Shown: positions 1 through 64,000 of the stretch, one piece after another
Layout: every line of letters starts with the position of its first letter
How positions within the stretch are numbered: position 1 is the first letter of the stretch
Source: Nitrospirota bacterium
GTDB lineage: Bacteria > Nitrospirota > UBA9217
Direction: 5' to 3'
NCBI GenBank assembly: GCA_963840455.1
Contig: CAWIYV010000004.1
Coordinates: 64,001-128,000 of the forward strand
Length of the DNA stretch: 64,000 nucleotides
Notes under the pieces: model-generated
What the model saw: only the letters and a program-made list of their open reading frames with translations
Database searches by the model: none
Told to the model about the DNA's origin: nothing
Position numbers and translations under genes: made by a program

Positions 1-474
1 CACGGAATCGTATCCGCTCGTGTTGTACACGATGGGCAGGTCGAAGCCCCGCTCCCGCGCGATGCCCACCGCCTTCAGGATCTGGGGGACATAGTGCGTC
101 GGGGTCACAAGGTTCAGGTTGTGGCAGCCCTGCTCCTGCATCCAGAGCATCTGGCAGGCCAGTTCCCCCGGCGTCCGCTCGGTGCCGTGTCCCATCTGGC
201 TGATGGGATAGTTCTGGCAGTAGATGCAGCGGAGATTGCAGTTCGTGAAAAAGATCGTGCCCGAGCCTTTGATGCCCGAGAGCGGCGGTTCCTCGCCGTG
301 GTGCGGGCTGACGCTCGCGATGGCCGGGTTGAGCCCCGAGCGGCAGAAGCCCAGCCTGCTGTCCTCGAGCCGGTTCACCCCGCACTCCCGGGGGCAGACA
401 GTGCATTCCTCGAGATGACGGTACGCCGCCTCGATCCGAAGTTCCAGTTCTTCTTTTGAGATAACAACTGCCAC
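1..474 (-). CDS. Radical SAM protein, PflX-like (runs off window edge)
   Basis: Manual translation from GTG at 474: VAVVISKEELELRIEAAYRHLEECTVCPRECGVNR...HHGEEPPLSG..GSGTIFFTNCNLRCIYCQN, with a CxxxCxxC motif; frame open to position 1. Confidence 0.85.
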   Translation of the reverse strand, partial: MAVVISKEELELRIEAAYRHLEECTVCPRECGVNRLEDSRLGFCRSGLNPAIASVSPHHGEEPPLSGIKGSGTIFFTNCNLRCIYCQNYPISQMGHGTERTPGELACQMLWMQEQGCHNLNLVTPTHYVPQILKAVGIARERGFDLPIVYNTSGYDSV

Positions 475-490
475 GGCCGAGCCTTCTTCA

Positions 491-568
491 GCCACCGAGG
501 TCACCGGGGTCACCGAGAAATTCAACGCGAGTGATTTTCTCTGTGTCCTCTGAGCGCTCTCTGCGGCA
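491..568. repeat. Intergenic palindromic repeat (family D, ACCGCAGAG-nonamer arms), degenerate copy
   Basis: Left arm gccaccgaggtcaccggggtcaccgag, right arm ctctgtgtcctctgagcgctctctgcggc; related copies at 1789, 4060, 5113 and 26714. Confidence 0.6.
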
Positions 569-576
569 AGGAGAAT

Positions 577-1695
577 TTATTTATGTTTTTCCATCATGTC
601 CACAAAACGCTGGAACAGGTACCTGCTGTCGTGCGGTCCCGGCGACGACTCGGGGTGGTACTGGACGGAGAAGGCCGGCAGGGTCTTGTGCTGGATGCCC
701 TCGCACGTCCTGTCGTTCAGGTTCATGTGGGTCATCTCCACGTGTTCCTTCACCGACTCCATGTCCACGGCGAAGCCATGGTTCTCGGCTGCGATCTCGA
801 CCTTGCGCGTCGTCAGGTCCATGATCGGCTGATTCCCGCCGCGGTGGCCGAACTTGAGCTTGTAGGTCCTCCCGCCGAGCGCCAGGCCCAGGAGCTGCTG
901 GCCCAGGCAGATGCCGAAGATCGGTTTCTTGCCGAGGATCTTCTTGATGTTCTCGATGGCATAGGTCACCGGCTCAGGATCTCCCGGACCATTCGAGAGA
1001 AACACCCCGTCTGGCTGCATGGCGAGCACCTCTTCCGCCGGCATGGTGGCAGGCACTACGGTGACATCGCAGCCCGCGCTCGTGAGCAGCCGCAGGATGT
1101 TCCGCTTGATGCCATAGTCGTAGGCCACGACCTTGTACCGCGACAGGGACTTCTTTCCGTAGCCGGTCTCGAGATCCCAGATGCCTTCGTCCCAGGCGTA
1201 AGGTTTTTTGCATGTAACGTCCTTTGCAAGGTCGAGTCCGTTCATCTTCGGCAGTTTCTTTGCTTTGGCGAATAAGCTCCCCGGGTCCAGGTCCTTCGTC
1301 GAGATGATCCCTGGCTGGGCGCCCACGTCGCGGATATGGCGCGTCAGTGCCCGCGTGTCGATGCCCTGGATTCCTGCGATCTGATGCGCCTTCAGATAGG
1401 CGTCGAGCGATCGCTTCATCCGCCAGTTGCTCGGGAAGTCCAGGTACTCCTTCACGATGAACCCTTCCACCTGTGGTTTCCCGGACTCCACGTCCTCGTC
1501 GTTCGTGCCATAGTTCCCGATCTGGGGATAGGTCATGGTGACGATCTGGCCCTTGTACGACGGGTCCGTCAGGATCTCCTGGTATCCCGTCATGCTGGTG
1601 TTGAAGACCACCTCGCCCGTGGCCTCGCCTTCCGCCCCGAAGGAGGAGCCTTCGAACACCATGCCGTCTGCCAATGCAAGGATCGCTTTTTTCAT
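577..1695 (-). CDS. carA: Carbamoyl-phosphate synthase small subunit
   Basis: [49 protein letters not shown] motifs. Confidence 0.98.
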
Positions 1696-1788
1696 ATTCC
1701 ACCTTCCCGCCTACCCCCCTGTCATCCCCCTTGGCAAGGGGGGAACGAGGGGGGTGCAATCCGCAATCATTTTATATTGATAAACTTA

Positions 1789-1882
1789 TTTTACCGCTGA
1801 GCTCGCGGAGAACGCAGAGTTAATTCGTTATCTTGAATCAAGAATATATTTCTCAGCGCCCTCTGCGTCCTCTGCGGTGAAA
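1789..1882. repeat. Family D palindromic repeat
   Basis: ttttaccgctgagctcgcggagaacgcagag ... ctcagcgccctctgcgtcctctgcggtgaaa. Confidence 0.75.
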
Positions 1883-1885
1883 GAA

Positions 1886-2782
1886 CTAGAATCTGTCTCG
1901 TATCTTGCCGTTCACATCCACTACTTCTCCGCTCACCTTTTCGCCGTCAACTGTCACATATACATAATGATGGAATCCGCCGTCCTCGTCCTTCGCGTAC
2001 AGCGGCGCTCCCCCGCCTCCGGCGATGATGTGGGGGATCCCGTCCACTGTTTTCCTGAGATACAGGTGCTCATGCCCCGCGAATACGGCCGTGACCTGGT
2101 GTTTCACAAAGAGCGCCTGCAGCCGGTCCCGGTCCTCTTTGTACCGGTCGAGGCTGTTCCCGTGATGCTTCCCTTTTCCCTTCTCGGGATAGAGCGGGTG
2201 ATGGACAAAGACGAATGTATGCTTCTGCTTCGATGCGGCCAGGACCTGCTCCAGCCATTTGAACTGTTCGCCGGTGATCCGTTTATCCTCTCCCTTGATA
2301 TAGGAATCGAGCACAACGAACAGCGAGTTCCCCCCGACGAAAGAGTAGTAGAGCTCGTTCCCGGGCAGGTCCACCTGCGCCTTGTAGATATCCTCGCTCC
2401 CCGCGACCTCCCCATGGATGTCATGGTTCCCCACCGTCAGGAAATAGGGAACAGCCACGCTCTTCGACAACTCCCAGAACCGCTTCCAGTGTTCGATATT
2501 GCCCGGCTTGTCGATCTGGTCGCCGGTATTTACGATGAAGGCCGGCTTTCGTTCAAGCGCCGCAGCAAGCACCTTTTGATAGACCGCATCGCATGCCGGG
2601 TCGCCCGCGCGGTTGTCACCGAACACGACAAAGGAGAACTTCGAAGAAAGCTTCTCATGCGAGGCGAGCTTCTGCTGAAGCAGCTGATCCTGTGCCGCAA
2701 TGCCATTCGTGATCGTTGCAAAAAAGATCAGAAGCGGTAGTAACGGTTTTATAATCCGCAATCCACGATCCGAAATCCGCAA
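1886..2782 (-). CDS. Exported calcineurin-like metallophosphoesterase
   Basis: GDNR, NTGD, GNHD, VHHP and AGHEH motifs; N-terminal hydrophobic signal. Start uncertain because the first codons are an ATCCGCA-type heptamer repeat. Confidence 0.88.
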   Translation of the reverse strand: MRISDRGLRIIKPLLPLLIFFATITNGIAAQDQLLQQKLASHEKLSSKFSFVVFGDNRAGDPACDAVYQKVLAAALERKPAFIVNTGDQIDKPGNIEHWKRFWELSKSVAVPYFLTVGNHDIHGEVAGSEDIYKAQVDLPGNELYYSFVGGNSLFVVLDSYIKGEDKRITGEQFKWLEQVLAASKQKHTFVFVHHPLYPEKGKGKHHGNSLDRYKEDRDRLQALFVKHQVTAVFAGHEHLYLRKTVDGIPHIIAGGGGAPLYAKDEDGGFHHYVYVTVDGEKVSGEVVDVNGKIRDRF

Positions 2783-4048
2783 TTAGATTCTTCCTTCCAC
2801 AATCGTCCGCACGGCCTTCCCCTTCAATTTCCAGCCGTCGAACGGCGTGTTCTTCGACTTCGACAGGAACTGCGAAGCATTCACGGTCCAGTCCAGGTCC
2901 GGGTCGATGATGGTGATGTCCGCTTCGGCTCCGACCGACAACATCCCGCCGCCGCTCTTGATGATCCGTGCAGGCGTCGTGCTCATACGGGTTATGAGGT
3001 CTGCCATCGAAAGGATGCCCTCCTGCACCAGTTTGAACGACAACCCGACGCTTGTCTCGAGCCCCACGATACCGAAGGGCGCGGCGTCGAACTCCACCGA
3101 CTTCTCGTCCAGGGCGTGGGGCGCGTGGTCCGTGGCGATCACGTCGAGCGTTCCGTCCTTGAGACCCTGCCTGATCGCCGCCACGTCATCGGCGGTCCGG
3201 AGCGGCGGGTTCATCTTTGCCATGGTATGGTACCCTCTCACTGCCTCGTCGGTGAGCGTAAAATAGTGCGGGCATGTCTCTGCGGTCACCTTGACGCCGC
3301 GCTGCTTTGCCTCGCGGATCATCCGGACGGAGCCTGCTGTGCTCACATGGCAGATATGGAGCCTCGCGCCGGTCAGTTCGGCAAGCTCGATGTCCCGGGC
3401 CGTCATCACGTCCTCGGCCGCGTTCGGAATGCCCCGGAGGCCGAGCTCCGTGGACACGAACCCTTCGTTCATAACGCCCTGTGCCGCGAGGCTTGCGTCC
3501 TCACAGTGCGAAATGACCGCGATGTCGAATATCGTAGAATATTCCATGGCTCGGCGCATGACCGCTGCCCTCATGACCGGTTTGCCGTCGTCGGAGATGC
3601 CTTTGCAGCCAGCCTCGTGCAGCTCGCCCATTTCGGCGAGTTCCTCGCCCTTTGAGCCTTTGGTGATGGCCCCGATGGGAAAGACCCGCGCCAAGGCCTT
3701 ACTCGCCGCCTGGGAGAGGATGAACTCCGTCACCGACCGGGAATCGTTCACCGGGTTCGTGTTCGGCATGCAGCAGACCGCCGTGAACCCGCCCGCCTTT
3801 GCCGCGGCAGTTCCGGTGGCAATGGTCTCCTTGTATTCGTATCCCGGCTCGCGAAGGTGGACGTGCATGTCGATCAAGCCCGGGACCACGAACTTGCCGC
3901 TCGCATCGATGATCTCTGCACCATTCGCTGGGAGTGAGCCCGGTTTGCCGAGCTTCGCGATCTTCCCGTCAGCGATGAGGAGATCGAGCTTCCCCTCCAC
4001 CTTGTTCACGGGATCGATGATGTTGCCGTTCTTGATCAGTATATTCAT
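2783..4048 (-). CDS. pyrC: Dihydroorotase
   Basis: [25 protein letters not shown] and ATDHAPH motifs; ATG at 4048 (MNILIKNG). Confidence 0.97.
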
Positions 4049-4059
4049 AAACACACCTT

Positions 4060-4151
4060 TTTCACCGCAGAGCACGCAGAGGTCGCAGAGTTTGGACCGT
4101 TAAGATCGGACCTTTCTCTTTCTCAGCGTTCTCAGCGATCTCCGCGGTAAA
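4060..4151. repeat. Family D palindromic repeat
   Basis: tttcaccgcagagcacgcagaggtcgcagag ... ctcagcgttctcagcgatctccgcggtaaa. Confidence 0.75.
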
Positions 4152-4154
4152 TAA

Positions 4155-5084
4155 TTAGTTTTCTGCTTTTGTCCCGCCCGACAGCAGGAACATCACCGCC
4201 ATGCGGACCGCAACGCCGTTCGTCACCTGGTCGAGGATGACCGAATGATGGTCCGCCACGTCGGAAGCGATCTCCACGCCGCGGTTCATGGGACCGGGAT
4301 GCATCACGATAGCGTTCTGTGCCGCCTGCTCAAGCCGCGCCCGGTTGAGGCCGAACAGCCGCGCGTATTCCCGCACGCCGGGAAAGAGCCCCGCGGCCTG
4401 GCGCTCGAGCTGGAGCCTGAGCGTCATGATGACGTCGGCGCCCCTGACCGCTTCGTCCATGTCGTAGAAGACCGGGACCCCCAGCTTCTCGATGCCCCTT
4501 GGAAGCATGGTCGGCGGGCCGCATACGCGGACCTTCGCGCCCATGGTCGTGAGCCCGTAGATGTTCGAACGGGCGACGCGGCTGTGCAGGATGTCTCCCA
4601 CAATGGCCACGGTGACCCCCTCGAGCCTGCCGTGCTTCTCGCGTATGGTGAACATGTCGAGGAGGGCCTGGGTCGGATGCTCGTGGAACCCGTCGCCGGC
4701 GTTGATCACCGAGCTCTTAAGCCGCTGCGCAAGGTACTCGGGCGCACCCGAGCAGGAATGGCGCACGATGATCATGTCGCTCTTCATGGCCTCGATGTTC
4801 CGCGCGGTGTCGAGGAGCGTCTCGCCTTTCACCACGCTGGAGGTCGAGGTCGAGATGTTGATCACATCTGCCGAGAGCCGCTTGCCGGCCAGCTCGAAGG
4901 ACGTCCGGGTCCTCGTGCTCGCCTCGTAGAAGAGGTTGATGACCGTCTTGCCGCGGAGCGCGGGCACCTTCTTGATGTCCCGCTCCGATACGTCCTTGAA
5001 CGTGGCGGCGGTGTCGAGGATGAGCTTGATCTCCTCCGCGGCCATGCCTTTGATCCCGAGCAGGTCCTTTGAGCTGAGCGCCAT
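4155..5084 (-). CDS. pyrB: Aspartate carbamoyltransferase catalytic subunit
   Basis: [29 protein letters not shown] and MHPGPMNRG motifs. Confidence 0.98.
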
Positions 5085-5112
5085 GGCTTTCCTCTCACAT
5101 CAACGGCAGTCT

Positions 5113-5198
5113 GCCACAGAGGACACCGAGCACATCATAGGCTGAAGAAAGCCATAAGATCCGATGTCGTTCGGCGACCTCGATGCTCTCTGTGGCGA
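5113..5198. repeat. Family D palindromic repeat, degenerate
   Basis: gccacagaggacaccgagcac ... cggcgacctcgatgctctctgtggc. Confidence 0.6.
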
Positions 5199-5236
5199 AT
5201 TGCTTCGTTCTTTCCTTCCGCATTCCGAACCCGATG

Positions 5237-5782
5237 CTATTCTTCGAAAATGACGACCTTCTCCTCCACCCCGTCCTCGGCGAGCGTGACCTCGACCTTT
5301 TCCCTGGACGAGGTGGGAAGGTTCTTGCCGACAAAGTCGGCCCGGATCGGAAGCTCGCGGTGGCCGCGGTCAACCAGCACCGCCAGCTGGATGCGCTGCG
5401 GCCTGCCATAGTCCATGATGCTGTTCAGAGCAGCCCGGATGGTCCTGCCCGTGAAGACCACGTCATCCACGAGGACGATGGACCGGTCCTTGATATCAAA
5501 GGTGATGTCCGTAGCCTGGGGCACGGGCTGGGATTTCCGGGTGTTCAGGTCGTCCCGGTACATGGTAATGTCCAGGCTGCCGACCGGCACCTCGACGCCT
5601 TCGATGGCCTTGATCTTATCTGCCAGCCGCTTCGCCAAATGCACACCGCCGCGCTGGATGCCGATGAGGCCGAGGTGCTTTGCGCCTTTATTCTTCTCCA
5701 GGATCTCATGCGCCACCCGGGTGAGCGCCCGGTCAATGGCCGGACGGTCCAGGATCAGGGCTTTCTCTTTTGTTGTGCTCAC
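5237..5782 (-). CDS. pyrR: Bifunctional pyr attenuation regulator / uracil phosphoribosyltransferase
   Basis: [26 protein letters not shown] and [17 protein letters not shown] motifs; GTG at 5782 preceded by AAGGAG. Confidence 0.96.
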
Positions 5783-5804
5783 CGTATTCTCCTTGAAAGG
5801 ACAC

Positions 5805-5842
5805 AAAAAAACCTTCTCCCCCGAACATGGGGAAGAAGGTTG
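5805..5842 (-). terminator. Attenuator terminator of the pyr leader
   Basis: Minus strand AACCTTCTTCCCCATGTTCGGGGGAGAAGGTTTTTT: hairpin plus U-tract just 5' of pyrR. Confidence 0.85.
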
Positions 5843-5892
5843 GCGTGTTCGTGATAAGACGTTCTCGTCTCGTTATACTTTTTCATGTCCTG

Positions 5893-5927
5893 CCCTTTCT
5901 GGCCTCACAGGACCAGACTTAAAGAGG
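5893..5927 (-). promoter_or_regulatory. PyrR-binding RNA loop (anti-antiterminator)
   Basis: Minus strand CCTCTTTAAGTCTGGTCCTGTGAGGCCAGAAAGGG matches the CUUUAA...RUCCNGNGAGGY PyrR-site pattern. Confidence 0.88.
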
Positions 5928-5945
5928 ATCGATTGATGCGGCGTT

Positions 5946-5974
5946 ACAATACTCCAACTGCCCGTTCCTGTCAA
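5946..5974 (-). promoter_or_regulatory. Sigma70-type promoter of the pyr operon
   Basis: Minus strand TTGACA-17 nt-TATTGT just upstream of the PyrR loop. Confidence 0.7.
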
Positions 5975-6002
5975 GAGCTTTCTGTGGGCGGCGATGCAGG
6001 CC

Positions 6003-6191
6003 TTATGCTTTGGCCGGTGGATCGATCTTCTTCGCCTCCTGCTGTTCCTCGGTGCCCTCGCGCATCCCCTGCTTGAAGCTCTTGATGGCCTTGCCCAGGC
6101 CTTCACCGAGCTGCGGCAGCTTATTCGGGCCGAAGATGATCAGTGCGATCACCAGAATGACCATCATTTCAGGAAATCCCAGTCCGCCCAT
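6003..6191 (-). CDS. tatA: Twin-arginine translocase TatA/TatE subunit
   Basis: [40 protein letters not shown]; RBS GAGGAG. Confidence 0.95.
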
Positions 6192-6359
6192 AAATTTCTC
6201 CTCTCGAAGTTTTTCCCTGAACGTATGAAAAATCTGCGCCGACCATCGTTCACGGCTCTAAGCCCGATCGTCGGAATCCAGCGATCTCGGCACGATGGTG
6301 TCGTCGGTCCTCCGGCAGCGGACATGAGCATCCCACCTGCGGGAATCCCCGGCCTGAGA

Positions 6360-6388
6360 ATAGTACACCTCTTCAAAAACTGCATCAA
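6360..6388 (-). promoter_or_regulatory. Candidate sigma70 promoter for tatA
   Basis: Minus strand TTGATG-17 nt-TACTAT. Confidence 0.45.
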
Positions 6389-6569
6389 GGCTTTTTTATG
6401 ACTTCTCTGCAGGCACCGGGCTGGACGCATGACCGATGACCTGCGCACGTGTCTTGCTGGCGTAGCTCCTTGCAACGACGTTGCCACAGGGAATTGCGGC
6501 AGGACTGTATCGTGGGGAGGTGTTGCGCAGAAGCTGCCGATGAACTGCCCACGGAATCCGCCGTGTGCA

Positions 6570-7133
6570 TCAATTCATCTTCTTCAGATTCTGCAACTGG
6601 GCCGTGGCGCGGTCGATGGCCGTTTTTGCCTCCCCGTCGGAGGGATTGAAGACCAGGATCTTTTTCCATATCGCGATAGCCTGTTCAAGGTCCCCAGCCC
6701 GGTATTTCATGATGCCGAGCTCCATCAGCATTTTAGAGCAGGCTCCGATCCGCATGGCGAGATAATCGGCGTCGAAGGAAAGCGCCCTCTGGAGCCGCCG
6801 CTTCCCGAAACCGGATTTCAACAGCGTATGGTAGAGTTCGCCGGCCTTCGCATAGTCTCGTGCCTCATATTCCTTATCGGCCTTTTCTTTGATGCTTTCC
6901 AGCGCCTCCGTGTATGCGTCCAGCAGGTCCTCGTTCCCGGGATGACTGTCAACGGCTGCAGCGTAGATCTCGATTGCCTTTTTGTAGTTTCCTGAAGACA
7001 GGTATGCTTTCGCCTGGTTCACGGTACTGACGTCCTCAGAGCTGGATGGCTGCGGGGGGTGAGCGCAGGATGACGCGAGCGAGACGATGGCACTGAGGAG
7101 AATAGGACAGAGAATGGATTTCGCTTTGAACAT
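6570..7133 (-). CDS. TPR-repeat lipoprotein
   Basis: Lipobox-like LASSC; TPR-like helices (AKAYLSSGNYKKAIEIY; LGIMKYRAGDLEQAIAIWKKIL). Confidence 0.8.
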   Translation of the reverse strand: MFKAKSILCPILLSAIVSLASSCAHPPQPSSSEDVSTVNQAKAYLSSGNYKKAIEIYAAAVDSHPGNEDLLDAYTEALESIKEKADKEYEARDYAKAGELYHTLLKSGFGKRRLQRALSFDADYLAMRIGACSKMLMELGIMKYRAGDLEQAIAIWKKILVFNPSDGEAKTAIDRATAQLQNLKKMN

Positions 7134-7136
7134 CGG

Positions 7137-8561
7137 TCAGATCCGGACGAACGACTGCTCGACGGAGGTCTTGAGCCGTTTCACGATCCGGACGAATATA
7201 TCCACCAGGCGCGGATCGAACTGCGTGCCTGCGCAAAGGATGATCTCCCGCACGGCATCCGCCTGCGCCCGGGATGGCCGATAGGGCCGAATCGAGGTCA
7301 TCGCATCGAAGGCATCGGCAACGGAGATGATGGCTGCATGGAGCGGGATATCTTCTCCACTCAGGCCGTCAGGATAGCCGTCCCCGTTGAACCACTCGTG
7401 GTGGTGTTTCACCGCGGGTATGTACTTGTGGAGAAATGCCGCCCTGCTCAGGATCTGGGCGCCATCTTCCGTGTGCCTCATGATCTCCTCGTGTTCGTCC
7501 CGGTTTAACCTGCCCTCTTTGAACAGCAAGTGGTCCGGCGTTCTCATCTTTCCCACATCATGGAAAAGGCATGCGATCTCGAGGTCCTCGAGCTCTTTTT
7601 TGGAAAGACCGAGCGCTTTGCCCATCTTGAGGGAAAGAACGGCGACGCGGGTCGAATGGCCGTGCGTATAGGGATCGCGGGCATCGATCGCCGCTGACAG
7701 GACCTTGACCGTAGCAATATAGGCTTGTTCCAATTCCCTGGCATAGTCGCCGAGCTCTGTCCTCTGGCGTGATATCAGCTCCGTCATTTCATTAAAGCTT
7801 GTTGTCAGCGCGCCGAGTTCGTCCCCGGAATAGATCATCAGCGGACGGGTCTTCTTTCCCTCCTTCAGCTCTTCGACTCCTTTTGCAAGCTCCATGACCG
7901 GCCTGGTGATCAACGAAGACATGATGACGATGCTGAGGATCGACAAGGCCAGAACAGCCGCCAGCGCGCCCAGGATCTGCCGCCGGACCTGGCCCTTTGC
8001 CTCAAGCAGGGATGACTTGTTCATCCTGATGATGACGGTGCCGATCTGCTTCTTCTGGAATACGACGGGGTTGATGATATCGAAATAATCCGCAGTACCG
8101 CTCTTGATCTCGTTGACGATCGTATCGCCGCTGTTCCGCATCAGCACGCTGTCCGATACCGGAATGAAGACCGTTTCCCGCTTGCCGATATCACTGTGCG
8201 CCAGGATCGTCATGCTGTTCCCGACGATCGCCACATACTCCACGTCCGGATTCGCGGACTTTATTTTCGTTGCGATGGTATCAAGGCCCAGCAGGTCATG
8301 AGAAAGGATATTGTAGGACGCCAGTTCGGCGGCGCTTTTGCCGAGAGATTCTGCCCGTTTCATTACCTCGTCCATGATATGCTGTTCCATGGTCCGCAGG
8401 GTAAGCAGGGAGAAAACAATGGTGGTTATGAGCACAAGGAACACGATGAGCATGGACAGTTTAAAGCTCAGCGTGAAGATGGAAGTCGGCCGCAAAGCCG
8501 TCACCTTCTCTTGGAGGAGATCTTTGTCCCTTTCGTGCGTTATCTTCTCAAGTAATCCCAT
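7137..8561 (-). CDS. Membrane HAMP + HD-GYP phosphodiesterase
   Basis: Two TM segments, HAMP (DELGALTTSFNEM), DPYTHGHS, HDVGK and HHEWFNGDGYP motifs. Confidence 0.92.
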   Translation of the reverse strand: MGLLEKITHERDKDLLQEKVTALRPTSIFTLSFKLSMLIVFLVLITTIVFSLLTLRTMEQHIMDEVMKRAESLGKSAAELASYNILSHDLLGLDTIATKIKSANPDVEYVAIVGNSMTILAHSDIGKRETVFIPVSDSVLMRNSGDTIVNEIKSGTADYFDIINPVVFQKKQIGTVIIRMNKSSLLEAKGQVRRQILGALAAVLALSILSIVIMSSLITRPVMELAKGVEELKEGKKTRPLMIYSGDELGALTTSFNEMTELISRQRTELGDYARELEQAYIATVKVLSAAIDARDPYTHGHSTRVAVLSLKMGKALGLSKKELEDLEIACLFHDVGKMRTPDHLLFKEGRLNRDEHEEIMRHTEDGAQILSRAAFLHKYIPAVKHHHEWFNGDGYPDGLSGEDIPLHAAIISVADAFDAMTSIRPYRPSRAQADAVREIILCAGTQFDPRLVDIFVRIVKRLKTSVEQSFVRI

Positions 8562-8860
8562 AGTATACAGGCTGATATCGGTCGATCTCTTTTCTGATGC
8601 GCGTAAATAAAAAAAGCTTCTTTCAGAGCAAGGATAGTTATCCCCTGTTCCCCATCGAAAGGATTATGGCGGTACTGATCGGATGAATGGCCATAACAAC
8701 AAGAATAGCTCGCCCCATAGTGAGAGTCAAGAGAAAAACCCATATTTTTCGATCAAAAATAATAAAAAGAACAAGTAGATACGTCGTCCTGAAAAGCAGG
8801 ATGCTCGGCCATGGCCAGTGAAGTAAGTTACCTGGAGTGCTCATGCACCATTGGACGCGC

Positions 8861-10507
8861 CTATCCTATCATTGTGGCGACCCTGTTCCTCCCCGCCTCT
8901 TTTGACGCGTAGAGCGCCGTGTCGGCGAGCGTTACGAAGGTGTCAATGTTCTCGACGGGAGCGCAGCAGCTGGCAACCCCCATGCTGAGCGTGACCCGTA
9001 CCTGCTTGTTCCAGGGAATCTCGAGGTCCAGACCCTCGACCGTGCGGCGGATCTTTTCCGCAATACGCTTCGCTCCGGCGAGCGATGTCTCGGGTAGGAT
9101 GATCATGAACTCGTCACCGCCGTACCGCCCCACGATGTCCGCCTTGCGCAGCGACTTCTGGAGCGCCATGGCAACGGACAGGAGCGCACGGTCTCCCGCG
9201 GTATGGCCGAAGGAGTCGTTGATATGCTTGAACTTGTCGATGTCGCAAAGGACCAGCGAAAGGTTGGTATTATACCGGGTTGCCCGGTCGATCTCGTGTT
9301 TCAGCGTGTCATTGAGCGCCCGGCGGTTGAGCAGTCCGGTAAGCCCATCGGTCGTCGACAAATGGTTCAAGGTGGCGATCATCCGCTTCTTCTCATCTTC
9401 CTCTTGCTTCCGGTCGGTGATGTTCCGGGTATATTCGATGACATGCGATACGTTCCCGGCGTGGTCGAAAATGGGATAGGTGAAGATCTCGATCCACAAC
9501 GTTGAACCGTCCGACAGCGTCAGCTGCTTCTCCTTTGCGCAGGGATCCTTCGTCTGGAACGTCCTGTCAACGATGCATTCATCGCACACGCCGGGCCTGT
9601 TGTGCAGCGCCTCGTAGCATTTCTTCCCGAAGAGGTCGCCCGATCGCTTTTCCCGCATGCGCGCGTAGGCGTCATTGAACTTGATGATCCTGTATTCGTG
9701 GTTCACGATGCTGAACGGGTCGTGAATGCTGTCGAAGATGGTGCTCAGAAAGTTCTCCGAACGGCAGAGCTCTTCCTCGGTCCGCGTCCGGTCGTTGATC
9801 TCCCTGCGCAGGACCTCATTGACCGCATGCAGTTCCTTGGTCCGCTCCGTCACCAGGTGCTCCAACTGCTCACGGTGTTTCCGCAGTTCCTTTTCCGATC
9901 TCTTGCGTTCGGTTATATCGCGCAGCAGTCCCACGGCGTGCCATTTCCCCTTGAGCAGAAGCGCGGAGAGAGAGATCTCGACGGGGAACTCCGGGCCTCC
10001 CTTGTGCACCGCCCTCAGTTCGAGCGTCCTGCCGGCGGTCGAATCCAGCCCCGATTCCCGGAACTTGAGGAAACTCTTCTGATAGGTCCGCAGGTATCGC
10101 TGCGGGGCCAGCAAGGCATGCAGTTCCCTGCCGATCGCCTCGTGTGAGGGATACCCAAAGATCCTTTCTGCAGCGCTGTTCCAGAACGAGATCCTCCCCT
10201 CGTGGTCCATCAGAACGATAGCATCGCTGGCCGCGTCGGCGAGTATGAGCAGGGTCTCATTGCTTTCCTGGGATGCCTTCTGGGCGCGGTTGCGTTTCAG
10301 AACGGTCCGGGCGAGGACCACGCCGACGGTGACGAGGCTGGCGATAAAGAGCGATCGGGAGTAGATCTCATGGGCGGACAGGTGCAGCAGAAGGACGTCG
10401 GAGAAGGCGCCTGTTCGGAAAACAAAGGCATCCATGGCTGCGCCCCATACCCAGAGGGCAAGTGACGCAATGCCGATAAGAACTATGGCGAGGCGCTTAT
10501 TTTTCAT
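8861..10507 (-). CDS. Membrane PAS-PAS diguanylate cyclase
   Basis: Two PAS/PAC regions ending DITERK and NITDRK; DGLTGLLNRR; RxxD I-site (RKAD) before RYGGDEF. Confidence 0.95.
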   Translation of the reverse strand: MKNKRLAIVLIGIASLALWVWGAAMDAFVFRTGAFSDVLLLHLSAHEIYSRSLFIASLVTVGVVLARTVLKRNRAQKASQESNETLLILADAASDAIVLMDHEGRISFWNSAAERIFGYPSHEAIGRELHALLAPQRYLRTYQKSFLKFRESGLDSTAGRTLELRAVHKGGPEFPVEISLSALLLKGKWHAVGLLRDITERKRSEKELRKHREQLEHLVTERTKELHAVNEVLRREINDRTRTEEELCRSENFLSTIFDSIHDPFSIVNHEYRIIKFNDAYARMREKRSGDLFGKKCYEALHNRPGVCDECIVDRTFQTKDPCAKEKQLTLSDGSTLWIEIFTYPIFDHAGNVSHVIEYTRNITDRKQEEDEKKRMIATLNHLSTTDGLTGLLNRRALNDTLKHEIDRATRYNTNLSLVLCDIDKFKHINDSFGHTAGDRALLSVAMALQKSLRKADIVGRYGGDEFMIILPETSLAGAKRIAEKIRRTVEGLDLEIPWNKQVRVTLSMGVASCCAPVENIDTFVTLADTALYASKEAGRNRVATMIG

Positions 10508-10542
10508 ATAACATTAAATACATGTTCATGCTAAATATTAAA

Positions 10543-10557
10543 GCATTAGTCATGCCA
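10543..10557 (-). promoter_or_regulatory. Candidate sigma54 (-24/-12) promoter
   Basis: Minus strand TGGCATGACTAATGC (GG-N10-GC spacing) in AT-rich DNA about 35 nt upstream of the DGC start. Confidence 0.55.
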
Positions 10558-10688
10558 AGTTAAATCACTGTATTTATAGATGGTTAGCTGTTTGACAGCC
10601 AAGGAACATGTGGCTAAAAGGCTAATATTCGGTAATTATTGTAATAGTAAAGGCTTAGAAGGCGGGGAGAGACAGGGCTGGGGAAATG

Positions 10689-11993
10689 CTATTTTCTGCT
10701 CGCTTCCATCAATGCCTGGACCGGCTTGAGACTGTACGGGCTTCCATGCTCGATTGCCGTTAGCACGGTGCCGCCGCCGGTGAAGAAATAGTAGCTTGCG
10801 TCATCCATGACGGACAAGTAGAGGCCGGGCAGGAGGTTCTTGAACTCCTGGAGGGTGTCGCCGCCGCCGTACATCTTCATGGCCTGCCGGTTCAGGTCGA
10901 TGGTATTGTCCAGCGCCTGAGAGCCTGCGGCAAAGTGGGGCGTATAGCCCATGACGGCATTGACGAAGATGGTCTTTGCCGTGCCGATGGCATCGGCAAC
11001 CGTCCTTTCCTCGAAGGACCGGGGGTCGATGTCCAGGACGTACCCGTAGGAATTTCCCGGTCGAAAATCCCTGACCGAGATGGTCCGGTAGTTCCCTTCG
11101 ATCCTTCTGTCCGGAACATCCGATTCGACGAGCAGGGGAAGCTCGACGATCTTGCCCGCATGACGGTCCTTTTCGACCAGTTCCTGGGCAAGTGCGCGGT
11201 CCTCGTCGCTCACGCCCTTGATGGTTACCTGATACTTGGCGCAGAGATAGGTATTGTAGATCACGCCGCCGAGCACCAGGCAATCCACCTTATCATAGAT
11301 CGCATTGAGGGGCTTGATCTTGGTGTCGTACTTCGAACCGGCGACAACGGCTAGGAATGGCCGCTCGGGGTTCATGACGCCTTCAAGGTGCATGATCTCC
11401 TGCTGGAGCAGGAAGCCCGCGCAGGAGGGAAGGTGCCGGGTGATGTTGTAGGTTGAGGCATGGGGCTGCCACGAGCCGAAGGCGTCGTTCACATAGACAT
11501 CGGCCAGGCCGGCAAGCTGGAGCGCAAAGCGCTCGCGGAGCTCGCCTTCAGCCTCTTCGCCCCGGAACCACCGCGTGTTCGGCAGATAGATCCCCCCGAT
11601 CTTCCGGTCGCGCAGGTCCCTGACGGCAAGGTTGATGGATGTGTCGATCCCGGCAATGCCCCGCTCGGGTTCAACGGGGAACGCCGGAACATGCAGCTTT
11701 GTATGGAGCTTCTGCTCGAGATAGCGTACGACCGGTTCAACGGATTCTTCCGGCCGGCAGACTATGGCCCCGGTCTTTTTGTCCTTCGGCCTGCCCACGT
11801 GCGTCATCATGATGGGTCTGCCGCCGCGCTCGACGATATGAAAGAGGGTCCCGACGGTGCGGTCGATGCGGAAAGGATCGCGTATCGCTCCCTCCTTCAC
11901 GACATTATGATCGAACCGGACCAGCACGACCTTGCCCTGCAGGTCGGTGTTCTGGATCAGCGGCAGGTCGGGATGCAACGATTTGATCGGCAT
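10689..11993 (-). CDS. pgk: Phosphoglycerate kinase (divergent type)
   Basis: VLVRFDHNV, THVGRP, YVNDAFGS, GGGDT and FTGGG motifs. Confidence 0.9.
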   Translation of the reverse strand: MPIKSLHPDLPLIQNTDLQGKVVLVRFDHNVVKEGAIRDPFRIDRTVGTLFHIVERGGRPIMMTHVGRPKDKKTGAIVCRPEESVEPVVRYLEQKLHTKLHVPAFPVEPERGIAGIDTSINLAVRDLRDRKIGGIYLPNTRWFRGEEAEGELRERFALQLAGLADVYVNDAFGSWQPHASTYNITRHLPSCAGFLLQQEIMHLEGVMNPERPFLAVVAGSKYDTKIKPLNAIYDKVDCLVLGGVIYNTYLCAKYQVTIKGVSDEDRALAQELVEKDRHAGKIVELPLLVESDVPDRRIEGNYRTISVRDFRPGNSYGYVLDIDPRSFEERTVADAIGTAKTIFVNAVMGYTPHFAAGSQALDNTIDLNRQAMKMYGGGDTLQEFKNLLPGLYLSVMDDASYYFFTGGGTVLTAIEHGSPYSLKPVQALMEASRK

Positions 11994-12233
11994 AGGGATT
12001 GATCCTTGTTTGCAGCGATCTTACGAAATCAGTATTGGCCCAATTATAGCACAGTGGCATTTCTCCCATCCCCCCGTGAAGTCGTACTGTGCGGCCCTAT
12101 CGACGAGCTATCGCGCGTTGCTTTTCTGTCCTCTTTATACCAACGATACTGATGCGCAGAGTCCTGTCCCCCGACGAAATCGCGGCTATCGAGCTCAGAT
12201 CGGAGTACCCTTCTCAACGATACCAAAGCCTTC

Positions 12234-12329
12234 CTATGCTCCGGCCACGATCACCGGGCAGGGCGCCTGGCGGATAACGTTCTCGATCACGTGATTGCCA
12301 AAGAGCTGGTTGAAGAATCTTCTCCTCAT
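12234..12329 (-). pseudogene. Universal stress protein C-terminal remnant (31 aa)
   Basis: MRRRFFNQLFGNHVIENVIRQAPCPVIVAGA*, closely matching the C-terminus of 21396..21818 (LFGDHVIENVIRRAPCPVFVVGA). Confidence 0.75.
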
Positions 12330-12409
12330 GTTTAGCGCCTTGATAGGCCGAATTTGCTTTGTGGATGCAAGAAAGAATGATGTCTCTTGTGAACTATCCC
12401 TGTCCTCGC

Positions 12410-13456
12410 TTACCTTGATTGCCGGTCCACCTCCTCATACACAAGAGCAGAAATGTCGCGCAGGGTCTTTGACAACATCCCGGGATCATCGCCCCGTACC
12501 ATGACGCCTACCAAATAGGGATGTACAGGATGATATACGATCCCGAATTCATGGTACTGTCTCGATCCTGTGGCAGCGTCATCTGCGGGATGGGAAAGCA
12601 TGCGTTCTCCATATTTGGCCACGACGTCTATGTCTGCAGGGACACCGGAGATGATCCCATCCTTGAATGTGGTCTTGGACAGATAACGGAGGGCCTTTTC
12701 GGACATGTCACTGCCGAGGTATGAGGCATTGAAGAGGACGCGAAAGAAAGAAGCATAGGCATTGAAGGTGATCGAGTCATCGTTCTTCGCGGGATCATAA
12801 TCAACGGAGATCTCCTTAAAGATCTTATCGAGACGGCCGGGAGGCAGATTGGCTTTCAACAACGCATAGGCACCGCTGTCATTGTAGGCGATCATCCGGT
12901 AAATGAGCGTGTCTATCTTATAGGACTTCCCCTCTTCAAAAAAATCACTTGTTGTTGGCTGATCCTGGAGAGCGGCGTTGTGATGGCCGGCATAGACGAT
13001 CTTTCTGTTCAGCAGCAGCGGGGTAGATTCCGTCCATTTGAGGTAGGCGATCATGAGCGGCAGCTTTAAGAGCGTGTCACTGGAGAACCGCTCCTGTTCC
13101 CGGATGCCGAACCGTTGGCCATAGAGGAGGTCGCGGAAATAGACCGATATCTCGGAGACTTCGCCTGATTTCTGCCTGCTGCCTGCCAGAGCGGCAACTT
13201 TGTATCGAAAAGGCTTTAGCTCTTTAGCCGCCCGGCCGCTTTCAGCCAGCTTCGCCTGTTCCGCACTTCGAATATACTTGTACTCACCATCCCCGTCGGC
13301 AAGAGAACCCTTGGCGCCTTCATGACGCGCGGAGCCGTATATTTCCATCCCCCTGTCGACATACACCCCGAAGCAAAAAGCCAGCGCAAGGAGAATCAGC
13401 AGCTGTGATCTGCCAAGGACAATGGTGCTTTTTTTATTCTTCATCGGGTCTGACAT
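12410..13456 (-). CDS. Membrane-anchored class A beta-lactamase-like serine hydrolase fold, catalytic motifs degenerate
   Basis: ISVYFRDL, TLLKLPLMIAY, MIAYNDS, VVAKYGE and HEFGIVY..PYLVGVM segments align by eye to Beta-lactamase2-type proteins. Confidence 0.75.
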   Translation of the reverse strand: MSDPMKNKKSTIVLGRSQLLILLALAFCFGVYVDRGMEIYGSARHEGAKGSLADGDGEYKYIRSAEQAKLAESGRAAKELKPFRYKVAALAGSRQKSGEVSEISVYFRDLLYGQRFGIREQERFSSDTLLKLPLMIAYLKWTESTPLLLNRKIVYAGHHNAALQDQPTTSDFFEEGKSYKIDTLIYRMIAYNDSGAYALLKANLPPGRLDKIFKEISVDYDPAKNDDSITFNAYASFFRVLFNASYLGSDMSEKALRYLSKTTFKDGIISGVPADIDVVAKYGERMLSHPADDAATGSRQYHEFGIVYHPVHPYLVGVMVRGDDPGMLSKTLRDISALVYEEVDRQSR

Positions 13457-13562
13457 GTCGTTCTGCTCTCAGTTCGGAAGCCGTGGCTTGCGCCTTTGGT
13501 CGCGCTGAGCCCGGATCACGGCAACGGTTGCCACAGGCCGATCTGTTCCCGATGATAACGCA

Positions 13563-13844
13563 CTAAGCCAATTCATGGACCGTGACCAGCGCAACAAGGG
13601 ACAGCAGAAAAAGACCGGCAAGAAATACCATATCGGCGATCCTCTCATAGCGATCAGAATCTTTCGCCGAGCGCATTGACGCATAGGACAGCACACTGGC
13701 GGCCAAAAATATAATGATCACCACGCCATCCAGCTTGTCGATGATCCGTTCTACGCCGCGGGCCCTCCAGAGCTTTTTTAGCGCAAAGATCACAAAGCAT
13801 AATCCGAGGAGATTTGCCGCCGTCGGCAGTATGTGTTTCGCCAT
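13563..13844 (-). CDS. Small three-TM hypothetical membrane protein
   Basis: MAKHILPTAANLLGLCF...; three hydrophobic stretches; directly follows the dikinase-like gene. Confidence 0.7.
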   Translation of the reverse strand: MAKHILPTAANLLGLCFVIFALKKLWRARGVERIIDKLDGVVIIIFLAASVLSYASMRSAKDSDRYERIADMVFLAGLFLLSLVALVTVHELA

Positions 13845-13873
13845 GTTCTTCCTGTCATTGCTGTTTGCCGGCA

Positions 13874-16471
13874 TCAGGGATCCCTCTTGACCGGCTCTTT
13901 CCCGTGCATTGACGGAACCTCGTACAGTTCGCTTAAGAAATTCGTTTTATAGCGTTCGATGGCGCCATCATCATGGAGCATCGCGTCCAGTTGCCGGGTA
14001 AAGGATATCAGCCTCCCGAGAACGTCGAGGCGCGCTTCCATCTCATCCCGGCCGATGTTCGCCAGCCGGGCAACGATCATGTCGCCCTTGAGCTTGATAT
14101 GGAATCCCTGCTCGTGCAGGACGGCAGCGATCAGCTGGAGCCTCCGGGACCGCTTGGTGATGTCGGTGGCGCCGCCTGCGAAACGGAAATAGAGGTGATT
14201 GTTCCGGGTCACCTCGCTGCAGAAAGCGTCGAGGATGATGTAATGATACCCGAACTTGAGGCTCAGGTTCATATAGTCCCGCGAGATCACGGCAACGCTC
14301 GCGGAGGCCTGCGGCGCGCCGTCGGTCACGATATCCGACGCCCGCAGCATGCTCGTCATGAAGTCATTGGCCCGGAGCGGCACCGACTCTGAACGCCAGA
14401 CGCCCGGATGGACCATGCCCCTGATCACCGCCCGGAGCGGCACCGACGTCACCTGGTCGGTGGTCACGTGGTCCCGTGGTGCGGCATTCTGCAGTCCCTC
14501 TCCGATGTCGATCAGAACGATCCCCGCGGGGATCGAAAGGTCCAGTTTGACGGTACGGTTCGATCGCCACCCCGCGCCTGCCTGATCGATCAGCTCGGCA
14601 ACGGACTTTTCATGGATGAACCGCAGGATGTCATGGAGCGTCCGGCACGCCTTCGGCGTAAAGTCGTCCCGCAAGGGATCGACCAGATTAAGGGGAACGA
14701 TGTACCTCAGCAGGTAACGCTTTTTTCGGTACTCGGACAGTTCCTCCATCCGAAGGGAACCGGCGTTCGCCCGGTCGAGGAGTTGATCCACGACACCGGG
14801 ATAGACGGTCACCTCATGTTCATCGATATGCACCGTGACCTGTTGTCCATGGACGAGGGTCCGGGTCATGTCACCGGTGTTGACCGCCGTCGGAAGCCTG
14901 AACTCGCGGCAGAGTGATGCCATGTGGCTTGTCAGGGCACCGGTGTCGGTGATGATCGCGGCGACATCGGCCATCACCCTCACGAACTGCGAAGCATCAT
15001 GCCGGGCAACCAGGATATCTCCCCGGGAGACCCGGTCAAGATCGGCCGGATTTCTGAGAATAAAGACCCTGCCGGTGGCTCCTCCCGGGTAAACGGCTAA
15101 ACCGTTCTTCCGGGCAATTGCCTGAACCTCTCTGTCCAAGGCCGCCCGATCAGGCTTTTTCCCTGCAGGTTCGGAGTCCCTGAGCGGTCGGGATTGCAGG
15201 ATAAAGACCTTTCCGTCGCCATCGATCGCCCATTCGATGTCCTGCGGTCTCCGGAAGTGCTGTTCGATCTTCACGGCCAGGCCGGCGATCCGGGCGACCT
15301 GCTCCGGCAACAGGCTGGGACGTGTCCGGACGTTCACGGGAACTGACAGGGTCGCGGTCCCGCCACCGCTTACCCGTACAGCCAGGGATTCCTTTGTGCC
15401 GATTTTTTGCTCCAGGATCTCGAAAGGGTCGCCTTTGCTCACCCGGAAGTAGTCCGAGTCCGTTCTGCCCTCGACGACCGATGTTCCCAGTCCCCATGTC
15501 GCGTTGATGACAACACTGTCGCTTGCTCCCCGCGGATCGCGGGAATAGGCGACGCCGCTCGCCGCCGCATCCACCATCACCATACAGGCGACGGCCATTT
15601 TCATGTCCGTTACCCCGTACCCGAGCCGCTGCTGATAGACCAGAGCGCTCGGTGCAAAGATGCTGGCGAGGACCTTCCGGTATGCTCGTTCGACGGCCGC
15701 GGTCTCGGACGGAACGTTCAGCACCGTCTCGAACTGTCCGGCAAACGAGAAGTCGCCATCCTCTTCTCCCGCACTGCTCCGGACCGCGATATAGCAGTCA
15801 CCGCGGCAGCGTTTTCTCAGCCTTCTGACCCCCCGCTCGATCGCACGGCTCAGCTCCGTCGGCATCTCCCCGTGCAGGATGAGCTCCCGTGCCTCCTGAT
15901 AGGCCCTACCGGCGTCCGGACCTCCGGTCAAACCTGAACGCTCCATGACCCGGTTGTGCAGCAGGTATGCTTCAGCAGCCTGTGTCGTGATGACGAATGA
16001 GGCTGGGACCGGCAACCCCAGCCTGTTTCCGAGCTCGGCGAGGTTCCTGGCCTTGCCGCCGACCGCTCCTGCCGCGCTGTCGTCAATATCCTCGGCAACA
16101 ACGACTAGGTCCTTCCTCTGCGGCGAAGCGCCGTCGATCGCGTACCTGATATTCTCATTGATCGACCGATAGACCGTTCGGAGCCGTGGATACCGGCCGG
16201 AGGTAAGCTCTTCGAAGCTCGTAAGCGACCCTTCCAGGGACGCGGAGAGTTCCCCGTAGGAGCGCCGGATATACTGGATATCAAAGAGGTAGTCGCCGCT
16301 CAGTATGTCGCCGATGTCCGTTATGATCTCAAGCGACCGGTTGTTGTTCTTCAGCACGTCGCGGAACTGCCGGAACAGCGCTTCAGGCGAGGTCCGTTTG
16401 CGGGGCCGGATCCCGAGGTGCCGTACAATTGTGGTGAGCCATCCCGCTGGTTTCTTCATGGCCGGTGTCAC
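13874..16471 (-). CDS. PEP synthase/pyruvate-water dikinase-like protein (ATP-grasp + His swivel + non-canonical C-terminus)
   Basis: VGGKARNL, AVRSSAGEED..FSFAGQF, ATWGLG, PQDIEWA..ILQSRP; phospho-His motif TGALTSHMASLCREF. Confidence 0.9.
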   Translation of the reverse strand: MTPAMKKPAGWLTTIVRHLGIRPRKRTSPEALFRQFRDVLKNNNRSLEIITDIGDILSGDYLFDIQYIRRSYGELSASLEGSLTSFEELTSGRYPRLRTVYRSINENIRYAIDGASPQRKDLVVVAEDIDDSAAGAVGGKARNLAELGNRLGLPVPASFVITTQAAEAYLLHNRVMERSGLTGGPDAGRAYQEARELILHGEMPTELSRAIERGVRRLRKRCRGDCYIAVRSSAGEEDGDFSFAGQFETVLNVPSETAAVERAYRKVLASIFAPSALVYQQRLGYGVTDMKMAVACMVMVDAAASGVAYSRDPRGASDSVVINATWGLGTSVVEGRTDSDYFRVSKGDPFEILEQKIGTKESLAVRVSGGGTATLSVPVNVRTRPSLLPEQVARIAGLAVKIEQHFRRPQDIEWAIDGDGKVFILQSRPLRDSEPAGKKPDRAALDREVQAIARKNGLAVYPGGATGRVFILRNPADLDRVSRGDILVARHDASQFVRVMADVAAIITDTGALTSHMASLCREFRLPTAVNTGDMTRTLVHGQQVTVHIDEHEVTVYPGVVDQLLDRANAGSLRMEELSEYRKKRYLLRYIVPLNLVDPLRDDFTPKACRTLHDILRFIHEKSVAELIDQAGAGWRSNRTVKLDLSIPAGIVLIDIGEGLQNAAPRDHVTTDQVTSVPLRAVIRGMVHPGVWRSESVPLRANDFMTSMLRASDIVTDGAPQASASVAVISRDYMNLSLKFGYHYIILDAFCSEVTRNNHLYFRFAGGATDITKRSRRLQLIAAVLHEQGFHIKLKGDMIVARLANIGRDEMEARLDVLGRLISFTRQLDAMLHDDGAIERYKTNFLSELYEVPSMHGKEPVKRDP

Positions 16472-16833
16472 TTTCCCAGTGCACGCCTGATGGATGCCTT
16501 GAGCTCATTGATCTTGACGGGTTTCGGAAAGAAGTCATGCACATCTCCCCGGAGCGCCTCGATCGCCGCATCAAGGTTCGCGAATGCGGTGATCATGATG
16601 ACCTTGGTCCCCGGATACTGCTTCTTCACGATGCGGAGGACCTCCATGCCGTCGATGCCCTTCATCTTGTAGTCGGTCACTACGACATCGAAGGACTGTT
16701 CCTTGAGCCGTGCCAGCGCCGCCTCTCCGTTCAGGAATGTCTCCACGACAAACCCGTCCGTTTCCAGTGACAGCTTGGCCATGTCGCCCACGATCTTCTC
16801 ATCATCAATGACCATGATCCTGTTCTTATTCAT
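16468..16833 (-). CDS. Single-domain response regulator
   Basis: IMVIDDE, VTDYKM..IDG, ITAF, FPKP motifs. Confidence 0.93.
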   Translation of the reverse strand: MNKNRIMVIDDEKIVGDMAKLSLETDGFVVETFLNGEAALARLKEQSFDVVVTDYKMKGIDGMEVLRIVKKQYPGTKVIMITAFANLDAAIEALRGDVHDFFPKPVKINELKASIRRALGK

Positions 16834-18238
16834 TGTGTTTGCCAGCTCCTTTCCAGATCGGCAGTTCTATCGTAAAGGTGGTGCCGACACCCACCTTGCT
16901 CTCCACCCGGATCTCGCCCCGGTGGTTCTTGATGATGCCATAGCTCACCGAGAGGCCGAGCCCGGTGCCCCCCTCCCCCTTGGTGCTGAAGAAGGGATCA
17001 AAGATATGCGGCAGAAACTCCGGCGATATGCCCTTGCCCGTGTCCATGACCGTGATCTCCACGGTGTCGCCCTGTCTTCCGGTCCTTGTTCCGATGTAGA
17101 GCTTCTCGCCGGATTTCATTGCCTGGACGGCGTTCGTGATGAGGTTCACGAAGACCTGTTGCATCTGGTGCTCGTCCGCGAACACATGGGGTATCCCCTC
17201 GGCGAGATGCAGTTTCGTCTCGATGTTCGCCACATCGATCATGTTCTGCACGAGCGTCAACGTCCTCTGGATGACCGCGTTGATGTCTGCCTCGCGGGGG
17301 TTCGAATCCTTGGGTTTGGAGAAATCCAGCAGGTTTTTCACGATCTTCTGGATCCGCACCGCCTCTGCCTCGACCTTGCCCATGAACTCGATCCGCTGCT
17401 TTTCGGTCAGCTTGCCGTACAGATCGGCATAGGTCTGTGCGATCATCGAGATGTTGTTCAGGGGATTTGTCAGTTCATGGGCAACGCCCGCCGTCAGAAC
17501 GCCGAGCGATGCGAGCTTCTTGGCCTGGATGAGCTGCTCTTCGCGGTGGCTGAGCTCCTCGGACATGGAATTGATGGCCGTGATGACGGCCCCGAGCTCA
17601 TCTTTTGACTGGAACCCCTCTATCTTGTTGAAGTTCCCCTCAGCGATCGACCTGGTCAGCTTCTCGATCTCACGAAGGGACCGCAGGATCTTCTGCGATA
17701 AGAAGTGCCCCATGAGCAGCGCCGATGCCAGGATCGCCCAGAATGAGAAGATCAGGATCCGCTTCGAGTTCAGGATGATGGTGTTGACGCGCTGCCGCTC
17801 GAGCTGGGTGATGGAGTCCGAAAATTCCTTCAACCGCTTTCCGGCGGCCCGCAGGTCCGTTTCCCGGTCCGCGTCCCACGACCGGGAACGGCGCAGCAAC
17901 ATCACGTGTCCTGCATAGACCTTCAGGTAGGACTCCAGTTTTCGCAGGTCCTGTTCTCCGATGGCTGGCACGATGTTCGGGCGTTCGTCGTCGATGGTCT
18001 TCCGTGCGAGGTCGATCTTCTCCCGGATCTCGTCAAGCGCCTTCTGGTCCCGGTACAGGAAGTAATTCTTCTCCGCGATCCGCATCTCCAGGAACGAAGC
18101 GTTCAGATCATCGGCGATCTCGACGAACCGGAGCTTGGTCAGCACGAGGTTCATGTTCTGAATGGCAAAGAACCCGATCAGGATGATGAACGCACCGTTC
18201 ATGACGTTCGATACTATGAGCTTGTTCTCGATCTTCAT
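16826..18238 (-). CDS. HAMP sensor histidine kinase (NtrB-like)
   Basis: AGVAHELTNPL H-box, NLITNA, DTGKGI, FDPFFSTK and GTGLGL motifs. Confidence 0.95.
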   Translation of the reverse strand: MKIENKLIVSNVMNGAFIILIGFFAIQNMNLVLTKLRFVEIADDLNASFLEMRIAEKNYFLYRDQKALDEIREKIDLARKTIDDERPNIVPAIGEQDLRKLESYLKVYAGHVMLLRRSRSWDADRETDLRAAGKRLKEFSDSITQLERQRVNTIILNSKRILIFSFWAILASALLMGHFLSQKILRSLREIEKLTRSIAEGNFNKIEGFQSKDELGAVITAINSMSEELSHREEQLIQAKKLASLGVLTAGVAHELTNPLNNISMIAQTYADLYGKLTEKQRIEFMGKVEAEAVRIQKIVKNLLDFSKPKDSNPREADINAVIQRTLTLVQNMIDVANIETKLHLAEGIPHVFADEHQMQQVFVNLITNAVQAMKSGEKLYIGTRTGRQGDTVEITVMDTGKGISPEFLPHIFDPFFSTKGEGGTGLGLSVSYGIIKNHRGEIRVESKVGVGTTFTIELPIWKGAGKHNE

Positions 18239-18253
18239 GGTTCGTGCTCCGCG

Positions 18254-19498
18254 TCACCGGAACGATGCCTGCTCCTCGTCCGGGTAGGCGATACCCCGCG
18301 GGACCTCGGCCTGCTCCTTCCTGACGGGCCAGTACCACCGCATCCCGTCCACGAGCATCAGGATGCCGGCGGCCATGAGCCAGAGATTTATGGAGGTGAG
18401 GAGGCCCAGTCCGAAATACGCCAGGCTGCCGATGCCGATGCCCAGCAGGGACGTCCCGGTGCGGATGAAGGCGAGTCCGGTCCTCGCCCGAGCATACACC
18501 GTGCGATAGCATGCGGCGATCGTCCGCTGCGCCGCCAGTACATTGCGCTCCCGGGCGAACATGGTCCGCGTCCTGCTCGTGGGCGACGGGCCTAAATAGG
18601 TGCTGTAGTCGGCCAGCAGGTCCCCCATCCGCGCGAGCATCGTCCCCTTCGTTTCCCGTCGCACTCCCGTGTCCTCCAGCGTGTGGTAGCTCTCCAGGAA
18701 CTGGATCGTGGCGGCCGTCACTTCCGTGAGCGTCTGGCTGCCCGGCGGCTTCATCCTCGATCTCCGCACCCGCCAGTAGCTCGGGAGGCCTGAGAGGGAA
18801 ATCACGACGCCGATGACCACGAGAGAGAAGTAGTGCAGGGGGCTGGCTGCCATGCTCTTCGATTGCAGCAGCGCGTTCGAAAGCGCGATCGTACCGAGGC
18901 CCCACCGCAGGAAGGCAAGACCGGTCCTGGCCTTGGCAAGGTCGGTCCGGTAACAGGCCATCCGCGTACGCCACTGCGCCATCGTGTTCCGCCAGAATGC
19001 CAGCCCCGTCCGCTCCGTTCCGATCAGGAGCCCCGGCCTGGCATGCAGGAAATCCTGGAGGTACCACTGGATGTCCGCATCGAGGGCGACGCGGAACTCA
19101 TAGCGCCCGTCCCCGAGCTGCTTCCGCACGTCCTCCTGCATCGCCCGGCTTCCCGGGTCCCTCGTTGCGATGACCACGGTCCCGGACGCCTCCTGTATGA
19201 CAGGCATCCACCGGTTCGTCGAAAGCGAGTCCACGCTGACCCTGACCAGCAGCCCGGGAGGGATGGGCAGGCGCTCATCATATTCTATGGAGGGACAGTC
19301 ATAGTACGCTGCAAGCGATTCAAGCAGCTGCGCCTTGGAGATGCCGTATTCCCGCTGCAACACCGATTCGAGCTCGATGCCCCTCGCCTGAGCCGCCTTC
19401 GCAGCCGCCTCCAGCCCCGCGCGGCTGATCATCCCCCGCTCGACGAGCAGTGCGAACTCTTCTTCGCTCTGCGTTGCCTGCGATTGGTCGTTGTGCAT
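18254..19498 (-). CDS. GspE-N/MshEN-like N-domain + two DUF202-like TM hairpin modules
   Basis: N-terminal LLVERGMIS..LEAA..LESVL..ISKAQLLESLA..VVIATRDP; two RTxxAxxRT...RTGLAF modules, each followed by two hydrophobic helices; ATG at 19498. Confidence 0.7.
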   Translation of the reverse strand: MHNDQSQATQSEEEFALLVERGMISRAGLEAAAKAAQARGIELESVLQREYGISKAQLLESLAAYYDCPSIEYDERLPIPPGLLVRVSVDSLSTNRWMPVIQEASGTVVIATRDPGSRAMQEDVRKQLGDGRYEFRVALDADIQWYLQDFLHARPGLLIGTERTGLAFWRNTMAQWRTRMACYRTDLAKARTGLAFLRWGLGTIALSNALLQSKSMAASPLHYFSLVVIGVVISLSGLPSYWRVRRSRMKPPGSQTLTEVTAATIQFLESYHTLEDTGVRRETKGTMLARMGDLLADYSTYLGPSPTSRTRTMFARERNVLAAQRTIAACYRTVYARARTGLAFIRTGTSLLGIGIGSLAYFGLGLLTSINLWLMAAGILMLVDGMRWYWPVRKEQAEVPRGIAYPDEEQASFR

Positions 19499-19502
19499 TA
19501 GG

Positions 19503-21158
19503 TTATGAGTCCTCATGATCGAACAGCACCGTTCCCCATGCACGGTTCGGTTTCCCGTAGTCGGGCACCGTCAGTTCCATTGCCCCATAGCAATAGGGAT
19601 ATTCCTTTCTGATCCGTTCCGCGGGCACGATCCAGCGATAGCCGTCAGCGATCAGGGCAAGACCGGTAACGATCATAACCGCGTTGACCACGCTCCATCC
19701 CGCCGAAGCCGTACCGAAGTACACCAGCAGGCCTGCGCCGACGGACGCGATGCTCATCCCGGTCCTGACAAAGGCCATGCCAGTCCGCGCCACGGCCATG
19801 GCCGTGCGGACCCTCGCCATGACGCCCCGCCGGTCGGCGAGCACGGTCCGTTCCAGTGCAAGCCCCGTGGTGGCCCAGATGCCCGGCAGCTGGTCGCCGC
19901 TGACCGGCGGCCCCGGCCGCTCCTTCCCCGTTCCCGCGCGATTATGCCGGAGCGGGAACACGAGGTCCCAGATGCTCATCTTGTCGATCACTTCCATCAC
20001 CGACCGCAATCCATCCATGCCGGACCTCCGGCCGCCCAAATACCAGAGGAATCCCTCGGCGGACATGAGCGCGCCGATGACGATAAGCGCGACGTCAAGA
20101 AGCGTCCAGGCTCCAGCCGGGAACTGGCGCAGAAGCCCGATGCCGAGGCCGGTAAAGGCAATGCCGGTCCTCGTAAAGGCCAGACCGGTCCTTGCCCGGG
20201 CAAGCTTCGTCCGGTGGCCGGCAAGCGAGGTCCGGTCCTCGGCCATGTCGGTCCGGTCGCTCGCCAGGAACCGCCGCCGCATTACGGGAGACAGGTTCTC
20301 CCATCCGCTCCGGAGCTCCGCCGAACCCGGCACCACTTCCGTCCTGTTGAACCGGGGAGGGCCGTCGCCAAGATCAGCATCGAGCACGCAGGTTCCCCAG
20401 GTGGATTCCGAGCGCGCCGCATCGATAGATTTCCCGGCGATCGCCCGCGCCGGAAGATACCAACGTATCCCATCAACCGCCATAATTAGGCCCGCCGCGA
20501 GGAGCGGTGCTTCGATCGCGGCGTACCAGCCCGATCCCAGCACGCGCAGGAACAGCAGCGCTATCACGATAAAGGAAACACCGGTCCTGATGAAAGCGAG
20601 GCCGGTCCGTCCTTTCGCGTACAGCGTCCGGTAATGCGCATAGGTCGACCGCCGGTAGGCAAGGAGCGTCCGTACGCGCGCGAGCGGCGTCCTACCTGCA
20701 CAGCCGAAGAAGCTGGGGTTCACGTCGAAATTGTGTTCGATGATGCGGATGATATCCCCGGGAAGGGCTATCCGGAAGTCAATCTCTTCCACGCCCAGCG
20801 TCTTCTTGATGTCCTCAGCCACGCGAGGATCGTCGGGACGGTAAGTGATCACCTCCGCTCGCCGCTCCTGGACCGAGAGCGGGAACCACAAACCCTGCTT
20901 CAGATGCTCCATGTCCAGGCGGAAGGTGAGAAAATAGGAAGCGATCACGCTCTCGTCGAATTCCACGAAGGGCAGGTGGTAGCGGCCGGCAAGACAGAAC
21001 AGGACCTCGTGCTTCGGCACCCCTGCTTGCAGAAGCAGCTCTTCCAGCGGCGTTTTCGTCTCCGCCGATATCCGGCCAAGTTCCTCCAACCGGGCCTGTG
21101 TTATGAACTTTCTCGCAACGAGCCGCTTGAAAGGTGCTATGACAGTATTTCGTTCCAT
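19503..21158 (-). CDS. GspE-N/MshEN-like N-domain + three DUF202-like TM hairpin modules
   Basis: N-terminal LVARKFITQARLEE..LEELLLQAGV..LPFVEFD; three RTxLAxxR...RTG(L/M)AFxRTG modules, each followed by a TM hairpin. Confidence 0.7.
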   Translation of the reverse strand: MERNTVIAPFKRLVARKFITQARLEELGRISAETKTPLEELLLQAGVPKHEVLFCLAGRYHLPFVEFDESVIASYFLTFRLDMEHLKQGLWFPLSVQERRAEVITYRPDDPRVAEDIKKTLGVEEIDFRIALPGDIIRIIEHNFDVNPSFFGCAGRTPLARVRTLLAYRRSTYAHYRTLYAKGRTGLAFIRTGVSFIVIALLFLRVLGSGWYAAIEAPLLAAGLIMAVDGIRWYLPARAIAGKSIDAARSESTWGTCVLDADLGDGPPRFNRTEVVPGSAELRSGWENLSPVMRRRFLASDRTDMAEDRTSLAGHRTKLARARTGLAFTRTGIAFTGLGIGLLRQFPAGAWTLLDVALIVIGALMSAEGFLWYLGGRRSGMDGLRSVMEVIDKMSIWDLVFPLRHNRAGTGKERPGPPVSGDQLPGIWATTGLALERTVLADRRGVMARVRTAMAVARTGMAFVRTGMSIASVGAGLLVYFGTASAGWSVVNAVMIVTGLALIADGYRWIVPAERIRKEYPYCYGAMELTVPDYGKPNRAWGTVLFDHEDS

Positions 21159-21395
21159 CGTACCTTTGTGCCTCTATCCTTATTCAATATTAGCAAAAAA
21201 CACGGCCGGAAGCATGCTGTGCCTCCGGCCTTCAAGACAGGACGAGATGTTCACCCACCGCACGGAGCTGGATCACGTACCGGACGACGGGACGTATGAA
21301 TCAGTTCGGTTCATCCGCAGCATCCTCAAGCCATCCTCCGGAGCTCTCTTCTCTCCCCAGTATTGTTCCCTTGCCTTATTCGTCTTCCTCCGGGA

Positions 21396-21818
21396 TCACG
21401 CCCCGACCACGAACACCGGGCAGGGAGCCCGGCGGATCACGTTCTCGATCACATGATCGCCGAAGAGCCGGCCGAGCCAGCCTTTCGGTTTTTTCGCACC
21501 GAGGATAATCACGTCGCACCGCTCTTCCGCCGCAACCTCCACGATCTTCTCGGCGGGCGCGCCTTCTTCCAGCCGGGTCCTGATCAGGGCGCCCGCTGCA
21601 TCGGCGGCGCTCCGCGCCCCGGCAAGGGCCTTTTGTGCTTCGCTGTCGAGCACATCATTGAGATTCTTGATGCCCGTCAGATTAAGGTCTCCCTCGTACT
21701 CCGGAATGACCTTGAGCACCGTGACCCAGGTCTTTTCGTCCTGCGCCATCTTGATGCCTTCCTGCACGACATCCGTCGATCCGTTCATGGCGATCAATAC
21801 TTTACGATAGCCTTTCAT
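21396..21818 (-). CDS. Universal stress protein
   Basis: KVLIAMNGS, EGAPAEKIVEVA, DVIILG, ENVIRRAPCPVFVV. Confidence 0.92.
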   Translation of the reverse strand: MKGYRKVLIAMNGSTDVVQEGIKMAQDEKTWVTVLKVIPEYEGDLNLTGIKNLNDVLDSEAQKALAGARSAADAAGALIRTRLEEGAPAEKIVEVAAEERCDVIILGAKKPKGWLGRLFGDHVIENVIRRAPCPVFVVGA

Positions 21819-21855
21819 AGTTCACTCTCCTTGCGCTCTGATCCCGCTGCGCGGT

Positions 21856-22719
21856 CTACTTCACCACCAGCACCGGGCAGGCCGCGTGGCTGATCACCCG
21901 GTTCGTCGTGCTGCCCATGATCGCCTGGTTCACGCCCTTCCATCCGTAGGTCCCCATGGCGATCAGGTCGTTCTCGAGCTTCTGCGCCGCAGCCACGATC
22001 TCGTCGGACGCATGGCCCTCACGGACCTCCGTCCTGACGCTTATGCCCAGCCCGTCGGCGATCTTCTTCGCCTCGCCGAGGATCTTCTCGGCCTCGGCGT
22101 GGAGGCTTTTCTTGATGCTGTCGCTCCGGTAGAACTCCATCATCTCCTCGTACCGCGGGATCACGTACAGGACCGTGACCTGCCCATTGTCCGCCTTCGC
22201 CATCTCGCCTGCCCGGACCAGCGCTTTCCTGCTGAACTCCGATCCGTCATAGGGCACGAGCAGCGACTGATAGCTCCCCGTGCATTCGCTGCATGGCCGC
22301 TTCACCACCAGCACGTCACAGGGCGCGTTCAGGATAACCTGGGACGTCACGCTGCCCATGAGCAGCCGCTTCAGGCCTTTCCGGCCGTAGGTCCCGAGCG
22401 CGATGAGGTCCGCCTTCTTGCCTTGGGCGATATCAATGAGCACTTCGGGCGGCTCGCCCTCGCAGACGAAGGACTCGACGCTGCCGTTCAGGCCGAACTG
22501 CGCCTGAAGCTCTTGCTTCGCCGTTCTGCAGACATGCGTGCCCATCTCGAAGCGCTTCTCCATCTGCGACGGCAGGATTGCGAACTCCTCCTGGTCAAAG
22601 TAGACCGCATGGACAAGGTAGAGCTTACCGTTCAGGTTCTTGACCCGAAGGGATGCCTCCTTGAGCGCCGCTTTGCTCGACTCCGACTCGTCATATCCCA
22701 CTACGATCGTGCTGTACAT
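21856..22719 (-). CDS. Tandem-domain universal stress protein
   Basis: Two USP domains (DLIALGTYGRKGLKRLLMGSV; DLIAMGTYGWKG..MGST). Confidence 0.93.
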   Translation of the reverse strand: MYSTIVVGYDESESSKAALKEASLRVKNLNGKLYLVHAVYFDQEEFAILPSQMEKRFEMGTHVCRTAKQELQAQFGLNGSVESFVCEGEPPEVLIDIAQGKKADLIALGTYGRKGLKRLLMGSVTSQVILNAPCDVLVVKRPCSECTGSYQSLLVPYDGSEFSRKALVRAGEMAKADNGQVTVLYVIPRYEEMMEFYRSDSIKKSLHAEAEKILGEAKKIADGLGISVRTEVREGHASDEIVAAAQKLENDLIAMGTYGWKGVNQAIMGSTTNRVISHAACPVLVVK

Positions 22720-23519
22720 TAGTGTGAACCTCCGCCCTTCCGGAAGACCATGCCCACGCCGAATCCGGCGCTCAAGGCAATTCCGATGGAAAGGAATCCG
22801 TAAAGTGCCGCGCTGTCCTTCGCCATGCCCGCAAGCGTCTTGACCATGCCCACCTGCTCGACCTTCACATGCGATTCCGCCTGTTCAACCACTTTGCCGC
22901 CCTTGATCGCGTACACGGACACCGTGTAATCGCCCGGCGCCGCCTGGTAGGGCCACTGGGTCTGGATGAAGTATTCCTGGTGCCCGTCCGGCAGGTCCTT
23001 CATCTCGATCTTCCCGAAATCGGTCTTGTAAAGGTTCGATGCTTCCTTGAACTTCACGAACTCTCCGAACCACTGTGTCTTCTCTGCCGCATTTGCCATG
23101 GGGCTGATCTCCACATGGTCAGCCAGCGCCGCGTAGCCTAGCGTATGCTTTTTCTGCTCATCGGCGGTCAGGATATCATCGACCTTCTTTGTGCTGAACA
23201 GTTCGTACATGTTCGGCGTGTTCTCGAACTTCAGCGTGCCTACGTTCATCCAAAGCACGCCGGCAACCTTGCCCTTCTGCTTCATGACCTGGTGCCCCTC
23301 GGGGGAGGTGATCTTGATCACCAGGTCCCTGCCTGCGTCGGAGATCCCCTTCACGCCCACCGTGCTGCCGTGGTAGAAAAAGTCGATGGTGATGTGGTCA
23401 TGGTTCGCCTTCGCCGTCAGCATGGCATGCGCCGTGCCTGAGAATCCTACGACCATGACTGCAACCAGCGCGACGATTATGGCCTTTCCGCAATCCGCGA
23501 TCCGCGATCCGCAATTCAT
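22719..23519 (-). CDS. TIGR02186-like protein (signal peptide, C-terminal TM) partnering TauE
   Basis: ITIDFFYHGSTV.V.G, KGKVAGVLWMN, PGDYTVSVYAI, ALYGFLSI; directly downstream of TauE. Confidence 0.8.
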   Translation of the reverse strand: MNCGSRIADCGKAIIVALVAVMVVGFSGTAHAMLTAKANHDHITIDFFYHGSTVGVKGISDAGRDLVIKITSPEGHQVMKQKGKVAGVLWMNVGTLKFENTPNMYELFSTKKVDDILTADEQKKHTLGYAALADHVEISPMANAAEKTQWFGEFVKFKEASNLYKTDFGKIEMKDLPDGHQEYFIQTQWPYQAAPGDYTVSVYAIKGGKVVEQAESHVKVEQVGMVKTLAGMAKDSAALYGFLSIGIALSAGFGVGMVFRKGGGSH

Positions 23520-23521
23520 TA

Positions 23522-24448
23522 TTAATGTCCTCCCGCCTGTGAGATGAGCAGCGACGGCGTCAGCGTCAGGTCGAACACGATCTTGACGGTCACGATCAGC
23601 ACGATCGTAGCGAGCAGGACCTTGAGCTGCTCACCCTTGAGCTTCCTGCCGAAGACCGTGCCGATCTGGGCGCCCACCGTGGAACCGACCAGCAGCAGCA
23701 CGGCCAACAGGAAGTCCACGCTGTGGTTCGTAGTGGCCTGCAGAAAGGTGACCTCGATGCAGGTGAACAGTATCTGGAACAGGCTCGTCCCGACCACGAC
23801 GTGCATCGGCATCCGGAGCATGTACACCATCACCGGCACCATGAGGAAGCCTCCTCCCACACCCATGATCGCGGCGAGTACGCCGACGAAGCCTCCGAGC
23901 ACGATGGGAACCAGGGCCGAGTGGGTCACGCCGGACTTCTCGAACCGCGTCTGGAGCGGCAGCGACTTGAGGAAGCGCCCGACTGCGGAGTCCTTCTCCT
24001 CCTGCGCTTCGACGATGGTCTCTTCCTTCTTCTTGCGCATGCTCTGGATGCTTTCGATGAACATGTAGACGCCCACGATACCGAGCATCAGCACGTAGGT
24101 CATCTTGATCACGAAGTCCGCGTTTCCCATGGCGTGCAGCAGTTTGATCGCCTGCACACCAACCAGGCCGCCCAGAAATCCGCCGATGAGAAGGTAGATC
24201 CCCATCTTGAAGTCCACATTTCCCACCTTCCAATGGGCATAGGTGCCCGAGGTCGAGGCCGCGACGATCTGGTTCGAATCCGTTGCCGCGGCAACGGTCG
24301 AGGGGATGCCGAACATGATGAGCAGCGGGGTCAGCAGAAAGCCGCCGCCCACGCCGAAGAGGCCGGACAAGAGCCCCACGGCCAGACCGAGGCCGACGGG
24401 AATCAGGATATTGATGCTGGTGAGTGCTACGGGTAGATACAGGTACAT
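23522..24448 (-). CDS. TauE/SafE (TSUP) family anion transporter
   Basis: MYLYLPVA, GLFGVGGGFLLTP and MGVGGGFLMVP repeats, VVGTSLFQ. Confidence 0.93.
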   Translation of the reverse strand: MYLYLPVALTSINILIPVGLGLAVGLLSGLFGVGGGFLLTPLLIMFGIPSTVAAATDSNQIVAASTSGTYAHWKVGNVDFKMGIYLLIGGFLGGLVGVQAIKLLHAMGNADFVIKMTYVLMLGIVGVYMFIESIQSMRKKKEETIVEAQEEKDSAVGRFLKSLPLQTRFEKSGVTHSALVPIVLGGFVGVLAAIMGVGGGFLMVPVMVYMLRMPMHVVVGTSLFQILFTCIEVTFLQATTNHSVDFLLAVLLLVGSTVGAQIGTVFGRKLKGEQLKVLLATIVLIVTVKIVFDLTLTPSLLISQAGGH

Positions 24449-24610
24449 CGTGATGACTCCTTTTTAAAAGAGATTTTAATTCTCGCAAAGGCGCAAAGGC
24501 CGCCACGAAGACCAGTCCTTGGTTCTTTTGTTCCTGGACCTTTGCGTGCTTAGCGTCTCGCTTAGAGGCGCCTACTTCTGGTGGCAAGAGAAAGAGAGAA
24601 AATTTGTTAC

Positions 24611-25165
24611 TTAATACCCCGCTGACGGCACATACCGGAGCGGAGCGCCTTTCCGCACCCGCTCTTCCCGGGCGGCCTGGACCGACTGCCTGGTCATGGT
24701 AACGATCGGCCGCGACGCTGTCCGGACCAGCCGGTTCAGCTCCCTGGTGGTCAGGACCTCGCCCTCGGTCACTGCGGGGCTCAGAACCACCTTGTCGACC
24801 ACCGTGTTGCCCTTGAGAAAGGACCGGATGCCGGAGACAACGTCGTTGTCCGTGTGCTGAACATCCAGGTGAACGCCCGCCTTGCTGGATGCCACGATCA
24901 TCTCGGTGATCTTCCCGTCCATGCCCGCCGGGAGGACGCTCTCCTTGCCACTCACGATCCGGCGAGCGCTCTCATGCTCCCCTTCCTCGGCAAAGCTCAC
25001 GCCCGCCATGAGGTCTTGGAAGCGCTCATTCAGGGAGTCCTTCTTCCGGACCAGCAGGACAACGATGTCCTCGAGCATCGCCTTCGCCAGCTCGATGGTA
25101 TAGGATATGCCCTCGTCGATATGATCGTCCTGGTACGTGACAAATAACAACTGCCGCTTGTTCAT
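24611..25165 (-). CDS. Hypothetical USP-like protein, first gene of the cluster
   Basis: QLLFVT..ISYTIELAK..IVVLLV, MAGVSFAEEGEHESAR, SRPIVTM; RBS AAGGAGGAG before ATG at 25165. Confidence 0.7.
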   Translation of the reverse strand: MNKRQLLFVTYQDDHIDEGISYTIELAKAMLEDIVVLLVRKKDSLNERFQDLMAGVSFAEEGEHESARRIVSGKESVLPAGMDGKITEMIVASSKAGVHLDVQHTDNDVVSGIRSFLKGNTVVDKVVLSPAVTEGEVLTTRELNRLVRTASRPIVTMTRQSVQAAREERVRKGAPLRYVPSAGY

Positions 25166-25197
25166 ATACTCCTCCTTGCTTGTTTGGTATCTATAGA

Positions 25198-25212
25198 GCA
25201 AGTGGGGTGCCA
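25198..25212 (-). promoter_or_regulatory. Sigma54 (-24/-12) promoter
   Basis: Minus strand TGGCACCCCACTTGC is an exact TGGCAC-N5-TTGC; IHF-like AATCAACAACTTA lies adjacent (25218-25230). Confidence 0.85.
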
Positions 25213-25265
25213 GAAGCTAAGTTGTTGATTTCCATGGTTTCATATGCAGGTACAGAGCAGGATTA

Positions 25266-25435
25266 TGTTTCAGTTCTGAACGGCTGTGAACGGTGCGCGA
25301 GGAGTTCGGATAAGCGCGGCACGCCAAAAGAACGATCCTAGCCGCTATTCATGCGGAAGATATGAGGCGCTAACTGATGGGAAATGAAAGAATAAGGAAA
25401 GAAATGGATACCGGGAGGTGTTTCAAGATGGAACA
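25266..25435. promoter_or_regulatory. Two candidate enhancer (UAS) sites
   Basis: TGTTTCAGTTCTGAACG (25266-25282) and TGTTTCAAGATGGAACA (25419-25435): similar 17-bp imperfect palindromes upstream of the sigma54 site. Confidence 0.5.
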
Positions 25436-25539
25436 ACGACTTTCAGAGAGGTTGCCTGGAGGTCGCATCAGGCTGGAAGAATTAACGAATCAGCAGTATA
25501 TTGCAACCAGGGAGACAAATCCTCGCAAGAGAGGAAACG

Positions 25540-25655
25540 ATGACCGCTGTCGCTGATAAGAAACCTGCCGCCGTCTGTGGGCTCTTTTGCCCTGTCTGCA
25601 CGACTAATATCGAGACCAGTGAGGACTGCACCATGGCGAAATGCGCAGCTGATAC
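25540..25655 (+). pseudogene. Internally deleted remnant of a DUF3795-like gene
   Basis: MTAVADKKPAAVCGLFCPVCTT..EDCTMAKCAAD matches the N-terminus of 35477..35986 with 35 codons missing. Confidence 0.75.
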
Positions 25656-25690
25656 CTTCCTGCTATTGCTTCACCCCTATTCCGCACTAT

Positions 25691-26675
25691 CTACGCCGCG
25701 GTCCCTGATTCCCTTGCGATGACCGGCTCCGCGCTCGCCTTGTCCAGGAGTTCCCTGGCCTGTTGGTCCAGTTTCAGGTTCGCTGCTTCGACAAGCGCCT
25801 TCAGTTGCTCCACGCTCGTTGCGCTCGCGATCGGCGCCGTGATCCCGGGCTGCGCCATGACCCATGCCAGCGCTATGCTCGCAGGCGCGACCTCGTATCG
25901 CATAGCCACCCGGTCCAGCGCCGCCAGGATGCTGAAACCCCGCTCGGTCATGTACGTCTTGACCCGCTGGCCCCGGACGCTCTTGGACAGGTCCTTGATT
26001 GACCGGTACTTGCCCGTGAGAAAGCCGCTGGCCAGACCGTAGTAGCTGATCACGCCGATGTGCTGCTCCCGGCAGAGAGGGGCCAGCGTCCGCTCGAACT
26101 CGGCCCGGTCATAGAGGTTGTACAAGGGCTGCAGGCTTTCGTACCGCGGCAACCCCTTCTCTTCGCTGATGGCAAGGGATTGCGCCAGCCGCTTCGCCGT
26201 GAAATTCGAGGCGCCGATAGCGCGCACTTTCCCCTCCTTGATCAGCTGCTCGTAGGCTGAGAGCGTTTCTTCCATGGAAGCAGCCGGGTCGTCCCGGTGC
26301 GACTGGTAGAGATCAATATGGTCCGTCTGCAGCCTGCGGAGCGAGGCTTCCACGGCGCGGAGGATGTAGTCCCGGGAGAGCCCCTGCAGCCCCGGTCCCA
26401 TCTCGCTGCCGACTCTTGGTGGCGATGACGACCTTCTGCCGGTTCCCCCGCTCTTTGATCCAGTTGCCGATGATGGTCTCCGATTCCCCGCCTTGGTTGC
26501 CCGGGACCCACCGCGAATAGACATCGGCGGTATCGATGAGATCGAAGCCTGCCGCAACAAAGGCATCGAGGATCAAGAAGGCAGTCGGTTCATCGACGGT
26601 CCAGCCGAAGACATTGCCGCCCAGCGCCAGCGGCGCGACAATGATGTCCGACCTTCCCAGTTTGCGCTTTTTCAT
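25691..26675 (-). pseudogene. Aldo/keto reductase, frameshifted
   Basis: N-part MKKRKLG..IDTADVY..VIATK and C-part VGSEMG..SLRRLQTDHIDLYQSH lie in different frames; one extra base at about 26415 (AAG-A-GTC). Confidence 0.85.
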
Positions 26676-26713
26676 GATGTACCTCCCGAACGACAAGTGC
26701 GTAGCGTCAAAGC

Positions 26714-26822
26714 TTTCACCGCAGAGAACGCGGAGGACACAGAGAACTTCTTGAATTACAACACATTAAACTCTTTCTCAGCTCCTTTCCCCTCTGCGAC
26801 CTCTGCGATCTCTGCGGTAAAA
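26714..26822. repeat. Family D palindromic repeat
   Basis: tttcaccgcagagaacgcggaggacacagag ... ctctgcgacctctgcgatctctgcggtaaaa. Confidence 0.8.
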
Positions 26823-26866
26823 TATTTTTCGTTTTTTTCATAGAACTTTTGATAGTACCTCTCACA

Positions 26867-29800
26867 TTACCGCACGCAGGTCTCCATGTTGCTCGGGCAG
26901 ACCTCGCCCAGCACCGGTTCCTGCCTGCTCTCCGTCGCCTTTTCCTTCCCATGCTCTGCCGCGAACAGCAGGTACATCGCCGGGACAACATAGAGCGTAA
27001 AGAGCGTGCCGATGGCGATCCCGGCCATGATCACGAGGCCCATGTTGAAGCGCCCCGCTGCTCCTGCGCCGGACGCGGTCACAAGCGGCAGGACGCCCAG
27101 GACCATGGCCGCCGTGGTCATGAGGATCGGCCGCAGCCTGATGGCTGCCGCCGTCCCGATCGCATCTGCCTTGCTCTTCCCTTCGCGCTGCAGGTCATTG
27201 GCGAACTGTACGATGAGGATCCCGTGCTTGCTGATCAGCCCGATCAGCGTGACCAGCCCCACTTCCGTATAGATGTTCAGGCTCGCGCCGCCCACGCCGA
27301 GGCTGATGAAGATCATGGCTCCGAAGATCGACATGGGCACACTGATCAGAACGATGAAGGGGTCGCGGAAGCTCTCGAACAGCGCCGCAAGCGACAGAAA
27401 GATGATAATGAGCGAGAAAAAGAACGTGGCCACCAGCGCGCTCGATTCCTGGACATACTGCCGCGACTGGCCGGCATAGTCGACGCTGTAGCCCTGGGGC
27501 AGGACCGAACGGGCGGCGCCGGTCAGCGCCTCCAGGCCCTGTCCGAGCGTCACGCCCGGGGCCAGCACCGCCGAGAGCGTCGCCGCGTTCAGCTGCTGGA
27601 AGTGATTGAGCGACTCCGGCACGACCGTGGTTTTGAGCTTCGTGATCGTCGAGAGCGGTATCACGCCGCCGCTTGCCGTGGTGATGTAATAGTCCTGCAG
27701 CTGGCCGGCATTCAGCCGGTCCGTTCGCTGCACCTGGGCGATGACCTTGTACGAACGGCCTCCGAAGCTGAAATAGTTGACATAGCCCCCGCCCAGCGCA
27801 GACCCGAGGGTGCTGCCCACATCCCGCATGGTCAGGCCCAGCTGGGACGCCTTGTCGCGGTCGATCTCCACGGTGACCTGCGGCTTGTCGATCTTGAGAT
27901 CGCTGTCCAGATAGGCGAACATCCCGCTCCCATAGGCCTTGCCGACCACGGCCTGCGATACGTCGTTCAGCCGCTCGTAGGATTCAGTGGTCCCGATCAC
28001 GAACTGGACCGGCAGCCCGCTGCTTCCCGGAAGCGGAGGACGCAGGAAGGCCGCTGTCCGCGATGCAGCGATCGAGTTCATGCGCTGCTGGACCAGCGGC
28101 AGCAGCTCCATGGAGGTCCGCGTCCGTTCGTCCCAGGGCTTGAAGACCATGCCGCCGAAGGCGATGTTCAGGGCGCCCGCCCCGGCGAACTGGAACACGT
28201 GATCGGTCTCCGGATAGGAAGCGTAGATATCATAGACCTGCCGCGTCGACAGCTGCGTCTGCGCCAGCGTGGCGTTGGGCGCCGCGGTCGTGAGCGCAAT
28301 GACGATCCCCTGGTCCTCGTCGGGAGCAAGTTCGCTCTTCGACGAGGCGTACAGGAAGTAGATGCTCACCAGAACGATGCCGGCGAACACGCCGACGACG
28401 GGCAGGCTCTTGAGCGCCGTCTGCAGCGTCCGTTCATAGCCCCGGCGCAGCCTTCCGAACTGAAGATCGATCCATCGGGCAAACCGGTTCCCGTTGTTGT
28501 GGTTCGCGGGCCGGAGGAACCGGGAGCTCATCATCGGGGAAAGCGTCAGCGCGACGACGGCCGACACGGCCACCGCTCCCGCCAGCGTGTAGGCGAATTC
28601 GGTGAACAGCGCCCCGGTCAGGCCGCCCATGAAGCCGATCGGCACATAGACGGCGATCAGCACGATTGAGATCGCGATGATCGGACCGGCGAGCTCGCGG
28701 GCGCCCTGGAGCGCGGCATCCAGCGGCCGCATCCCTCCCTCGATGTGCCGGTGTACGTTCTCGACCACGATGATGGCGTCATCCACGACCAGCCCGATGG
28801 CGAGGACCAGCGCGAGCAGGGTCAGGAGGTTGATCGTGTAGCCCAGGACCAGCATGATGAAGAACGCGCCGATCAGGGACAGCGGCATGGCAATGGTGGG
28901 GATGATGACGGACCGGAAGGTGCCGAGGAAGAGGAAAATCACGGCGGTCACGATGAGGAGCGCCTCGATGAGCGTGATGACCACTTCCCGGATCGAGCTG
29001 TTCACATAACGGCTCGCGTCATAGACGATGCGGCCGTCCAGGCCCGCGGGCAGCTGCTCCGCGATCGGCGGGAAGGCCTTGCGCACGCCGTTGATCACCG
29101 TCAGGAGATTTGCGGACGGCGCGACCTTGATCCCGATGTACACGGCGGCCTTGCCGTCGAAGGTCACCGCCGTATCATAGTCCTCGGCGCCGAGCACGAC
29201 GCGGGCCACATCGCCCAGCCGCACCAGCGCCCCGTTCTGCTGCCGGACCACGAGATTGCGGAACTCATCCTCCGTGTGCAGGCTCGTATCCGCCGTGAGG
29301 TCCACGCTCACCATCTGGCCCTTGGTGCGGCCCAGCGCGGAAATGAAATCGTTGGCAGCCAGGGCGTTGCTCACATCGGCCGCAGTGACGCCGTGTGCCG
29401 CCATCTTCTGCGGATCGAGCCAGGCCCGGAGCGCGAACTGGCGCTGCCCGAGGATCTCCGCCTGCTGCACGCCTTCCACGGCCTGGAGCTTCGGCTGCAC
29501 CACGCGGATGAGGTAGTCGGTGATCTTGTTCGGCGGGAGCACCTTGCTGGAGAACCCGATGTACATCGAATCGATCGTCTCGCCGACGGCCATCGTGATG
29601 ACCGGCTGCTGGGTCTCGCGCGGCAGCTGGTTCAGGACCGCGTTGACGCGCGTGTTGATCTCCGTCAATGCCTTGTTGGGATCATAATTAAGCCGCAGGT
29701 AGGCCTGGATCGTGCTCGTGCTCTGCTTGCTGGATGACGTCAGGTAGTCGATGCCGTTGGCCTGGGCGATGGAGCTCTCCAGCGGCGTGGTGATGAATCC

Positions 29801-29980
29801 GGCGACGAGCGCAGGGTCCGCGCCGTAATAGACCGTGGTTACCGTAACAACGGCGTTCTGGATGAAGGGATACTGCCGGACGGGCAGGAGCCCGGCTGAC
29901 CGGAGGCCCAGCACCAGGATGAGCAGGCTGATCACGGTCGCCAGGACCGGACGTTTGATGAAAAGGTCGGTAAATCGCAT
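26867..29980 (-). CDS. RND efflux permease (MexW/MexI-like)
   Basis: MRFTDLFIKRPVLA, GLVVDDAIIVVEN and RLRPILMTT motifs. Confidence 0.96.
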   Translation of the reverse strand: MRFTDLFIKRPVLATVISLLILVLGLRSAGLLPVRQYPFIQNAVVTVTTVYYGADPALVAGFITTPLESSIAQANGIDYLTSSSKQSTSTIQAYLRLNYDPNKALTEINTRVNAVLNQLPRETQQPVITMAVGETIDSMYIGFSSKVLPPNKITDYLIRVVQPKLQAVEGVQQAEILGQRQFALRAWLDPQKMAAHGVTAADVSNALAANDFISALGRTKGQMVSVDLTADTSLHTEDEFRNLVVRQQNGALVRLGDVARVVLGAEDYDTAVTFDGKAAVYIGIKVAPSANLLTVINGVRKAFPPIAEQLPAGLDGRIVYDASRYVNSSIREVVITLIEALLIVTAVIFLFLGTFRSVIIPTIAMPLSLIGAFFIMLVLGYTINLLTLLALVLAIGLVVDDAIIVVENVHRHIEGGMRPLDAALQGARELAGPIIAISIVLIAVYVPIGFMGGLTGALFTEFAYTLAGAVAVSAVVALTLSPMMSSRFLRPANHNNGNRFARWIDLQFGRLRRGYERTLQTALKSLPVVGVFAGIVLVSIYFLYASSKSELAPDEDQGIVIALTTAAPNATLAQTQLSTRQVYDIYASYPETDHVFQFAGAGALNIAFGGMVFKPWDERTRTSMELLPLVQQRMNSIAASRTAAFLRPPLPGSSGLPVQFVIGTTESYERLNDVSQAVVGKAYGSGMFAYLDSDLKIDKPQVTVEIDRDKASQLGLTMRDVGSTLGSALGGGYVNYFSFGGRSYKVIAQVQRTDRLNAGQLQDYYITTASGGVIPLSTITKLKTTVVPESLNHFQQLNAATLSAVLAPGVTLGQGLEALTGAARSVLPQGYSVDYAGQSRQYVQESSALVATFFFSLIIIFLSLAALFESFRDPFIVLISVPMSIFGAMIFISLGVGGASLNIYTEVGLVTLIGLISKHGILIVQFANDLQREGKSKADAIGTAAAIRLRPILMTTAAMVLGVLPLVTASGAGAAGRFNMGLVIMAGIAIGTLFTLYVVPAMYLLFAAEHGKEKATESRQEPVLGEVCPSNMETCVR

Positions 29981-30009
29981 CTTTCCGCCTCCTTGTGCCT
30001 TCCGGGCCA

Positions 30010-31134
30010 TCACTCATCGGGAGGCTGCGGCGTCGCATCGTTCTGCGGCTGGACCGCGTTGTTGATCGTGACCGGGCTGCCGTTCTTCAGTTTCAGCTGT
30101 CCGGTGGTCGCTACCAGGTCCCCTTCCTTGATGCCGGTGAGGATGGCCACCTGGTCCCCCCGCACCGGACCGACGGTGACGAAGGTCTGCTTCGCTGTAA
30201 GCCGCGGATTGCCGTCCGGTCCCTTGCCGTTCTCCTCGATGACGTAGACCGTATCCCCATAGGGGTTATAAGCCACGGCGGTCTGCGGCAGGGTCAGGTA
30301 GCTCTGCGCCTTTCCGGTCCGGATGGACATCGTGACATACATTCCCGGCACCAGCTCGCGTTTCGGGTTTGCAACGAGCGCCTCGACCTGAACGTTCCTC
30401 GTTGCCGGGTCGACCTTGGGGTCGATCGTGGTTATCCTGCCGGGGAAGGTCCGCCCGGGATAGGTATCGGCCGTGATCGCCACCTCCATGCCCTTCGCGA
30501 CCTGCGCAAGCTCCTGCTGAGGCAGGGAAAAATCGGCAAGGAGGGTCCCCAGCGCCTGGAGCGTCACGATACGATCGCCGGGATTCAGGTACTGGCCCGG
30601 GTTCACCAGACTGATCCCGAGCCTTCCCGCAAAGGGGGCGCGGATGGTCTTCTTGTCCAGGACGGCCTGCTGCTCCGCGACCTGCGCACGTTTGTATTTG
30701 AGGTCGGCTGCCTCGGTGTCGAACTGCGCCTGGCTCAGGGCGTGTGCCTCGAACAGCTTCCGGTCACGGTCGTAGGTCGTCTGGGCCAGTTCCGCCGACA
30801 CTTCAAGCTCATGGAGCCGTGCCGCGTCGGCATCGGCGTTGAGCTCCACCAGCACCTGCCTGGCCTGGACCTCATCGCCCGGCTGGAACCTGATCGCGTG
30901 CACGAGCCCGGCGATCTCGCTCGTCACTTCCACCCCCCGCACCGCGCGCAAGCCCCCGACCGCGGTGATCTGCGGCTGCCAGGGCTGGAGCGCCGCCGTC
31001 ATGGCCGTGACCGAAACAGGCGGCGGCTGAAAGGCCATGGACCGCATGGTCTTCGCCTTGACCAGTTTGTAGCCGAAGATGCCGCCGAAGAGGATCCCGG
31101 CAGCGATCAACATGATCATCATTCGTTTCATCAT
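30010..31134 (-). CDS. RND periplasmic adaptor (MFP)
   Basis: N-terminal TM, IRAPFAGRLG, VDPATRNVQVEA, LVPGMY. Confidence 0.95.
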   Translation of the reverse strand: MMKRMMIMLIAAGILFGGIFGYKLVKAKTMRSMAFQPPPVSVTAMTAALQPWQPQITAVGGLRAVRGVEVTSEIAGLVHAIRFQPGDEVQARQVLVELNADADAARLHELEVSAELAQTTYDRDRKLFEAHALSQAQFDTEAADLKYKRAQVAEQQAVLDKKTIRAPFAGRLGISLVNPGQYLNPGDRIVTLQALGTLLADFSLPQQELAQVAKGMEVAITADTYPGRTFPGRITTIDPKVDPATRNVQVEALVANPKRELVPGMYVTMSIRTGKAQSYLTLPQTAVAYNPYGDTVYVIEENGKGPDGNPRLTAKQTFVTVGPVRGDQVAILTGIKEGDLVATTGQLKLKNGSPVTINNAVQPQNDATPQPPDE

Positions 31135-31382
31135 GCTCCATTCCTCCTTACCCGCCGCTGCGGCAAGCATCCCCCCTTTTTTGCAGGGAAAGCCGCTTTT
31201 CCCGCTCCTCACTGTTCATACAGGACTTTTACTATCCCGTATGTATATTATATCACCGGGGTCAAGGTCCGCACTCCTGTTCGAACGCAGGAGGCCGGGG
31301 AAATGCTGTTTGAGGAGGGGCGGGGCGGAACAAGGGAAGAGACCAGACATTCATGGCACGGTCTCGTTCGCGGTCAGAGCAT

Positions 31383-32189
31383 TCAGGGTTCAGCGCGCCG
31401 CCTGCCGGCTGCAACGGCGACCAGGATGCCTGCCGCGATCGTTGCCGCGCTCAGCAGCTGCCCCATGGTGAAGGGTCCAGCGACGAGGCCGAGCTGGACG
31501 TCTGGCTCCCGGAAAAACTCTACGGCGAACCGGAAGGCCCCATAGCACAGGAGGAACACGGCGGTCAGGAGGCCTTCCCGCTTGACGGCGGGCCTCAACC
31601 GCCACAGGAGCAGGAACAGGACCACGCCTTCGAGCAGAAGCTCATAAAGCTGGGACGGATGACGCGGGAGCGGCCCTCCCGACGGGAACACCATGGCCCA
31701 GGGCACGTCGGTCACCCTGCCATACAGCTCTCCGTTGATGAAATTGCCGAGCCGCCCGAGACCGAGCCCGATGGGCGCCGTGACAACGAGCAGGTCCGCG
31801 ACACGCCAGGGATCGACGCCATTCGAACGGCACCACCACAGGCCGGCAACGATGCAGCCGATCAGTCCTCCATGAAAGGACATGCCGCCGTGCCAGATCG
31901 CCAGGGCCTCGAGCGGTGCGGCAAGATACGTGCGAAGGTCATAGAAGAGCACATAGCCCAGCCGGGCCCCCGCGATGAGCCCAATGATAAGTGCGGTATA
32001 GAGGTTGTCGAGCAATGCTACCGGAAGGCCGGCCTCTTCGTCAGCGGCGGGCCGCAAGGGATGGGACAGCTGGAAGCGTACGAGCAGGTAGGAGGACAGG
32101 AAACCAACAAGATACATGAGCCCGTACCAGCGGATGGCAAATGGGCCGATCCGGACGGCGACCGGACCGATGTTCGGGAATGGCACCAT
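31383..32189 (-). CDS. lgt: Prolipoprotein diacylglyceryl transferase
   Basis: IRWYGLMY, GGMSFHGG, GRLGNFINGELYGR and RHPSQLYE motifs. Confidence 0.97.
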   Translation of the reverse strand: MVPFPNIGPVAVRIGPFAIRWYGLMYLVGFLSSYLLVRFQLSHPLRPAADEEAGLPVALLDNLYTALIIGLIAGARLGYVLFYDLRTYLAAPLEALAIWHGGMSFHGGLIGCIVAGLWWCRSNGVDPWRVADLLVVTAPIGLGLGRLGNFINGELYGRVTDVPWAMVFPSGGPLPRHPSQLYELLLEGVVLFLLLWRLRPAVKREGLLTAVFLLCYGAFRFAVEFFREPDVQLGLVAGPFTMGQLLSAATIAAGILVAVAAGRRRAEP

Positions 32190-32236
32190 GCTTCGCCTCC
32201 TCCGGCGGCAGGGACCGCGCATCCGTCCCTGTCCGT

Positions 32237-33079
32237 CTAGTTAATCACCAGGTAATCCGCATCTTCGGGCGTAACGCTCTTCAGGTCCGCCTGATCAGGC
32301 ATTACCGGCAGGATCACCTGAGTACGGTACCCGGACAGGAGGGACAGCTGCTCCGGAATCCCGCGCCGCCAGGCGTGGCCGACGCCGGCAAGGACCACTG
32401 CCTTTTTACCCGCGTTCTCCTTCATGAAGGCTATCAGGTTCACGGCCATGGATTTGTCCCAGACCATCTGAGCCTCGCAGAAATGCAGGAACGATTTCCC
32501 GTCGCCCTGGTCATGGTCGGCATAGGCCTTCCTGATGAATGCCATGTAGCTCCTGTCGATGGTGCAGCTGATGCCAGCCGGGAGTTTCTGCCGCTCGGCG
32601 TCGCTCAATGCCGAAAAACCGCGCCGGGCAATGGCGGTGGCGATCTCATCCGGGATGTTCAGCCCGGCGATCGGAATGCCGTGCTCACGAGCATAGAGGA
32701 AGATATCCTCATAGAGCGTCCAGCGCAGGCTCCAGTTCCGGTAATAGACCGGCACGAACCGGTCCACCGGCATGACGCCCTGCGTCCAGGCATCGAGGTC
32801 TTTCTGGTCGCTCTGCCGGAACATCTCCATGCCGATGATCATCGGCGTATCCGACTCGTGGAGCGCCCTGATGATCTCGAGTTCGATCGCGTGATGCCGC
32901 GGGTCGCCGTGGATCTCCCCGATCACGATCACGTCGCTTCGCACGGCGTCCTGCATCATGGCGTCGAAGGTCACCGTCTTCCGGTCGCTTATACGTATCA
33001 AATTGTCGTGCCCTATTGCCGTCACGACGGCGAACAGGACGGCAAATGCGGCGGTCATCCCGTAGAATACAGTCTTCAT
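32237..33079 (-). CDS. ChaN-family exported protein
   Basis: VIVIGEIH, IGMEMF, AQMVWDKSMA and VLAGVGH motifs. Confidence 0.85.
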   Translation of the reverse strand: MKTVFYGMTAAFAVLFAVVTAIGHDNLIRISDRKTVTFDAMMQDAVRSDVIVIGEIHGDPRHHAIELEIIRALHESDTPMIIGMEMFRQSDQKDLDAWTQGVMPVDRFVPVYYRNWSLRWTLYEDIFLYAREHGIPIAGLNIPDEIATAIARRGFSALSDAERQKLPAGISCTIDRSYMAFIRKAYADHDQGDGKSFLHFCEAQMVWDKSMAVNLIAFMKENAGKKAVVLAGVGHAWRRGIPEQLSLLSGYRTQVILPVMPDQADLKSVTPEDADYLVIN

Positions 33080-33428
33080 GATCCCATTGTGACGCGCCGA
33101 ACGGCCCTTGTCAAGACATCCCGCCGGTACGGCTGGCAGAAGGAAGTACCGTGCTGCCCTGTCTTTCCATCACGCTCCTCCACCCTCCCGTGGAAATAAT
33201 CTGCGAGCAACCTATCGTCAAAATACTCATGATGAGGTCTGACACGAAGCTTTCCCGCGGCGCTCACATTCCTTCCATCCACCTGCAAAAAGACGCCCTT
33301 CCTCCCGACAGAAGATCTTCACTACCCGCGCCATGCGGAGAGATTTTCTGATATAGTACATAATACCGGTAACACTGGCAACGGTCCCCCGTGCCGTAGA
33401 ACACGATACCGCCGGAGGCGGTCCCAGG

Positions 33429-35324
33429 ATGGTGGTGATGAGAATGAAAAGCCTGCTTGACGCTCTTTTCTCCCGGCAGCGGCCGCTCACGATGGGCCAT
33501 TTTGTCCTGCTCTCCGTTGTTTTCTCGGAGCTCTTCACCGCTGCCGCGAACACGGTCCACAGCTACCTCTGGTACGGCGCCTTCTCACCGTCCCTGCTGA
33601 TGATCGGCGCGGTCGACGCGCTGTTCATCCCCCTGATCGTCGCCCCCATCGTTCTCTATTTTATGAGATATACCGCCGAGCTGAGCCACGCGAACGCGCA
33701 GCTGCGGCAGGAGATCGCGAACCGCAGGCAGGCGGAACAGGCCGTGCTGGAGCGCAAGGCGGAGCTCGAGTCGTCCAACGCGCTGCTGCTGACGGAGATG
33801 GTCGAACGGCGGCGGGCCGAACAGGAGGTCGCCAGGACGGCGAAGCATTTCCAATCGCTCATCGAGAACGGGCTCGACATCATCACCGTCCTGAGCAGCG
33901 AGGGAACGATACAATACGAAAGCCCGTCCGTCGAGCGGGTCCTGGGGTACCGGCCGGCGGAGCTGATCGGCGTCAACGCCTTCGACCTTGTCCATCCCAC
34001 CGATCTCGCCGCCACCAGCGAGATCTTCCGCAACGCGGTACAGGACCCGGGGCGGAACGACAGCGCCGAATTCCGGCTCCGTCACAGGGACGGTTCCTGG
34101 AGGATCCTCGAGGTCATGGGGAAGAGCGTGGCGACGGACGACGGCAGCGTGAACATCATCATCAACTCCCGGGACATCACCGACCGGAAGAGACTGGAGG
34201 AGGACCTGATCCGGGCTCAGAAGCTGGAGTCCCTGGGCATCCTTGCGGGCGGCATTGCCCACGACTTCAACAACCTGCTGGCCGGCATCGTGGGGAACCT
34301 ATCCCTGTCGATGCTCGACATCGACCCGGCGAGCGTCGCCTACAAGCGGCTGGAGGTCGCCGAGCGGGCCTCGCTCCGCGCGCAGAGCCTCACGCAGCAG
34401 CTGCTGACCTTTTCCCGGGGAGGCGCCCCCGTCAAGAAGATCATTGCCGTCGGCCCGGTGGTCCGGGAAGCGGTGGAGTTCTCCCTGCGTGGCTCCGGAG
34501 TCACCTGTGCGGTCGAGCTGCCCCCTGATCTCCGGCCGATCATGGCGGACGCGGGACAGATCGCCCAGGTGATCAACAACCTGGTGATCAACGCCGACCA
34601 GGCCATGCCGATAGGCGGCGCCATCACGGTGCGCGCGGAGAACGACGATTCGGCGCACCAAAAGGTTCCCGCGCTCAAGCAGGGCAGGTACATCCGCCTG
34701 TCCGTGCGCGATAGCGGGATCGGCATTCCCCGGGAGCACATCGACAAGATCTTCGACCCCTACTACACCACGAAGCAGAAAGGGAGCGGCCTGGGCCTCG
34801 CGGTCACCTACTCCATTATCCGGAAGCACGATGGCCACATCACCGTGGAGTCCGCGCCCGGCGCGGGCACGACCTTCACCGTCTACCTGCCCGCCTGCGA
34901 CGATCTACCGGCCGAGGCGCGTGCCGACGAGGGGGGGATCGCACGGGGCAAGGGTACGATCCTGGTCATGGACGACGAGCCCGAGTTGCGGGAAACCGTC
35001 GGCACGATGCTGCGGCGGCTCGGGTATACCGTGGAGCTTGTCGAGAACGGGGCAAAGGCAGTTGAGCGGTATCGCGAAGCGCTGCGGAAGAACAGACCCT
35101 TCGACGCGGTCATCATGGACCTGACCGTGCCCGGCGGCATGGGCGGCAGGGAAGCCATGGCCAGGCTGCAGGAACTGGACCCCGGCGTCAGGGCGATCGT
35201 GTCCAGCGGCTACGCCAACGACCCGGTCATGGCCAACTACGCAGAGTACGGGTTCAAAGGAGTGGCGGCCAAGCCGTTCAACCTCAAGCAGCTGGGCGAT
35301 TCGGTCGCGGCGGCGCTGAAGTAG
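33429..35324 (+). CDS. Hybrid PAS histidine kinase-receiver
   Basis: PAS; GGIAHDFNNLL; FDPYYTTK.GSGLGL; C-terminal REC (ILVMDDE, IMDLTVPG). Confidence 0.95.
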   Translation: MVVMRMKSLLDALFSRQRPLTMGHFVLLSVVFSELFTAAANTVHSYLWYGAFSPSLLMIGAVDALFIPLIVAPIVLYFMRYTAELSHANAQLRQEIANRRQAEQAVLERKAELESSNALLLTEMVERRRAEQEVARTAKHFQSLIENGLDIITVLSSEGTIQYESPSVERVLGYRPAELIGVNAFDLVHPTDLAATSEIFRNAVQDPGRNDSAEFRLRHRDGSWRILEVMGKSVATDDGSVNIIINSRDITDRKRLEEDLIRAQKLESLGILAGGIAHDFNNLLAGIVGNLSLSMLDIDPASVAYKRLEVAERASLRAQSLTQQLLTFSRGGAPVKKIIAVGPVVREAVEFSLRGSGVTCAVELPPDLRPIMADAGQIAQVINNLVINADQAMPIGGAITVRAENDDSAHQKVPALKQGRYIRLSVRDSGIGIPREHIDKIFDPYYTTKQKGSGLGLAVTYSIIRKHDGHITVESAPGAGTTFTVYLPACDDLPAEARADEGGIARGKGTILVMDDEPELRETVGTMLRRLGYTVELVENGAKAVERYREALRKNRPFDAVIMDLTVPGGMGGREAMARLQELDPGVRAIVSSGYANDPVMANYAEYGFKGVAAKPFNLKQLGDSVAAALK

Positions 35325-35476
35325 ACCTCGCGGGCGGAAGCAAGGCAAACCTTGCCCTGGGGAAATGGGGAAGTGTGGAAAAATGGATAATAGGTCTTCT
35401 TGAATTTTTCCCCTTTCGCCCTTCCTTCCCCCTTTCTCCTCCAAAGGTCCGTCGTTGCCGAAACGAGGGATAACCC

Positions 35477-35986
35477 ATGCCCACTTCCATTGATAAAAAA
35501 CTTGCCGCTGTCTGCGGGCTCTTCTGCCCGGCCTGTACGGTATATATCGGGACCCGGGAGGACCCAGAAAGACTGAAGGCGCTTGCGAGCCGCATGGGGC
35601 GCACGGTCGAAGAACTAAGATGTAATGGATGCCGCACGGAAAAGAGATGCTTTTACTGCCAGAGCGTCTGCACCATGGCGAAATGCGCCGCTGATAAGGG
35701 CGTGGATTTTTGCGGCCAGTGCCCGGAATATCCCTGCAGCGACCTGAGGACCTTTCAGGCCGCGATGCCGCACCGGATCGAGCTATGGAAATGGCAGGAA
35801 CGGATCAAGGAGGCCGGATACGAGACCTGGTATGCCGAAATGACCGGGCACTTTTCCTGCCGAACATGCGGGACGGTTAACTCAGCGTACGATCTGAAAT
35901 GTCGGAAGTGCGGCGAAGAACCAAGTTGCGATTACGTGCGGATGCATAAAGAGGAGATCACGCAGCGATCGAGGAACATGAGATGA
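35477..35986 (+). CDS. Cys-rich DUF3795-like protein
   Basis: CGLFCPAC, CNGC, C..KCA, CGQCPEYPC, plus a C-terminal Zn ribbon. Confidence 0.8.
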   Translation: MPTSIDKKLAAVCGLFCPACTVYIGTREDPERLKALASRMGRTVEELRCNGCRTEKRCFYCQSVCTMAKCAADKGVDFCGQCPEYPCSDLRTFQAAMPHRIELWKWQERIKEAGYETWYAEMTGHFSCRTCGTVNSAYDLKCRKCGEEPSCDYVRMHKEEITQRSRNMR

Positions 35987-36069
35987 GGGGCAACGGAGGA
36001 AGCAACCTCCCCTCCGAATTCTTTCCAGCTTTCCAGGTTTGACCCTCATCAACTCGACCCACATCAACC

Positions 36070-37572
36070 ATGGCAAATGTGAAAAATTACGCGATAAGGG
36101 CCGCGATCATCATCGTCGGGACCTACCTCGCGCTTCTGGTTCCCGACCAACAGGCCCCTGTTCAGCTGCCTGATCCCGCTGCGACAGCGAGGCAGCCGTT
36201 CGCGTGGAACGAGGACGTTTTCTGGAAATCGCTGGAAGCGCGGTATCGGGAACTGCGGACAACGTCCTGCGAGAGCCGCAGGCAGGCCGTTACGACATCC
36301 GTCCTCCGGGTGCAGGCACTCCTCCGCGGCATTCAGGAAAAGAGCCTGAATCCGAGCGCGCCGGAATTGGGTGAGCTCGAACGGCGGATGTTCGAGATCG
36401 CGCCCCTCGTCGGCGGATGCAGCCGGGAACTGGCAGCGTACGTCCATGCCAGGGAGGACCTGCGCATTGCCGTCAAGAAGCAGTCGGAGCATTGGGACAT
36501 GAGGTCCGATGCGGCGCGGACCACCCTGTACCGGCTGCTGTACGGTACCCGTGCCGCGGTCGAGGAGGCCATGCTGCAGATGCCCGGCGTCGCCTCGATA
36601 CCCGCGCTCGTCAACGGTGTTGTCGAGCCTTCCCAGACCCCGGGGGAGGAGGTGCATGGGGTAACGATCCACAGCGGAGACCTGCTGGTGTCCCGGGGCA
36701 GCGTTCCTACGTCCGCATTGATCGCGCGCGGCAATGACTTTCCGGGAAATTTCTCCCACGTTGCCCTGGTGTACGTTGAACCGAAGACGCACCGTGCCCG
36801 GATCGTCGAAGCCCTCAGCGGGCAAGGTGTTGTCGTGTCATCCCTGGACGAGTACGCGAAAGACGCGAAGTTCCGGATCATGGTCCTCCGTCCCCGGGCC
36901 GATCTCCCGCAGATGCTGCAGGACCCGATGCTCCCCCATAAGGCCGCGGAACGGGCGTATAACAATGCCACAGAAAAACATATTCCCTATGATTTCGAGA
37001 TGAACTATCACGATCACGCGAAGCTGTTCTGCTCCGAAGTGGCTTCCGCGGCGTACGAAGCGTACGGAGTAAATCTCTGGATGGGCATTTCGCACCTGTC
37101 TTCGCCCGGCCTCCGTCGATGGCTTTCCGGCCTCGGCGCGAAGCATTTCGAGACCCAGGAGCCGTCCGATCTGGAGTATGATCCGCAGCTCCGGGTCGTC
37201 GCTGAGTGGCGCAACCTGGAAACGCTCAGAAAGGACCGTCTTGACAATGCCGTGACCGAGGTGATGCTCGAGGGCGCGGAGCAAGGAGAGGAACTTTCCT
37301 ATCATTGGTACCTGCTGCCGTTGACGCGTCTTGCGAAGGCATACAGCGTGGCGTTCAATTGGTTCGGGAAGGTCGGCCCAGTCCCGGAAGGGATGTCCGC
37401 CGCCACATCGCTGCGTACCCTTGCGTACATGCACAGGCATGAGCGTATCTACAAGATACTGGAGATGAAAACCGGGCAATTCACGGCGCAACACGGCTAT
37501 GAGCCCCCGTACTGGGAGCTGCTGAAACTGGCGCGGAGCGCAATATCCGGGGAAGAGGGACGTGGGAAATAG
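36070..37572 (+). CDS. Permuted papain-like (YiiX/YebB NlpC/P60) enzyme with long N-terminal region
   Basis: SGDLLVSRG, FSHVALV (His before Cys), PYDF..LFCSEV. Confidence 0.8.
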   Translation: MANVKNYAIRAAIIIVGTYLALLVPDQQAPVQLPDPAATARQPFAWNEDVFWKSLEARYRELRTTSCESRRQAVTTSVLRVQALLRGIQEKSLNPSAPELGELERRMFEIAPLVGGCSRELAAYVHAREDLRIAVKKQSEHWDMRSDAARTTLYRLLYGTRAAVEEAMLQMPGVASIPALVNGVVEPSQTPGEEVHGVTIHSGDLLVSRGSVPTSALIARGNDFPGNFSHVALVYVEPKTHRARIVEALSGQGVVVSSLDEYAKDAKFRIMVLRPRADLPQMLQDPMLPHKAAERAYNNATEKHIPYDFEMNYHDHAKLFCSEVASAAYEAYGVNLWMGISHLSSPGLRRWLSGLGAKHFETQEPSDLEYDPQLRVVAEWRNLETLRKDRLDNAVTEVMLEGAEQGEELSYHWYLLPLTRLAKAYSVAFNWFGKVGPVPEGMSAATSLRTLAYMHRHERIYKILEMKTGQFTAQHGYEPPYWELLKLARSAISGEEGRGK

Positions 37573-37701
37573 TCGGAAAGGAAACCGGAGGATGTTCTTC
37601 CACACCACAGAAGGGTACCCTGTTTTTGTCTCGAAAGCGTTTTGCCAGGGGTATAATAAAGGCCCGGCTGAATGCGTACAATTCCCGAAAGGAGGACATC
37701 C

Positions 37702-38226
37702 ATGAAAGCACTTATCATCAGCGCAGACGGCTACGAAGACTCGGAGCTTCTCGTTCCCTATTATCGATTCCTCGAGGAAGGCATCGAAACGGACATCGCA
37801 TCAATGACGAAAGGTCCCCTCAAGGGGAAGCACGGATATGAAGTGGAGGCAACGAAAACGCTGGCCGACATTGCACCCGATGATTACGACATCCTGCTCT
37901 TGCCCGGCGGCAGGGCCCCGGGCGTGGTGCGGAAGGAGCGGACGGCCGCGGAGATCGCGAAAGATTTCTTCACGAAGGGCAAGCCCGTTGCGGCCATCTG
38001 CCACGGTCCGCAGATCCTTATAACCGCTGGACTCCTGAAAGGGAGACGTGCCACCTGTTATCGGACCGTTGCGGACGAGCTCAAGGCGTCGGGTGCCCTG
38101 TATGAGGACCAGCCGGTGGTCGTCGACGGCAACCTCGTGACCTCCCGCCAGCCTTCGGACCTTCCGGCGTTCATGCGGGAGGTCATGAAGATGGTCAGGG
38201 ACCGGGCTGGCAAGAGCGCGGCATGA
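37702..38226 (+). CDS. PfpI/DJ-1 family protease/deglycase
   Basis: GYEDSEL, LPGG, AAICHGP, VVDGNLVTSRQPSDL. Confidence 0.92.
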   Translation: MKALIISADGYEDSELLVPYYRFLEEGIETDIASMTKGPLKGKHGYEVEATKTLADIAPDDYDILLLPGGRAPGVVRKERTAAEIAKDFFTKGKPVAAICHGPQILITAGLLKGRRATCYRTVADELKASGALYEDQPVVVDGNLVTSRQPSDLPAFMREVMKMVRDRAGKSAA

Positions 38227-38303
38227 ACGGTAGATCTGCTGTTTCAATGGTAGGTTGGATCAAGCAAAACGCAACCCTGGGGCTTCTGTCATCTTCCATC
38301 TCA

Positions 38304-38762
38304 TTTCGTCACCTTTCTTGCTTGCCCGAAGAAAGGTGACACAAAGAATGCACCCGGCGAACATTCTGATCCGGCATTCTCGGTCGTCATCGGTACATTT
38401 TAGAAACTCGCCCGAAAGTGGTAAGAGTGGGCTCAGGCAGTCTAAAATGTTTAACCCTCTGACTCGGTCGACTGCCGGGAATGTTCGCATGGGACTTCTC
38501 AAGTCTTTGCCGTACCCAAACCCCGCACGTCCACGGAGCGGCCCTATACATTTTCTGGGGCACCCGTCTTGGCCAAAGGAAGCATCCCGAAGGGCGACGC
38601 GTACTGTCTGAGGCCGAAGGCCGAGTTTACGCGGTCGAGCTGACGTGGCCTTAGACGGGTCAGAAAATGTATTCAGGCCGCGAAGGAGATGTGCAAAAAA
38701 ACCAAGCATCCTGACCATCAGCGAAAGTCCCGTTCTTTACATCATCCTTTCTTTTGTCACCT
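38304..38762. repeat. Structured ~450-bp repeat (family AB) copy 1: A, B, linker and start of the next A
   Basis: Starts tttcgtcacctttcttgcttgcccgaagaaaggtgac; the B half contains ctgtctgaggccgaaggccgagttt; related copies at 39668, 40797, 43941, 44899 and 50043. Confidence 0.9.
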
Positions 38763-38782
38763 GAATGTATCTTCTCCAGATA

Positions 38783-39553
38783 CTACGTGGGGAACACGAC
38801 ACCGGACAAGCGTGCGCACTCTGAAAGATACTTGTCCTGGACAGCCGGGTCCGCGGCAGCCGGGTGACAGCTCCGGGGTTGCTGATGAGAGAAATATCTT
38901 CCCGAGACCAGGGCTTCCTTCTCCTGGCTCACCGCCAGCCACACCTGCGTCCGCGACCCTTCCTCGATGCTGACGGGAGCTCCCCGTCCTCCCATCTTCG
39001 TGGCTGCCCAGCCGGGGTCCACGGCATTGGACAATACGTCGGGCCATTTGCGGGCAACGGCAAAGGCAAGGATGACGTTGTGCAGCTTCGTATCCGAGTA
39101 GGCGCCCGATCCGGCACAAGGCCGTCTGCTCCACGTGAGGTCGTTCAATGTGGCGTCGCCGCTTCGATGGAGACCAGAGCTTGTATAGACCAGGCGTTGA
39201 GGCCTCCTGATCAGACAGGTCAGGATATAGGGGGCCAGCGAGTTCACAACGAACATCTCCGGCAGGCCGTCGACGGTCAGGCTGCAGTAGGAATCGCCGT
39301 AGACGCCGGCATTATGGATCACGGCATCGATCGGTCCGACTTCGTTCACCTGGTCGGCAAGGGTCCTCGTTTCTGCGATAATTGCAAGATCGCCCACAAT
39401 GGCGGTCATTGCGCCTGGAACTTTTAAAAGCGCCTCATCTGCCCGATCCCTATTGCGGCCATGCAGCACAACCTGGTGGCCCTGGCTGACCAGCATCCGC
39501 GCCTCCATGAGACCGAGACCGTCAGAAGAGCCTGTAATGAATATTTGTGCCAT
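38783..39553 (-). CDS. SDR family oxidoreductase
   Basis: ITGSSDGLG, HNAG, YSDTK (YxxxK), VDPGW. Confidence 0.92.
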   Translation of the reverse strand: MAQIFITGSSDGLGLMEARMLVSQGHQVVLHGRNRDRADEALLKVPGAMTAIVGDLAIIAETRTLADQVNEVGPIDAVIHNAGVYGDSYCSLTVDGLPEMFVVNSLAPYILTCLIRRPQRLVYTSSGLHRSGDATLNDLTWSRRPCAGSGAYSDTKLHNVILAFAVARKWPDVLSNAVDPGWAATKMGGRGAPVSIEEGSRTQVWLAVSQEKEALVSGRYFSHQQPRSCHPAAADPAVQDKYLSECARLSGVVFPT

Positions 39554-39617
39554 GGAAAATTCTCCGTACCTGCTTGATTATAGCGCGGGCAATGGGCAGC
39601 GGAAAGCCGAGAAAGCA

Positions 39618-39649
39618 GTAGGTTGGGTTAAACGATGCGCAACCCAACA
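39618..39649 (+). repeat. GTAG-type REP-like hairpin
   Basis: GTAG-GTTGGGTT-aaacgatgcgc-AACCCAAC; degenerate copy at 38250-38277. Confidence 0.65.
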
Positions 39650-39667
39650 GCTTCTAATCTTCATCTC

Positions 39668-40197
39668 TTTTCGTCACCTTTCTTGCTTGCCCGAAGAAAG
39701 GTGACGCCAAAGAAGGGCACCCGGCGAAAATCCTTCACGGCATGCTTGGTCGTCCTCGGTACATTTCGGAAACTCGCCCTGCGGGCTCAGACAATCCGAA
39801 ATGTTTAACCCTCGTCCTCGGTCGCCTGCCTAGATTTTCGCATGGGGTATACCCCAAACCCCGCACGTCCCTGGAGCGGCCCTATGAATTTTCTGGGCAC
39901 CCGTCTTGGCCTAAGTCAGCGTCCCGGAGGGCGCTGCGCACTGTCTGAGGCCGAAGGCCGAGTTTGCGCGAGCGAGCTGACGTGGCCTTAGTCGGGTCAG
40001 AAAATTCATTCAGGGTGCGAAGGGGATATGCAAAAAAACCAAGCATCTTGATCATCAGAGAAGGGCACCCGACGAAAATTCTTCACGGCATGCTCAGTCG
40101 TCCTCGGTACATTTCGGAAACTTGCCCTTCGGGCTTCGGACATCCGAAATGCTTAACCCTCGTCCTCGGTCGTCCGCCTAAATTTTCGTATGGGGTA
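39668..40197. repeat. Family AB copy 2 (A-B-partial A in tandem)
   Basis: A at 39668-39846, B at about 39855-40038, second internal A from agaagggcaccc at about 40059. Confidence 0.9.
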
Positions 40198-40255
40198 GCC
40201 TAAGAGCGAAAGCAACACGCATGAAGGCAAGAAAGATATGCTGTGGCGAAAACGT

Positions 40256-40708
40256 TCAATGCTTGCCGACGATCTGAAGGGTCCTGGAGTCGCGTTTGCC
40301 CTGGTAATACTTGTCGAGGACGCGGCCGAAGACCGACTGGGGACCGGATACAACCTCGAAGAGCGTCATGGACGATTGCAGTTTCCAGTCGTCGGGGTGG
40401 CCGAAGATATCCGAAGCCGATCGTCCCTGGATGGCCAGGACCGCTTCCGCGCACTCCAGGAGTCGCGGTCCGAGAACAGGGTGGGCAAGGTAGTGCCGCG
40501 CTTCTTCAAGGCTCTTGATGGAATACCGTCGCGTCGTGGGGCTGTGCCCCAAGCCCTCGACCTGCGGGAAGATATACCACATCCAGTGCGAGCGCTTCAG
40601 GCCGTCACGCAGCTCAGCAAGAGCGCGGTCGTAGATCCCTTCCTGCGCGTTGGTGAAGCGGCTCAGATCGAATGGATCACCGCGATCCGAAGTATTGGCT
40701 CTTTGCAT
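40256..40708 (-). CDS. DUF1810 family protein
   Basis: DPFDLSRF, KRSHWMWYIFPQ, YLAHPVLGPRL, KLQSSMTLF. Confidence 0.9.
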   Translation of the reverse strand: MQRANTSDRGDPFDLSRFTNAQEGIYDRALAELRDGLKRSHWMWYIFPQVEGLGHSPTTRRYSIKSLEEARHYLAHPVLGPRLLECAEAVLAIQGRSASDIFGHPDDWKLQSSMTLFEVVSGPQSVFGRVLDKYYQGKRDSRTLQIVGKH

Positions 40709-40796
40709 CGTTAGGCCCACTGCCCTGCGAGAATAGGATACCAATATTTAAGCCTGACTCTCGAAGGTCCATACGGTTATCTGTAGGGAGCTTCAA

Positions 40797-41025
40797 CATC
40801 AGCGAAAGTCTCTACCTTTACATCCTCTTTTCTTTTGTTACCTTTCTTGCTTGCCCGAAGAAAGGTAACCGAAAGAAGGGCACCCGGCGACCATTCTGGT
40901 CCGTCATGCTCGGTCGTCTTCGGTACATTTTAGAAACTCGCCCGAAAGTGGTAAGAGTGGGCTCAGACAGTCTAAATTGTTTAACCCTCGGACTAGGTCA
41001 CCTACCGGGAATGTTCGCATGGGAC
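40797..41025. repeat. Family AB copy 3 (linker + A)
   Basis: catcagcgaaagtc..tttacatc..ttttgttacctttcttgcttgcccgaagaaaggtaac...gaatgttcgcatggg. Confidence 0.88.
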
Positions 41026-41075
41026 TCCTCCATACTTTACCCTGTACCCTGTCCCCGTGTCTCCGTGTCTCCGCG

Positions 41076-42485
41076 TCACCGTGTCTGCAGTTTGGGCGTG
41101 ATGTTCTGGTTCAGCCGGAACAGGTTTGTCGGATCGTAGCGGGCCTTGATCGCCACCAGCCGTTCCCACGCCGGTCCCGGGTATGCCTCGTGGATCCGTG
41201 CCTCGCCGTCCCTACCCAGAAAATTAACGTAAGTTCCCGATTCACCCTGTCGCAGCGCCGCAAGGAAGCCCGTTACCCAGGCTTCGTGCTTTTCCGCCTC
41301 CTCAAGATGATCGTACACCGCGCCGACCGCGGCCAGGATCCTTCTCCCGCGGTGGCTGAAGGCGGTCGCTTCGACAGGCACGCGCGCCATTGCTCCTCCG
41401 AGCACCCGGATCTGCGCCACGGCGAGAGGCGCGGTCGAGGCCCGCAGTTGTTCAAGGATCATCTGTGCCGTACCGCGGCCGACGGTGTCCCTGAATACCG
41501 TGCGGGCGGACTCTCCGACCGGATGGGGGCCGCCCTCGGTCAATGTGTAAATCTCCGGATAGCGCATCGCCCGCACCATATCGGCGAGCGGTACGGCTAG
41601 TCTCCTGAACGGGGCTATGACACGTTCCCCTTGTTCGATGGGGCCGGCATAGGCCATCATTGCCATTATGATGAGTTTGCCATACGCCTCCTTGGGCAGA
41701 AAGGGCATCGGGGGCGCGATCATGACATTGGCGATGACCGACAGTTCGTCGGCTGCTGCCTCCGCCTCTACTACGAGCGACGCGATCACCTCGGCCGTCG
41801 CCGGCAGGACCAGCATACCGCCCATGACCATGCCGATGTCATGGAGCCGGAACCGGAAACGGGTGGCAACGCCGAAGTTGCCGCCGCCCCCGCGGATGGC
41901 CCAGAAAAGATCGGGGTGCGTCGAAGCATCGGCGCGGACGAGCCGGCCGTCAGCGGTCACGATATCAGCGGCAAGAAGGCTGTCGATCGTGAGGCCGTGC
42001 TTGCGGACAAGATACCCGATGCCGCCCCCGAGCGTGAGCCCCCCGATCCCGACCGATCCCGTGTCGCCGAACCCGGTTGCGAGGCCGTAGGCATCGGCTT
42101 GGGCCGTGTATTCAGCCGCTGTCAGCCCGGTCTGGACCCAGGCAGTCCGCCCTGCAGCGTCGATCTCGAGCGCCCGCAGAGCGGAAAGGTCGAGCACGAT
42201 CCCGCCTTCCGATGTACCGTGGCCCGCAAGGCTGTGGCCGCCGCTGCGGACGGCAAGCTCCAGCCCGGCTTCAGCGGCCAGCAATACGACGCGGCTGACA
42301 TCGTTCTCTTCAGCGGCCCGGACGATGACCCGCGGCCTGCGATCGACCCACCCGTAAAAGACCGTGCGCGCCTGTTCGTACTCCCCGTCTTCCGGCGCTA
42401 TCACCCGGCCTTTGACCGCGGAACGAAGCTTTGCTATGAGGATACGTTCATCCATATTAATCACGACTATCGCGTTCTTGAACAT
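41076..42485 (-). CDS. FAD-linked oxidase (berberine-bridge-like)
   Basis: VRSGGHS, GLTLGGG, WAIRGGGGNFG, YVNF and YDPTNLF motifs. Confidence 0.93.
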   Translation of the reverse strand: MFKNAIVVINMDERILIAKLRSAVKGRVIAPEDGEYEQARTVFYGWVDRRPRVIVRAAEENDVSRVVLLAAEAGLELAVRSGGHSLAGHGTSEGGIVLDLSALRALEIDAAGRTAWVQTGLTAAEYTAQADAYGLATGFGDTGSVGIGGLTLGGGIGYLVRKHGLTIDSLLAADIVTADGRLVRADASTHPDLFWAIRGGGGNFGVATRFRFRLHDIGMVMGGMLVLPATAEVIASLVVEAEAAADELSVIANVMIAPPMPFLPKEAYGKLIIMAMMAYAGPIEQGERVIAPFRRLAVPLADMVRAMRYPEIYTLTEGGPHPVGESARTVFRDTVGRGTAQMILEQLRASTAPLAVAQIRVLGGAMARVPVEATAFSHRGRRILAAVGAVYDHLEEAEKHEAWVTGFLAALRQGESGTYVNFLGRDGEARIHEAYPGPAWERLVAIKARYDPTNLFRLNQNITPKLQTR

Positions 42486-42547
42486 ATTATAACATTGGTG
42501 TGACGGTTTACAGGGGAATCGCCATGCGGAGACATCGAAGTAGCTTA

Positions 42548-42634
42548 TATCCGAGGGAGTTCTAAGAAGGGAAAAGCTCTTTCAGGAGTATGAGCAGGCG
42601 ATGGTGTGGAAGGGCCGGAAGGAGCACTAACTAC
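42548..42634 (+). pseudogene. Short second copy of the SprT-like 3' fragment at 56263-56443
   Basis: gaagggaaaagctctttcaggagtatgag is shared exactly with about 56378-56407; flanks also similar. Confidence 0.65.
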
Positions 42635-42775
42635 TTTTCTAATCAGGGATGGACCTAAGCAGGAAATGTCAATACCGAAGCCTAACCCCATACGGTCTTA
42701 TTCTATGCGGAGAGGGCGGCAAAGGAGGCAAAGATAGCAGCGAAAGCGGCTATTTGCAACAAAAGAGAGCTGACC

Positions 42776-43633
42776 CTAAAGATTCAGGTTCATGCTGATG
42801 CTTGCGAGAATCGCGAAGATGACGAGGTCCGCGCATACGTGCGCAAGCCAGGGAGCCACCATGCCACGGCTTTTGCGGCGGATATGGCCGAGCATGATGC
42901 CGTAGATGAAGGCCATGCCAAAGCCCCATACCCCTTTCGGGAACCCCTGAAGAAAGTGCAGCGCGCCGAACAGGCCCGCCTGAAGAAGAAGCGAGAGAGC
43001 GCCGGGACCAAAGGCGCTGTCCGTTGACTGCATCACGATGCCGCGGAAGGCGGTCTCTTCCATGGCGGCGTTCAGGAAAGCGAATCCCAGGCCCAGGAAG
43101 GGATAGGTCCAGAACGGGACGGCCGGAATATAGGCGAGATGGCGGGAGAGATCAGGGCGCAGCGCGTAATTCCAGAGATACAGGGCTATGCCCGATAGTA
43201 CCGCTGTTGCCGCCACGAGGACCAGGATGCCCTTTCCGAGCTGACCCGGCCGCAGCCACGAGAGGGCCGAGCGGAGCTTCGGGACAAGGAGCGCGATCGG
43301 GAAATAGACGATGAGCGGGATGAGAAGTTTGTAAGGCCAGTTGCGGAACAGAGGAGACACGAGGGGCGCTGTTGTTACTGCGAGGAAGAAGAGGGAAAGG
43401 CTAAGCGCCTGCCTGCTGCTGACAAAGAATGAGGCGAGCATCAGAAGAACGAAGAAACCTGCTGTCCCGACGCCCGCTCCCGGCGTTGCTACGGCAACAA
43501 AAAAGGCAGCCAGGGAGATGACGATGATCAAGCTCCCGGATAAGGACGACTTCTCAGGCGGCTCGATGTATTGACTGAACATGGGAGGACGACTTTCTGG
43601 AGAATGAAAACATTTTTCTGCATCCCGGTTCAA
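42776..43633 (-). CDS. CPBP (CAAX/Abi) intramembrane glutamic endopeptidase
   Basis: EETAFRG, FGALH and AHVCAD motifs; multiple TMs. Start may be at about 43582. Confidence 0.9.
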   Translation of the reverse strand: MNRDAEKCFHSPESRPPMFSQYIEPPEKSSLSGSLIIVISLAAFFVAVATPGAGVGTAGFFVLLMLASFFVSSRQALSLSLFFLAVTTAPLVSPLFRNWPYKLLIPLIVYFPIALLVPKLRSALSWLRPGQLGKGILVLVAATAVLSGIALYLWNYALRPDLSRHLAYIPAVPFWTYPFLGLGFAFLNAAMEETAFRGIVMQSTDSAFGPGALSLLLQAGLFGALHFLQGFPKGVWGFGMAFIYGIMLGHIRRKSRGMVAPWLAHVCADLVIFAILASISMNLNL

Positions 43634-43786
43634 AGGTCTGTGCAGGCATGCATTGCCGCCCTGTTTACAAGTTTACTCGAGCACCGCAGCACTTCCCCTC
43701 GCCCGAAAAAACGGGCTCGGCCGTGTCTTCCTGGCTTGGTGGTGGCATTGGCCGGGACCGCTTTCGCATGCTTGTGCACAGACCTG

Positions 43787-43893
43787 TTGAAGCTCCCAAA
43801 AGCAAACTGCATGGAGCTTCGATCCTCAGGGTAGTCTTTATTCTAGTCGCTCGCTGAGCCCAAACTGCGGGGCTGAGCTCGCTCCTGGATTCA
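43787..43893 (+). repeat. ~110-bp MITE-like repeat (family C) copy
   Basis: ttgaagctccc...ttcgatcctcagggtag...tcgctcgct...gctcgctcctggattca; other copies at 44083-44197 (inverted), 44286-44373, 45694-45809, 46510-46703 (tandem pair) and 49847-49954. Confidence 0.88.
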
Positions 43894-43940
43894 CGGGATG
43901 CAGGGGCCCCTGGAAAGTCAGAGGCATTGGTCTTTTATCC

Positions 43941-44383
43941 AAGCCCCGCATGTCCCCGGCGCGGCCCTATGAAATTCCTGGGCCCCCGTCTTGGCCTAAG
44001 GCAGCGTCCCGCAGGGCGAACGCGCATGTCTGAGGCCGAAGGCCGAGTTTGCGCGGGCGAGCGGACGTAGATTAAGGGTCAGGAATCCAGGAGCGAGCCT
44101 ATTCCGCGTGCCTTACTGCGGGATCGGCGAGCGATTAGAATGATAAAACTTCCCTACGGATCTGAGATTCCCTGGAGCATGCTGCAGGGAACGTCAATTT
44201 CATTCAGGACGCGAAGGGGATATGCAAAAAATGAAATAATATACCCACTCACGTTTAACCCTCTTCCTCGGTCGCCTGCCTGGATTTGCTCCCAAGTGCA
44301 AACGGTAGTGGAGCTTTGATCCTCAAGGTTGTATGTTTATCCTAAACGCTCGCTATGCGCTCGCTCCTGGATTTTCGCATGGG
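43941..44383. repeat. Family AB copy 4, interrupted twice by family C
   Basis: B half broken at 44083-44197 and A fragment broken at 44286-44373; AB sequence resumes after each insert. Confidence 0.8.
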
Positions 44384-44419
44384 ACTGCAGAATCGATACA
44401 GCCTGATAGCCCGGCGCCA

Positions 44420-44857
44420 CTATGCCGCAGCGCTTCCTTTCCCCAGCATTCCCGTTGACGACTCAACATAGCGAGTAAAGTTGTTGAGAATGGCTTGCCA
44501 CCCTCCCCGCTGCACTTCGATGGGATTTGTTTGTTCACTATCAAACGTTACGCGGACCCTGACGCCGCTCGGGCTATCGGCAAACTCGACCTGCGCCGCA
44601 CGGTCGCCGAAGGAATACTCGATCAGCTCGTGCTCCACGATCTTTGTGTAAGTCCCGGCGAAATCAAATCCCATACTGCCGTCCTTTGCCTCCATCCGTG
44701 AGGAGAAGGTACCGCCCACGCGCAGATCCACAGTGGCCTTGGTCGTGTGCCAATCAGCCGATGCGGCATTCCACTGTATAATATCCTCCGGTGTCGTATA
44801 GGCGGCCCAGACCTGTTCGATGGGCGCCTTGACTATGGTTTCAACGGTGATCTTCAT
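44420..44857 (-). CDS. SRPBCC/AHSA1-like protein
   Basis: APIEQVW, QWNAASADWH, RMEAKDGSMGFDF, QRGGWQAILNNF. Confidence 0.9.
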   Translation of the reverse strand: MKITVETIVKAPIEQVWAAYTTPEDIIQWNAASADWHTTKATVDLRVGGTFSSRMEAKDGSMGFDFAGTYTKIVEHELIEYSFGDRAAQVEFADSPSGVRVRVTFDSEQTNPIEVQRGGWQAILNNFTRYVESSTGMLGKGSAAA

Positions 44858-44898
44858 AGTGTGCCTCCTCTTGAATAGCAACTAATATCAATCTTTTA

Positions 44899-45090
44899 TT
44901 TTGTCACCTTTCTTGCTTGCCCGAAGAAAGGTGACCCAAAGAATGCACCCGGCGAACATTCTGATCCGACATCCTCGGTCGTCCTCGGTACATTTTAGAA
45001 ACTCGCCCGCTAATGGTTTGAGTGGGCTCAGACAGTCTAAAATGTTTTACCCTCGTACTCGGTCGCCTGCCGGGAATGTCCGCATGGGAC
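44899..45090. repeat. Family AB copy 5 (A only)
   Basis: ttttgtcacctttcttgcttgcccgaagaaaggtgac...gaatgtccgcatggg. Confidence 0.88.
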
Positions 45091-45169
45091 TTCTTAATAC
45101 TGATTCCTTCCACCTGCCTCGCGCGACGGGGCCTCCATCCTTATTCTCCGCTTACTTTGTCGCGCCGGG

Positions 45170-45652
45170 TCAGCCCTTATATGCCCGCTCGAGCGTCTTG
45201 ATGTCGAACTTCTTCATCTTGAGGAACGCCTCGGTCACCCGGGCAAGCCGCTCCCCGTTCTTGTCCTTCATCATTTTGTCCATGGCCGCCGGAACGATCT
45301 GCCACGATAGGCCGTACTTGTCCTTGAGCCAGCCGCACTGCTCCGCTTCCGGTACCGCCGAGAGCCTCTCCCAGTAGTAATCGATCTCCTTCTGGGTCTT
45401 GCAGCGGATGATGAACGAGATCGATTCGTTGAATTTGAAGAGCGGCCCGGCCGAGAGCAGCATGAACTCCTGCCCCATGAGGTCGATCGTGACGATCTCC
45501 ACCGTGCCGGACGGCGTGTTATTGAGCGTCGTTGTGCTCTTGATCTTCGACTTGGGGAACAGGTCGGTGTAGAATTCAGCCGCCTCCCTGGCCTCCTTGT
45601 CGAACCAGAGATGGGTCGTGATCTTATGGGTCATTATGGGTTTCTTCGTCAT
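45170..45652 (-). CDS. VOC family (PhnB/3-dmu-9-3-mt-like) protein
   Basis: ITTHLWFD.EAREAA, FKFNESISF, CGWLKDKYGLSWQI. Confidence 0.92.
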   Translation of the reverse strand: MTKKPIMTHKITTHLWFDKEAREAAEFYTDLFPKSKIKSTTTLNNTPSGTVEIVTIDLMGQEFMLLSAGPLFKFNESISFIIRCKTQKEIDYYWERLSAVPEAEQCGWLKDKYGLSWQIVPAAMDKMMKDKNGERLARVTEAFLKMKKFDIKTLERAYKG

Positions 45653-45693
45653 GTTCGTTCGCCTCCTTCTTTCTGCCGCCTTCCCTACTGCAA

Positions 45694-45809
45694 TTGAAGC
45701 TCCCTGTAGCAAGCTGCAGGGAATCTTCGATCCTTAAGGAAGTATCGTTATACTAATCGCTCGCTAACCCAGCGGCAAGCTACGGGGAATGCGCTCGCTC
45801 CTCGATTCA
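45694..45809 (+). repeat. Family C copy
   Basis: ttgaagctccctgtagcaagctgcagggaatcttcgatcc...gcgctcgctcctcgattca. Confidence 0.88.
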
Positions 45810-46091
45810 TCACAGCTTTCTGCAGGGATCTTAAATATAGTATACCACTGGAGGGCCGGCTTACCTGTGGATCTTCCCGCGGGGGACAGGACGGAGCATG
45901 CATCCGCGGGAATGTATGAGAAGTCAATGGCGCAGGAGAGTCGGAAGGAGCAATGACGGGAGAATATCATGATGTCAGGAAATCATGTCTGACCCGCTAC
46001 GATAAAAAAACATCTTGTTGTATTGTTGCGCATATTGTAATATATGCCCAAACGTATAAAGTCGGCCCGGGAGGGCCAACCAAGGAGGATC

Positions 46092-46481
46092 ATGATGGAT
46101 TCAAAGAAATTTTTGTTCGTGCTGTCCCATGCGAAGTCAAATCTCAAGGAAGTGATCGTCATGCTGAAGATCATTTCCAATATGAAGGCATTCGAAGACG
46201 ATGTAGAGATAGCGGTATTCCTCGTCGGAGAAGGCGTCGAGCTTGCAAAAAAGGGAGTGGGAAAGACCATGACCATGGAGCTGGAAGGCAATCAGGTCAA
46301 CGTCGGCGAGCTGCTGGACATGATGCCCGACTTTAATGTGAAGTTCTACGTTTGCCACGCCTTCATGCCGTTGCATAACGTTCTCAAGGAAGACCTGATC
46401 GAAGGGGCCGAGATGAAAGGAAGTTCCTACCTCGGCGAGCTGCTCCTGGCCGGCTACACTCCTTTTCCGATGGCCATGTAG
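46092..46481 (+). CDS. DsrE-like protein
   Basis: VFLVGEGVELAKKG, FYVC..F, LIEGAEM pattern. Confidence 0.7.
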   Translation: MMDSKKFLFVLSHAKSNLKEVIVMLKIISNMKAFEDDVEIAVFLVGEGVELAKKGVGKTMTMELEGNQVNVGELLDMMPDFNVKFYVCHAFMPLHNVLKEDLIEGAEMKGSSYLGELLLAGYTPFPMAM

Positions 46482-46509
46482 AAACCAGCTATCCCTGCAG
46501 TGTCAGGCG

Positions 46510-46703
46510 TTGAAGCTCCCTGCAGCAAGCTGCAGGGAATCTCCGATCCTCAGGGTAGAACTATATTATTCTCATCGCTCGCTCCTGGATTGAAGCTCCC
46601 TGAAGATAACGGCATGGAGCTTCGATCCTCAAGGTACCTCTTTATCCTCATCGCTCGCTAACCCCGCAGCAAACTGCGGGGAATGCGCTCGCTCCTGGAT
46701 TCA
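46510..46703 (+). repeat. Two tandem family C copies
   Basis: Head-to-tail junction ...gctcctggATTgaagctccc at about 46590. Confidence 0.85.
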
Positions 46704-46705
46704 TA

Positions 46706-46733
46706 AAGGCCGGAGAGACATTCCGGCTTTTCT
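46706..46733 (+). terminator. Candidate intrinsic terminator between convergent genes
   Basis: GCCGGA-gagacat-TCCGGC followed by TTTTCTT. Confidence 0.45.
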
Positions 46734-46809
46734 TGTCTGCGCTTTTTCTCCGGTTGCGACGTCTTCTTACTTCATCTGTAATCAGCATGGGGTCACCCAT
46801 TTGAAGGCT

Positions 46810-47721
46810 CTAGATTGAACAAACGCCCGTTGCGGAATCGCACGCTGCAGCACTGACCGTTGGCAGGAGAAAATAGCCGTTGCCTGCTTCACGCTTCCGG
46901 ATCATCCGCTTGTTCAACAGCGAGTCGATCGCGTTCTTCAGTTCGTCATTGGTAAGGTCGAAGGTCATCTGGATCTCGATCGGCGCCGCGGAACCATACT
47001 TGGTTATGAACGCCATGATCGTCTCTTCATTGGCCGCGACCGGATGTTCCTGGATCTCTCCGCCCGACAGATGCCCGATCAGCGCCTTGAACTCCTCATA
47101 CCGTTTGTATCCTCGGATCGTCATCTCCCTCTCCCCATATTTCAGCAGGAATGAAGGAAAGCCTCGCGCCCCGTACCTGGCCGTGACCGCAAGGTCCTGC
47201 TCAAAGGCTCGTTGCGCAGGACCATGGGTAAAGTCATCGAGGAAACGGGCAATATCAAGCCCGACCTCCGATGCCAGTTCCAGCAGGATCTCGGTCTTGT
47301 TCGTTTGCCTGGCCTCGGCAGCCGAAGCTTCCCGGATGCGCCGAAGGAACTTGTTTGCGAGCTTCTGATCCTGAATTTGTGCGGCCTTATAGGCGATGTT
47401 CTGCGGATACGTTGAGGGATGCTCCCGGGAAAAGAGCTTGAAGCCCTCGCTCCTCACCGGCATGCCGTGACGTTCGGACGCATCCACCCAATGTTTGGCA
47501 ATGTTCCTGTTGGAGCGGTCAGGGTCGCCGCCGATGTCATTATAGCTGTCATAGAATGACGTGATGTCCTGGACCAGCCCGCCCATGATGTAGCCGATAT
47601 TTATTTGTTCACCGAACCTGGTTTCGAGCTTTCGGAGCACCGGTTCGCTGCCCCAGCACCAGGTACAAACAGGATCGGTAAATTCGGTGATCTCTATCAT
47701 CTTATTGTTTGTTGTATTCAT
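46810..47721 (-). CDS. DsbA/YjbH-like thioredoxin-fold protein
   Basis: FTDPVCTWCWG, HGMP, GFPSF; C-terminal ACD..TGVC. Confidence 0.88.
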   Translation of the reverse strand: MNTTNNKMIEITEFTDPVCTWCWGSEPVLRKLETRFGEQINIGYIMGGLVQDITSFYDSYNDIGGDPDRSNRNIAKHWVDASERHGMPVRSEGFKLFSREHPSTYPQNIAYKAAQIQDQKLANKFLRRIREASAAEARQTNKTEILLELASEVGLDIARFLDDFTHGPAQRAFEQDLAVTARYGARGFPSFLLKYGEREMTIRGYKRYEEFKALIGHLSGGEIQEHPVAANEETIMAFITKYGSAAPIEIQMTFDLTNDELKNAIDSLLNKRMIRKREAGNGYFLLPTVSAAACDSATGVCSI

Positions 47722-47898
47722 GACGGATCATACCTCTTAGACGTACCTCGGTCACCCCGGGGGCGGCGTCGAGTTGATCAAACGGCTACTTCTGTTGATT
47801 AACGTATAGCACTCCTCCGCCATGCCAAAAGATGGCGATTGAGTTCCGCTCCATGGTACAATTAAAGCAGGATAACAGTTCACTAAGGAGGTGTCGCC

Positions 47899-48429
47899 AT
47901 GAAAAAGACCCTATTGTTCATTGTCGTGATCCTGTCTGCCTTCGCGTTCGGTTCATCGGCCTTCGCAGGAGAAAAGATGGGAGCGCCTGTTGCTCATTCC
48001 AAGGACTTTGATCGGATGAAAGGGCTGGTGGGCGTATGGGAAGGAAAGGCGGATATGGGAAAAGGCGTGGAGCAGTTCAAGGTTACCTATGAACTGACGT
48101 CCGCGGGCAACGCCATCGTGGAGAAGTTCGCGGCCGGCCAACCCCATGAGATGGTCACGATGTACCATGACTATAACGGGAAGCTTGTTCTGACCCACTA
48201 CTGTTCGCTCGGGAACCAGCCCCACATGGAGCTCACGACATCCGGGGATGGCGCCATGCTGTTCGCCCTGTCGGAAAAAGCGCCGAACCTTGTCTCGCTG
48301 CAGGAGACGCACATGCACGCCCATGGCATCGTCATCGACGGCAAGAACAGTATGACGCAGACCTGGACGCTCTATGACAAGGGAGCGAAGGTGAACGAGG
48401 TGTCGGTTAAGTTGATACGCGTAATGTAA
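47899..48429 (+). CDS. Secreted hypothetical protein
   Basis: Signal peptide; EMVTMYH..LTHYCSLGNQPHM; RBS AAGGAGG. Confidence 0.75.
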   Translation: MKKTLLFIVVILSAFAFGSSAFAGEKMGAPVAHSKDFDRMKGLVGVWEGKADMGKGVEQFKVTYELTSAGNAIVEKFAAGQPHEMVTMYHDYNGKLVLTHYCSLGNQPHMELTTSGDGAMLFALSEKAPNLVSLQETHMHAHGIVIDGKNSMTQTWTLYDKGAKVNEVSVKLIRVM

Positions 48430-48498
48430 CAGAGACGCCGCAGGAAGCGGCGCACCTGGTCCGGGATTGCCGAGATCCAGGCCGGCGATCGAGGGGAC

Positions 48499-49092
48499 AT
48501 GAGAAAAATAATCGTCTTATCAATGATCACCTTAGATGGAGTAATGCAAGCACCTGGTGGACCTAAGGAAGATACGTCAGGCCGTTTCAAATATGGCGGT
48601 TGGGTTGCACCTTATGGTGACGAAGTTTATGGCAAGGTCATGGAAAAACAGATGAAACCTGCAGATCTTCTTTTGGGCAGAAAAACATTTGAGATTTTTG
48701 CCTCCTACTGGCCAGAGCATGAAAATGGATGGCCGGGCATCAATGATGTCACAAAATACGTCATGTCCAAGACCAAGAAAAAGTCAGATTGGAAAAACTC
48801 GGTTTTCCTCAAAAACCTGGCAGATATCAAAAAGCTCAAACATTCAAAAGGTTCTGACATTAAAGTCTGGGGCAGCGGTAAACTTATTCAGCTGTTGCTG
48901 AAGAATGATCTCGTGGACGAACTCTGGCTCAATATTCACCCGTTGACTCTTGGTAAAGGAAAAAAGTTGTTTGACAATGGCGCGATCCCGGCAGCATTTA
49001 CATTAATAGAGAGTACTGTTACAACAAGTGGAGTGATTATTGCCAATTACAAGCGAGCTGGAAAAGTCAAGACAGGTACTGTTGGAGCTTAA
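48499..49092 (+). CDS. RibD-C/dihydrofolate reductase family protein
   Basis: ITLDGVMQAPGG, LLLGRKTF, GSGKL, LVDEL, LGKGKKLF. Confidence 0.92.
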   Translation: MRKIIVLSMITLDGVMQAPGGPKEDTSGRFKYGGWVAPYGDEVYGKVMEKQMKPADLLLGRKTFEIFASYWPEHENGWPGINDVTKYVMSKTKKKSDWKNSVFLKNLADIKKLKHSKGSDIKVWGSGKLIQLLLKNDLVDELWLNIHPLTLGKGKKLFDNGAIPAAFTLIESTVTTSGVIIANYKRAGKVKTGTVGA

Positions 49093-49201
49093 GGCGGCTA
49101 ACCTATTAATATTTTCCCAGATACGCTGATGTCTTCACCAGGCGTTCTACAAACGCCTCATTTTCTCTGTCAAATGTAAAGACTTGATCCTATAGGTTTT
49201 A

Positions 49202-49261
49202 CTTCATGAACCACTTGGCAGATCAACAAGTCATCAATTCAAGTCTGACCCCCGACAGTCC
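49202..49261. repeat. Family E direct repeat, copy 1 (partial)
   Basis: cttcatgaaccacttggcagatcaacaagtcatcaattcaagtctgacccccgacagtcc. Confidence 0.88.
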
Positions 49262-49316
49262 TACCCAGATTCAAGTCTGACCCGATACGTCCGCACTAAG
49301 AGGTCCGGGCATACCG

Positions 49317-49844
49317 CTAGCCGACCTTGCCAGGATGTTCGCGCCGAACCATCTGGATAACCTCGTCCAGTTTCTGCAAAAAGCTTGACCTGTCGCGGCT
49401 GGAGAAGGGTGCCGGCCCCCCGGTGATCTCGCCGTTCCCACGCAGTTCTGCAAGCAGGTTACGGGTTGCGACCGCATCTCCGATATTTTCCTCGGTGAAG
49501 GCCTTCCCCGTATGGCCGATCGCGTACGCACCAGCTTTGATGCATCGGCTCGCGAGGAGAACATCAGCCGTGACCACGATGTCGAGGGGAGTGATATTGG
49601 CAACGATCCAGTTGTCGGCCTCATCGAGCCCATCGCCGACAACGTGAAGTACGATCCCATCCTCGGTGGGCACGCGCATCCAGGAGTTGGCCACCAGGGT
49701 GACACCTATAGCATACCTGGCTGCGACCCGGTAGACCTCTTGCTTCACCGGGCATGCGTCGGCATCTACGAAAATATTCAGCAATCGATATCCTTGTTTG
49801 ACAAACTCAGAAGGATCCAGTGAGGTTGTCTCCAGCCGATCCAT
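49317..49844 (-). CDS. YaiI/YqxD (DUF188) family protein
   Basis: IFVDADACPVK, EADNWI, VTADVLLA, GGPAPF..DR..F; true start may be about 60 nt downstream. Confidence 0.9.
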   Translation of the reverse strand: MDRLETTSLDPSEFVKQGYRLLNIFVDADACPVKQEVYRVAARYAIGVTLVANSWMRVPTEDGIVLHVVGDGLDEADNWIVANITPLDIVVTADVLLASRCIKAGAYAIGHTGKAFTEENIGDAVATRNLLAELRGNGEITGGPAPFSSRDRSSFLQKLDEVIQMVRREHPGKVG

Positions 49845-49846
49845 CG

Positions 49847-49954
49847 TTGAAGCTCCCGCCAGCAACGGCATGGAGCTTCGATCCTCAGGGTAGTAATTTA
49901 TTCTAATCGCTCGCTAACCCCGGTTACGGGGAATGCACTCGCTCCTCGATTCAA
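49847..49954 (+). repeat. Family C copy
   Basis: ttgaagctcccgccagcaacggcatggagcttcgatcc...ctcgctcctcgattcaa. Confidence 0.85.
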
Positions 49955-50042
49955 TTGTTGGGTCTTCTGACTTTCGTGTGGGCATGCAAAGTGTTTTTAA
50001 AGAATAATATGCTGAATTATCAGGCCTCAGACGACCTTCCAG

Positions 50043-50430
50043 CCACCTTTCTTGCTTGCCCGAAGAAAGGTGGAGCCAAAGAAGGGCACCCGGCGACCAT
50101 TCTGATCCGTCATGCTCGGTCGTCCTCAGTACATTTCAGAAACTCGGGCTTCGCCCTCAGACAGTCTGAAATGTTTAACCCTCGGACTCGGCCGCATGAC
50201 GGGAATGATCGCATGGGTGGAGGTCAACGGCTTTACAAGCTTTTACCCAAACCCCGCATGTCCCCGGAGCGGCCCTATGAATTTTCTGGGCACCCGTCTT
50301 GGCCAAAGGCAGCGTCCCGCAGGGCGCTGCGCACTGTCTGAGGCCGAAGGCCGAGTTTGCGCGGGCGAGCGGACGTGGCCTTAGTCGGGTCAGAAAATTC
50401 ATTCAGGACACGAAGGGGATATGCAAAAAA
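50043..50430. repeat. Family AB copy 6 (A-B)
   Basis: ccacctttcttgcttgcccgaagaaaggtgg...ctgtctgaggccgaaggccgagttt...tatgcaaaaaa. Confidence 0.9.
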
Positions 50431-50486
50431 AGTTACATGGGCGAATATTACCCACACAAAACCCGGAAGATCGCAATTTTTTTGAT

Positions 50487-51389
50487 CTAGTCAAGCGCCC
50501 CATGTTCTTTTGCAGTCTTGATCCAGTGTTCGGCCAGTTCGGCAGGATCTGCGCCCACACCACGGCCAAGGTGCAGCGCCAATCCCATCAATAATTCCGA
50601 TGCCTTGCGGAGATCGGTGACATTGTCCAGGGTGCCAAATGATCCTTGAGCTTTCAAAAGGAGGAGATCGTGATGCTGGCGAGAAAAAGCTGTGGAATCC
50701 TGTAAGCCATCCGCGAACACAGGGATCATCAACAGGTCGATCCACTCGGGACCAAGCCGGTCCTGCAATTGTTCTGGCTCTTCTCTGCCCATCTCTCGCC
50801 AGAGACGCAAGGTCTGCCGGTCACCCGATCCGGCCAAGCCACTTTCCAGCAGAAAGGCGAAAGCGCTGTCAGCTAAACGTTGCATCAGTTCGAGATACTC
50901 ATCCTGAGCAACTTCGAAGCGCTTCGCGGCCTGTGCTTCAATGTAGGCGGCAACACTCAATCGAGGCAGATCTAAAACTTCCGGACACCCTTCTATACAG
51001 GGGAAATCACTCCCTTGGTACAGGTAGTAAAGCTCCTCGCCCTGCCTTTGGCGGCCAAGAGGATACAACCGGCAGGCCAATGGGCGCCGCGAATGCACGG
51101 TGCAGCCGAGATCAGGTGCATACTGGCTACATGCCGGCTGCTGTCTCCAGCCGGGTGCACCATCAAAACGCAACTGGATGCCACCAAAATCGCAGTAACG
51201 ATCGCGAAACACCCTCGGTGTCATTCCTTTTGCTTCAGCCATACACGCCAGTTCCCACGGGTTCAACCAGACAGTTTTGCCATGACAGCAGGTGCCTGAA
51301 CGTGAACAGGTAAGCGGCAGAATATCAGTAAGGGTGAGTTTTGTCGTGACCGACATTGCGGGTTTTCCTTTTGTCTTCCCTTTGTTCAA
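50487..51389 (-). CDS. YkgJ family (CxxCxxCC-like) Fe-S/Zn cluster protein
   Basis: CSRSGTCC, C..Y, CTVHSRRPLACRLYP. Confidence 0.85.
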   Translation of the reverse strand: MNKGKTKGKPAMSVTTKLTLTDILPLTCSRSGTCCHGKTVWLNPWELACMAEAKGMTPRVFRDRYCDFGGIQLRFDGAPGWRQQPACSQYAPDLGCTVHSRRPLACRLYPLGRQRQGEELYYLYQGSDFPCIEGCPEVLDLPRLSVAAYIEAQAAKRFEVAQDEYLELMQRLADSAFAFLLESGLAGSGDRQTLRLWREMGREEPEQLQDRLGPEWIDLLMIPVFADGLQDSTAFSRQHHDLLLLKAQGSFGTLDNVTDLRKASELLMGLALHLGRGVGADPAELAEHWIKTAKEHGALD

Positions 51390-51401
51390 TTTCTCTCCTG
51401 C

Positions 51402-51950
51402 TCATCGGACTTCCGGCTGAGGCTGGGTCCTCTGCGGCTTGCGGAAAGCGCGGATGATCATGGGAACGACGAGCATCGCGGCAAGAACGATCCACATCGT
51501 TGTGTCGGGATCGCGGATGTACTGGTTCAGATGCAACGTCGCGACCGCAATGACCGCGTAATACAGCATGTCCCCGGCGATCGCAAAGAGCCAGCCCATG
51601 AGGAAGCCATGTCCCGCTGCCATCGCCGATGCCCGCCCGGTCATCGGGTCCACGCCAAAAGAGATCATAACGAGCGAAATGGGGCCTGCACCGGTGCCGC
51701 TTAAGTGTTGCGCGCTCCTGGCCGCTGCAGCCTTCATCCGTGCGCTGAGGCGGGCGAGGAAGGTCACCTTCCCCGCCACCCATGCGAGCAGTCGAAGGAC
51801 CGGCTCGAACGCGAGCGCGAGCAGAATGTCGGAGATCAGGTAGAGACCCGCGGTCACGGGCCAGACCAGCCCCTTATCACGAGCGAGCAAAACGCCGGCC
51901 GGGATCCCGCCGCCGACAGGGATGAGGAAGAGCATCAATACGGAGAGCAT
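51402..51950 (-). CDS. Hypothetical membrane protein
   Basis: MLSVLMLFLIPVGGGIPAGVLLA..., four or five hydrophobic segments; truncated duplicate at 57427. Confidence 0.75.
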   Translation of the reverse strand: MLSVLMLFLIPVGGGIPAGVLLARDKGLVWPVTAGLYLISDILLALAFEPVLRLLAWVAGKVTFLARLSARMKAAAARSAQHLSGTGAGPISLVMISFGVDPMTGRASAMAAGHGFLMGWLFAIAGDMLYYAVIAVATLHLNQYIRDPDTTMWIVLAAMLVVPMIIRAFRKPQRTQPQPEVR

Positions 51951-52011
51951 GGGGGATACTAACAAAACAGACAGGCAAAGGCAATCGAAGAAAGAGTATC
52001 GGACAAGTAGT

Positions 52012-52115
52012 AGCGTGTGATCGAACAACTACAGATCCACGTCTGACCCCAAACGCTTCATGACTCACTTGGCAGATTAACAAGTCATCAAGTCAAGTCT
52101 GACCCTCGACAGTCC
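52012..52115. repeat. Family E direct repeat, copy 2
   Basis: gcgtgtgatcgaacaactacagatccacgtctgaccccaaacgcttcatga...caagtctgaccctcgacagtcc. Confidence 0.9.
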
Positions 52116-52127
52116 TTATTAGTTCAT

Positions 52128-52568
52128 CTATAGTTCTTTCACTTCCACTCGGGCTTGAGTCCATGTATGCCGGCAATTCTTGCAACTCATATGATCCGTG
52201 TAACCCGTTCTCATGACCGGGACGATTACTTCTTTTTCAATAGTCCTGATGATCTGACCTTTTGCATTTTTCACACGCTCAGTCAGCTTCTTCGTCTTAG
52301 TACCTTTTTCCCGTCCATTCTGTACAGAAGATTCTAGTTTAGCAACGAACCAATAGCTGCATGACGGACAACGCAAAGTCTGCCCCCAATAATAATACCC
52401 TGCTGAAATGAGTGCGCACGCAGCACCGATTAGTTCCGCGATCCGTATTTTTGACCCCGCGTCCCCGGGAGGAAGTCCATGGAAATACCGCCATGCTAAA
52501 TTGACACCGAAAAGCGCCGGAAGAATGATAAAGAGCAGCCAACGCACACCAGGACGCATTTTGTTCAT
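52128..52568 (-). CDS. Two-TM protein with C-terminal Zn ribbon
   Basis: Two TMs, CPSC ... CKNC; ATGA overlap with the upstream gene. Confidence 0.75.
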   Translation of the reverse strand: MNKMRPGVRWLLFIILPALFGVNLAWRYFHGLPPGDAGSKIRIAELIGAACALISAGYYYWGQTLRCPSCSYWFVAKLESSVQNGREKGTKTKKLTERVKNAKGQIIRTIEKEVIVPVMRTGYTDHMSCKNCRHTWTQARVEVKEL

Positions 52569-53302
52569 AGGTCATTTCCTCCATCCAGCGTATTTGCTTT
52601 CTTAATCAAAAACGTCGACGGTTGTATACTAGCCGCCGCTATATCCCACAAAAGAATATGTTTTCGAAACAACTGACTGAATTCATCCTCGAATCTTTCC
52701 AGATATTGAGCCACCTTCTTGAAGGTTATGATCGATTCACCATCAGGACCCGGTTGCAGATAAATAACCTTAATGTCCGTCCTGATATTTTCGATCGAGA
52801 TACACGATATGGCATCTGATACTCGTTTCCGATCCTTTGTATAGAGATAGTCTTCGATCTCCTTTTGGGCGCGCATCGTAATGAATCCAAGGTCCTGTAA
52901 CATCACCATAAGATGGTAATACTTCTTTTTTTGTATTGTCGCTTTAAACACCGGCACCAATTGAAAAAGGATGTCCTGGAATCTCATGTTGGATGCGCTG
53001 ATGAGATAGGCGTCTTGTTTCTCCCTACGAGATCCCAGGTCGGTCTTCAATTCGACAAAATACGCAGTATGTAGGTCCCTGCTAAACAGCACATAATCTA
53101 CATTCACGGTTCTCTGCGATCCGGGATCATCAATGAGTGGAAATTCAGGGATGATGCATTCTGCAAGGGAGGATGCAGGTGCGATATATTCCTCCAGAAG
53201 GCCTTTCAAATAGAGCGAGAAGAAAATATCGGCGCGTCTTTCCAGCTGATATTTGGGAAGATTCCGCCAACGCGTGAGGTTATTGAATATCGTATCGAGC
53301 AT
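52565..53302 (-). CDS. Putative PD-(D/E)XK nuclease-like protein
   Basis: LERRAD, PEFP, VDYVLF..YFVELKT, QDAY pattern. Confidence 0.6.
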   Translation of the reverse strand: MLDTIFNNLTRWRNLPKYQLERRADIFFSLYLKGLLEEYIAPASSLAECIIPEFPLIDDPGSQRTVNVDYVLFSRDLHTAYFVELKTDLGSRREKQDAYLISASNMRFQDILFQLVPVFKATIQKKKYYHLMVMLQDLGFITMRAQKEIEDYLYTKDRKRVSDAISCISIENIRTDIKVIYLQPGPDGESIITFKKVAQYLERFEDEFSQLFRKHILLWDIAAASIQPSTFLIKKANTLDGGNDL

Positions 53303-53359
53303 TCCAGTAGTTCCGCCCTGCATATGTTATCCTTCCAGTCATCGCCTACGTGATTCTTG

Positions 53360-54601
53360 CTATATTTCTAGGATCTGTCCGTCCGGCACTACCCGTACAT
53401 TGTGAAATAGATCGGAATACTCGTGTCCAAATTCTGTATGGATGGGAATAAGCTGTTTCGGTTTCAAAGCCGCTTCGAACACCTGTAGATCTTCAGTTGT
53501 CGCATGGCCGCTCGTATGCGCGTAAATGAAGTTAACATCCTTATCCTGACGGTATGCAGAAAGCTTGTCAGCACCTGCGAGACCGCTCCCTGCGCTATCG
53601 ACATATCCGAGCCATTGCGAATATATAACGTTCACAGGCTTCTTACCCTTAAATCGTTCGATGAGATTCGCCCGCGATGCCTTGATCAGATAAAGATAAT
53701 TCGAAGGATATTCCTTGAGCTCTTCACGCCGAACACGGTACTGATAGACCTTCCTTCGAAAACCTGCGAACACGGAAGGATGTTCTCTCATGACCTTGTC
53801 GTGTGCGTGGTCAGCATAGACACGCAGGTTATCCCACCCGATCGACGGGGTATGGCAGGAAACGCTTTGGACACATTCCAGAACCCAAGTGGTATACAGA
53901 TCCAGTACGAGTGTCTTGCCAGCCCTTTTGCAGGCATTGTACGCTGAAACGATCCGATCAATGTTCTGCGACGATGAGATCAGGAAGGATATGTTCTCCT
54001 GCGACCTGATCGTCATATATATCATGTCCTCGACCGCGCGTTCTGTCGAATACTCGGTATTGTCCCTGCGGATCATCGTGCCTTCCATCAGGAGCACATC
54101 GATGTCTTTCGGCGGCTTCTCTGTTAGTTTATCGAATAGTATCGATTTTCTCCCATGGGAACGGAAATCTCCACTGTAGAAAATCCTCTTGTTCTCGGCC
54201 TCCACCAGGAACGCATAGGCATCAACTGCAGAGTGGTCCATAAGATAAGGCGTAATGCTGAAGTCTCCGATCCGAATAGGCGTCCATTTTTCAAAGAACC
54301 GGAACGGGTTCCCCAGCGGGCCCATGCCGAGGAATATGCGGGTCACATCGATTAGCTGTTTCGCCAAAGCACCGATATAGACTGGTACAGCTTTGTCAAG
54401 AATATCGAGGAGTCCATAATGATCCTGATGAGGGTGACTGATGATCACCGCGTCGGGCTTCAAGGACAGGATATTTGCATTATCGCGCTCATCATTGCTC
54501 AACGGTCGACCCATATCGAGAAGCAGTGTTGTCTCACCGGATGTTAGTTGAATGCAGGTACCTCCGATTTCATGGGCACCCCGATGTATTACAATTCTCA
54601 T
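53360..54601 (-). CDS. MBL-fold beta-CASP (RNase J-like) nuclease
   Basis: EIGGTCI, SHPHQDH, DHS, SGDFR, HTSGHA and PIH motifs. Confidence 0.88.
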   Translation of the reverse strand: MRIVIHRGAHEIGGTCIQLTSGETTLLLDMGRPLSNDERDNANILSLKPDAVIISHPHQDHYGLLDILDKAVPVYIGALAKQLIDVTRIFLGMGPLGNPFRFFEKWTPIRIGDFSITPYLMDHSAVDAYAFLVEAENKRIFYSGDFRSHGRKSILFDKLTEKPPKDIDVLLMEGTMIRRDNTEYSTERAVEDMIYMTIRSQENISFLISSSQNIDRIVSAYNACKRAGKTLVLDLYTTWVLECVQSVSCHTPSIGWDNLRVYADHAHDKVMREHPSVFAGFRRKVYQYRVRREELKEYPSNYLYLIKASRANLIERFKGKKPVNVIYSQWLGYVDSAGSGLAGADKLSAYRQDKDVNFIYAHTSGHATTEDLQVFEAALKPKQLIPIHTEFGHEYSDLFHNVRVVPDGQILEI

Positions 54602-54758
54602 ACTTTTCTCAATTCGGGTGCTGTCTGCGGACAGACTAAATACTGAGAACTACGCTAAGTGAGGATTAGGATGACATGGGAATGCCAAGATACAGAAGTT
54701 TCCTATTGCCATGAGAGTACTATAACTAGGATGAAATGGCAATTGAAGAAACAAATCG

Positions 54759-56168
54759 TGTCAAGCCCAAGCAGAAATGTCGTATTCTTACCAAAGCAGA
54801 AATGTCCTGTTTTAAGAGGTGCTGGACACTGCTGTCTTTTCTTTCTGATCGAGGTTAAGGGGCGCTCTCCACGGATGTGCCCCTGCCGGCTTTCCCCTAT
54901 CCCAAGTCTTGTGCAGCTTCAGCGACTCCCTACGTTCTTTTTCCGGCCGGGCAGTAATCTTCTGAAACCTCAAGCGTTGCCCATTATGCAGAATCCGCAT
55001 TGAACCATCCGTCCGCTCTTCCACCAACACCTTCTTAGCCCGGATATTGTCTTTGATCTGATAGAGCTTCTTGTCATGAGCAATGGTGAAGTCATTGCGC
55101 AATGCCCGCACGGTCCGAATGGACAATATCCGTTCCAACTCCCTGCGATCTGTAAACGGTCGGTGGAGATCCGTGTCCTTCGCCGGAGATACCCGATATC
55201 TCTGATTGTAGCCAGGCAAGTAGGTTTCCAAAAACGCATTCCCCTCGTCTTTACTTCTGATGCCTGCTAGCCGCATTTCTTTTATCACCCGGTCCTGAAA
55301 TGTCCCGAATAACCGCTCCACCCGCCCCTTGGCTTGCGGAGAATAGGCATGGATCACCGTCACGCCGAGTTCCTGAAGGCTTCTTTCGAACTGGCTCATG
55401 AGCTGTCGGCCTTCAAGCTGGTCTTCGATCGTCTGATACTGAACCGGCGCTTTATAGGTCGAATGGCGGTCTAAATACACGCTCTGAGGAATGCCGTACT
55501 GCCTGATATATCCTTTGAAGCTGTCCATGGCTGGAAGCGTACCTTCGTAATCATAGAACCTGGCGTATACTTCACCGGTGGCATCGTCCACGTATCCCAT
55601 CAGTACGCAGACCGGGCCGCGGCCCTCAAACCAGTCGTGGTGGGAACCGTCCAACTGCACCATGGCGCCCCGGCATGCTTTCCGTTCCCGCCACTGCCGG
55701 TGCGGCCGCCTCTTGCGCTGCCGGTACGGCAACCCTGCCTCAAGAAACCAGGTCCGCAGGGTCTCAACGCTTACCTTGATGCAGTTCTTCTCCCGAAGCT
55801 TTTCGCTCGCGAGGGTAGGACCAAACTCATGGTAGCGTTCGCGGCAAAGTTCGATTACCGTGTCTTTGACCGTCTCCGCTATCTGGTTGTTGGGCTTCCT
55901 CCCCCGAGCACAATGGCAAACCCCGGCATCGCCTTCCCTCCTGACACGCCGAATGATCCGCTGCAGCTGTCGAAGGCATAAACCAGCCATATCTGCCGCC
56001 TCTGCTTGGGTTATCCTTTTCTCTACGGCTTTACGAACAAGATGTAACCGCTTTGCTTCCTTCATGCTCATCGTGATAATGCCTCTCCCCATCGTGCCCT
56101 CCCTTGACGGAAGGACAATACGACATTTCTGCCTGGGAGAAATACGACATTATCACTTTGGAAGAACA
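54759..56168 (-). mobile_element. IS1202-family (ISNCY-type) insertion sequence, 1410 bp, 16-bp target duplication
   Basis: TGT...ACA ends, each carrying two AATGTC-core repeats; TTGAAGAAACAAATCG at 54743-54758 and 56169-56184. Confidence 0.88.
54812..56092 (-). CDS. DDE (rve) transposase
   Basis: FGPTLASEKL, VQLDGSHHDWF, VDDATG, YLDRHS, PQAKGRVERLFGTFQDR. Confidence 0.95.
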   Translation of the reverse strand: MGRGIITMSMKEAKRLHLVRKAVEKRITQAEAADMAGLCLRQLQRIIRRVRREGDAGVCHCARGRKPNNQIAETVKDTVIELCRERYHEFGPTLASEKLREKNCIKVSVETLRTWFLEAGLPYRQRKRRPHRQWRERKACRGAMVQLDGSHHDWFEGRGPVCVLMGYVDDATGEVYARFYDYEGTLPAMDSFKGYIRQYGIPQSVYLDRHSTYKAPVQYQTIEDQLEGRQLMSQFERSLQELGVTVIHAYSPQAKGRVERLFGTFQDRVIKEMRLAGIRSKDEGNAFLETYLPGYNQRYRVSPAKDTDLHRPFTDRRELERILSIRTVRALRNDFTIAHDKKLYQIKDNIRAKKVLVEERTDGSMRILHNGQRLRFQKITARPEKERRESLKLHKTWDRGKPAGAHPWRAPLNLDQKEKTAVSSTS

Positions 56169-56262
56169 TTGAAGAAACAAATCGGCCGGAGAGATTTTCT
56201 CTCCGGCCATATAGATTAAGCAATGATAAGAATCTCAATCTTTAAGTCTGATCCCATACGAC

Positions 56263-56443
56263 CTCGGGCGTGCCGGCTTGCTATGTCGCGTTCGTCGTCT
56301 ATCACGAGATGCTGAACGCCGACATAGGGGTTACACTGCGGGGAAAACGAAGGAGCGTGCATCCGAAGGAGTTCAGGAGAAGGGAAAAGCTCTTTCAGGA
56401 GTATGAGAAGGCGATGGCGTGGGAGGGTGGGCAGGCGCAATAA
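56263..56443 (+). pseudogene. 3' fragment of a SprT/M48-like metalloprotease gene
   Basis: GVPACYVAFVVYHEMLNADIG...RRSVHPKEFRRREKLFQEYEKAMAWE*; HEMLN where HExxH is expected; no 5' part. Confidence 0.65.
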
Positions 56444-56495
56444 CTACAGATTCATATTTTACCCAGGCACCCAACAGGAGCTAACAGCCAACATT

Positions 56496-57341
56496 TCATC
56501 TTTTCAGGCCTGACCCGCTACCGTCATTGAAGCTGTCATCCGTGAGATCAAAAATGTCCATGGAAGACATATCAATGGTAATAGTAATATCATCACTCGA
56601 ATCTCCAGTGCATCCTGCGGGAACAATGTAGAATGGATGTGCTGGATTGGTTAGAACAGCATCTATAAGTTGCTCATCTAATCCGATGCGCAACAAATAA
56701 CCCTTTCGATCCTCTTCCCAATGTGCGTTGTCAAACATGAAATCGAGGACCGATGGCTCTTGCTCTAGTATCGGTTCAAGTTTCAGTAGTTCGTCAGATG
56801 AATAATAACTAGCTGGATGTTGGTCGTGCTTCCTATTGTTGCAAGTTGAGCACAAAGCTACCAAATTACCGGGGACTAAGTGCCCGCCCAGAACGACGGG
56901 AATATGATGATCAATTTCTAGCCACATTGAAGATCCACATTTAAAGCATCGATTGTTAAAGAGAGAAAAGAATTTGTTTTTGTAATGACAGGCGATTACC
57001 GGAAATTGATAGTGTCTCCAAAAGTCAGACTTCTCTTTGCTTCTTAGCCGCTTCATTTCTTCCACTGTCATGGTCGTCAGTGCTGCAGCACGCAGCATTT
57101 CACGTGGATTTATGATCTTTTCTTCCCGAACACCAAAGTATGCTGCAACATCACGGGTGATTTCACCGCTCGGCAGCTCAATGACCGAAACAATCCTTTC
57201 AATCTTGAATGCTCGTCTGGCTTGCTGCATGTGACAGAAGGCCATTATGAAATATGGCTTTTCTACGACAACATCAGAGATAAGTCTTTCTGAGGTTTCA
57301 CTACCTCCGCCGTCGCGATATTTAATTATGAGATTACTCAT
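56496..57341 (-). CDS. WYL-like domain + HNH endonuclease
   Basis: N-terminal IKYRDGGG..SERLI..AFCH...RAFKIERI; C-terminal CFKC..IDHHIP..GG..NLVALCSTCNNRK. Confidence 0.75.
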   Translation of the reverse strand: MSNLIIKYRDGGGSETSERLISDVVVEKPYFIMAFCHMQQARRAFKIERIVSVIELPSGEITRDVAAYFGVREEKIINPREMLRAAALTTMTVEEMKRLRSKEKSDFWRHYQFPVIACHYKNKFFSLFNNRCFKCGSSMWLEIDHHIPVVLGGHLVPGNLVALCSTCNNRKHDQHPASYYSSDELLKLEPILEQEPSVLDFMFDNAHWEEDRKGYLLRIGLDEQLIDAVLTNPAHPFYIVPAGCTGDSSDDITITIDMSSMDIFDLTDDSFNDGSGSGLKR

Positions 57342-57426
57342 TAGGCGGTCATAAAGGGCAAGGCGTCATATGCTACAGAGTGTCAACGCATCAATATGGA
57401 TAGCGGACAATAGACAAATCAACAAC

Positions 57427-57675
57427 TCAAGCCTGACCCCAAACCGTCCCTGCAGCCTTCATTCGTGCGCTGAGGCGGGCGAGGAACGGGACCTTCCTCG
57501 TCACCCATGCGAGAAGTCGAAGGACCGGTTCGAACGCGAGCGCGAGCAGGATGTCGGAGATCAGATAGAGACCCGCGGTCACGGGCCATGCCAGCCCCTC
57601 ATCACGAGCGAGCAAAACGCCGGCCGGGATCCCGCCGCCGACAGGGATGAGGAAGAGCATCAATACGGAGAGCAT
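57427..57675 (-). pseudogene. Truncated duplicate of 51402..51950
   Basis: Near-identical to KAA, then runs into the GGGGTCAGGCTTGA motif, which supplies the stop. Confidence 0.85.
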
Positions 57676-57737
57676 GGGGGATACTAACAAAACAGACAGG
57701 CAAAGGCAATCGAAGAAAGAGTTTCGGACAAGTAGTC

Positions 57738-57840
57738 GCGTGTGATCGAACAACTACAGATTCAAGTGCGACCCCAAACGCTTCATGAACCACTTGGCAG
57801 ATCAACAAGTCATCAAGTCAGGTCTGATCCGCGACAGTCC
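57738..57840. repeat. Family E direct repeat, copy 3
   Basis: gcgtgtgatcgaacaactacagattcaagtgcgaccccaaacgcttcatgaaccacttggc...gcgacagtcc. Confidence 0.9.
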
Positions 57841-57863
57841 TCGACAGTCAAAGGTCGTCATAA

Positions 57864-58556
57864 TCAGAAGCCGTGATTACGAAGCCAGTTGGACAAAGAG
57901 CTATTCGGGCTATGTGGTTTTGAATTATACGCTTCGCACAAAGAGGTGTAGAGATTATCGTACCATTGCTTTACCTCTTGATGGTAATTGGGGTCGCGTT
58001 CATCGATAGCGGAGTTTAACCAATTTCTAACTTGGATTTCTTCGGGCCACTCTCCATTGTAGCTTGGCAATCGTCCAAGTTGTCGATAACAAATTTTACA
58101 AATAGCAAACGACTCTTGCCATGCTGCAATATTATCAGTAATATTCCAATCTTTTGAACATTGGCGATATATTTGTTTATATTTTTTATCAAAATCGAGA
58201 TTTGAATCGACAATTGATTGTACATGTCCATCCTTTACTATTGCTAATAGCAGTCCGTTAATCGAATTATGAATCGCTGTTTCAATGTTGTTAGCTTTTT
58301 TGTCACCCTCTACAGCGAGCCAGCCAAACCAACCACCGCGGTACGATTGACTGACTTTTTTTGCTTTACTACTATCTAGAATCATCATCACTTTTCGTCC
58401 ATAGCGTGGCCCCGCAAGTATTTCCAATGATAATACGATACCAGTATTGACTATTGATTCTGCATCAAGACGAACGACATATTTACCATCAGTAAGAATG
58501 TCTGTGTGATTTGAAGACCCCTGCCGTGTTTCGCTCATATGGTCCTCCAAGATCAT
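57864..58556 (-). CDS. Hypothetical protein (AT-rich, no recognised motif)
   Basis: 230-aa ORF filling the space between repeats E3 and E4. Confidence 0.6.
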   Translation of the reverse strand: MILEDHMSETRQGSSNHTDILTDGKYVVRLDAESIVNTGIVLSLEILAGPRYGRKVMMILDSSKAKKVSQSYRGGWFGWLAVEGDKKANNIETAIHNSINGLLLAIVKDGHVQSIVDSNLDFDKKYKQIYRQCSKDWNITDNIAAWQESFAICKICYRQLGRLPSYNGEWPEEIQVRNWLNSAIDERDPNYHQEVKQWYDNLYTSLCEAYNSKPHSPNSSLSNWLRNHGF

Positions 58557-58687
58557 AGATAGAACTAAAACTTATCTCAAAATCGCTTTAGAAGCTCTTA
58601 GCGTAATTTGAGGGGCAAGTCTTGTATTGTGCAATTTTGCTACAAATGCATGAGGAAAGACTTGACCCTAATGAAGGGATAGGTCAT

Positions 58688-58791
58688 AGCGTGTGATCGA
58701 GCAACTACAGATTCAAGTGTGCCCCCAAACCCTTCATGAACCACTTGGCAGATCAATATGTCATCAAATCAAGTCTGGCCCTCGACAGTCC
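58688..58791. repeat. Family E direct repeat, copy 4
   Basis: gcgtgtgatcgagcaactacagattcaagtgtgcccccaaacccttcatgaaccacttggc...ctcgacagtcc. Confidence 0.9.
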
Positions 58792-58897
58792 AAGGACCTG
58801 GAAGACCCCAGAATGTAACCTTGGCCCTCTAACGTCCACTTGAGAACGATCAACATCTCATAAACTCAAGCCTGACCAACTTCCATTCCACAAAGAC

Positions 58898-59773
58898 CTA
58901 ATGCAAGACCCGATCCAATAAGATTGCGAAAGCGTGATGATTAAGCAACAATTTATAATCCGCGCATAGCGCCAACTCCCTATGAAGATTATCACGTGTG
59001 TGCGAATCAAGGCTTAGTCCTCTTTCTCGAAAATACCAAGCTAAAAGTGCTATAAGGTCGTGGCCGTGGATATGGAATTTGTGGTCAGTCTTCAACCTTT
59101 TCCTCAGCTGATCCACTTCTTGTAAAAACTCATTCTTCTGAGAATACCTTCTATTTTTTGATAAGAAGCGATCTATGTAATCATCGGCGTCGAAAGATAT
59201 CTTCCACCCCTCGAGTTTCATGCAAACGGGTTTATCAAGCCAGTCCATATACCAACCCAAAGTGTGATTCGCCATCCTCAGGAGAAAGAGTTCACTTAGC
59301 GTACTGGCTATTGTTATCAGGATAGTACCAATAGGCCAATCACTACGCCCATAGTATACTGTGATCAGTTTTTCGAGAATGGCACTCTCAAACAAGTAGG
59401 CTTCCATGCACGCGAAGTCAGTGTATACAAGACAGGGTTTTTCTAAGATATCACCTAGAACATGGCTAAAGTCCGCGTCTACAAAGCAAGTGATCTGCTT
59501 AGCATGCTTTCCAAAGCGCTCTTCAACTATGAATGATAAGTAGATCACGCGTCCCCGGTTGTTGCCCTTTAGCCCCATGCGCAGAACTTCTTCTTCAGGA
59601 ATCTCAACTGTGGCTATTTCATAGACACCAGCCGATGCCACGCCGACCGTGCGGAAGAACCAGCGAATTATTGCCGCGTCAAAAGAGCCCTCAACATAGA
59701 CATCTCTACGTATCGGATGTCGTTCATATAGAAAACACAATTCACTTAACTTACGTCTGGGTATTGTACTCAT
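58898..59773 (-). CDS. TOPRIM (DUF4435-like) protein, AriB-like
   Basis: VYVEGSFD, CFVDADF (DxD), MEAYL, HGHDL; ATG at 59773, 2 nt after the ATPase stop. Confidence 0.75.
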   Translation of the reverse strand: MSTIPRRKLSELCFLYERHPIRRDVYVEGSFDAAIIRWFFRTVGVASAGVYEIATVEIPEEEVLRMGLKGNNRGRVIYLSFIVEERFGKHAKQITCFVDADFSHVLGDILEKPCLVYTDFACMEAYLFESAILEKLITVYYGRSDWPIGTILITIASTLSELFLLRMANHTLGWYMDWLDKPVCMKLEGWKISFDADDYIDRFLSKNRRYSQKNEFLQEVDQLRKRLKTDHKFHIHGHDLIALLAWYFRERGLSLDSHTRDNLHRELALCADYKLLLNHHAFAILLDRVLH

Positions 59774-59775
59774 GG

Positions 59776-61122
59776 CTAGTTCTCTGAGGCTTTTATATTC
59801 TCTAGCGGCGCAACATAATCTCGATATTGAGAGAGTATCTCGATTGAATGAGTTGCCAGCATTATTTGAAAGGCAGTACCTGACAGGCAAGTCGTCAAGG
59901 CTGGAATAAGTCTACGCTGCCACTCTACATTTAAAGAAATCTCTGGCTCATCAATAATAAGGATTGTCCCTTCTCGCCGTGCACTAATCGCATTACAGAG
60001 AAGCAGCAGAAGCTGTTTTTCACCTGAAGATAAAACGGCAGGATTCAACTGATTGCCTTTGTCGGATTTCAATACAAGTCCCTCGTCTAAATGGATCGTG
60101 GCATTCTTATGAGCATAGAATTCATTGAGGAGTGATACAAAGCTCTCCATGACTCTCTGTAATTCCTGCAATGCGTCTAGGCGCGCCTTATGTCCTTCTA
60201 GATATGGCCCAAGGACTGTTCTCAGAATACTTAAGCGTTGCGAACCCGCATCTGCTAAAGGACCAGTGAGCATGGCGATGTCGAGTTCTGGCGTAAGTCC
60301 AAATTTTGCAAATGTGGCATTTCTTTGCCCCAGCCGTTCAAGATCTGCTATTAAGTTTTTCAGCGTTTCTCCCGCTTGTGCCCCGGGCTCACTACCATAA
60401 GTCACTACGCGCTGAATAATATCTTTATAGATTGAATGCACTGATGTGTAGCCTACATTTGTGCCTGATAAAGCTTGTTTCCGAAACCACTCTACCGCTC
60501 CTTCTATTGACATCCTAAGTTGTATATCTGTACTTGTCGCTTTCTCCTCCTCACCCTTTATAACGATGCGTCCCTCTTCAATTTCGCTAAGCAAGCTTCG
60601 ATGCATGGCATATCGTCTTTCCTCACTCCGGCCTTCGAGTCTTCTTGTATCTCGCAAATAATGAAATGTGATCCCCAAATCATTTAACAATTGGCAAAGC
60701 CTTTCGTATTCTTTGTCTTCCTTCTTTTTTGTCTTATCAGGGATCCAAGTCCATTTGGCGATTTCTTTCTTATCCTTACTCAATGTAATATCATATGGGC
60801 CAGGGTCCGGACTCTTAGCTCTACTCGCAGAAATAGTAAGGCCTGAAGTTAACTTAATATCAAATCGAGAAAAAGGAATTTCTCCGATATATGATCTGTG
60901 ACCGCCAAAAGGCTCTGGATTCATCAGATGATAGATAAGATTTAAGAGTGTTGTTTTACCAGCACCATTTTCTCCATACAAAAGAAGCAGCTTTCCCGAT
61001 TCGGGTCCTGGTGTCGTCGCCGCAGTGAGACGATATGTGAAAGTGTTGAAAAGATCTTCTACATAGATTTGGTCAATTAAAGAAATCTTAGTTCTTTCGT
61101 CTACTTTGATCGTATTTGCCAT
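59776..61122 (-). CDS. ABC/AAA_15-21-type ATPase, AriA-like
   Basis: Walker A GENGAGKT, signature LSSGEKQ, Walker B IIDEPEISL, ATHS. Confidence 0.88.
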   Translation of the reverse strand: MANTIKVDERTKISLIDQIYVEDLFNTFTYRLTAATTPGPESGKLLLLYGENGAGKTTLLNLIYHLMNPEPFGGHRSYIGEIPFSRFDIKLTSGLTISASRAKSPDPGPYDITLSKDKKEIAKWTWIPDKTKKKEDKEYERLCQLLNDLGITFHYLRDTRRLEGRSEERRYAMHRSLLSEIEEGRIVIKGEEEKATSTDIQLRMSIEGAVEWFRKQALSGTNVGYTSVHSIYKDIIQRVVTYGSEPGAQAGETLKNLIADLERLGQRNATFAKFGLTPELDIAMLTGPLADAGSQRLSILRTVLGPYLEGHKARLDALQELQRVMESFVSLLNEFYAHKNATIHLDEGLVLKSDKGNQLNPAVLSSGEKQLLLLLCNAISARREGTILIIDEPEISLNVEWQRRLIPALTTCLSGTAFQIMLATHSIEILSQYRDYVAPLENIKASEN

Positions 61123-61313
61123 TGTGGCCTCCAATTCCCGGCAGGGAAATTTCTTTAAAGGCTGCAGACTCAATCGTTTAGCTGTCTTTGAGCGAACGCA
61201 ATGCCACCTTTGAATGGGTTGTTACTTAGGAACATTTAGGGCCAGATCTCTTTTTTTTGCAGATGCCTATTAGCGCTCTTGCTTAGGTTCGGACATCTTT
61301 GGGTACGTTGTTT

Positions 61314-61469
61314 TTACCTGCGCTTTCCTGCCGTTCTCCTGCCTGCCTTCCGCTTTCTCCCCGCTTTTGTCTTCGCCGCCCTCTTCTTTGCTTTCTTCTT
61401 CTTCGCCTTCTTCTTCGGCGCATGCCAGTTCCGCGGGATCGGCTGCAGCATGCTGATGCGGTTGCCCTC
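61314..61469 (-). pseudogene. VOC-like 3' fragment / small Lys-rich peptide, copy 1
   Basis: EGNRISMLQPIPRNWHAPKKKAKKKKAKKRAAKTKAGRKRK...*; second copy at 62974. Confidence 0.6.
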
Positions 61470-61473
61470 GTGC

Positions 61474-61947
61474 TTACTGGAGTTTGGTCAATATCAGATC
61501 CCAGCGTTCCAGCCACTGCTGGCTTCCTTCTGTAAAACAGTTTTGGACATCCGACCAATATGCAATAAATTTATAGACCTCTTCATCATTGCTATGAATC
61601 ATTTTAAGAGCGTCCACCGGAAGGACAAAGAACGCGTGCTTATCAAACCAATAAGCCACAATGAAATCACTTGAATTCTTCTCATTCGGCGTCACGGTAA
61701 AATGGACAGCATTTCGATTCGTTCGATCCGTAACTACATTCTGACGAGTCTTTACTTCAATCTTAATTTGTGAAATATCATGGTTGCTGTCTAAACGCTG
61801 TAAAACCAAATCGCAACCTGTTTCAGTATAATTCTTAAACAATGTCCAGCCCGGCTTATCTTGCATTCGCATGGCCAAGTTTAAGAGAACTGCGCCTTCA
61901 CCAACCTCCTGCAATAACGCCTTCAAATTTTGCGATAACTGCGCCAT
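61474..61947 (-). CDS. Putative PD-(D/E)XK nuclease
   Basis: EVGEGAV, GCDLVL..KIEVKTRQ, DFIV pattern. Confidence 0.65.
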   Translation of the reverse strand: MAQLSQNLKALLQEVGEGAVLLNLAMRMQDKPGWTLFKNYTETGCDLVLQRLDSNHDISQIKIEVKTRQNVVTDRTNRNAVHFTVTPNEKNSSDFIVAYWFDKHAFFVLPVDALKMIHSNDEEVYKFIAYWSDVQNCFTEGSQQWLERWDLILTKLQ

Positions 61948-62087
61948 CCCGCCCCCCCCCACGAAACCTTTAGGGTACCAGCCCGGGGTCAGTACCAGCC
62001 CAGGGTCATGCTTAATTATTGAGATTCGGGTCGGTTGTAGGTCAAGTTCCAGAATTCACCTTCTCACCCGCCAGGCCTACCCCATCC

Positions 62088-62915
62088 TCACATCCTCCAC
62101 TCGATCTTCGGCGCATTCCTGGGCACCAGCCGCTGGTACCGGTACTTCGGATATCCCGCCATCAGGACGCCATGGACAGCGTTGTCCGCGGGGACCTTCA
62201 GGGCCTCCCGGAGCGGCTGCCATTGGAGCAGTCCCACCATGACGAAACCGGCCCAGCAGGCACCGAGGCCGAACGTGGGCGCTGCAAGGTCGAAGTAAGC
62301 GAGCGCCGAGGTGCAGTCAACGGCGCCCAGTCCGTAGGCCTTCGGCGCATGGGCAAAGACGAGCACCGGGGCCCCGCGGGTGACGCCGTCTGCCCCGATC
62401 TCCCAGTCCGCCACGACGCGGTCGAGACGGTAGCTCAGCGCTATCGGGGCCTTTGCCTTTACCAGCTCCCGCATGTGATCAACGACCATGCCGGCCAGCT
62501 TCTTCACCTCGTCGCGGGAATTGACGACGAGCCAGCTTACGAGCTGGCTGTTCCCGCCGGTGGGCGCGTACCGCGCAATCTCGATCAGCTTCTGGAGCTT
62601 CTCCTGCTCAACGCGCTTGTCCTGATACGTGCGGATGGAGCGGCGGGAGCGGAGGAACTGCTCGGCCTGTGCAGGCGACAGGCTGAGCGCCCGGTCGAGT
62701 GTAGGGAAGTCCTCGTGCTTCAGCATCGAATGGGTGAACGCACCGTGCGGACAGACGGCGACGCAGTGGCCGCACCGGATGCATCGCTCCGCCGCGTCCG
62801 GCGTCGGCACCGGTGTCGAGGAGGCATCCTTCATCGCGATGATCTTGATGGGGCATTCGGCAACGCAGATGCCGTCCCGTTTGCATTTCTTATCGTCGAT
62901 CGTAAACAGGCTCAT
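62088..62915 (-). CDS. Ferredoxin-nitroreductase fusion
   Basis: CKRDGICVAECP, CIRCGHCVAVCP, SRRSIR, APTGGNSQ, GLGACWAG. Confidence 0.93.
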   Translation of the reverse strand: MSLFTIDDKKCKRDGICVAECPIKIIAMKDASSTPVPTPDAAERCIRCGHCVAVCPHGAFTHSMLKHEDFPTLDRALSLSPAQAEQFLRSRRSIRTYQDKRVEQEKLQKLIEIARYAPTGGNSQLVSWLVVNSRDEVKKLAGMVVDHMRELVKAKAPIALSYRLDRVVADWEIGADGVTRGAPVLVFAHAPKAYGLGAVDCTSALAYFDLAAPTFGLGACWAGFVMVGLLQWQPLREALKVPADNAVHGVLMAGYPKYRYQRLVPRNAPKIEWRM

Positions 62916-62973
62916 GAAGCCTCCTTGAAGCCCCGGGAGCGAACCCCTGCGGGTCAGGTCTTTACCGTTAGTA

Positions 62974-63128
62974 TTATCCTCGTTTTACTGCCGTTCTCCT
63001 TACTGCCTTCCGCTTTTTTCCCGCTTTTGTCTTCGCCGCCTTCTTCTTTGTTATCTTCTTCTTTGCCTTCTTCTTCGGCGCATGCCAGTTCCGTGGAATG
63101 GGCTGCAGCATGCTGACGCGGTTGCCCT
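62974..63128 (-). pseudogene. VOC-like 3' fragment / small Lys-rich peptide, copy 2
   Basis: GNRVSMLQPIPRNWHAPKKKAKKKITKKKAAKTKAGKKRK...*. Confidence 0.6.
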
Positions 63129-63158
63129 GCTAAACGGTGAGACCTGCCCTCAGCATTC

Positions 63159-64000
63159 CTAATATATTTTTTCCATCTCCTCGCGCTTTGTGTAGGGAAC
63201 AATATCGAGAACTTCGCTGTTCCGGAATACCAATGCGAGCTTCGGCACTTCTTTTCCGCCTTCTACGTAACCGAACCCCCAGACGGTAATTACACCGGCA
63301 GGCCGCAGCATGGTCCATCGATGCTCGGACGTGGTGTTCAAGAACCCTTTCATACCGAAGATCGTAAAATCCACTCCCGTCGGCATCATCACGAAGATCC
63401 CGCCAAGCGTTTTCACAGCCACCATCAGCGGAGTACCTTTATTCAATTGCTTCAATTTCAGCTCCGACTCTTGAAACGCGGCAGGTGATAAATAGGCGCT
63501 GCTATAGGAACCACTGGTGATCGGCGTTTTTTCAGCAGTGATCCCGGCGGGGTCCGGTTCAGTAAAAGGCAGCGCCTGAACGTCCTTTACTCGTATGTCC
63601 CTGAGGTAGATCTGCGTATTCACCACACCCGGGTCGCGTACGGACCCGATATTCGGCGCCTTGCTCGCCTGAAGCTTTTTGTATTCGTCCTGAGAGATAA
63701 GACTGGCTTCGGTCCTCAATATATATTTCGGTACGAGATTAATTTCGCCCCAGATATATCCGAAAACATGGGAACCATACACCGTGTCCCCCGACCGGCC
63801 GATAAGAGAGCCAAATTTATAATAGGCCTGCTCAATTCCACCGGACATGCTCTGGATCCATCCGTCCGATTTTGTTACCAAAGCGACTGTCCTGCTTCCC
63901 TGCTGGATCGGGAACACAGCCCACTTGAGACCCGTCGCGTCCGGGGAATCGCCGGGTTTTAATTTAAGGAGTAACGGCTCTGCCCTGCTAAAAGCATCTT
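63159..64000 (-). CDS. Hypothetical protein (5' end outside window)
   Basis: The frame of ORF 63159..63917 stays open upstream to the window edge. Confidence 0.65.
   Translation of the reverse strand, partial: DAFSRAEPLLLKLKPGDSPDATGLKWAVFPIQQGSRTVALVTKSDGWIQSMSGGIEQAYYKFGSLIGRSGDTVYGSHVFGYIWGEINLVPKYILRTEASLISQDEYKKLQASKAPNIGSVRDPGVVNTQIYLRDIRVKDVQALPFTEPDPAGITAEKTPITSGSYSSAYLSPAAFQESELKLKQLNKGTPLMVAVKTLGGIFVMMPTGVDFTIFGMKGFLNTTSEHRWTMLRPAGVITVWGFGYVEGGKEVPKLALVFRNSEVLDIVPYTKREEMEKIY

Follow-up and report, generated by a model that had tools for sequence, protein, structure and literature searches.

The window, a 64,000-nucleotide stretch of a Nitrospirota bacterium contig, encodes two adjacent paralogous membrane proteins, A and B, which carry three and two arginine-ladder modules of the DUF202 type, respectively. 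A and B probably make up a 1:1 pseudo-pentameric ring. An anion would pass through this ring or bind along it, probably under the control of a sensor kinase and a receiver of the same operon. The anatomy of the modules, their conservation, their total of five and the linkage of the two genes are seen across genomes, and complex modelling predicts a five-membered ring with inward-facing arginines. Features of the locus are listed in Table 1.

Table 1. Genes, domains and modules of the A-B locus, with positions in the window
Feature	Position	Strand	Description
Gene A	19503..21158	-	551-aa membrane protein, ATG start; MshEN-type N-domain, three ladder/hairpin modules, conserved C-terminal tail
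A N-domain	20721..21146	-	~residues 5-146; MshEN/GSPII fold without c-di-GMP motif
Module A1	20436..20693	-	residues 156-241; Arg 156, 163, 170, 177, 184, 191; helix 156-207, then 213-241
Module A2	19983..20288	-	residues 291-392; Arg 295, 302, 309, 316, 323, 330; helix 291-345, then 352-392
Module A3	19602..19865	-	residues 432-519; Arg 437, 444, 451, 458, 465; helix 432-481, then 486-519
Gene B	18254..19498	-	414-aa paralogue of A; MshEN-type N-domain, two ladder/hairpin modules
B N-domain	19040..19450	-	~residues 17-153; MshEN-type
Module B1	18761..19012	-	residues 163-246; Arg 163, 170, 177, 184, 191, 198; hairpin
Module B2	18323..18568	-	residues 311-392; Arg 311, 318, 325, 332, 339, 346; hairpin
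Sensor histidine kinase	16826..18238	-	470 aa; two TM segments, HAMP, HisKA, HATPase_c (Pfam)
Single-domain receiver	16468..16833	-	121 aa; Pfam Response_reg, 98.2 bits
PEP-synthase-like dikinase	13874..16471	-	865 aa; ATP-grasp, phosphohistidine swivel domain (GALTSH, His516)
Terminator-like hairpin	21204..21230	-	11 pairs, 8 of them G-C, then T-run; between USP gene and gene A
USP	21396-21818	-	Pfam; upstream of gene A
Tandem USP	21856-22719	-	Pfam; upstream flank
Alph_Pro_TM	22719-23519	-	Pfam; upstream flank
TauE/SafE	23522-24448	-	Pfam; upstream flank

A and B have a common domain plan, an MshEN-type N-domain followed by DUF202-type modules. The open frame of B spans 18254-19543, and its ATG at 19498, which gives the 414-residue protein, lies 4 nt after the stop of A. 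The preliminary description had reported two adjacent reading frames at this spacing with 3+2 arginine ladders, and both frames are present on the minus strand with all five quoted ladders in their translations. Specifically, R[T/N/S] is repeated with a spacing of 7 residues at residues 156-191, 295/302-330 and 437-465 of A, and at residues 163-191(198) and 311-346 of B. Each module is composed of 5 or 6 RTxLAxx heptads leading into a two-helix membrane hairpin, also as described. Two hydrophobic helices follow every ladder according to the hydropathy of all modules and to DSSP of the AF2 model of A (pLDDT 81.1, pTM 0.73). In this model, each of the three ladders runs on into the first membrane helix (TM1) as a single unbroken helix. 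The sixth ladder level of A3 is occupied by T430 and not by an arginine. In the five modules, the canonical RT is preceded by G, A, A, A and A, respectively.

The heptad is strongly conserved. In the A family (52 sequences) and the B family (47 sequences), Arg fills 100% of the cells at position a and Ala 94-95% of those at position e; position b is Thr in 77%, position d is Leu or Met, and positions c, f, and g are variable. Judged from these sequences, the ladder pattern is far beyond chance. Within the membrane, the a/e stripe consists of Gly, Ala, Ser, and Val. The relation of the modules to DUF202, on which the preliminary description relied, is confirmed. Pfam DUF202 (PF02656) matches A over three stretches with 52.4 bits against a cut-off of 23.4. 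B has 22.2 bits in the protein scan, slightly below this cut-off, and 23.7 and 20.3 bits for its modules in the whole-genome scan. The five modules align with each other free of gaps across the ladder, and identity to A1, for the modules of B as well, is 31-48%. In every module, the start of the DUF202 profile coincides with the last two RT motifs.

We then inspected the arrangement of the modules in other genomes. An intact three-module gene is directly followed by an intact two-module gene in 42 of 46 genome loci and, on a distant branch, in 21 of 28 metagenome loci. The remaining four genome loci are cut by contig ends or frameshifted and the other seven metagenome loci are cut by contig ends, and none of these 11 broken loci provides a counterexample to the 3+2 arrangement. 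Among 201 sampled genomes of the phylum, the module count is exactly five in 32 and one in 13, with no genome having two to four or more than five. Hence, the total of five and the linkage of the two genes, which the preliminary description had named as points to check, are kept. Variants exist in the form of an extra three-module paralogue, which brings 5 of the 46 loci to eight modules each, and of cluster P0124, a two-module A-like form. No fused five-module protein was found, which carries little weight. In a tree of modules from 15 loci, each position forms a single supported group (99/99, 100/100, 100/99, 100/99, and 94/95). By this tree, each of the five positions is an old separate lineage. 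Beyond the pair, Arg heptads follow one another up to 20 times (~140 residues) in single-module "long-ladder" relatives. At least 843 clusters match one such relative, P0190, at E ≤ 1e-5, and the source names of these relatives include Desulfomonilaceae, Acidobacteriota, and "Deltaproteobacteria".

Modelling of the 1:1 pair, which the preliminary description had suggested, gave a closed ring. The A+B prediction has an ipSAE of 0.74, 0.74, and 0.73, versus 0.00 for the best of three controls. Of 157 solved complexes, 116 attain the 0.74 mark, as do 2 of 215 mismatched pairs; these counts are only rough because our own alignments were used. The pLDDT of the complex model is moderate (62-68) and that of the partner is 62-65, the runs share at least 85% of the contacts, and the prediction network may lean on regularities of VTC or of coiled coils. 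In the model, A1 contacts only B2 and A3 contacts only B1, and A2 has no residue in the A-B interface. This pattern implies a closed ring with the order A1-A2-A3-B1-B2. One interface flank uses positions g, a, d, and e, at a mean of -26 to -28 degrees from a, and the other uses positions a, b, e, and f, at +75 to +90 degrees from a. The flanks are hence ~103-118 degrees apart, compared with 108 degrees for a regular pentagon, and positions a and e lie on the bisector. Arginines of the same level contact each other, namely R177 of A with R332 of B and R170 of A with R325 of B. The model thus predicts a five-membered A-B ring, and the Arg and Ala at positions a and e are predicted to face its axis. 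The preliminary description had proposed a five-fold Arg-lined tube built from A and B; the closure of the ring and the axis-side arginines are borne out in this controlled prediction, and the conduction part we only infer. For the membrane part, the best rows of VIA-align and Foldseek are designed helical toroids and barrels with Z of 9.7-10.9, which is below the level meaningful for helical repeats, and neither program listed a VTC entry. A five-module profile searched against PDB sequences returned no VTC chain at E up to 10.

The predicted ring closes via two different interfaces, and such a closure at an ipSAE well apart from the controls is hard to reconcile with A and B working separately, e.g., each as a homo-oligomer, with a five-module sum that is coincidental for two paralogues. 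The separate conservation of the five positions, the absence of genomes with only two or three modules among the 201, and the presence of B after A in every unbroken locus also oppose separate action. Its points of support are the identical domain plan of the two proteins, the two A-type genes in 5 of the 46 loci, and the single-module relatives, which must homo-oligomerise if they form rings at all. On balance we regard separate action of A and B as very improbable.

In the 1:1 ring that we favour, A and B would assemble in the cytoplasmic membrane with their five DUF202-type modules in the order A1-A2-A3-B1-B2. The five ladder-TM1 helices, each of ~50 residues, would form a tube that begins ~40 Å into the cytoplasm and becomes the inner ring of the membrane part. 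The wall of the tube would be made of the invariant Arg of heptad position a and the Ala of position e. Counted by ladder level, the modules provide five complete five-Arg rings and a sixth ring of four, i.e., 29 arginines. An anion, most probably a linear polyanion of the phosphate type, may be conducted through this tube in a regulated manner or may at least bind along it, since basic residues of TM1 at i/i+7 spacing line the polyP path in the homologous VTC ring. The sensor kinase and the single-domain receiver probably control A-B, and the co-operonic dikinase probably acts on the cargo or supplies it.

The N-domains of both proteins score above the Pfam MshEN cut-off (PF05157; 36.8 bits for A and 41.2 bits for B against 23.1), and the match in B spans residues 75-153. 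VIA-align superimposes the A N-domain on MshE (5htl_B) with Z of 14.4 and rmsd of 3.1 over 138/139 residues, and Foldseek matches it to the PilF GSPII-B domain (8pe0, E 1.1e-4). The structural neighbours also include the PilB-N/PilZ complex 7lko. MshEN c-di-GMP receptors are defined by two 24-residue RLGxx(L/V/I)(L/V/I)xxG(L/V/I)(L/V/I)xxxxLxxxLxxQ motifs (PMC5013675). This motif, in strict or relaxed form, is present in none of the 52 A and none of the 47 B sequences, and the NCBIfam c-di-GMP_motif model matches only B, with 23.4 bits, below its cut-off of 38. The first reading of an MshEN-like domain lacking the RLG motif therefore agrees with profile, fold, and motif searches; the gating by the N-domains that it also proposed is putative.

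The gene order of the operon is A-B-kinase-receiver-dikinase, with gaps of 4 nt and 15 nt followed by overlaps of 8 nt and 4 nt. The kinase gene comes after B in ~35 of the 46 genome loci and in the metagenome loci. The receiver is 75-86% identical across loci, and single-module relatives such as P0302 have it as a fused domain. In genome G039, the receiver remains with A-B, the kinase and the dikinase lying elsewhere; A-B is located away from the dikinase in genome G184 as well. These separations count against our reading of the locus. The dikinase matches Pfam PPDK_N (5.1e-79) and PEP-utilizers (1.3e-15), and Pfam gave no match to PEP-utilizers_C. Against the NCBIfam PEP synthase model NF005057, it scores 296 bits with a cut-off of 598 and covers only model positions 3-476 of 798. 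Aside from an additional N-terminal region of ~130 aa, it has a conserved, uncharacterised C-terminal α+β domain of 300 aa, for which no fold match was found at E ≤ 1e-3. Its relatives have the GxxT[SN]H motif in 34 of 39 cases, and three of the other five keep the His in a variant motif. Of the 32 five-module genomes, 29 have an orthologue of the dikinase, versus 5 of the 169 others, and extra dikinase paralogues flank A-B in four loci (L078, L081, L083, and L084).

The constancy of the receiver and kinase as partners, together with the receiver fusions, could also mean that there is no conduit at all. The Arg/Ala/Leu bundle would then be a stalk or receptor in the cytoplasm with a polyanion or a partner protein as its ligand. 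It would act as a signal or scaffold, e.g., by docking the receiver or the dikinase at the membrane, with the hairpins serving as an anchor only. MshEN-type domains dock proteins or bind ligands, 7lko is among the structural neighbours, and genome G154 has the kinase, receiver, and dikinase without A-B. The small residues of the pore stripe permit tight packing in the membrane, where this stripe could equally correspond to a tightly packed closed bundle. Yet 29 like charges along one axis would be expected to require an internal counter-ion, invariant hairpins and five fixed positions exceed the needs of an anchor, and the homologous VTC ring is a channel. We consider a mere stalk or receptor distinctly unlikely, and the ring with an axial anion path remains our preferred reading.

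Linkage of A-B to the dikinase, TauE, and USPs had been put forward as a whole. The dikinase link holds through the shared operon and the co-occurrence across genomes, whereas an obligate link to TauE and USPs is not supported. The upstream flank (21396..24448) is frequent and inconstant; it is found in 28-31 of the 46 loci and is missing from the whole clade with the extra A paralogue. A search of 21100-21450, which includes the terminator-like hairpin, gave no Rfam match. The A-B slot between USP and kinase is occupied in G154 by another paralogue of the TauE/SafE family of anion transporters, which has 65% identity to the TauE of the window. This replacement supports an anion as the cargo of A-B, and it also speaks for a reading in which the same ring would pass small sulfur or phosphorus oxyanions (sulfite, sulfate, thiosulfate, phosphate) with the Arg ladder as an electrostatic funnel. 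TauE and Alph_Pro_TM flanking A-B in ~30 of the 46 loci, relatives bearing the names Thermodesulfovibrionales, Candidatus Sulfobium, and Dissulfurispiraceae, and the absence of PPK1 and PPK2 from the genome would fit such a channel, but small multivalent anions would presumably be held fast by 5-6 Arg rings in succession, and the single-module relatives reach 20 heptads. In addition, the homologous solved ring, VTC, carries a polymer, and a small-oxyanion channel would leave the close dikinase link unexplained. An oxyanion channel is thus possible but unlikely, and a polyanion is the cargo we prefer for the A-B ring.

PPK1 (PF02503, PF13090) and PPK2 are absent from the genome, which is 100% complete by marker genes, and among the 32 five-module genomes PPK1 is present in G155 only. 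Hence, there is no known polyP source, which weighs against our reading of the cargo. Secretion of polyP is reported for some bacteria in the available part of PMC10653871, which names no exporter. A Ppx-GppA protein is present in the genome. The operon as a whole might be a bacterial counterpart of VTC, in which the dikinase would make a phosphate polymer via its phosphohistidine and thread it into the 3+2 Arg tube under the control of kinase and receiver. Formation of a P-O-P bond does occur within this enzyme family, as PPDK makes pyrophosphate. We rate this counterpart as rather improbable. If true, prokaryotes would have a third route to polyP and bacteria a first polyP translocase, both in lineages without PPK1 and PPK2.

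To our knowledge, DUF202/YidH is a large bacterial family without known function, and its only understood relatives are those of the eukaryotic VTC polyP channel. A-B, with five copies fixed in two chains, provides a testable hypothesis for this family, namely a five-membered ring with a charged axial path, and the 29 invariant arginines lend themselves to mutation. A phosphate polymer as the cargo would make A-B the first candidate for a polyP translocase of bacteria and would point to a non-PPK source of polyP; with a small sulfur or phosphorus oxyanion as the cargo, A-B would found a new class among the regulated anion channels, in anaerobes that cycle sulfur. With either cargo, A-B and its constant partners, a two-component pair and a dikinase, make up a conserved five-gene system. 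Our literature search found no publication on it, consistent with the preliminary description, which knew of none.

Several known systems resemble parts of the A-B locus. The N-domains have the fold of the MshEN (GSPII) domains of MshE, PilF, and PilB and score above the PF05157 cut-off in both A and B. Different from those proteins, in which the domain is attached to an ATPase, A and B have it attached to a membrane protein and lack the 24-residue motif. The dikinase has the ATP-grasp and phosphohistidine domains of PEP synthase and pyruvate phosphate dikinase with the His kept, and has its 300-aa domain in place of the C-terminal PEP/pyruvate-binding barrel. DUF202 proteins of the E. coli YidH type belong to the same Pfam family and have the ERT...RT start of the first helix, but they consist of a single module of ~115-136 aa, which has two RT motifs, and lack the N-domain. 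One such gene (80.6 bits) is present in the genome on another contig. In the one functional screen that the literature search yielded, YidH is a D-alanine exporter candidate and failed to lower intracellular D-Ala, according to the available part of PMC10299036. The long-ladder relatives have the RTxLAxx heptad and hairpin of A and B, but each protein has a single module and lacks an MshEN domain; a C-terminal Response_reg domain is present in some of them, such as P0302. With one module per chain, five identical chains would be needed for the same ring. CorA and bestrophin are homopentamers whose central pore is formed by one long helix per subunit, running from the cytoplasm into the membrane, and CorA has two membrane helices per subunit. 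Their pore chemistry differs from that of A-B, and the likeness is one of architecture, with no sequence or fold relation seen.

VTC is the closest known system. PF02656 is the transmembrane domain of Vtc4, as stated in the available part of PMC12526157. Five TM1 helices form the VTC pore, and basic residues spaced 7 apart (Vtc1 K24/R31, Vtc4 K622/R629, and Vtc3 K698/R705) provide two positive rings needed for polyP, according to the available parts of the VTC reports (PMC9911596; bioRxiv 10.1101/2023.01.27.525886). The five copies of VTC reside on five polypeptides, whereas those of A-B reside on two (3+2). Each VTC subunit has three membrane helices and each A/B module has two by hydropathy and DSSP. 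The two basic rings of VTC compare with 5-6 in the A/B ladder, which reaches into the cytoplasm. The E30-R83 "ionic lock" of Vtc1 is missing in A and B, as the Glu is replaced by Ala or Gly and there is no third helix for the Arg. Pfam scans found no SPX or TTM domain in A, B, or eight neighbouring proteins; instead, the bacterial A and B have N-terminal MshEN-type domains, and their linked enzyme is a PEP-synthase-like dikinase. What A-B have in common with the VTC ring (three Vtc1, Vtc3 or Vtc2, and Vtc4) is the PF02656 domain, in five copies that are predicted to surround one axis in A-B as well. Both are hetero-assemblies of diverged copies, and both have an ATP-using enzyme tied to them genetically or physically. 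Both would also line the axis with a first helix whose basic i/i+7 residues form positive rings, and in A and B these residues are arginines invariant over 5-6 heptads.

Genes A and B, encoding a membrane protein with three arginine-ladder modules (A1, A2 and A3) and its paralogue with two (B1 and B2), were both found on the minus strand. Their ORF coordinates leave 4 nt between the stop codon of A and the ATG of B. In each module the ladder runs into a two-helix membrane hairpin. All five ladders quoted in the preliminary description are present, with R[T/N/S] at a spacing of seven residues, and the observation made there is confirmed. A contains a Pfam MshEN domain (36.8 bits, cut-off 23.1), and so does B (41.2 bits, same cut-off). 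The proposed DUF202 identity stands for A, which scores 52.4 bits in three stretches (cut-off 23.4), and is borderline for B, which at 22.2 bits falls slightly below the cut-off. A PF02656 scan of the whole genome returned three matches in the frame of A and two in that of B (23.7 and 20.3 bits), and, on a different contig, one DUF202 gene of the ordinary single-domain type. This sole ordinary gene lies ca. 6 kb from the second PPDK_N protein of the genome, a 904-aa frame (G000:C14:246789-247811 and C14:253880-254122, locus L001); the proximity may be due to chance.

Coordinates and heptad composition of the A/B system (window positions for genes, residue numbers for protein segments)
Feature	Position	Strand	Description
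Gene A	19503-21158	minus	ORF, 551 aa
Gene B	open frame 18254-19543, ATG at 19498	minus	ORF, 414 aa
Dikinase C-domain	13877-14794 (residues 560-865)	minus	many invariant residues, e.g. FGYH, FRFxGGA
A ladder/first-membrane helices	residues 156-207, 291-345, 432-481		AlphaFold2 model
A second helices of the modules	residues 213-241, 352-392, 486-519		AlphaFold2 model
Heptad position a			Arg, 100% of cells (52 A + 47 B sequences)
Heptad position b			Thr, 77% (52 A + 47 B sequences)
Heptad position d			Leu/Met (52 A + 47 B sequences)
Heptad position e			Ala, 94-95% (52 A + 47 B sequences)
Heptad positions c, f, g			variable, polar in many cases (52 A + 47 B sequences)

The five modules align with one another without gaps through the ladder, and heptad statistics were taken over 52 A-family and 47 B-family sequences. 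If levels are numbered backwards from the final RT, every module has Arg at levels 0 to 4, and all but A3 (T430) have it at level 5 as well; hence the pair carries 29 ladder arginines. In the AlphaFold2 model of A (pLDDT 81.1, pTM 0.73), the ladder and first membrane segment of each module form a single unbroken helix of 50-55 residues. As each module has two membrane helices, all ladders of the tandem array come to lie on one side, presumably the cytoplasmic one. The C-terminal tail of A (residues 520-551) has invariant Y534 and W541, and PYC at 521-523. The tail and the first of the inter-module linkers (242-290 and 393-431) contain small β elements in the model, and the tail contacts residues 396 and 399 of B in the complex model; tail and linkers might provide a cap or docking site in the cytoplasm. 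The N-domain of A superimposes on MshE (5htl_B) with a Z of 14.4 and an rmsd of 3.1 over 138/139 residues (VIA-align) and matches the GSPII-B domain of PilF (Foldseek), and has a true MshEN/GSPII fold. The MshEN c-di-GMP motif, in its strict or relaxed definition as given in PMC5013675, occurs in none of the 99 A- and B-family sequences. The N-domains had been described as lacking the RLG motif, which holds even for the relaxed form; c-di-GMP gating in the canonical MshEN mode is ruled out, as the motif is missing from every sequence.

Whether homologous loci retain a total of five modules was inspected in two independent sets. The first contains 46 related loci, from Nitrospirota MAGs and one unclassified bacterium. 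An intact three-module gene is directly followed by an intact two-module gene in 42 of them; three others are cut by contig ends (L031, L034 and L052), and B is split over two frames in the fourth (L023). No arrangement other than 3+2 was seen among these 46 loci. Five of the 42 intact loci (L035, L037, L041, L048 and L051) have an additional three-module paralogue upstream, and that of L035 is a recent copy in the module tree. The second set, 28 metagenome loci collected with a distant three-module protein whose source is named Thermoleophilia, has the complete pair in 21, the other seven being cut by contig ends. Of 201 genomes sampled evenly from the phylum, 32 give exactly five module matches and 13 a single one; totals of two to four or above five do not occur. 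In these sets the genes are linked and the module total does not vary freely. A maximum-likelihood tree of 82 modules was built from 15 of the ca. 75 available loci, with four single-module proteins as outgroup. Each module position forms one supported group (A1 99/99, A2 100/100, A3 100/99, B1 100/99, B2 94/95). The locus counts, phylum sample and tree together indicate that the 3+2 layout is old and that the five positions are not interchangeable. A fused five-module protein (>965 aa) was not found in a search that is weak for long proteins. One A-like metagenome protein (P0124, 399 aa) has two modules only, the first of which has an A1-like beginning and an A2-like remainder, as would follow from recombination between modules 1 and 2; this pattern may be genuine or an artefact of assembly.

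A controlled complex prediction was run on A 146-551 and B 153-414, the membrane parts of the two chains, with a family alignment for each. The ipSAE was 0.74, 0.74 and 0.73, versus 0.00 for the best of three controls; this mark is reached by 116/157 solved complexes and 2/215 mismatched pairs, a calibration that is rough here owing to the use of our own alignments. Such a pass can also stem from likeness to solved assemblies. Partner pLDDT is 62-65 in the complex model, and at least 85% of contacts are shared between prediction runs. The interface has two separate parts, one between A1 (156-206) and B2 (310-360), and the other between A3 (433-480) and B1 (160-213), while A2 contributes no residue. 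These contacts, with A2 free, are what a closed pentagon A1-A2-A3-B1-B2 requires. Contact positions are g, a, d and e on A3 and B2 (mean −26 and −28 degrees from position a), and a, b, e and f on A1 and B1 (+75 and +90 degrees), which places the helix flanks ca. 103-118 degrees apart, the angle of a regular pentagon being 108 degrees. The flank bisector falls between a (Arg) and e (Ala), and arginines at equal levels contact each other between the chains (A R177/B R332 and A R170/B R325). The multimer model of the 1:1 pair thus predicts ring closure with Arg and Ala facing the interior, and computation, as far as it reaches, supports the architectural half of the earlier interpretation.

Downstream of B, the gene of a sensor histidine kinase begins after 15 nt; those of a single-domain receiver and a PEP-synthase-like dikinase of 865 aa follow with overlaps of 8 and 4 nt. 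As far as the contigs reach, the kinase is present in ca. 35 and the dikinase in 31 of the 46 loci; the receiver is present in ca. 34, not counting four matches at 31-34% identity that lie in other parts of the locus. The same gene order holds in L049, the locus that diverges most, and in the metagenome loci, and further paralogues of the dikinase lie beside A-B in L078, L081, L083 and L084. Among single-module relatives, P0302 and others carry the receiver as a fused domain. The dikinase combines an ATP-grasp domain with a phosphohistidine domain whose His is retained; GxxT[SN]H occurs in 34/39 relatives, and of the other five, three have the His in a variant motif and two escape the search pattern. 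Instead of the PEP/pyruvate barrel, it has a conserved α+β C-domain of 300 residues. The AF2 model of this domain (pLDDT 64.8) gave no Foldseek match at E ≤ 1e-3, and ESM Atlas returned only clusters that are unnamed or called 'PEP-utilizing enzyme family'. In other gene contexts, 64/201 genomes of the phylum carry paralogues of the dikinase with 850-1090 aa. The suggested link to the neighbours is borne out for the dikinase, whose C-domain has orthologue-level matches (E<1e-130) in 29/32 five-module genomes versus 5/169 others; in the three exceptions (G050, G103 and G161) the A-B locus is near a contig end. It is looser for the TauE/Alph_Pro_TM/USP flank, which is found in 28-31 of the 46 loci and missing from one whole clade. 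The TauE of the window (23522-24448, minus strand) partially matches the C-terminal TauE-like part of the magnetosome protein MamO (NF040961, 44 bits, cut-off 800).

A strong terminator-like hairpin (21204-21230, minus strand; 11 pairs, 8 of them G-C, then a T-run) lies 3' of the USP gene and only ca. 36-46 nt ahead of the A start codon. No sigma-70-like promoter was found between hairpin and start codon, and no Rfam family, riboswitches included, matched 21100-21450 at E ≤ 1. A-B may be transcribed by read-through from upstream or via an unrecognised promoter. Contigs of four public runs were inspected for expression, three being RNA by guess only and one (X4) a true RNA-Seq library. Short X4 contigs match stretches of the genes for receiver, kinase and A at 95-99% likeness, which is not proof of transcription, and one 744-nt contig of X1 spans the A/B junction, which is not proof of a single transcript.

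Linkage of A-B to its operon partners is not absolute. In G039, A-B-receiver and kinase-dikinase lie on different contigs, and in G184 kinase-receiver-dikinase is separate from A-B. G154 (L056, G154:C2:33000-52900) keeps TauE, Alph_Pro_TM, USPs, kinase, receiver and dikinase and lacks A-B; a second TauE-family gene (L056 ca. 14359-15255), with 65% identity to the TauE of the window, occupies the exact A-B slot between the USP gene and kinase-receiver-dikinase. This replacement in place, like the sulfur-cycling names borne by relatives, argues for a small oxyanion as the cargo, whereas the length of the ladder would favour a linear polyanion over small ions. Single-module relatives have up to 20 consecutive Arg heptads.

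As for polyP, PPK1 (PF02503, PF13090) and PPK2 (PF03976) have no match in the genome of the window, which is 100% complete by marker genes (14 contigs) and encodes one Ppx-GppA protein. PPK1 is present in 25/201 genomes of the phylum, almost all in three other families, in one of the 32 five-module genomes (G155), and in 1/44 genomes of the window's own family irrespective of the system. The complementary distribution of system and PPK1 is uninformative, as PPK1 is nearly confined to other families. The missing PPK cuts both ways: polyP may be lacking and the cargo be another compound, or the linked dikinase may be the polyP source. We regard a five-module, Arg-lined conduit or track for anions as the somewhat favoured reading of A/B. 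A phosphate polymer as its cargo is a tentative proposal, and a full bacterial analogue of VTC, the eukaryotic polyphosphate polymerase/translocase, with the dikinase as polymerase appears improbable.

A is matched by only 257 clusters (50% identity) at E ≤ 1e-3 among 1.84 billion representatives. The ladder is commoner, at least 843 clusters (90% identity) matching the single-module protein P0190 at E ≤ 1e-5. In these matches it stands as a single module, alone or with a receiver, follows MshEN as two or three modules, or forms three modules with no MshEN. PF28019.1 appears in the precomputed Pfam column of the long-ladder proteins P0190, P0274 and P0281. No published description of the system was found in literature on DUF202/MshEN, YidH/PF02656, polyP channel/export, and Thermodesulfovibrionia with polyphosphate, subscription journals and bioRxiv supplements being outside the scope.

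PF02656 is listed as the transmembrane domain of Vtc4 in a table of PMC12526157. According to PMC9911596 and bioRxiv 10.1101/2023.01.27.525886, VTC is a heteropentamer with three copies of Vtc1 and one each of Vtc3 and Vtc4, with three membrane helices per subunit and a pore lined by the five TM1 helices. Pairs of residues seven apart (K24/R31 in Vtc1, K622/R629 in Vtc4 and K698/R705 in Vtc3) form two positive rings needed for polyP. The five-module profile retrieved no VTC chain from PDB sequences, giving only two chance rows (E 0.32 and 1.6). Fold searches of the A model (Foldseek, VIA-align) gave clear matches for the N-domain only and no VTC row; the membrane part matched designed toroids and barrels at Z 9.7-10.9, too low to be meaningful for helical repeats. 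In each A/B module the final two RT motifs are the canonical DUF202 start, and the ladder prolongs this register by four further steps of two turns. In contrast to VTC subunits with three membrane helices, the A/B modules have two; the Glu of the VTC E30-R83 lock is replaced by Ala or Gly, and A/B has no SPX or TTM domain by Pfam. A/B is not a VTC complex; on present evidence it may work like the VTC ring.

Follow-up and report, generated by a model that had tools for sequence, protein, structure and literature searches.

We suggest that two non-coding repeat modules, A and B, found in a 64,000-nt stretch of DNA of a Nitrospirota bacterium (GCA_963840455.1 CAWIYV010000004.1:64001-128000; the window, in what follows, is the whole of it), form the core of a family of MITEs of about 510-550 bp, for which a DDE transposase acting in trans is the most likely mover. 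Inverted ends (TIRs), 8-bp target duplications and the match of these ends to an insertion sequence (IS) of the ISL3 family together lead to this assignment, and away from transposition of the HUH type. The long rods into which both modules fold would be the cargo of the element and may act in read-through RNA.

Layout of the modules

A and B are separable modules and not halves of one unit. The first-pass annotation had described six copies of one element of 400-450 bp. Repeats are indeed present at six loci of the window, but A and B stand together in three of them, two hold A only, and one holds B with another rod, F. The mobile unit, with its TIRs, extends beyond A+B.

In locus 1 (A+B span 38308-38701), A occupies 38308..38496 on the minus strand and consists of an outer hairpin, h1 (38308-38340), and the rod; its apical motif, at 38404-38439 of the minus strand, reads TGCCTGAG here and has a long apical loop. 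B follows at 38516..38701 on the plus strand, as a rod with a side hairpin CCC-GNA-GGG and a 3´ end made of GTGC and seven A; its apex at 38605-38628 reads TGTCTGAG-GCCGAAGGC-CGAGTTT. On the left, module G (38249..38307, plus strand) starts with GGTAGGTTGG and lacks an ISL3-type end; it is repeated at 39618-39672 and, as read from the sequence, represents a common flank. On the right, a linker module leads into the start of another A, which stops after GTCACCT (38702..38762, plus strand; repeat D9), and the same linker is found 5´ of A at 40797-40836. Locus 2 (39673..40038) comprises A at 39673-39848, which prefers the minus strand, and B at 39853-40038, which prefers the plus strand; a linker joins this B to an extra A rod devoid of h1 (40059..40197, minus strand; repeat D3). 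Locus 3 is A alone (40837..41025, minus strand), with the covarying h1 variant GTTACC/GGTAAC.

Locus 4 (43613-44231), where F is joined to B, has both modules broken by a third repeat family. F (43613..43933, plus strand) begins with a T-run and CTGCATCCCGG and contains a C-family repeat at 43787-43889, while B (43934..44231, plus strand) contains an inverted one at 44086-44197 (repeat I1). A partial ISL3-type right end (44232-44253) stands directly after B, followed by the 3´ part, in the plus-strand sense, of an A rod (44254..44386, minus strand), again with a C-family repeat inside (44285-44371). Locus 5 is A alone (44903..45090, minus strand) and begins 22 nt from the start codon of an AHSA1-like gene (44420-44881, minus strand).

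The best-preserved copy, locus 6, is a complete MITE of 514 bp (49960..50473, plus strand). It is composed of a left TIR (49960-49982), A (50042-50219), B (50244-50431) and a right TIR (50451-50473), the A+B core thus covering 50042-50431, and it is enclosed by the two copies of a target-site duplication at 49952..49959 and 50474..50481.

The whole genome contains 22 near-full copies of A and 28 of B, and none of these 50 overlaps a called gene. ORFs that span the repeats have no match among the Pfam families scanned. Genes around the repeats are cassette-like: small, unrelated and mostly on one strand. Nested insertion and rearrangement would account for the many other copies that are fragments or mosaics, namely A alone, B alone, F-B and B-linker-A.

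Ends, insertion sites and the putative partner insertion sequence

Locus 6 carries TIRs of 23 bp, GGGTCTTCTGACTTTCGTGTGGG and CGATCTTCCGGGTTTTGTGTGGG, one at each end, and its 8-bp target duplication reads CAATTGTT on the left and CAATTTTT on the right (7/8 identical). The whole insertion, 623 nt including a C repeat, is missing in genome G001 of the same genus, where the flanks abut and the empty site reads GAATTGTT+TTGATC. An F-B copy between spoVG and tRNA/prs, bordered by the duplication ACTGTTTT/ACTATTTT, is likewise missing in all five same-genus genomes, one of which has flanks 95-96% identical. Two loci of G000 therefore combine 8-bp duplications with an empty site. A third insertion site is empty in 5/5 same-genus genomes, and at a fourth G003 has an F-B copy in reversed orientation; at the C7 locus, intergenic DNA of G000 and G003 is too diverged for the exact duplication to be placed.

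The TIRs recur at C11:347643/348158 and in L144, L150 and L156. TIR-A-B-TIR units in other genomes measure 525-532 bp, and their two flanks agree at 8/8 positions in L144 and L150, 7/8 in L156 and 3/8 in L147. Targets of complete copies are AT-rich and exclusively intergenic. An ISL3-type end lies at most 220 nt from B in 11 of 28 B copies, compared with 64 of 2000 control windows; the remaining 17 of 28 have no recognisable right end within that distance, and both ends are present in a minority of copies. At window loci 1, 2, 3 and 5 no ISL3-type ends were seen, and their mobility is presumed from likeness to the complete copies.

These insertions bear on the possibility of A and B being non-coding RNA genes of the host, i.e. 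a multicopy sRNA family with transposon ends nearby by coincidence. The strong conservation of structure and of the apical motif would suit such genes. Still, we consider them very improbable: two genomes of the same genus, each 97% complete, lack B, near relatives have empty sites, and complete units with TIRs and duplications recur in other genomes. Moreover, the copies have no consistent promoter (3 promoter-like sites against 1.6 expected) or terminator (1 against 3.0), and match no Rfam family. We also considered terminators that face inward from the ends of the MITE. One terminator-like site occurs at the right end of locus 6, and ends read inward show a hairpin 5´ of a T-run in 14/20 cases, but a modest one (-1.7 to -12.3 kcal/mol), a signal too weak to retain the idea.

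The candidate partner is an ISL3-family IS of 1,378 bp, present in two copies that are 99.86% identical (C11:167657-169034 and C7:250049-251426), each flanked by an 8-bp duplication, ATTAATCA and AGAAAAAA respectively. Its reading frame matches DDE_Tnp_ISL3 (E 4.1e-71) as well as the N-terminal zinc ribbon and HTH of ISL3 (E 8e-13 and 2.1e-5). Its ends begin with GG and its targets are AT-rich. The ISL3 family typically makes 8-bp duplications and has GG ends, and the IS resembles it in domains, duplications, ends and targets. Ends of A-B MITEs agree with the IS left end at 19-21 of 23 bases (19-20 for locus 6 and the IS end), while the left end of the IS agrees with its own right end at 16 of 23. 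The transposase of this IS, or a close relative, would then move the MITEs in trans. F-B elements may depend on another transposase, because their ends share only 14-15 of 23 bases with the IS. Both IS copies have an in-frame TGA at codon 44, as do G011 and G002 at the same position, so that a working transposase here is putative; the G047 homologue of the frame is uninterrupted. Apart from the ends, the IS and the A-B element have nothing in common. The IS lacks A- or B-like rods and has hardly any non-coding DNA, and the rods are a cargo of the element that does not stem from the IS.

The first-pass annotation had found no cognate enzyme in the window, and this stands, with ISL3 transposase matches restricted to C11 and C7 and Y1/HUH matches to C10 and C14. 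It had also proposed to look for a consistently linked HUH/RAYT or reverse transcriptase gene. Of such genes, the only two Y1_Tnp matches are interrupted by in-frame stops and have no linkage to the elements, and a search for reverse transcriptase (RVT_1) returned none. We tried two partners of this general sort. Firstly, an HUH partner was rejected on account of the two broken and unlinked Y1_Tnp matches and of the inverted ends and duplications. Secondly, an integron was rejected: its best integrase match reaches 135.6 bits against a cut-off of 265 and belongs to a broken gene on another contig, and the rods lack the features of attC sites, which measure 57-141 bp, have RYYYAAC/GTTRRRY cores and occur next to cassettes, with an integron integrase.

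Descent from an HUH single-strand element, such as a REPIN moved by RAYT or an IS200/IS605 derivative, or from integron attC sites, is accordingly extremely improbable. It would explain hairpins with a preferred strand, and the genome does hold the Y1_Tnp matches, the integron-integrase-like gene and cassette-like neighbours of the repeats. However, HUH enzymes and integron integrases are not known to produce inverted ends together with 8-bp duplications. Further, A and B prefer opposite strands, the Y1_Tnp matches are far from any copy, and the rods, 140-190 nt long, are by inspection free of GTTRRRY cores. REPINs (PMC3116915) are like A-B in being non-autonomous hairpin repeats with pairing kept within a genome, and unlike it in consisting of paired short REPs, in lacking inverted ends and duplications and in depending on Y1 enzymes. 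Of the earlier proposal of a structure-selected mobile element, HUH substrate or non-coding RNA, we thus keep a mobile, non-coding, structure-conserved and strand-preferring element and abandon the HUH/ssDNA-substrate part, given the TIRs, 8-bp duplications and ISL3 ends.

Folding and covariation of the rods

Both modules form long rods, as had been proposed, with folding beyond that of shuffled sequences (z -6.2 for the B plus strand, -6.0 for the A minus strand). The apical motif is the same on the two strands. Its strict form, TGTCTGAG-N(7-30)-CGAGTTT, is present on the plus strand of 38 of 55 B copies and on the minus strand of 34 of 45 A copies, and never on the opposite strand of either module. 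The cap hairpin covaries (CCC/GGG, GGC/GCC, TCC/GGA, TTC/GAA) and most of its loops are GNA, in agreement with the loops of C-GNA-G type first noticed. The fixed non-Watson-Crick loops of the rods are, by inspection, purine-rich with tandem G.A, which likewise agrees with the mismatches originally reported.

Covariation was scored in 55 B copies from nine genomes and in 45 A copies, the latter in the minus reading. For B, 50 pairs have 97.4% of cells paired; for A, 44 pairs have 97.1%. Double changes affect 21 pairs and 148 cells in B (slid controls 13-25 cells) and 17 pairs and 86 cells in A (slid controls 5-25), and none of 500 shuffles was as high in either case, although the copies are related to one another, which makes the figures from shuffles and Wilcoxon tests overstate their independence. 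All four stem variants quoted in the first-pass annotation can be read in the sequence, and compensatory change exceeds the controls.

The rods differ in the strand that folds better. B folds better on the plus strand in 26 of 28 copies, or in 28 of 28 with DNA parameters; the A rod favours the minus strand in 16 of 22 copies with RNA parameters and in 21 of 22 with DNA parameters. The preferred strands, bottom for A and top for B, both run 5´ to 3´ from the centre of the element to the nearer end. Rod F has no strand preference (5/8). In the same readings, A.C is outnumbered by G.U in A (minus; 64 to 18) and in B (plus; 170 to 34); once two conserved G.U pairs (50 and 52 of 54 copies) are set aside, the figures for B become 65 to 34. 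A and B each fold better on one strand, which suggests that a single-stranded form, either RNA or ssDNA, is under selection.

Alternatively, there would be no selection at all: template switching within a quasi-palindrome would copy mutations from arm to arm, and conservation would merely reflect recent spread. Transversion flips without a wobble step (A-U to U-A in 15 copies, U-A to G-C in 8) agree with such a process, and so does a between-genus identity of 82-89%, similar to that within a genome. Template correction should nevertheless remove mismatches, and yet loops, bulges, the two G.U pairs and the apical motif are kept in nine genomes. The mismatches also show a strand bias, with G.U above A.C, whose sense in A is the reverse of that in B, and one B stem exists in six or more distinct haplotypes, every one of which pairs. 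We therefore regard unselected rods as improbable.

Possible role of the rods and related repeats

Rods under selection might serve the MITE itself as DNA, forming hairpins or cruciforms during replication or transposition that help copying or end-pairing; selection would then act on the spread of the element and not on a host or RNA function. Several observations fit. The preferred strand of either half has its 3´ end at the nearer terminus, and a two-fold symmetry of this kind suits a DNA transposon. Computed with DNA parameters, the strand preference is no less consistent than with RNA parameters, and the orientation of the copies is unbiased relative to genes. Tandem G.A and GNA triloops are stable in DNA. 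On the other hand, ISL3 transposition as such does not need rods, because the cognate IS has none; two conserved G.U pairs are more typical of RNA; and the apical motif has no significant likeness to the terminal repeat. This last comparison, with a consensus of A and B taken with and without the cap hairpin, also disposed of the motif as a hidden transposase site, since IS and MITE ends aligned locally to it no better than shuffled ends (shuffle fractions 0.11-0.96). All in all, a role confined to DNA seems unlikely to us.

It is well possible, if somewhat short of an even chance, that the rods act in RNA when neighbouring genes read through the element. As a module for processing, stability or protein binding, they would render an intergenic insertion tolerable, and the mirror layout of A and B would provide one sense rod in either direction of insertion. 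The covariation and the excess of G.U agree with a structured RNA of this sort. Relative to co-directional neighbours, B lies in the same orientation in 12 copies and in the opposite one in 8, A in 5 and 10, respectively; this unbiased orientation and the indifference of rod F to strand count against action in RNA. As to known RNA motifs, no hammerhead or other ribozyme core was seen by inspection in the apical motif, and none matched in Rfam. A canonical k-turn, also compared by inspection, agrees with the rods in its G-A/G-A arrangement but not in the loop and the C-stem. Rfam 15 has no match in the window at the gathering score; matches at E<=10 are of chance level and none runs along a rod.

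More tentatively, and with rather low expectation, we propose that the rods are a functional structured module for which the MITE is the vehicle, i.e. a protein-binding or processing RNA, or a signal in ssDNA, whose mirror pair A/B would have arisen to expose one sense copy in either direction of insertion. Such a module would be defined by the fixed TGSCTGAG/CGAGTTT internal loop, the tandem G.A stacks and the covarying cap. If true, this would be a mobile, orientation-proof cis-regulatory device distributed across uncultured Nitrospirota.

For action in RNA, Correia/NEMIS repeats, whose hairpin acts in read-through RNA, offer a model; they undergo RNase III processing and contain an IHF site. 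According to the review PMC3184786, these repeats of Neisseria resemble A-B as MITEs between genes, and differ in size (100-155 bp), TA duplication, absence of a known cognate IS, phylum and sequence. The same text presents MITEs as defined by TIRs, direct repeats and long RNA stem-loops, and bacterial IS-derived or IS-parasitic MITEs share much with A-B: small size, non-coding sequence, TIRs, target duplications, many intergenic copies, long stem-loops and presence or absence between strains. A-B departs from MITEs in general by a core unrelated to the interior of the IS, by interchangeable modules (A, B, F and the linker) and by a unit of 510-550 bp, at the large end of their size range. The transcribed bcr1 repeat of the Bacillus cereus group, as described in the same review, is a further parallel: it is mobile, has direct-repeat flanks, and compensatory changes keep its two-hairpin, cruciform-like fold. 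It measures about 155 bp with 5-bp repeats, whereas the rods of A-B are far longer, prefer opposite strands and show no sequence relation to it.

The general kind, a MITE that borrows the ends of an IS, is thus known; the A-B family itself we did not find described, either in literature on MITEs of Nitrospirota/Nitrospirae or in that on bacterial ISL3-linked MITEs. The first-pass annotation had set its proposal against a lack of covariation or a match to a known MITE or Rfam family; covariation is significant and Rfam silent, but the element is a MITE, albeit of a family new to these sources. The family is seen almost only in uncultured Nitrospirota.

What looked like an enzyme-less, "viroid-like" repeat becomes a tractable MITE whose partner IS is named, whose ends are exact and for which empty sites exist. 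Annotation of Nitrospirota MAGs is affected as well, as A/B repeats break assemblies and produce false ORFs. The conservation of the rods, with 97% pairing, purine-rich loops and a cap motif on opposite strands, exceeds what is usual for a MITE core. If this conservation reflects a function in RNA or ssDNA, the rods would exemplify how transposition spreads a regulatory structure.

Modules and paired structure of the rods

The repeats between 38.3 and 50.4 kb of the window had been described by the first-pass annotation as six copies of a single element with two halves. The repeat-finder families found there indeed correspond to these halves, A and B, but the halves are separable modules, combined differently among the six loci (locus 1, 38308-38701; 2, 39673-40197; 3, 40837-41025; 4, 43613-44231; 5, 44903-45090; 6, 49960-50473). 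Three loci carry A with B, two carry A alone, and in one B is joined to another rod, F. Module A (about 190 nt) combines a rod with an outer hairpin, h1 (GTCACCTTTCTT...AAGAAAGGTGAC), that precedes it; module B (about 186 nt) consists of a rod bearing a small side hairpin, and its 3' terminus is GTGC and an A run; rod F (about 220 nt) opens with a T run and CTGCACCCCGG and differs from A. The source genome, G000 (4.03 Mb in 14 contigs, the window being C4:64001-128000), contains 29 BLAST pieces of A and 39 of B, with 22 and 28 near-full-length copies respectively, and B is preceded by A at some sites and by F at many others. At loci 1 and 2 the left side of A adjoins an extra module (38249-38307 and 39618-39672; GGTAGGTTGG...CAACCC...), which has a small hairpin of its own and is not an ISL3-type end.

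B folds with -87.5 kcal/mol on the plus strand (z -6.2) and -81.0 on the minus (z -4.3), A with -75.4 (z -4.5) and -80.7 (z -6.0). For B, 55 copies were aligned (25 from G000, 30 from eight relatives), the cap and side hairpins being put into the consensus structure by hand. Pairing holds in 97.4% of 2,680 cells, and 21 of 50 pairs show two-sided changes (148 cells); none of 500 shuffles scored as high on any of five measures, and partners slid by 1-3 columns gave 13-25 doubly changed cells and 26-44% pairing. For A, with 45 copies read as minus strand, 97.1% of cells pair and 17 of 44 pairs (86 cells) are changed on both sides, against 0/500 shuffles as high and 5-25 cells for slid partners; because the copies are related by descent, these covariation figures overstate independence for both modules. 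A single B stem occurs in at least six distinct versions, every one fully paired. The proposed compensatory base changes are thus upheld for A and B, and an Rfam scan returned no match.

The strict apical motif is found in 38/55 B copies on the plus strand and in 34/45 A copies on the minus strand, and never on the opposite one. The motif is fixed while its cap hairpin covaries (GCC/GGC and ACC/GGC among B caps; CCC/GGG, GGC/GCC, TCC/GGA and TTC/GAA among A caps), with mostly GNA loops. As for the tandem G.A stacks suggested for the A rod, their columns are nearly invariant in the alignment of A copies, and the G.A pairing itself was assigned by inspection.

Insertion sites and the probable partner insertion sequence

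At locus 6, comparison with a genome of the same genus, G001, where the DUF188 gene adjoins the next gene, reveals 623 nt of the window missing there. They represent two insertions, one a repeat of family C, the other a unit of 514 bp (49960-50473) with GGGTCTTCTGACTTTCGTGTGGG and the reverse complement of CGATCTTCCGGGTTTTGTGTGGG at its two ends. The unit is flanked by CAATTGTT / CAATTTTT, and the empty site in G001 reads GAATTGTT followed by TTGATC. Between spoVG and tRNA/prs, a 547-nt F-B unit with ends of the same kind (flanks ACTGTTTT / ACTATTTT) is absent from all five same-genus genomes, one of which has 95-96% identical flanks. A third site is likewise empty in 5/5 same-genus genomes, and at a fourth G003 has an F-B copy in reversed orientation. 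Insertion targets are AT-rich, in a genome of 58% G+C. A recognisable end lies within 220 nt of only 11 of 28 B copies, as compared with 3.2% of control windows; loci 1, 2, 3 and 5 of the window have no recognisable end and are probably fragments and mosaics.

A genome search with the MITE end sequence led to a 1,378-bp insertion sequence (ends GGGTCTTCCGGGTTTAGTGTGGG and GGCTCTTCCGACTTTTCAATGGG), present in G000 in two copies that are 99.86% identical, each with a separate 8-bp duplication. Its long frame matches DDE_Tnp_ISL3 (E 4e-71) together with the ISL3 HTH and zinc ribbon. Ends of A-B units match its left end at 19-21 of 23 bases and those of F-B units at 14-15 of 23; none of A, B and F resembles its interior (every E value at least 0.15). 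Together, the insertion sites, the ends and the distribution of the A, B and F elements define a MITE family whose probable partner is an ISL3-family insertion sequence. Four further genomes of the same taxonomic family contain close relatives of this insertion sequence (79-91% identical at the protein level). Both G000 copies contain an in-frame TGA at codon 44 (L034:1266-1268 in the excerpt of the contig C11 copy), so transposase activity in G000 is only putative. G011 and G002 are interrupted at this position too, and the G047 gene is continuous (430 codons); the TGA may be a defect held in common or, alternatively, a conserved site of recoding or restart.

Distribution and neighbourhood

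An exact scan for the B cap motif across 185,579 species, each represented by a single genome, gave 42 loci, 40 of them in records titled Nitrospirae, Nitrospirota or Nitrospiraceae. The other two (L171, L177) belong to one Betaproteobacteria-titled MAG and lie on short contigs of 8.2 and 4.1 kb, through mis-binning or transfer. Four of the 42 contain a TIR-A-B-TIR unit of 510-532 bp, with flank identities of 8/8, 8/8, 7/8 and 3/8. B is present in 13/24 same-family genomes and 1/16 from other families of the phylum, A in 13/24 and 0/16; among the genomes searched, B is absent from two of the same genus, each 97% complete. The repeat family thus occurs widely but patchily within the lineage.

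The stretch 37672-51389 carries small unrelated genes, mostly on the minus strand, with a repeat in almost every gap (DJ-1/PfpI, SDR, DUF1810, FAD/BBE oxidase, CAAX protease, AHSA1-like, glyoxalase-like, DsrE, DsbA-like, RibD_C, DUF188). Loci 1 and 2 flank the SDR gene. G003 lacks this gene and the two A-B units at the corresponding place, DJ-1 being joined to DUF1810 by 209 nt that contain only the 3' half of an A rod. Further on, 52000-62000 has a G+C content of 0.41-0.50 versus about 0.58 in the rest of the window and is possibly acquired DNA.

Repeat C (about 105-120 nt, from TTGAAGCTCCC to GCTCGCTCCTGGA, with two internal hairpins) is unrelated to A and B. It occurs at 43787-43889, 44086-44197 (inverted), 44285-44371, 45694-45813, 46510-46585, 46590-46704 and 49846-49950, with a partial inverted copy at 40753-40798; the G000 total is 272 BLAST pieces, with 183 near-full copies. 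Since copies of C interrupt A, B and F at locus 4 and also a gene, C is itself mobile. No C copies lie near the two Y1_Tnp matches of G000. At L001 (contig C7, 123648-127064), a tyrosine-recombinase gene (matches at 125148-125564 and 126257-126316) is split by about 0.7 kb with a PD-(D/E)xK-like ORF and a C-family repeat. With 135.6 bits it is the genome's best match to the integron-integrase model, short of the cut-off of 265, and is possibly a dead integron integrase.

Strand preference and possible role

In 26 of 28 copies the plus strand gives the more stable B fold, and the two strands differ by 9.5 kcal/mol on average. For the A rod the minus strand is the more stable in 16 of 22 copies under RNA parameters and in 21 of 22 under DNA parameters; rod F has no strand preference (5/8 copies). 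G.U cells exceed A.C cells by 170 to 34 in B (65 to 34 once two conserved pairs, which are G.U in 50 and in 52 of 54 copies, are set aside) and by 64 to 18 in the A rod. Rods without function, quasi-palindrome arms kept complementary by template-switch correction, may also be imagined; conserved loops and strand-biased mismatches argue against this. Alternatively, rods may act as single-strand DNA in the element's own spread.

The preferred strand of the A and B rods runs 5' to 3' toward the nearer element end, and a transcript crossing the element either way therefore carries one sense rod. None of the near-full A and B copies of G000 overlaps a gene. Between co-directional genes, B lies in the same direction 12 times and in the opposite 8 times, A 5 and 10 times; convergent genes flank 6 copies of B and 6 of A, divergent genes 2 of B and 1 of A. 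At inward-read MITE ends a terminal-repeat hairpin is followed by a T-run, as at 50433-50459 (minus strand), where a modest hairpin read from the right end precedes a T-run bordering B. The arrangement recurs in 14/20 ends; the hairpins are weak, and a possible inward-facing terminator is suggested by it.

Among the fitting readings we favour a role at the RNA level, where the rods would act in processing, stability or protein binding. Such roles are ascribed to other MITEs and to bcr1 in the review PMC3184786. We found no literature on such elements in Nitrospirota. The kind is already known, bcr1 being likewise a MITE with a structure-conserved core; as far as we have seen, the novelty lies in the family, its partner insertion sequence and its mirror-image, strand-specific rods.

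Follow-up and report, generated by a model that had tools for sequence, protein, structure and literature searches.

Putative TIRtron ends at the seams of low-GC foreign-gene islands in a Nitrospirota genome

TIRYT elements were named in 2013 (Di Nocera, De Gregorio and Rocco, PMC3733652), with GGGGWSAS as the consensus of their terminal inverted repeats (TIRs), and were placed in 2018 in subclass 2.1 of the TnpA_REP phylogeny (Quentin et al., PMC6006769). In the sections of these two papers used here, the element (TIRtron) consists of a Y1 HUH gene with a Bac_DnaA_C/HTH_23-type C-terminus between long inverted repeats starting GGGGWSAS, and TIR families are described as moderately abundant, occurring as single units, dimers and clusters between genes; Nitrospirota do not appear there among the host examples. 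The repeats described below share these features. They differ from the TIRtrons of those sections in being orphan, in being concentrated in two low-GC islands and mostly in one orientation, and in having outer ends that match truncated genes, a duplication and breakpoints relative to related genomes. These were the only two papers mentioning TIRYT in the literature searched, where no experiment on TIRYT function or mechanism, or on TIR binding, cutting or movement, was found.

REP sequences are known as targets of IS elements and as join points of duplications. Like REP/BIME sequences and REPINs with their RAYT, the units of the present array are extragenic, are clustered behind genes and have inverted copies around a domesticated Y1 HUH gene. 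Nevertheless a REP identity was rejected because the array units form no stable stem-loop of 20-40 nt and carry no consistent GTAG or CGTC tag; moreover the genome has 18 copies instead of hundreds, and in place of the inverted doublets of REP/BIME the array has direct tandem pairs and one inverted pair (58612-58668). With integron arrays and CALINs the locus shares the single orientation, a repeat after each stop, segment-wise variation and foreign cargo. An attC/CALIN identity was also rejected, since there is no fold signal, the cores of the main repeat are direct and RYYYAAC...GTTRRRY boxes are absent by eye. Unlike those systems the locus has no attC-type imperfect palindrome (R and L boxes) and no integrase gene in or beside the array, its segments hold several genes, fragments or nothing, and its repeat is that of an HUH transposon; it is not an integron.

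The IS200/IS605 (IS608) and IS91/ISCR families are one-strand HUH transposons without long terminal inverted repeats; ISCR carries off adjacent DNA from a single end and IS608 requires subterminal hairpins. They have in common with the present system an HUH tyrosine enzyme, and ends used in a single orientation could, in theory, delimit movable segments. To our knowledge an IS608- or ISCR-type mechanism has been demonstrated for no TIRYT.

Repeat E and its unit

In the window, by which we mean the whole 64,000-nt stretch of DNA analysed, the first-pass annotation had placed a direct repeat, here called repeat E, at 49202, 52012, 57738 and 58688. This was borne out by a repeat search, which gave a four-copy family (D2) at 49147/52001/57726/58677, by blastn and by alignment. 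Repeat E is about 104 nt long and is a tandem pair of a unit of about 37 nt with the consensus CAACAAGTCATCAATTCAAGCCTGACCCCATACGGTC. The blastn identities of E57 are 90.5% with E52 (116 nt aligned), 89.3% with E58 (103 nt) and 93.4% with E49 (61 nt), and in the alignment, which sets the limits of E at 52012-52115, 57738-57840 and 58688-58791, the similarity among all four copies is lost directly past ...CGACAGTCC. The two cores that had been read in each full copy do form a pair, direct and not inverted; E49 (49202-49261) is only the second half of the repeat. One copy lies 12-107 nt to the left of each of the minus-strand stops at 49317, 52128, 57864 and 58898, as had been claimed.

In the 4.03-Mb genome we found 18 profile matches at E<0.01, spread over five contigs. 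Seven, all in one orientation, lie inside 9.7 kb of the array and 11 in the remaining ~4 Mb, the seven counting as one locus and not as seven independent events; an exact 13-mer occurs four times in the genome, three of them in the array. The motif was found in all five same-genus genomes and, outside the genus, in 2 of 19 from the same family; a reversed-pattern control gave no match. A genome-wide scan at gene boundaries, which had been proposed as a check, agreed with the proposal: 13 of the 17 matches to the first profile are either intergenic, with ORFs counted from 70 aa upwards, or reach no more than 32 nt into an ORF end. Low-GC DNA adjoins the motif. Of the 18 units, 12 have an outer 1-kb flank in the lowest GC decile and 7 an inner one; for the 11 units outside the array the numbers are 6 and 2. 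A second TIR type, TGTCAAATGTAAAGACTTGAyCC, gave nine genome matches at up to five mismatches and none with the reversed pattern. The whole is thus a dispersed family of single units, tandem pairs (E) and one inverted pair. The units carry a short palindrome, TCAGGCCTGA, their conservation extends 6-10 nt beyond GGGG, CTAC is present in only some of them, and within the array the profile matches show TIR variants that differ from module to module.

Eight folds of E and of the unit in 56430-56530 on both strands gave no hairpin signal (z from -0.63 to +1.58 against shuffles), which leaves a classical single-strand hairpin mechanism of the IS608 or REP kind unsupported. The statement that neither attC boxes nor CRISPR spacing are visible held: no boxes were seen by eye, there is no attC-type fold, and a CRISPR array was rejected on the E spacings of 2854, 5725 and 951 nt against a regular 25-75 nt. 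The 38-bp GGGG ends of the Tn3 family were likewise rejected, as the genome has no PF01526 match and the conservation runs beyond GGGG.

The array and its cargo

To the left of the array lie two decayed 3' tails of a SprT-like gene on the plus strand, each followed by a unit. The tail at 42514-42634 is 80-84% identical to G001, G002 and G004 (blastn), its frame is broken and its unit (42678-42697) is weak (profile E 0.49); the other, at about 45880-45953, precedes a unit at 45966-46001 (profile E 0.0054). The array proper begins on the plus strand with a unit of the second type, TGTCAAATGTAAAGACTTGATCC (49168-49196, from the second-type pattern search of the genome), followed by E49, with its unit at 49224-49260, and a short unit at 49269-49289, which were found by blastn, profile and alignment; E49 and the short unit are missing from the corresponding gene gap in G001. 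Backbone genes on the minus strand (49317-52028) encode DUF188 (49317-49871), a CxxCxxCC protein (50487-51389) and a membrane protein (ORF 51402-52028); they were assigned by Pfam, are syntenic with G001:C67 (88-91%) and have among them a MITE-like repeat of many copies (50044-50431). E52 (plus strand, like E58 found by repeat search, blastn, profile and alignment) consists of a weak unit ending at 52055 and a strong one at 52079-52114.

The first low-GC cargo (52128-54601, minus strand, GC 0.45-0.48) comprises three genes, of 146, 252 and 413 aa; the last is MBL/beta-CASP nuclease-like and matches Pfam Lactamase_B_2 (6.1e-13) and RMMBL, and the NCBIfam RNase J family below its cut-off. An ISNCY-family insertion sequence and its transposase gene, overlooked in the first-pass annotation, lie inside the array (54757-56169, minus strand; transposase 54812-56092, NCBIfam transpos_ISNCY_2 377.6 bits against a cut-off of 250; inverted ends, I6, 54766-54786 and 56117-56137), and two further 100%-identical copies exist in the genome (C2:15877-17289 and C11:761134-762543).

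The unit at 56230-56261 (plus strand, profile E 0.025) is of the TTTAAGTCTGATCCCATACG type, which also flanks a TIRYT gene in the sister genome G005 (L039), and forms an inverted repeat (I8) with 62003-62027. Its outer end abuts a 3' fragment of a SprT-like metallopeptidase gene, the last ~55 codons (56262-56440, plus strand, blastn 87-89%). A unit of the AACATTTCATCTTTTCAGGCCTGACCC type (56489-56525, plus strand, profile E 9e-10), with near-identical copies of ~25-28 nt on C11 and C14, overlaps the last codons of the WYL-HNH nuclease gene (56496-57341, minus strand, Pfam HNH 1.7e-10). An alignment with eight homologues showed this gene to be full length, with only its last ~9-17 residues reading into the TIR. 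The following unit (57414-57448, plus strand, profile E 5e-07) abuts with its outer end, as read in the sequence of the junction, a truncated duplicate of the membrane-protein gene. This is part of a 390-bp duplicate (57450-57840, plus strand; D1 95%, D2 90%) of 51725-52115, holding the 5' part of the gene and E57.

Between E57 and E58 there is a 230-aa gene (57864-58556, minus strand, 41% GC) that had no match in Pfam, PADLOC or NCBIfam and, among 301 genomes of the phylum, was found in the present one alone. An inverted pair of second-type units with outer ends pointing outward (58612-58668, read in the sequence and found by the second-type pattern search) looks like a miniature, gene-less TIRtron. 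E58, with a strong unit at 58754-58790, and a unit at 58851-58877 (profile E 1.1e-04), 21 nt from the AriB-like stop, both on the plus strand, precede a PARIS-like pair (58898-61173, minus strand) of an AriB-like gene (58898-59890, PADLOC 7.2e-07) and a gene for an AriA-like ATPase (59776-61173, PADLOC 3.5e-25). Among 64 genomes of the family the AriA-like protein was found in the present one and in one other, there at 33% identity. Next is a 162-aa gene (61474-61962, minus strand) with a weak PD-(D/E)XK-like match (Pfam PDDEXK_5 0.0026, below cut-off).

At the right, inverted TIR-like units GGGGTCAG...GGGTCATGCTTAATTATTGAGATT occupy 61985-62027 (minus strand, I8), and an inverted unit GGGTCAGGTCTTTACCGTT (62951-62969, minus strand), read in the sequence, lies upstream of a nitroreductase gene. 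The lone cores listed in the first-pass annotation fared unevenly. The profile supports those at 49269-49289, 56244-56261, 56489-56525, 57414-57448 and 58851-58877, and those near 49180 and 58657, with the partner at 58612, are real, but of the second TIR type. The core at 61986-62026 is weak in the profile (E 0.26) yet conserved in G002, that at 62951 is below profile detection but resembles the TIR ahead of the third decayed transposase stub (C7:13762), and those at 58903 and 61238 have no profile support. The overlaps with gene ends (GSGLKR, WGQA and DRVLH, each before the stop) read as described.

The GC content of the cargo is 41-50% and that of the genome 58%, in line with the description of the cargo as AT-richer. 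Between 52 and 62 kb the foreign genes, most of them for nucleases or defence, form a low-GC island. From one unit to the next there are 0 to 3 genes, gene fragments and, in one case, an IS; units in tandem with no cargo between them also occur.

Transposase and junctions

Judged by the genes that it flanks in other genomes, the motif is most probably the TIR of a TIRtron. Such an element is about 1.1 kb long, with one Y1 HUH transposase gene with a C-terminal HTH (TIRYT, a RAYT relative) bracketed by inverted copies starting GGGGTCAG. In G005 a gene of 313 aa lies between inverted CGTATGGGGTCAGACTTGAC... copies; its product matches Pfam Y1_Tnp (1.9e-14), Bac_DnaA_C (4.3e-06; 27.1 bits, below the 31.5 cut-off) and NCBIfam REP_Tyr_transpos (65.7 bits, below the 80-bit cut-off). 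HVH and YIHKNP, the HUH motif and the catalytic Tyr region, are readable in the TIRYT protein sequence. In the second G005 copy the inverted repeat is perfect over 24 nt, ATGGGGTCAGACTTAAAACATGAG. Both TIRs read GGGGTCAGGCTTGA at two further loci, one of Bacillota type (41.5% identity over 272 aa) and one from Desulfocapsaceae. Both TIRs are present at four loci (L037 and L039 of G005, L072, and L086, which is internally deleted), and L040, cut by the contig end, has its 3' TIR. GGGGTCAG (W=T, S=C, A, S=G) fits the published GGGGWSAS, both in the window units and beside the genes of G005, of the Bacillota-type locus and of the Desulfocapsaceae locus. Complete TIRtrons with the same TIR are present in the sister genome and in two other phyla; the link to Y1/RAYT-like transposases, as previously suggested, thus held. 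We interpret the repeats as leftover TIRtron ends, and the locus ties a cross-phylum TIR, GGGGTCAGRCTTGA..., to its transposase subfamily.

In the present genome a 25-codon TIRYT stub lies ~75 nt behind GGGATCAGGCCTGAAAAGAGGAAA (5' TIR). Decayed stubs were all that was found of the cognate transposase in this assembly, with no intact gene, so the repeats are orphans and any activity is historical or comes from outside. Hence the expected HUH gene flanked by the motif exists in relatives but not here. A degraded Y1 gene beside a C14 unit belongs to another subfamily with its own TIR, GGGACGTTG..., and its adjacency is not a cognate relationship.

The GGGG ends of the repeats mark the exact joints of the island's modules, of a truncated host gene and of a duplication within the island, and a second island, on a different contig, shows the same. 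The break in the SprT-like gene is at 56262, flush with the GGGG end of the TIR: the gene is intact (230 aa) in G001, G002 and G004, with Pfam SprT-like on the G001 ORF, whereas only residues 174-228 of the protein were found in the present genome (tblastn). In G002 and G004 the intact gene is followed by a TIR unit; in G002 this is the unit seen here at 45966-46001, split by an insertion of ~190 nt. The 390-bp duplication spans one TIR end to another, and E52 and E57, being its ends, are not independent. Between G000 and G003 similarity begins exactly at TCGAG/GGTCAG and between G000 and G002 at the TIR near 61989, this flushness being partly built in, as a repeat on the conserved side always ends the similarity. 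The 12-kb C14 island is bounded by TIRs that face each other and that the short alleles of G001 and G005 lack. Breakpoints against relatives thus coincide with GGGG ends, but at two junctions the fit is not exact: behind the GH57 gene the TIR begins 22 nt beyond the stop, and G001 similarity stops 24 nt short of the inner side of E52.

Competing explanations and significance

We consider it fairly probable that the locus is explained as a whole by TIRtron ends, including a role of these ends in its junctions. TIRs, like REPs, also spread without a gene, as single units, tandem pairs and small clusters behind genes, repeat E being one such tandem pair. The evidence for a junction role is suggestive, and we infer, at roughly even chances, that TIR ends served as cut-and-join points at which modules were added, duplicated or replaced. 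This would have happened while a TIRYT was active, or through short homology between repeats, and would leave direct repeats in one orientation.

A less probable alternative is that the units are passive litter: miniature non-autonomous repeats would have landed in AT-rich gaps behind genes once the island was in place, without any part in joining its modules, the breakpoints being coincidences of preferred landing sites and decay of the surrounding DNA. The RibD_C/DUF188 gap holds three units here and none in G001 with both flanking genes unchanged, so units can move or vanish alone. Tandem units with nothing between them, a unit that follows a terminator-like hairpin at 49140-49158 and, in the parts of PMC3733652 used, the description of TIR and REP families as dispersed extragenic repeats agree with this. 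However, litter sits poorly with seven units in one orientation in 9.7 kb against 11 in the remaining 4 Mb, with the truncation of a host gene and of a duplicated segment precisely where TIRs end, and with a unit at both borders of the C14 island; moreover the E copies are 7-13% divergent and the cognate gene is long decayed, which makes many late jumps into a single island hard to fit.

The one-orientation array with a unit after the stop of each gene, the module-specific TIR variants, the breakpoints at TIR ends, the direct units around an RHS module on C14 and the tandem pairs around 2.2 kb of orphan genes in G005 would also be expected of live, integron-like capture and shuffling, in which a recombinase or HUH enzyme encoded elsewhere moves TIR-bounded cassettes. 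We regard this as improbable, since the cognate Y1 gene is left only as decayed stubs, no serine recombinase (Resolvase family) and no Tn3 transposase was found in the genome, an attC-like fold is absent and the segments are as irregular as described. PF00589 matches, IntI or otherwise, amount to two full tyrosine recombinase genes on other contigs (C1:189034 and C9:176679) and four fragments, none on the array part of C4. Nothing shows the array to be active now, and active site-directed capture in trans, as first proposed, also finds no support in the RibD_C/DUF188 units, which vary without change of cargo, or in the empty tandems; that interpretation is therefore partly supported, while the observation itself is confirmed.

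The three SprT-like tails with their units (42.5, 45.9 and 56.3 kb, one orientation), together with the unit behind the intact gene in G002 and G004, might be taken as scars of a tyrosine integrase that inserted successive islands at the 3' end of this gene, duplicating tail and site. This is very unlikely: there is no integrase gene in or beside the array, most units (E52, E57, E58, 57414 and 58851) have no gene tail, and elsewhere the units flank a Y1 transposase gene and not an integrase gene. The position behind genes and the palindrome carried by the units could suggest terminators, promoters or small RNAs kept by selection, which we find hardly credible, as no Rfam family reaches its gathering score within the window, folding is no better than in shuffled sequence, E contains no terminator-like or minus-strand promoter-like site, and the units are the inverted ends of a transposase gene.

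Returning to TIRtron ends, we may speculate that HUH transposases of the TIRYT type operate their own cassette system, in which one TIR is enough to cut and rejoin, and a circle or strand with one TIR joins a chromosomal TIR. The result would be arrays in a single orientation in which every foreign module (here, defence genes) has its own TIR variant behind it. We give this only a small chance; if true, it would be an HUH-based counterpart of the integron across several phyla.

The locus places TIR repeats at the seams of two foreign-gene islands. If the units are only litter, they form an ordinary orphan repeat family. If their ends are truly joining points, an HUH-enzyme route would be added to the assembly of defence islands, and the TIR would provide a sequence handle for island borders in Nitrospirota and other phyla.

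Repeat E, its units and their surroundings

The genome under study (G000) comprises 4.03 Mb in 14 contigs, with 58% GC, and the window corresponds to C4:64001-128000. The first-pass annotation had described four copies of a ~104-nt direct repeat (repeat E), each just past the stop of a minus-strand gene, and this was borne out by a repeat search, which returned a four-copy family at 49147, 52001, 57726 and 58677, by blastn and by alignment of the copies with their flanks. In blastn the copy at 57738 (E57) is 90.5% identical over 116 nt to that at 52012 (E52), 89.3% over 103 nt to that at 58688 (E58) and 93.4% over 61 nt to that at 49202 (E49). Alignment with flanks gives three full-length copies (52012-52115, 57738-57840 and 58688-58791) and a second half only for E49 (49202-49261). 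Similarity among all four stops directly past ...CGACAGTCC, and a minus-strand stop lies 12-107 nt to the right of each. Moreover, a 390-bp duplication (51725-52115 and 57450-57840; D1 95%, D2 90%), which also contains the first ~300 nt of the membrane-protein gene, has E52 and E57 as its ends.

Repeat E consists of a ~37-nt unit in a tandem pair, its two cores being direct, not inverted. A profile of this unit, built in two rounds from copies of G000 and its relatives, has the consensus CAACAAGTCATCAATTCAAGCCTGACCCCATACGGTC; its GGGG end is called here the outer end. On the plus strand of the window it identifies strong units at 49224, 52079, 56489, 57414, 57803, 58754 and 58851, weaker ones at 45966, 49269 and 56244 and faint ones at 42678, 52041 and 57760; a faint inverted unit at 61998 is the only one not on this strand. 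The profile has 18 matches in G000 at E<0.01, seven of them within 9.7 kb of window sequence, and an exact 13-mer of the unit occurs four times, three of these in the array. Eight of the 41 genomes searched match a 21-nt unit pattern, namely G000, all five same-genus genomes and two of the 19 further genomes of the family (none of the 16 from outside the family), and the reversed pattern matches none of the 41. A chance origin of the repeats is excluded. An 18-nt unit pattern was found in at least 120 stretches of many phyla in 596 Gb, where by our estimate chance alone would give several hundred matches, so that this spread proves nothing by itself; among the 84 instances listed, by eye, ~25-30 agree in the subterminal part as well or have a partner copy, and 8 resemble one conserved coding region.

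A second type of putative terminal inverted repeat (TIR), TGTCAAATGTAAAGACTTGAyCC, has nine G000 matches at up to 5 mismatches and none when reversed. Cores noted in the first pass near 49180 and 58657 are of this type, and the inverted core at 58612 is the inverted partner of such a unit; for those at 58903 and 61238 no support was found.

With ORFs of 70 aa or more considered, 13 of 17 first-profile matches are in the gaps between them or overlap their ends by no more than 32 nt; the other four are inside short ORFs, and of the three of these that were scanned two had no Pfam match. By GC content, the 1 kb beyond the GGGG end ranks in the lowest decile of G000 for 12 of 18 units, against 7 of 18 for the inner 1 kb (6/11 and 2/11 without this array). 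When a strand bias like that of single-strand transposons was looked for, the C-rich strand carried 14 of the 18 units, or 7 of 11 without the array.

Between the units are a 146-aa gene, a 252-aa gene, an MBL/beta-CASP nuclease-like gene, a WYL-HNH nuclease gene and a 230-aa orphan gene, and the cargo (41-50% GC) also includes a PARIS-like AriA/AriB pair and a weak PD-(D/E)XK-like gene. The orphan occurs in 1 of 301 genomes of the phylum and the AriA-like gene in 2 of 64 of the family, the second at 33% identity. The WYL-HNH protein is full length when compared with eight homologues, only its last ~9-17 residues running into a unit; its relative P0002 is 79% identical, and single-protein patterns found no close relatives in genome contigs. 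An ISNCY-family insertion sequence (54757-56169, with 21-nt inverted ends) recurs with 100% identity at two other sites (C2:15877-17289 and C11:761134-762543) and is therefore probably active or recently active. The stretch at 48.5-52.0 kb, which begins with RibD_C and runs to the membrane-protein gene, is backbone and has the gene order of the relative G001.

Other repeats are present nearby. One of 190-390 bp, at 50044-50431 (inverted arms 50140-50165 and 50333-50358), 43800-44230 and 38305-40037, is interspersed in dozens of copies of 76-93% identity in G000, G001, G003, G004 and G005, and looks like a MITE unrelated to the units. Two short families of ~117 and ~128 bp (45693-45809 and 46576-46703; …TTGAAGCTCCCTG(C/T)AGCAAGCTGCAGGGAAT…) have many copies each, 84-94% identical, in all five same-genus genomes.

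Identity of the units

Y1 genes with long terminal inverted repeats have been described as TIRYTs, and the units they form with their TIRs as TIRtrons, with a GGGGWSAS motif common to the TIRs (Di Nocera et al., PMC3733652). The same work mentions "moderately abundant families of TIRs", many "organized as REPs in dimers or clusters". TIRYTs correspond to TnpA_REP subclass 2.1, with Bac_DnaA_C, HTH_23 or HTH_28 tails (Quentin et al., PMC6006769). The GGGGTCAG of our unit matches the GGGGWSAS consensus.

A Y1_Tnp scan of G000 identified a degraded C14 gene at 150 nt from one of the units, and through it a family of ~330-aa genes in 42 of 61 same-family genomes. A 313-aa member in the sister genome G005 (Y1_Tnp 1.9e-14, Bac_DnaA_C 4.3e-06; REP_Tyr_transpos 65.7 bits, below the 80-bit cut-off) lies between CGTATGGGGTCAGACTTGACTTGTTGACTTAT and an inverted copy of it. 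The inverted repeat of a second G005 copy, ATGGGGTCAGACTTAAAACATGAG, is perfect over 24 nt and of the same type as the unit at 56230-56261. A homologue in a Bacillota-type MAG, with 41.5% identity over 272 aa, carries GGGGTCAGGCTTGA... ~55 nt before its start and ...TCAAGCCTGACCCC past the gene, and a shortened copy in a Desulfocapsaceae MAG has both of these TIRs. The link to Y1/RAYT-like transposases drawn in the first-pass annotation was thus right in substance, since these inverted TIRs flanking Y1 genes in G005 and the two MAGs match the published TIRYT/TIRtron arrangement. There is good support for the repeats being TIRs of a TIRYT element family, and we hold this identity to be very probable.

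Only three TIRYT-type remnants are left in G000: a 25-codon stub (MARKPRIEYDGAFYRVITRGNQKQK) ~75 nt behind GGGATCAGGCCTGAAAAGAGGAAA (C11:830449-830644), a frameshifted copy at C7:13762 and the degraded C14 copy, which is of a different subfamily. At C11:830300-830720, N-terminal stubs of two different TIRYT subfamilies (MARKPRIEYDGAFY... and MPRNTRPDAPGALHH...) stand head to tail within 120 nt, an arrangement suggestive of one TIRtron having inserted into another or of the two having recombined. G000 also has a short Y1 transposase gene of the classical IS200 type (C10:393728-394087) that contains an in-frame TAG, just downstream of a tRNA gene; it is unrelated to the units.

Other identities were considered and rejected. 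When E and the 56430-56530 unit were folded as DNA, each on both strands, the eight folds were no better than those of shuffled sequence (z -0.63 to +1.58), and with the direct, not inverted, cores of E this indicates that the units are neither attC sites nor hairpin REPs. Scars of tRNA or tmRNA 3' ends are rejected as the window has no tRNA, tmRNA or Rfam family at gathering score, and Tn3 ends as G000 has no Tn3 transposase. The unit is not the coding tail of the degraded C14 gene, for the motif recurs alone without it, nor is their adjacency cognate, since relatives of this gene bear a different TIR (GGGACGTTG..., in 6 of 11 loci examined). Targeting of the units by IS110 is not supported, one copy lying 31 nt from a unit and a second having no adjoining unit, and no promoter or terminator is present inside E on the relevant strand.

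Joins at the outer ends

Several joins are flush with a unit's GGGG end. G001, G002 and G004 have an intact SprT-like metallopeptidase gene (230 aa), of which G000 retains only residues 174-228, from 56262, directly past ...TCTGATCCCATACG; two older tails of this gene, at 42.5 and 45.9 kb, each precede a unit. The duplicated segment 57450-57840 starts directly past the unit 57414-57448 and ends at the outer end of its own E. On the nitroreductase flank, similarity to G002 begins at the inverted unit near 61989, and the genes beyond differ between genomes. On C14, G001 and G005 have ~1 kb where G000 has an island of 12 kb, with the degraded Y1 gene, an RHS module and six further ORFs. Each border of the island has a unit, the two facing each other, and another unit lies inside it; the short alleles have none. 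At the right border of the island similarity to G003 (89%, 332 nt) begins exactly at TCGAG|GGTCAG, and the 460-660 nt before this point show no match whatever between the two genomes.

Inside the C14 island, a gene for a 1548-aa RHS-repeat protein and then a 142-aa gene (DUF6795 match weak, below cut-off) lie between two direct units (C14:231514-236602). A low-GC cluster at C11:854745-859674, comprises a DndB-like gene, a split SNF2-type helicase and two unknown genes; its start and the outer end of a unit are 34 nt apart, and an IS110-family element lies 31 nt from the inner end of this unit. In G005 (C11:18394-20689), 2.2 kb of orphan minus-strand genes are framed by two direct tandem TIR pairs, the second of which overlaps a 341-aa orphan gene at its 3' end, a layout as in the window. 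A 163-bp direct duplication (61306-61468 and 62966-63128; 88%) brackets the PD-(D/E)XK-like gene, inverted units and the nitroreductase gene, and one copy is found beside the G005 nitroreductase gene; it is the second example of duplicated flanking sequence, a few hundred bp long, around a segment.

What the units may have done

The first-pass annotation read the array as site-directed gene capture and shuffling acting in trans. This was not upheld: Y1 searches of G000 found no intact cognate transposase and no Resolvase-family gene was found, and its two full tyrosine recombinase genes are both on other contigs, all of which also counts against a joining role of the units. We accordingly regard an active integron-like capture system as improbable. 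The best public sequencing run contained 0.12 of the sampled words.

The main rival to a joining role is that the units are litter which landed behind genes afterwards. Against joining count the RibD_C/DUF188 gap, with three units in G000 and none in G001 between the same flanking genes, the unit after the GH57 gene, which starts 22 nt past the stop, and E52, where G001 similarity ends 24 nt short of the inner side. Moreover, flushness is partly built in where the repeat belongs to the conserved side, and the seven array units are one locus, not seven events. On the other side are the flush joins at the SprT-like tail, the duplicated segment and the C14 border; if the units were cut, the junctions observed would place the cut 6-10 nt outside GGGG. 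In the literature searched TIRYTs are mentioned only by the two works cited above and TIR core strings are absent from the relevant papers, so the link of TIRs to island seams is not in print there, and supplements or figures may list more TIRs. We consider the balance about even for a joining role, in which the TIR ends would have been cut-and-join points, or homology anchors, as modules were added or duplicated.
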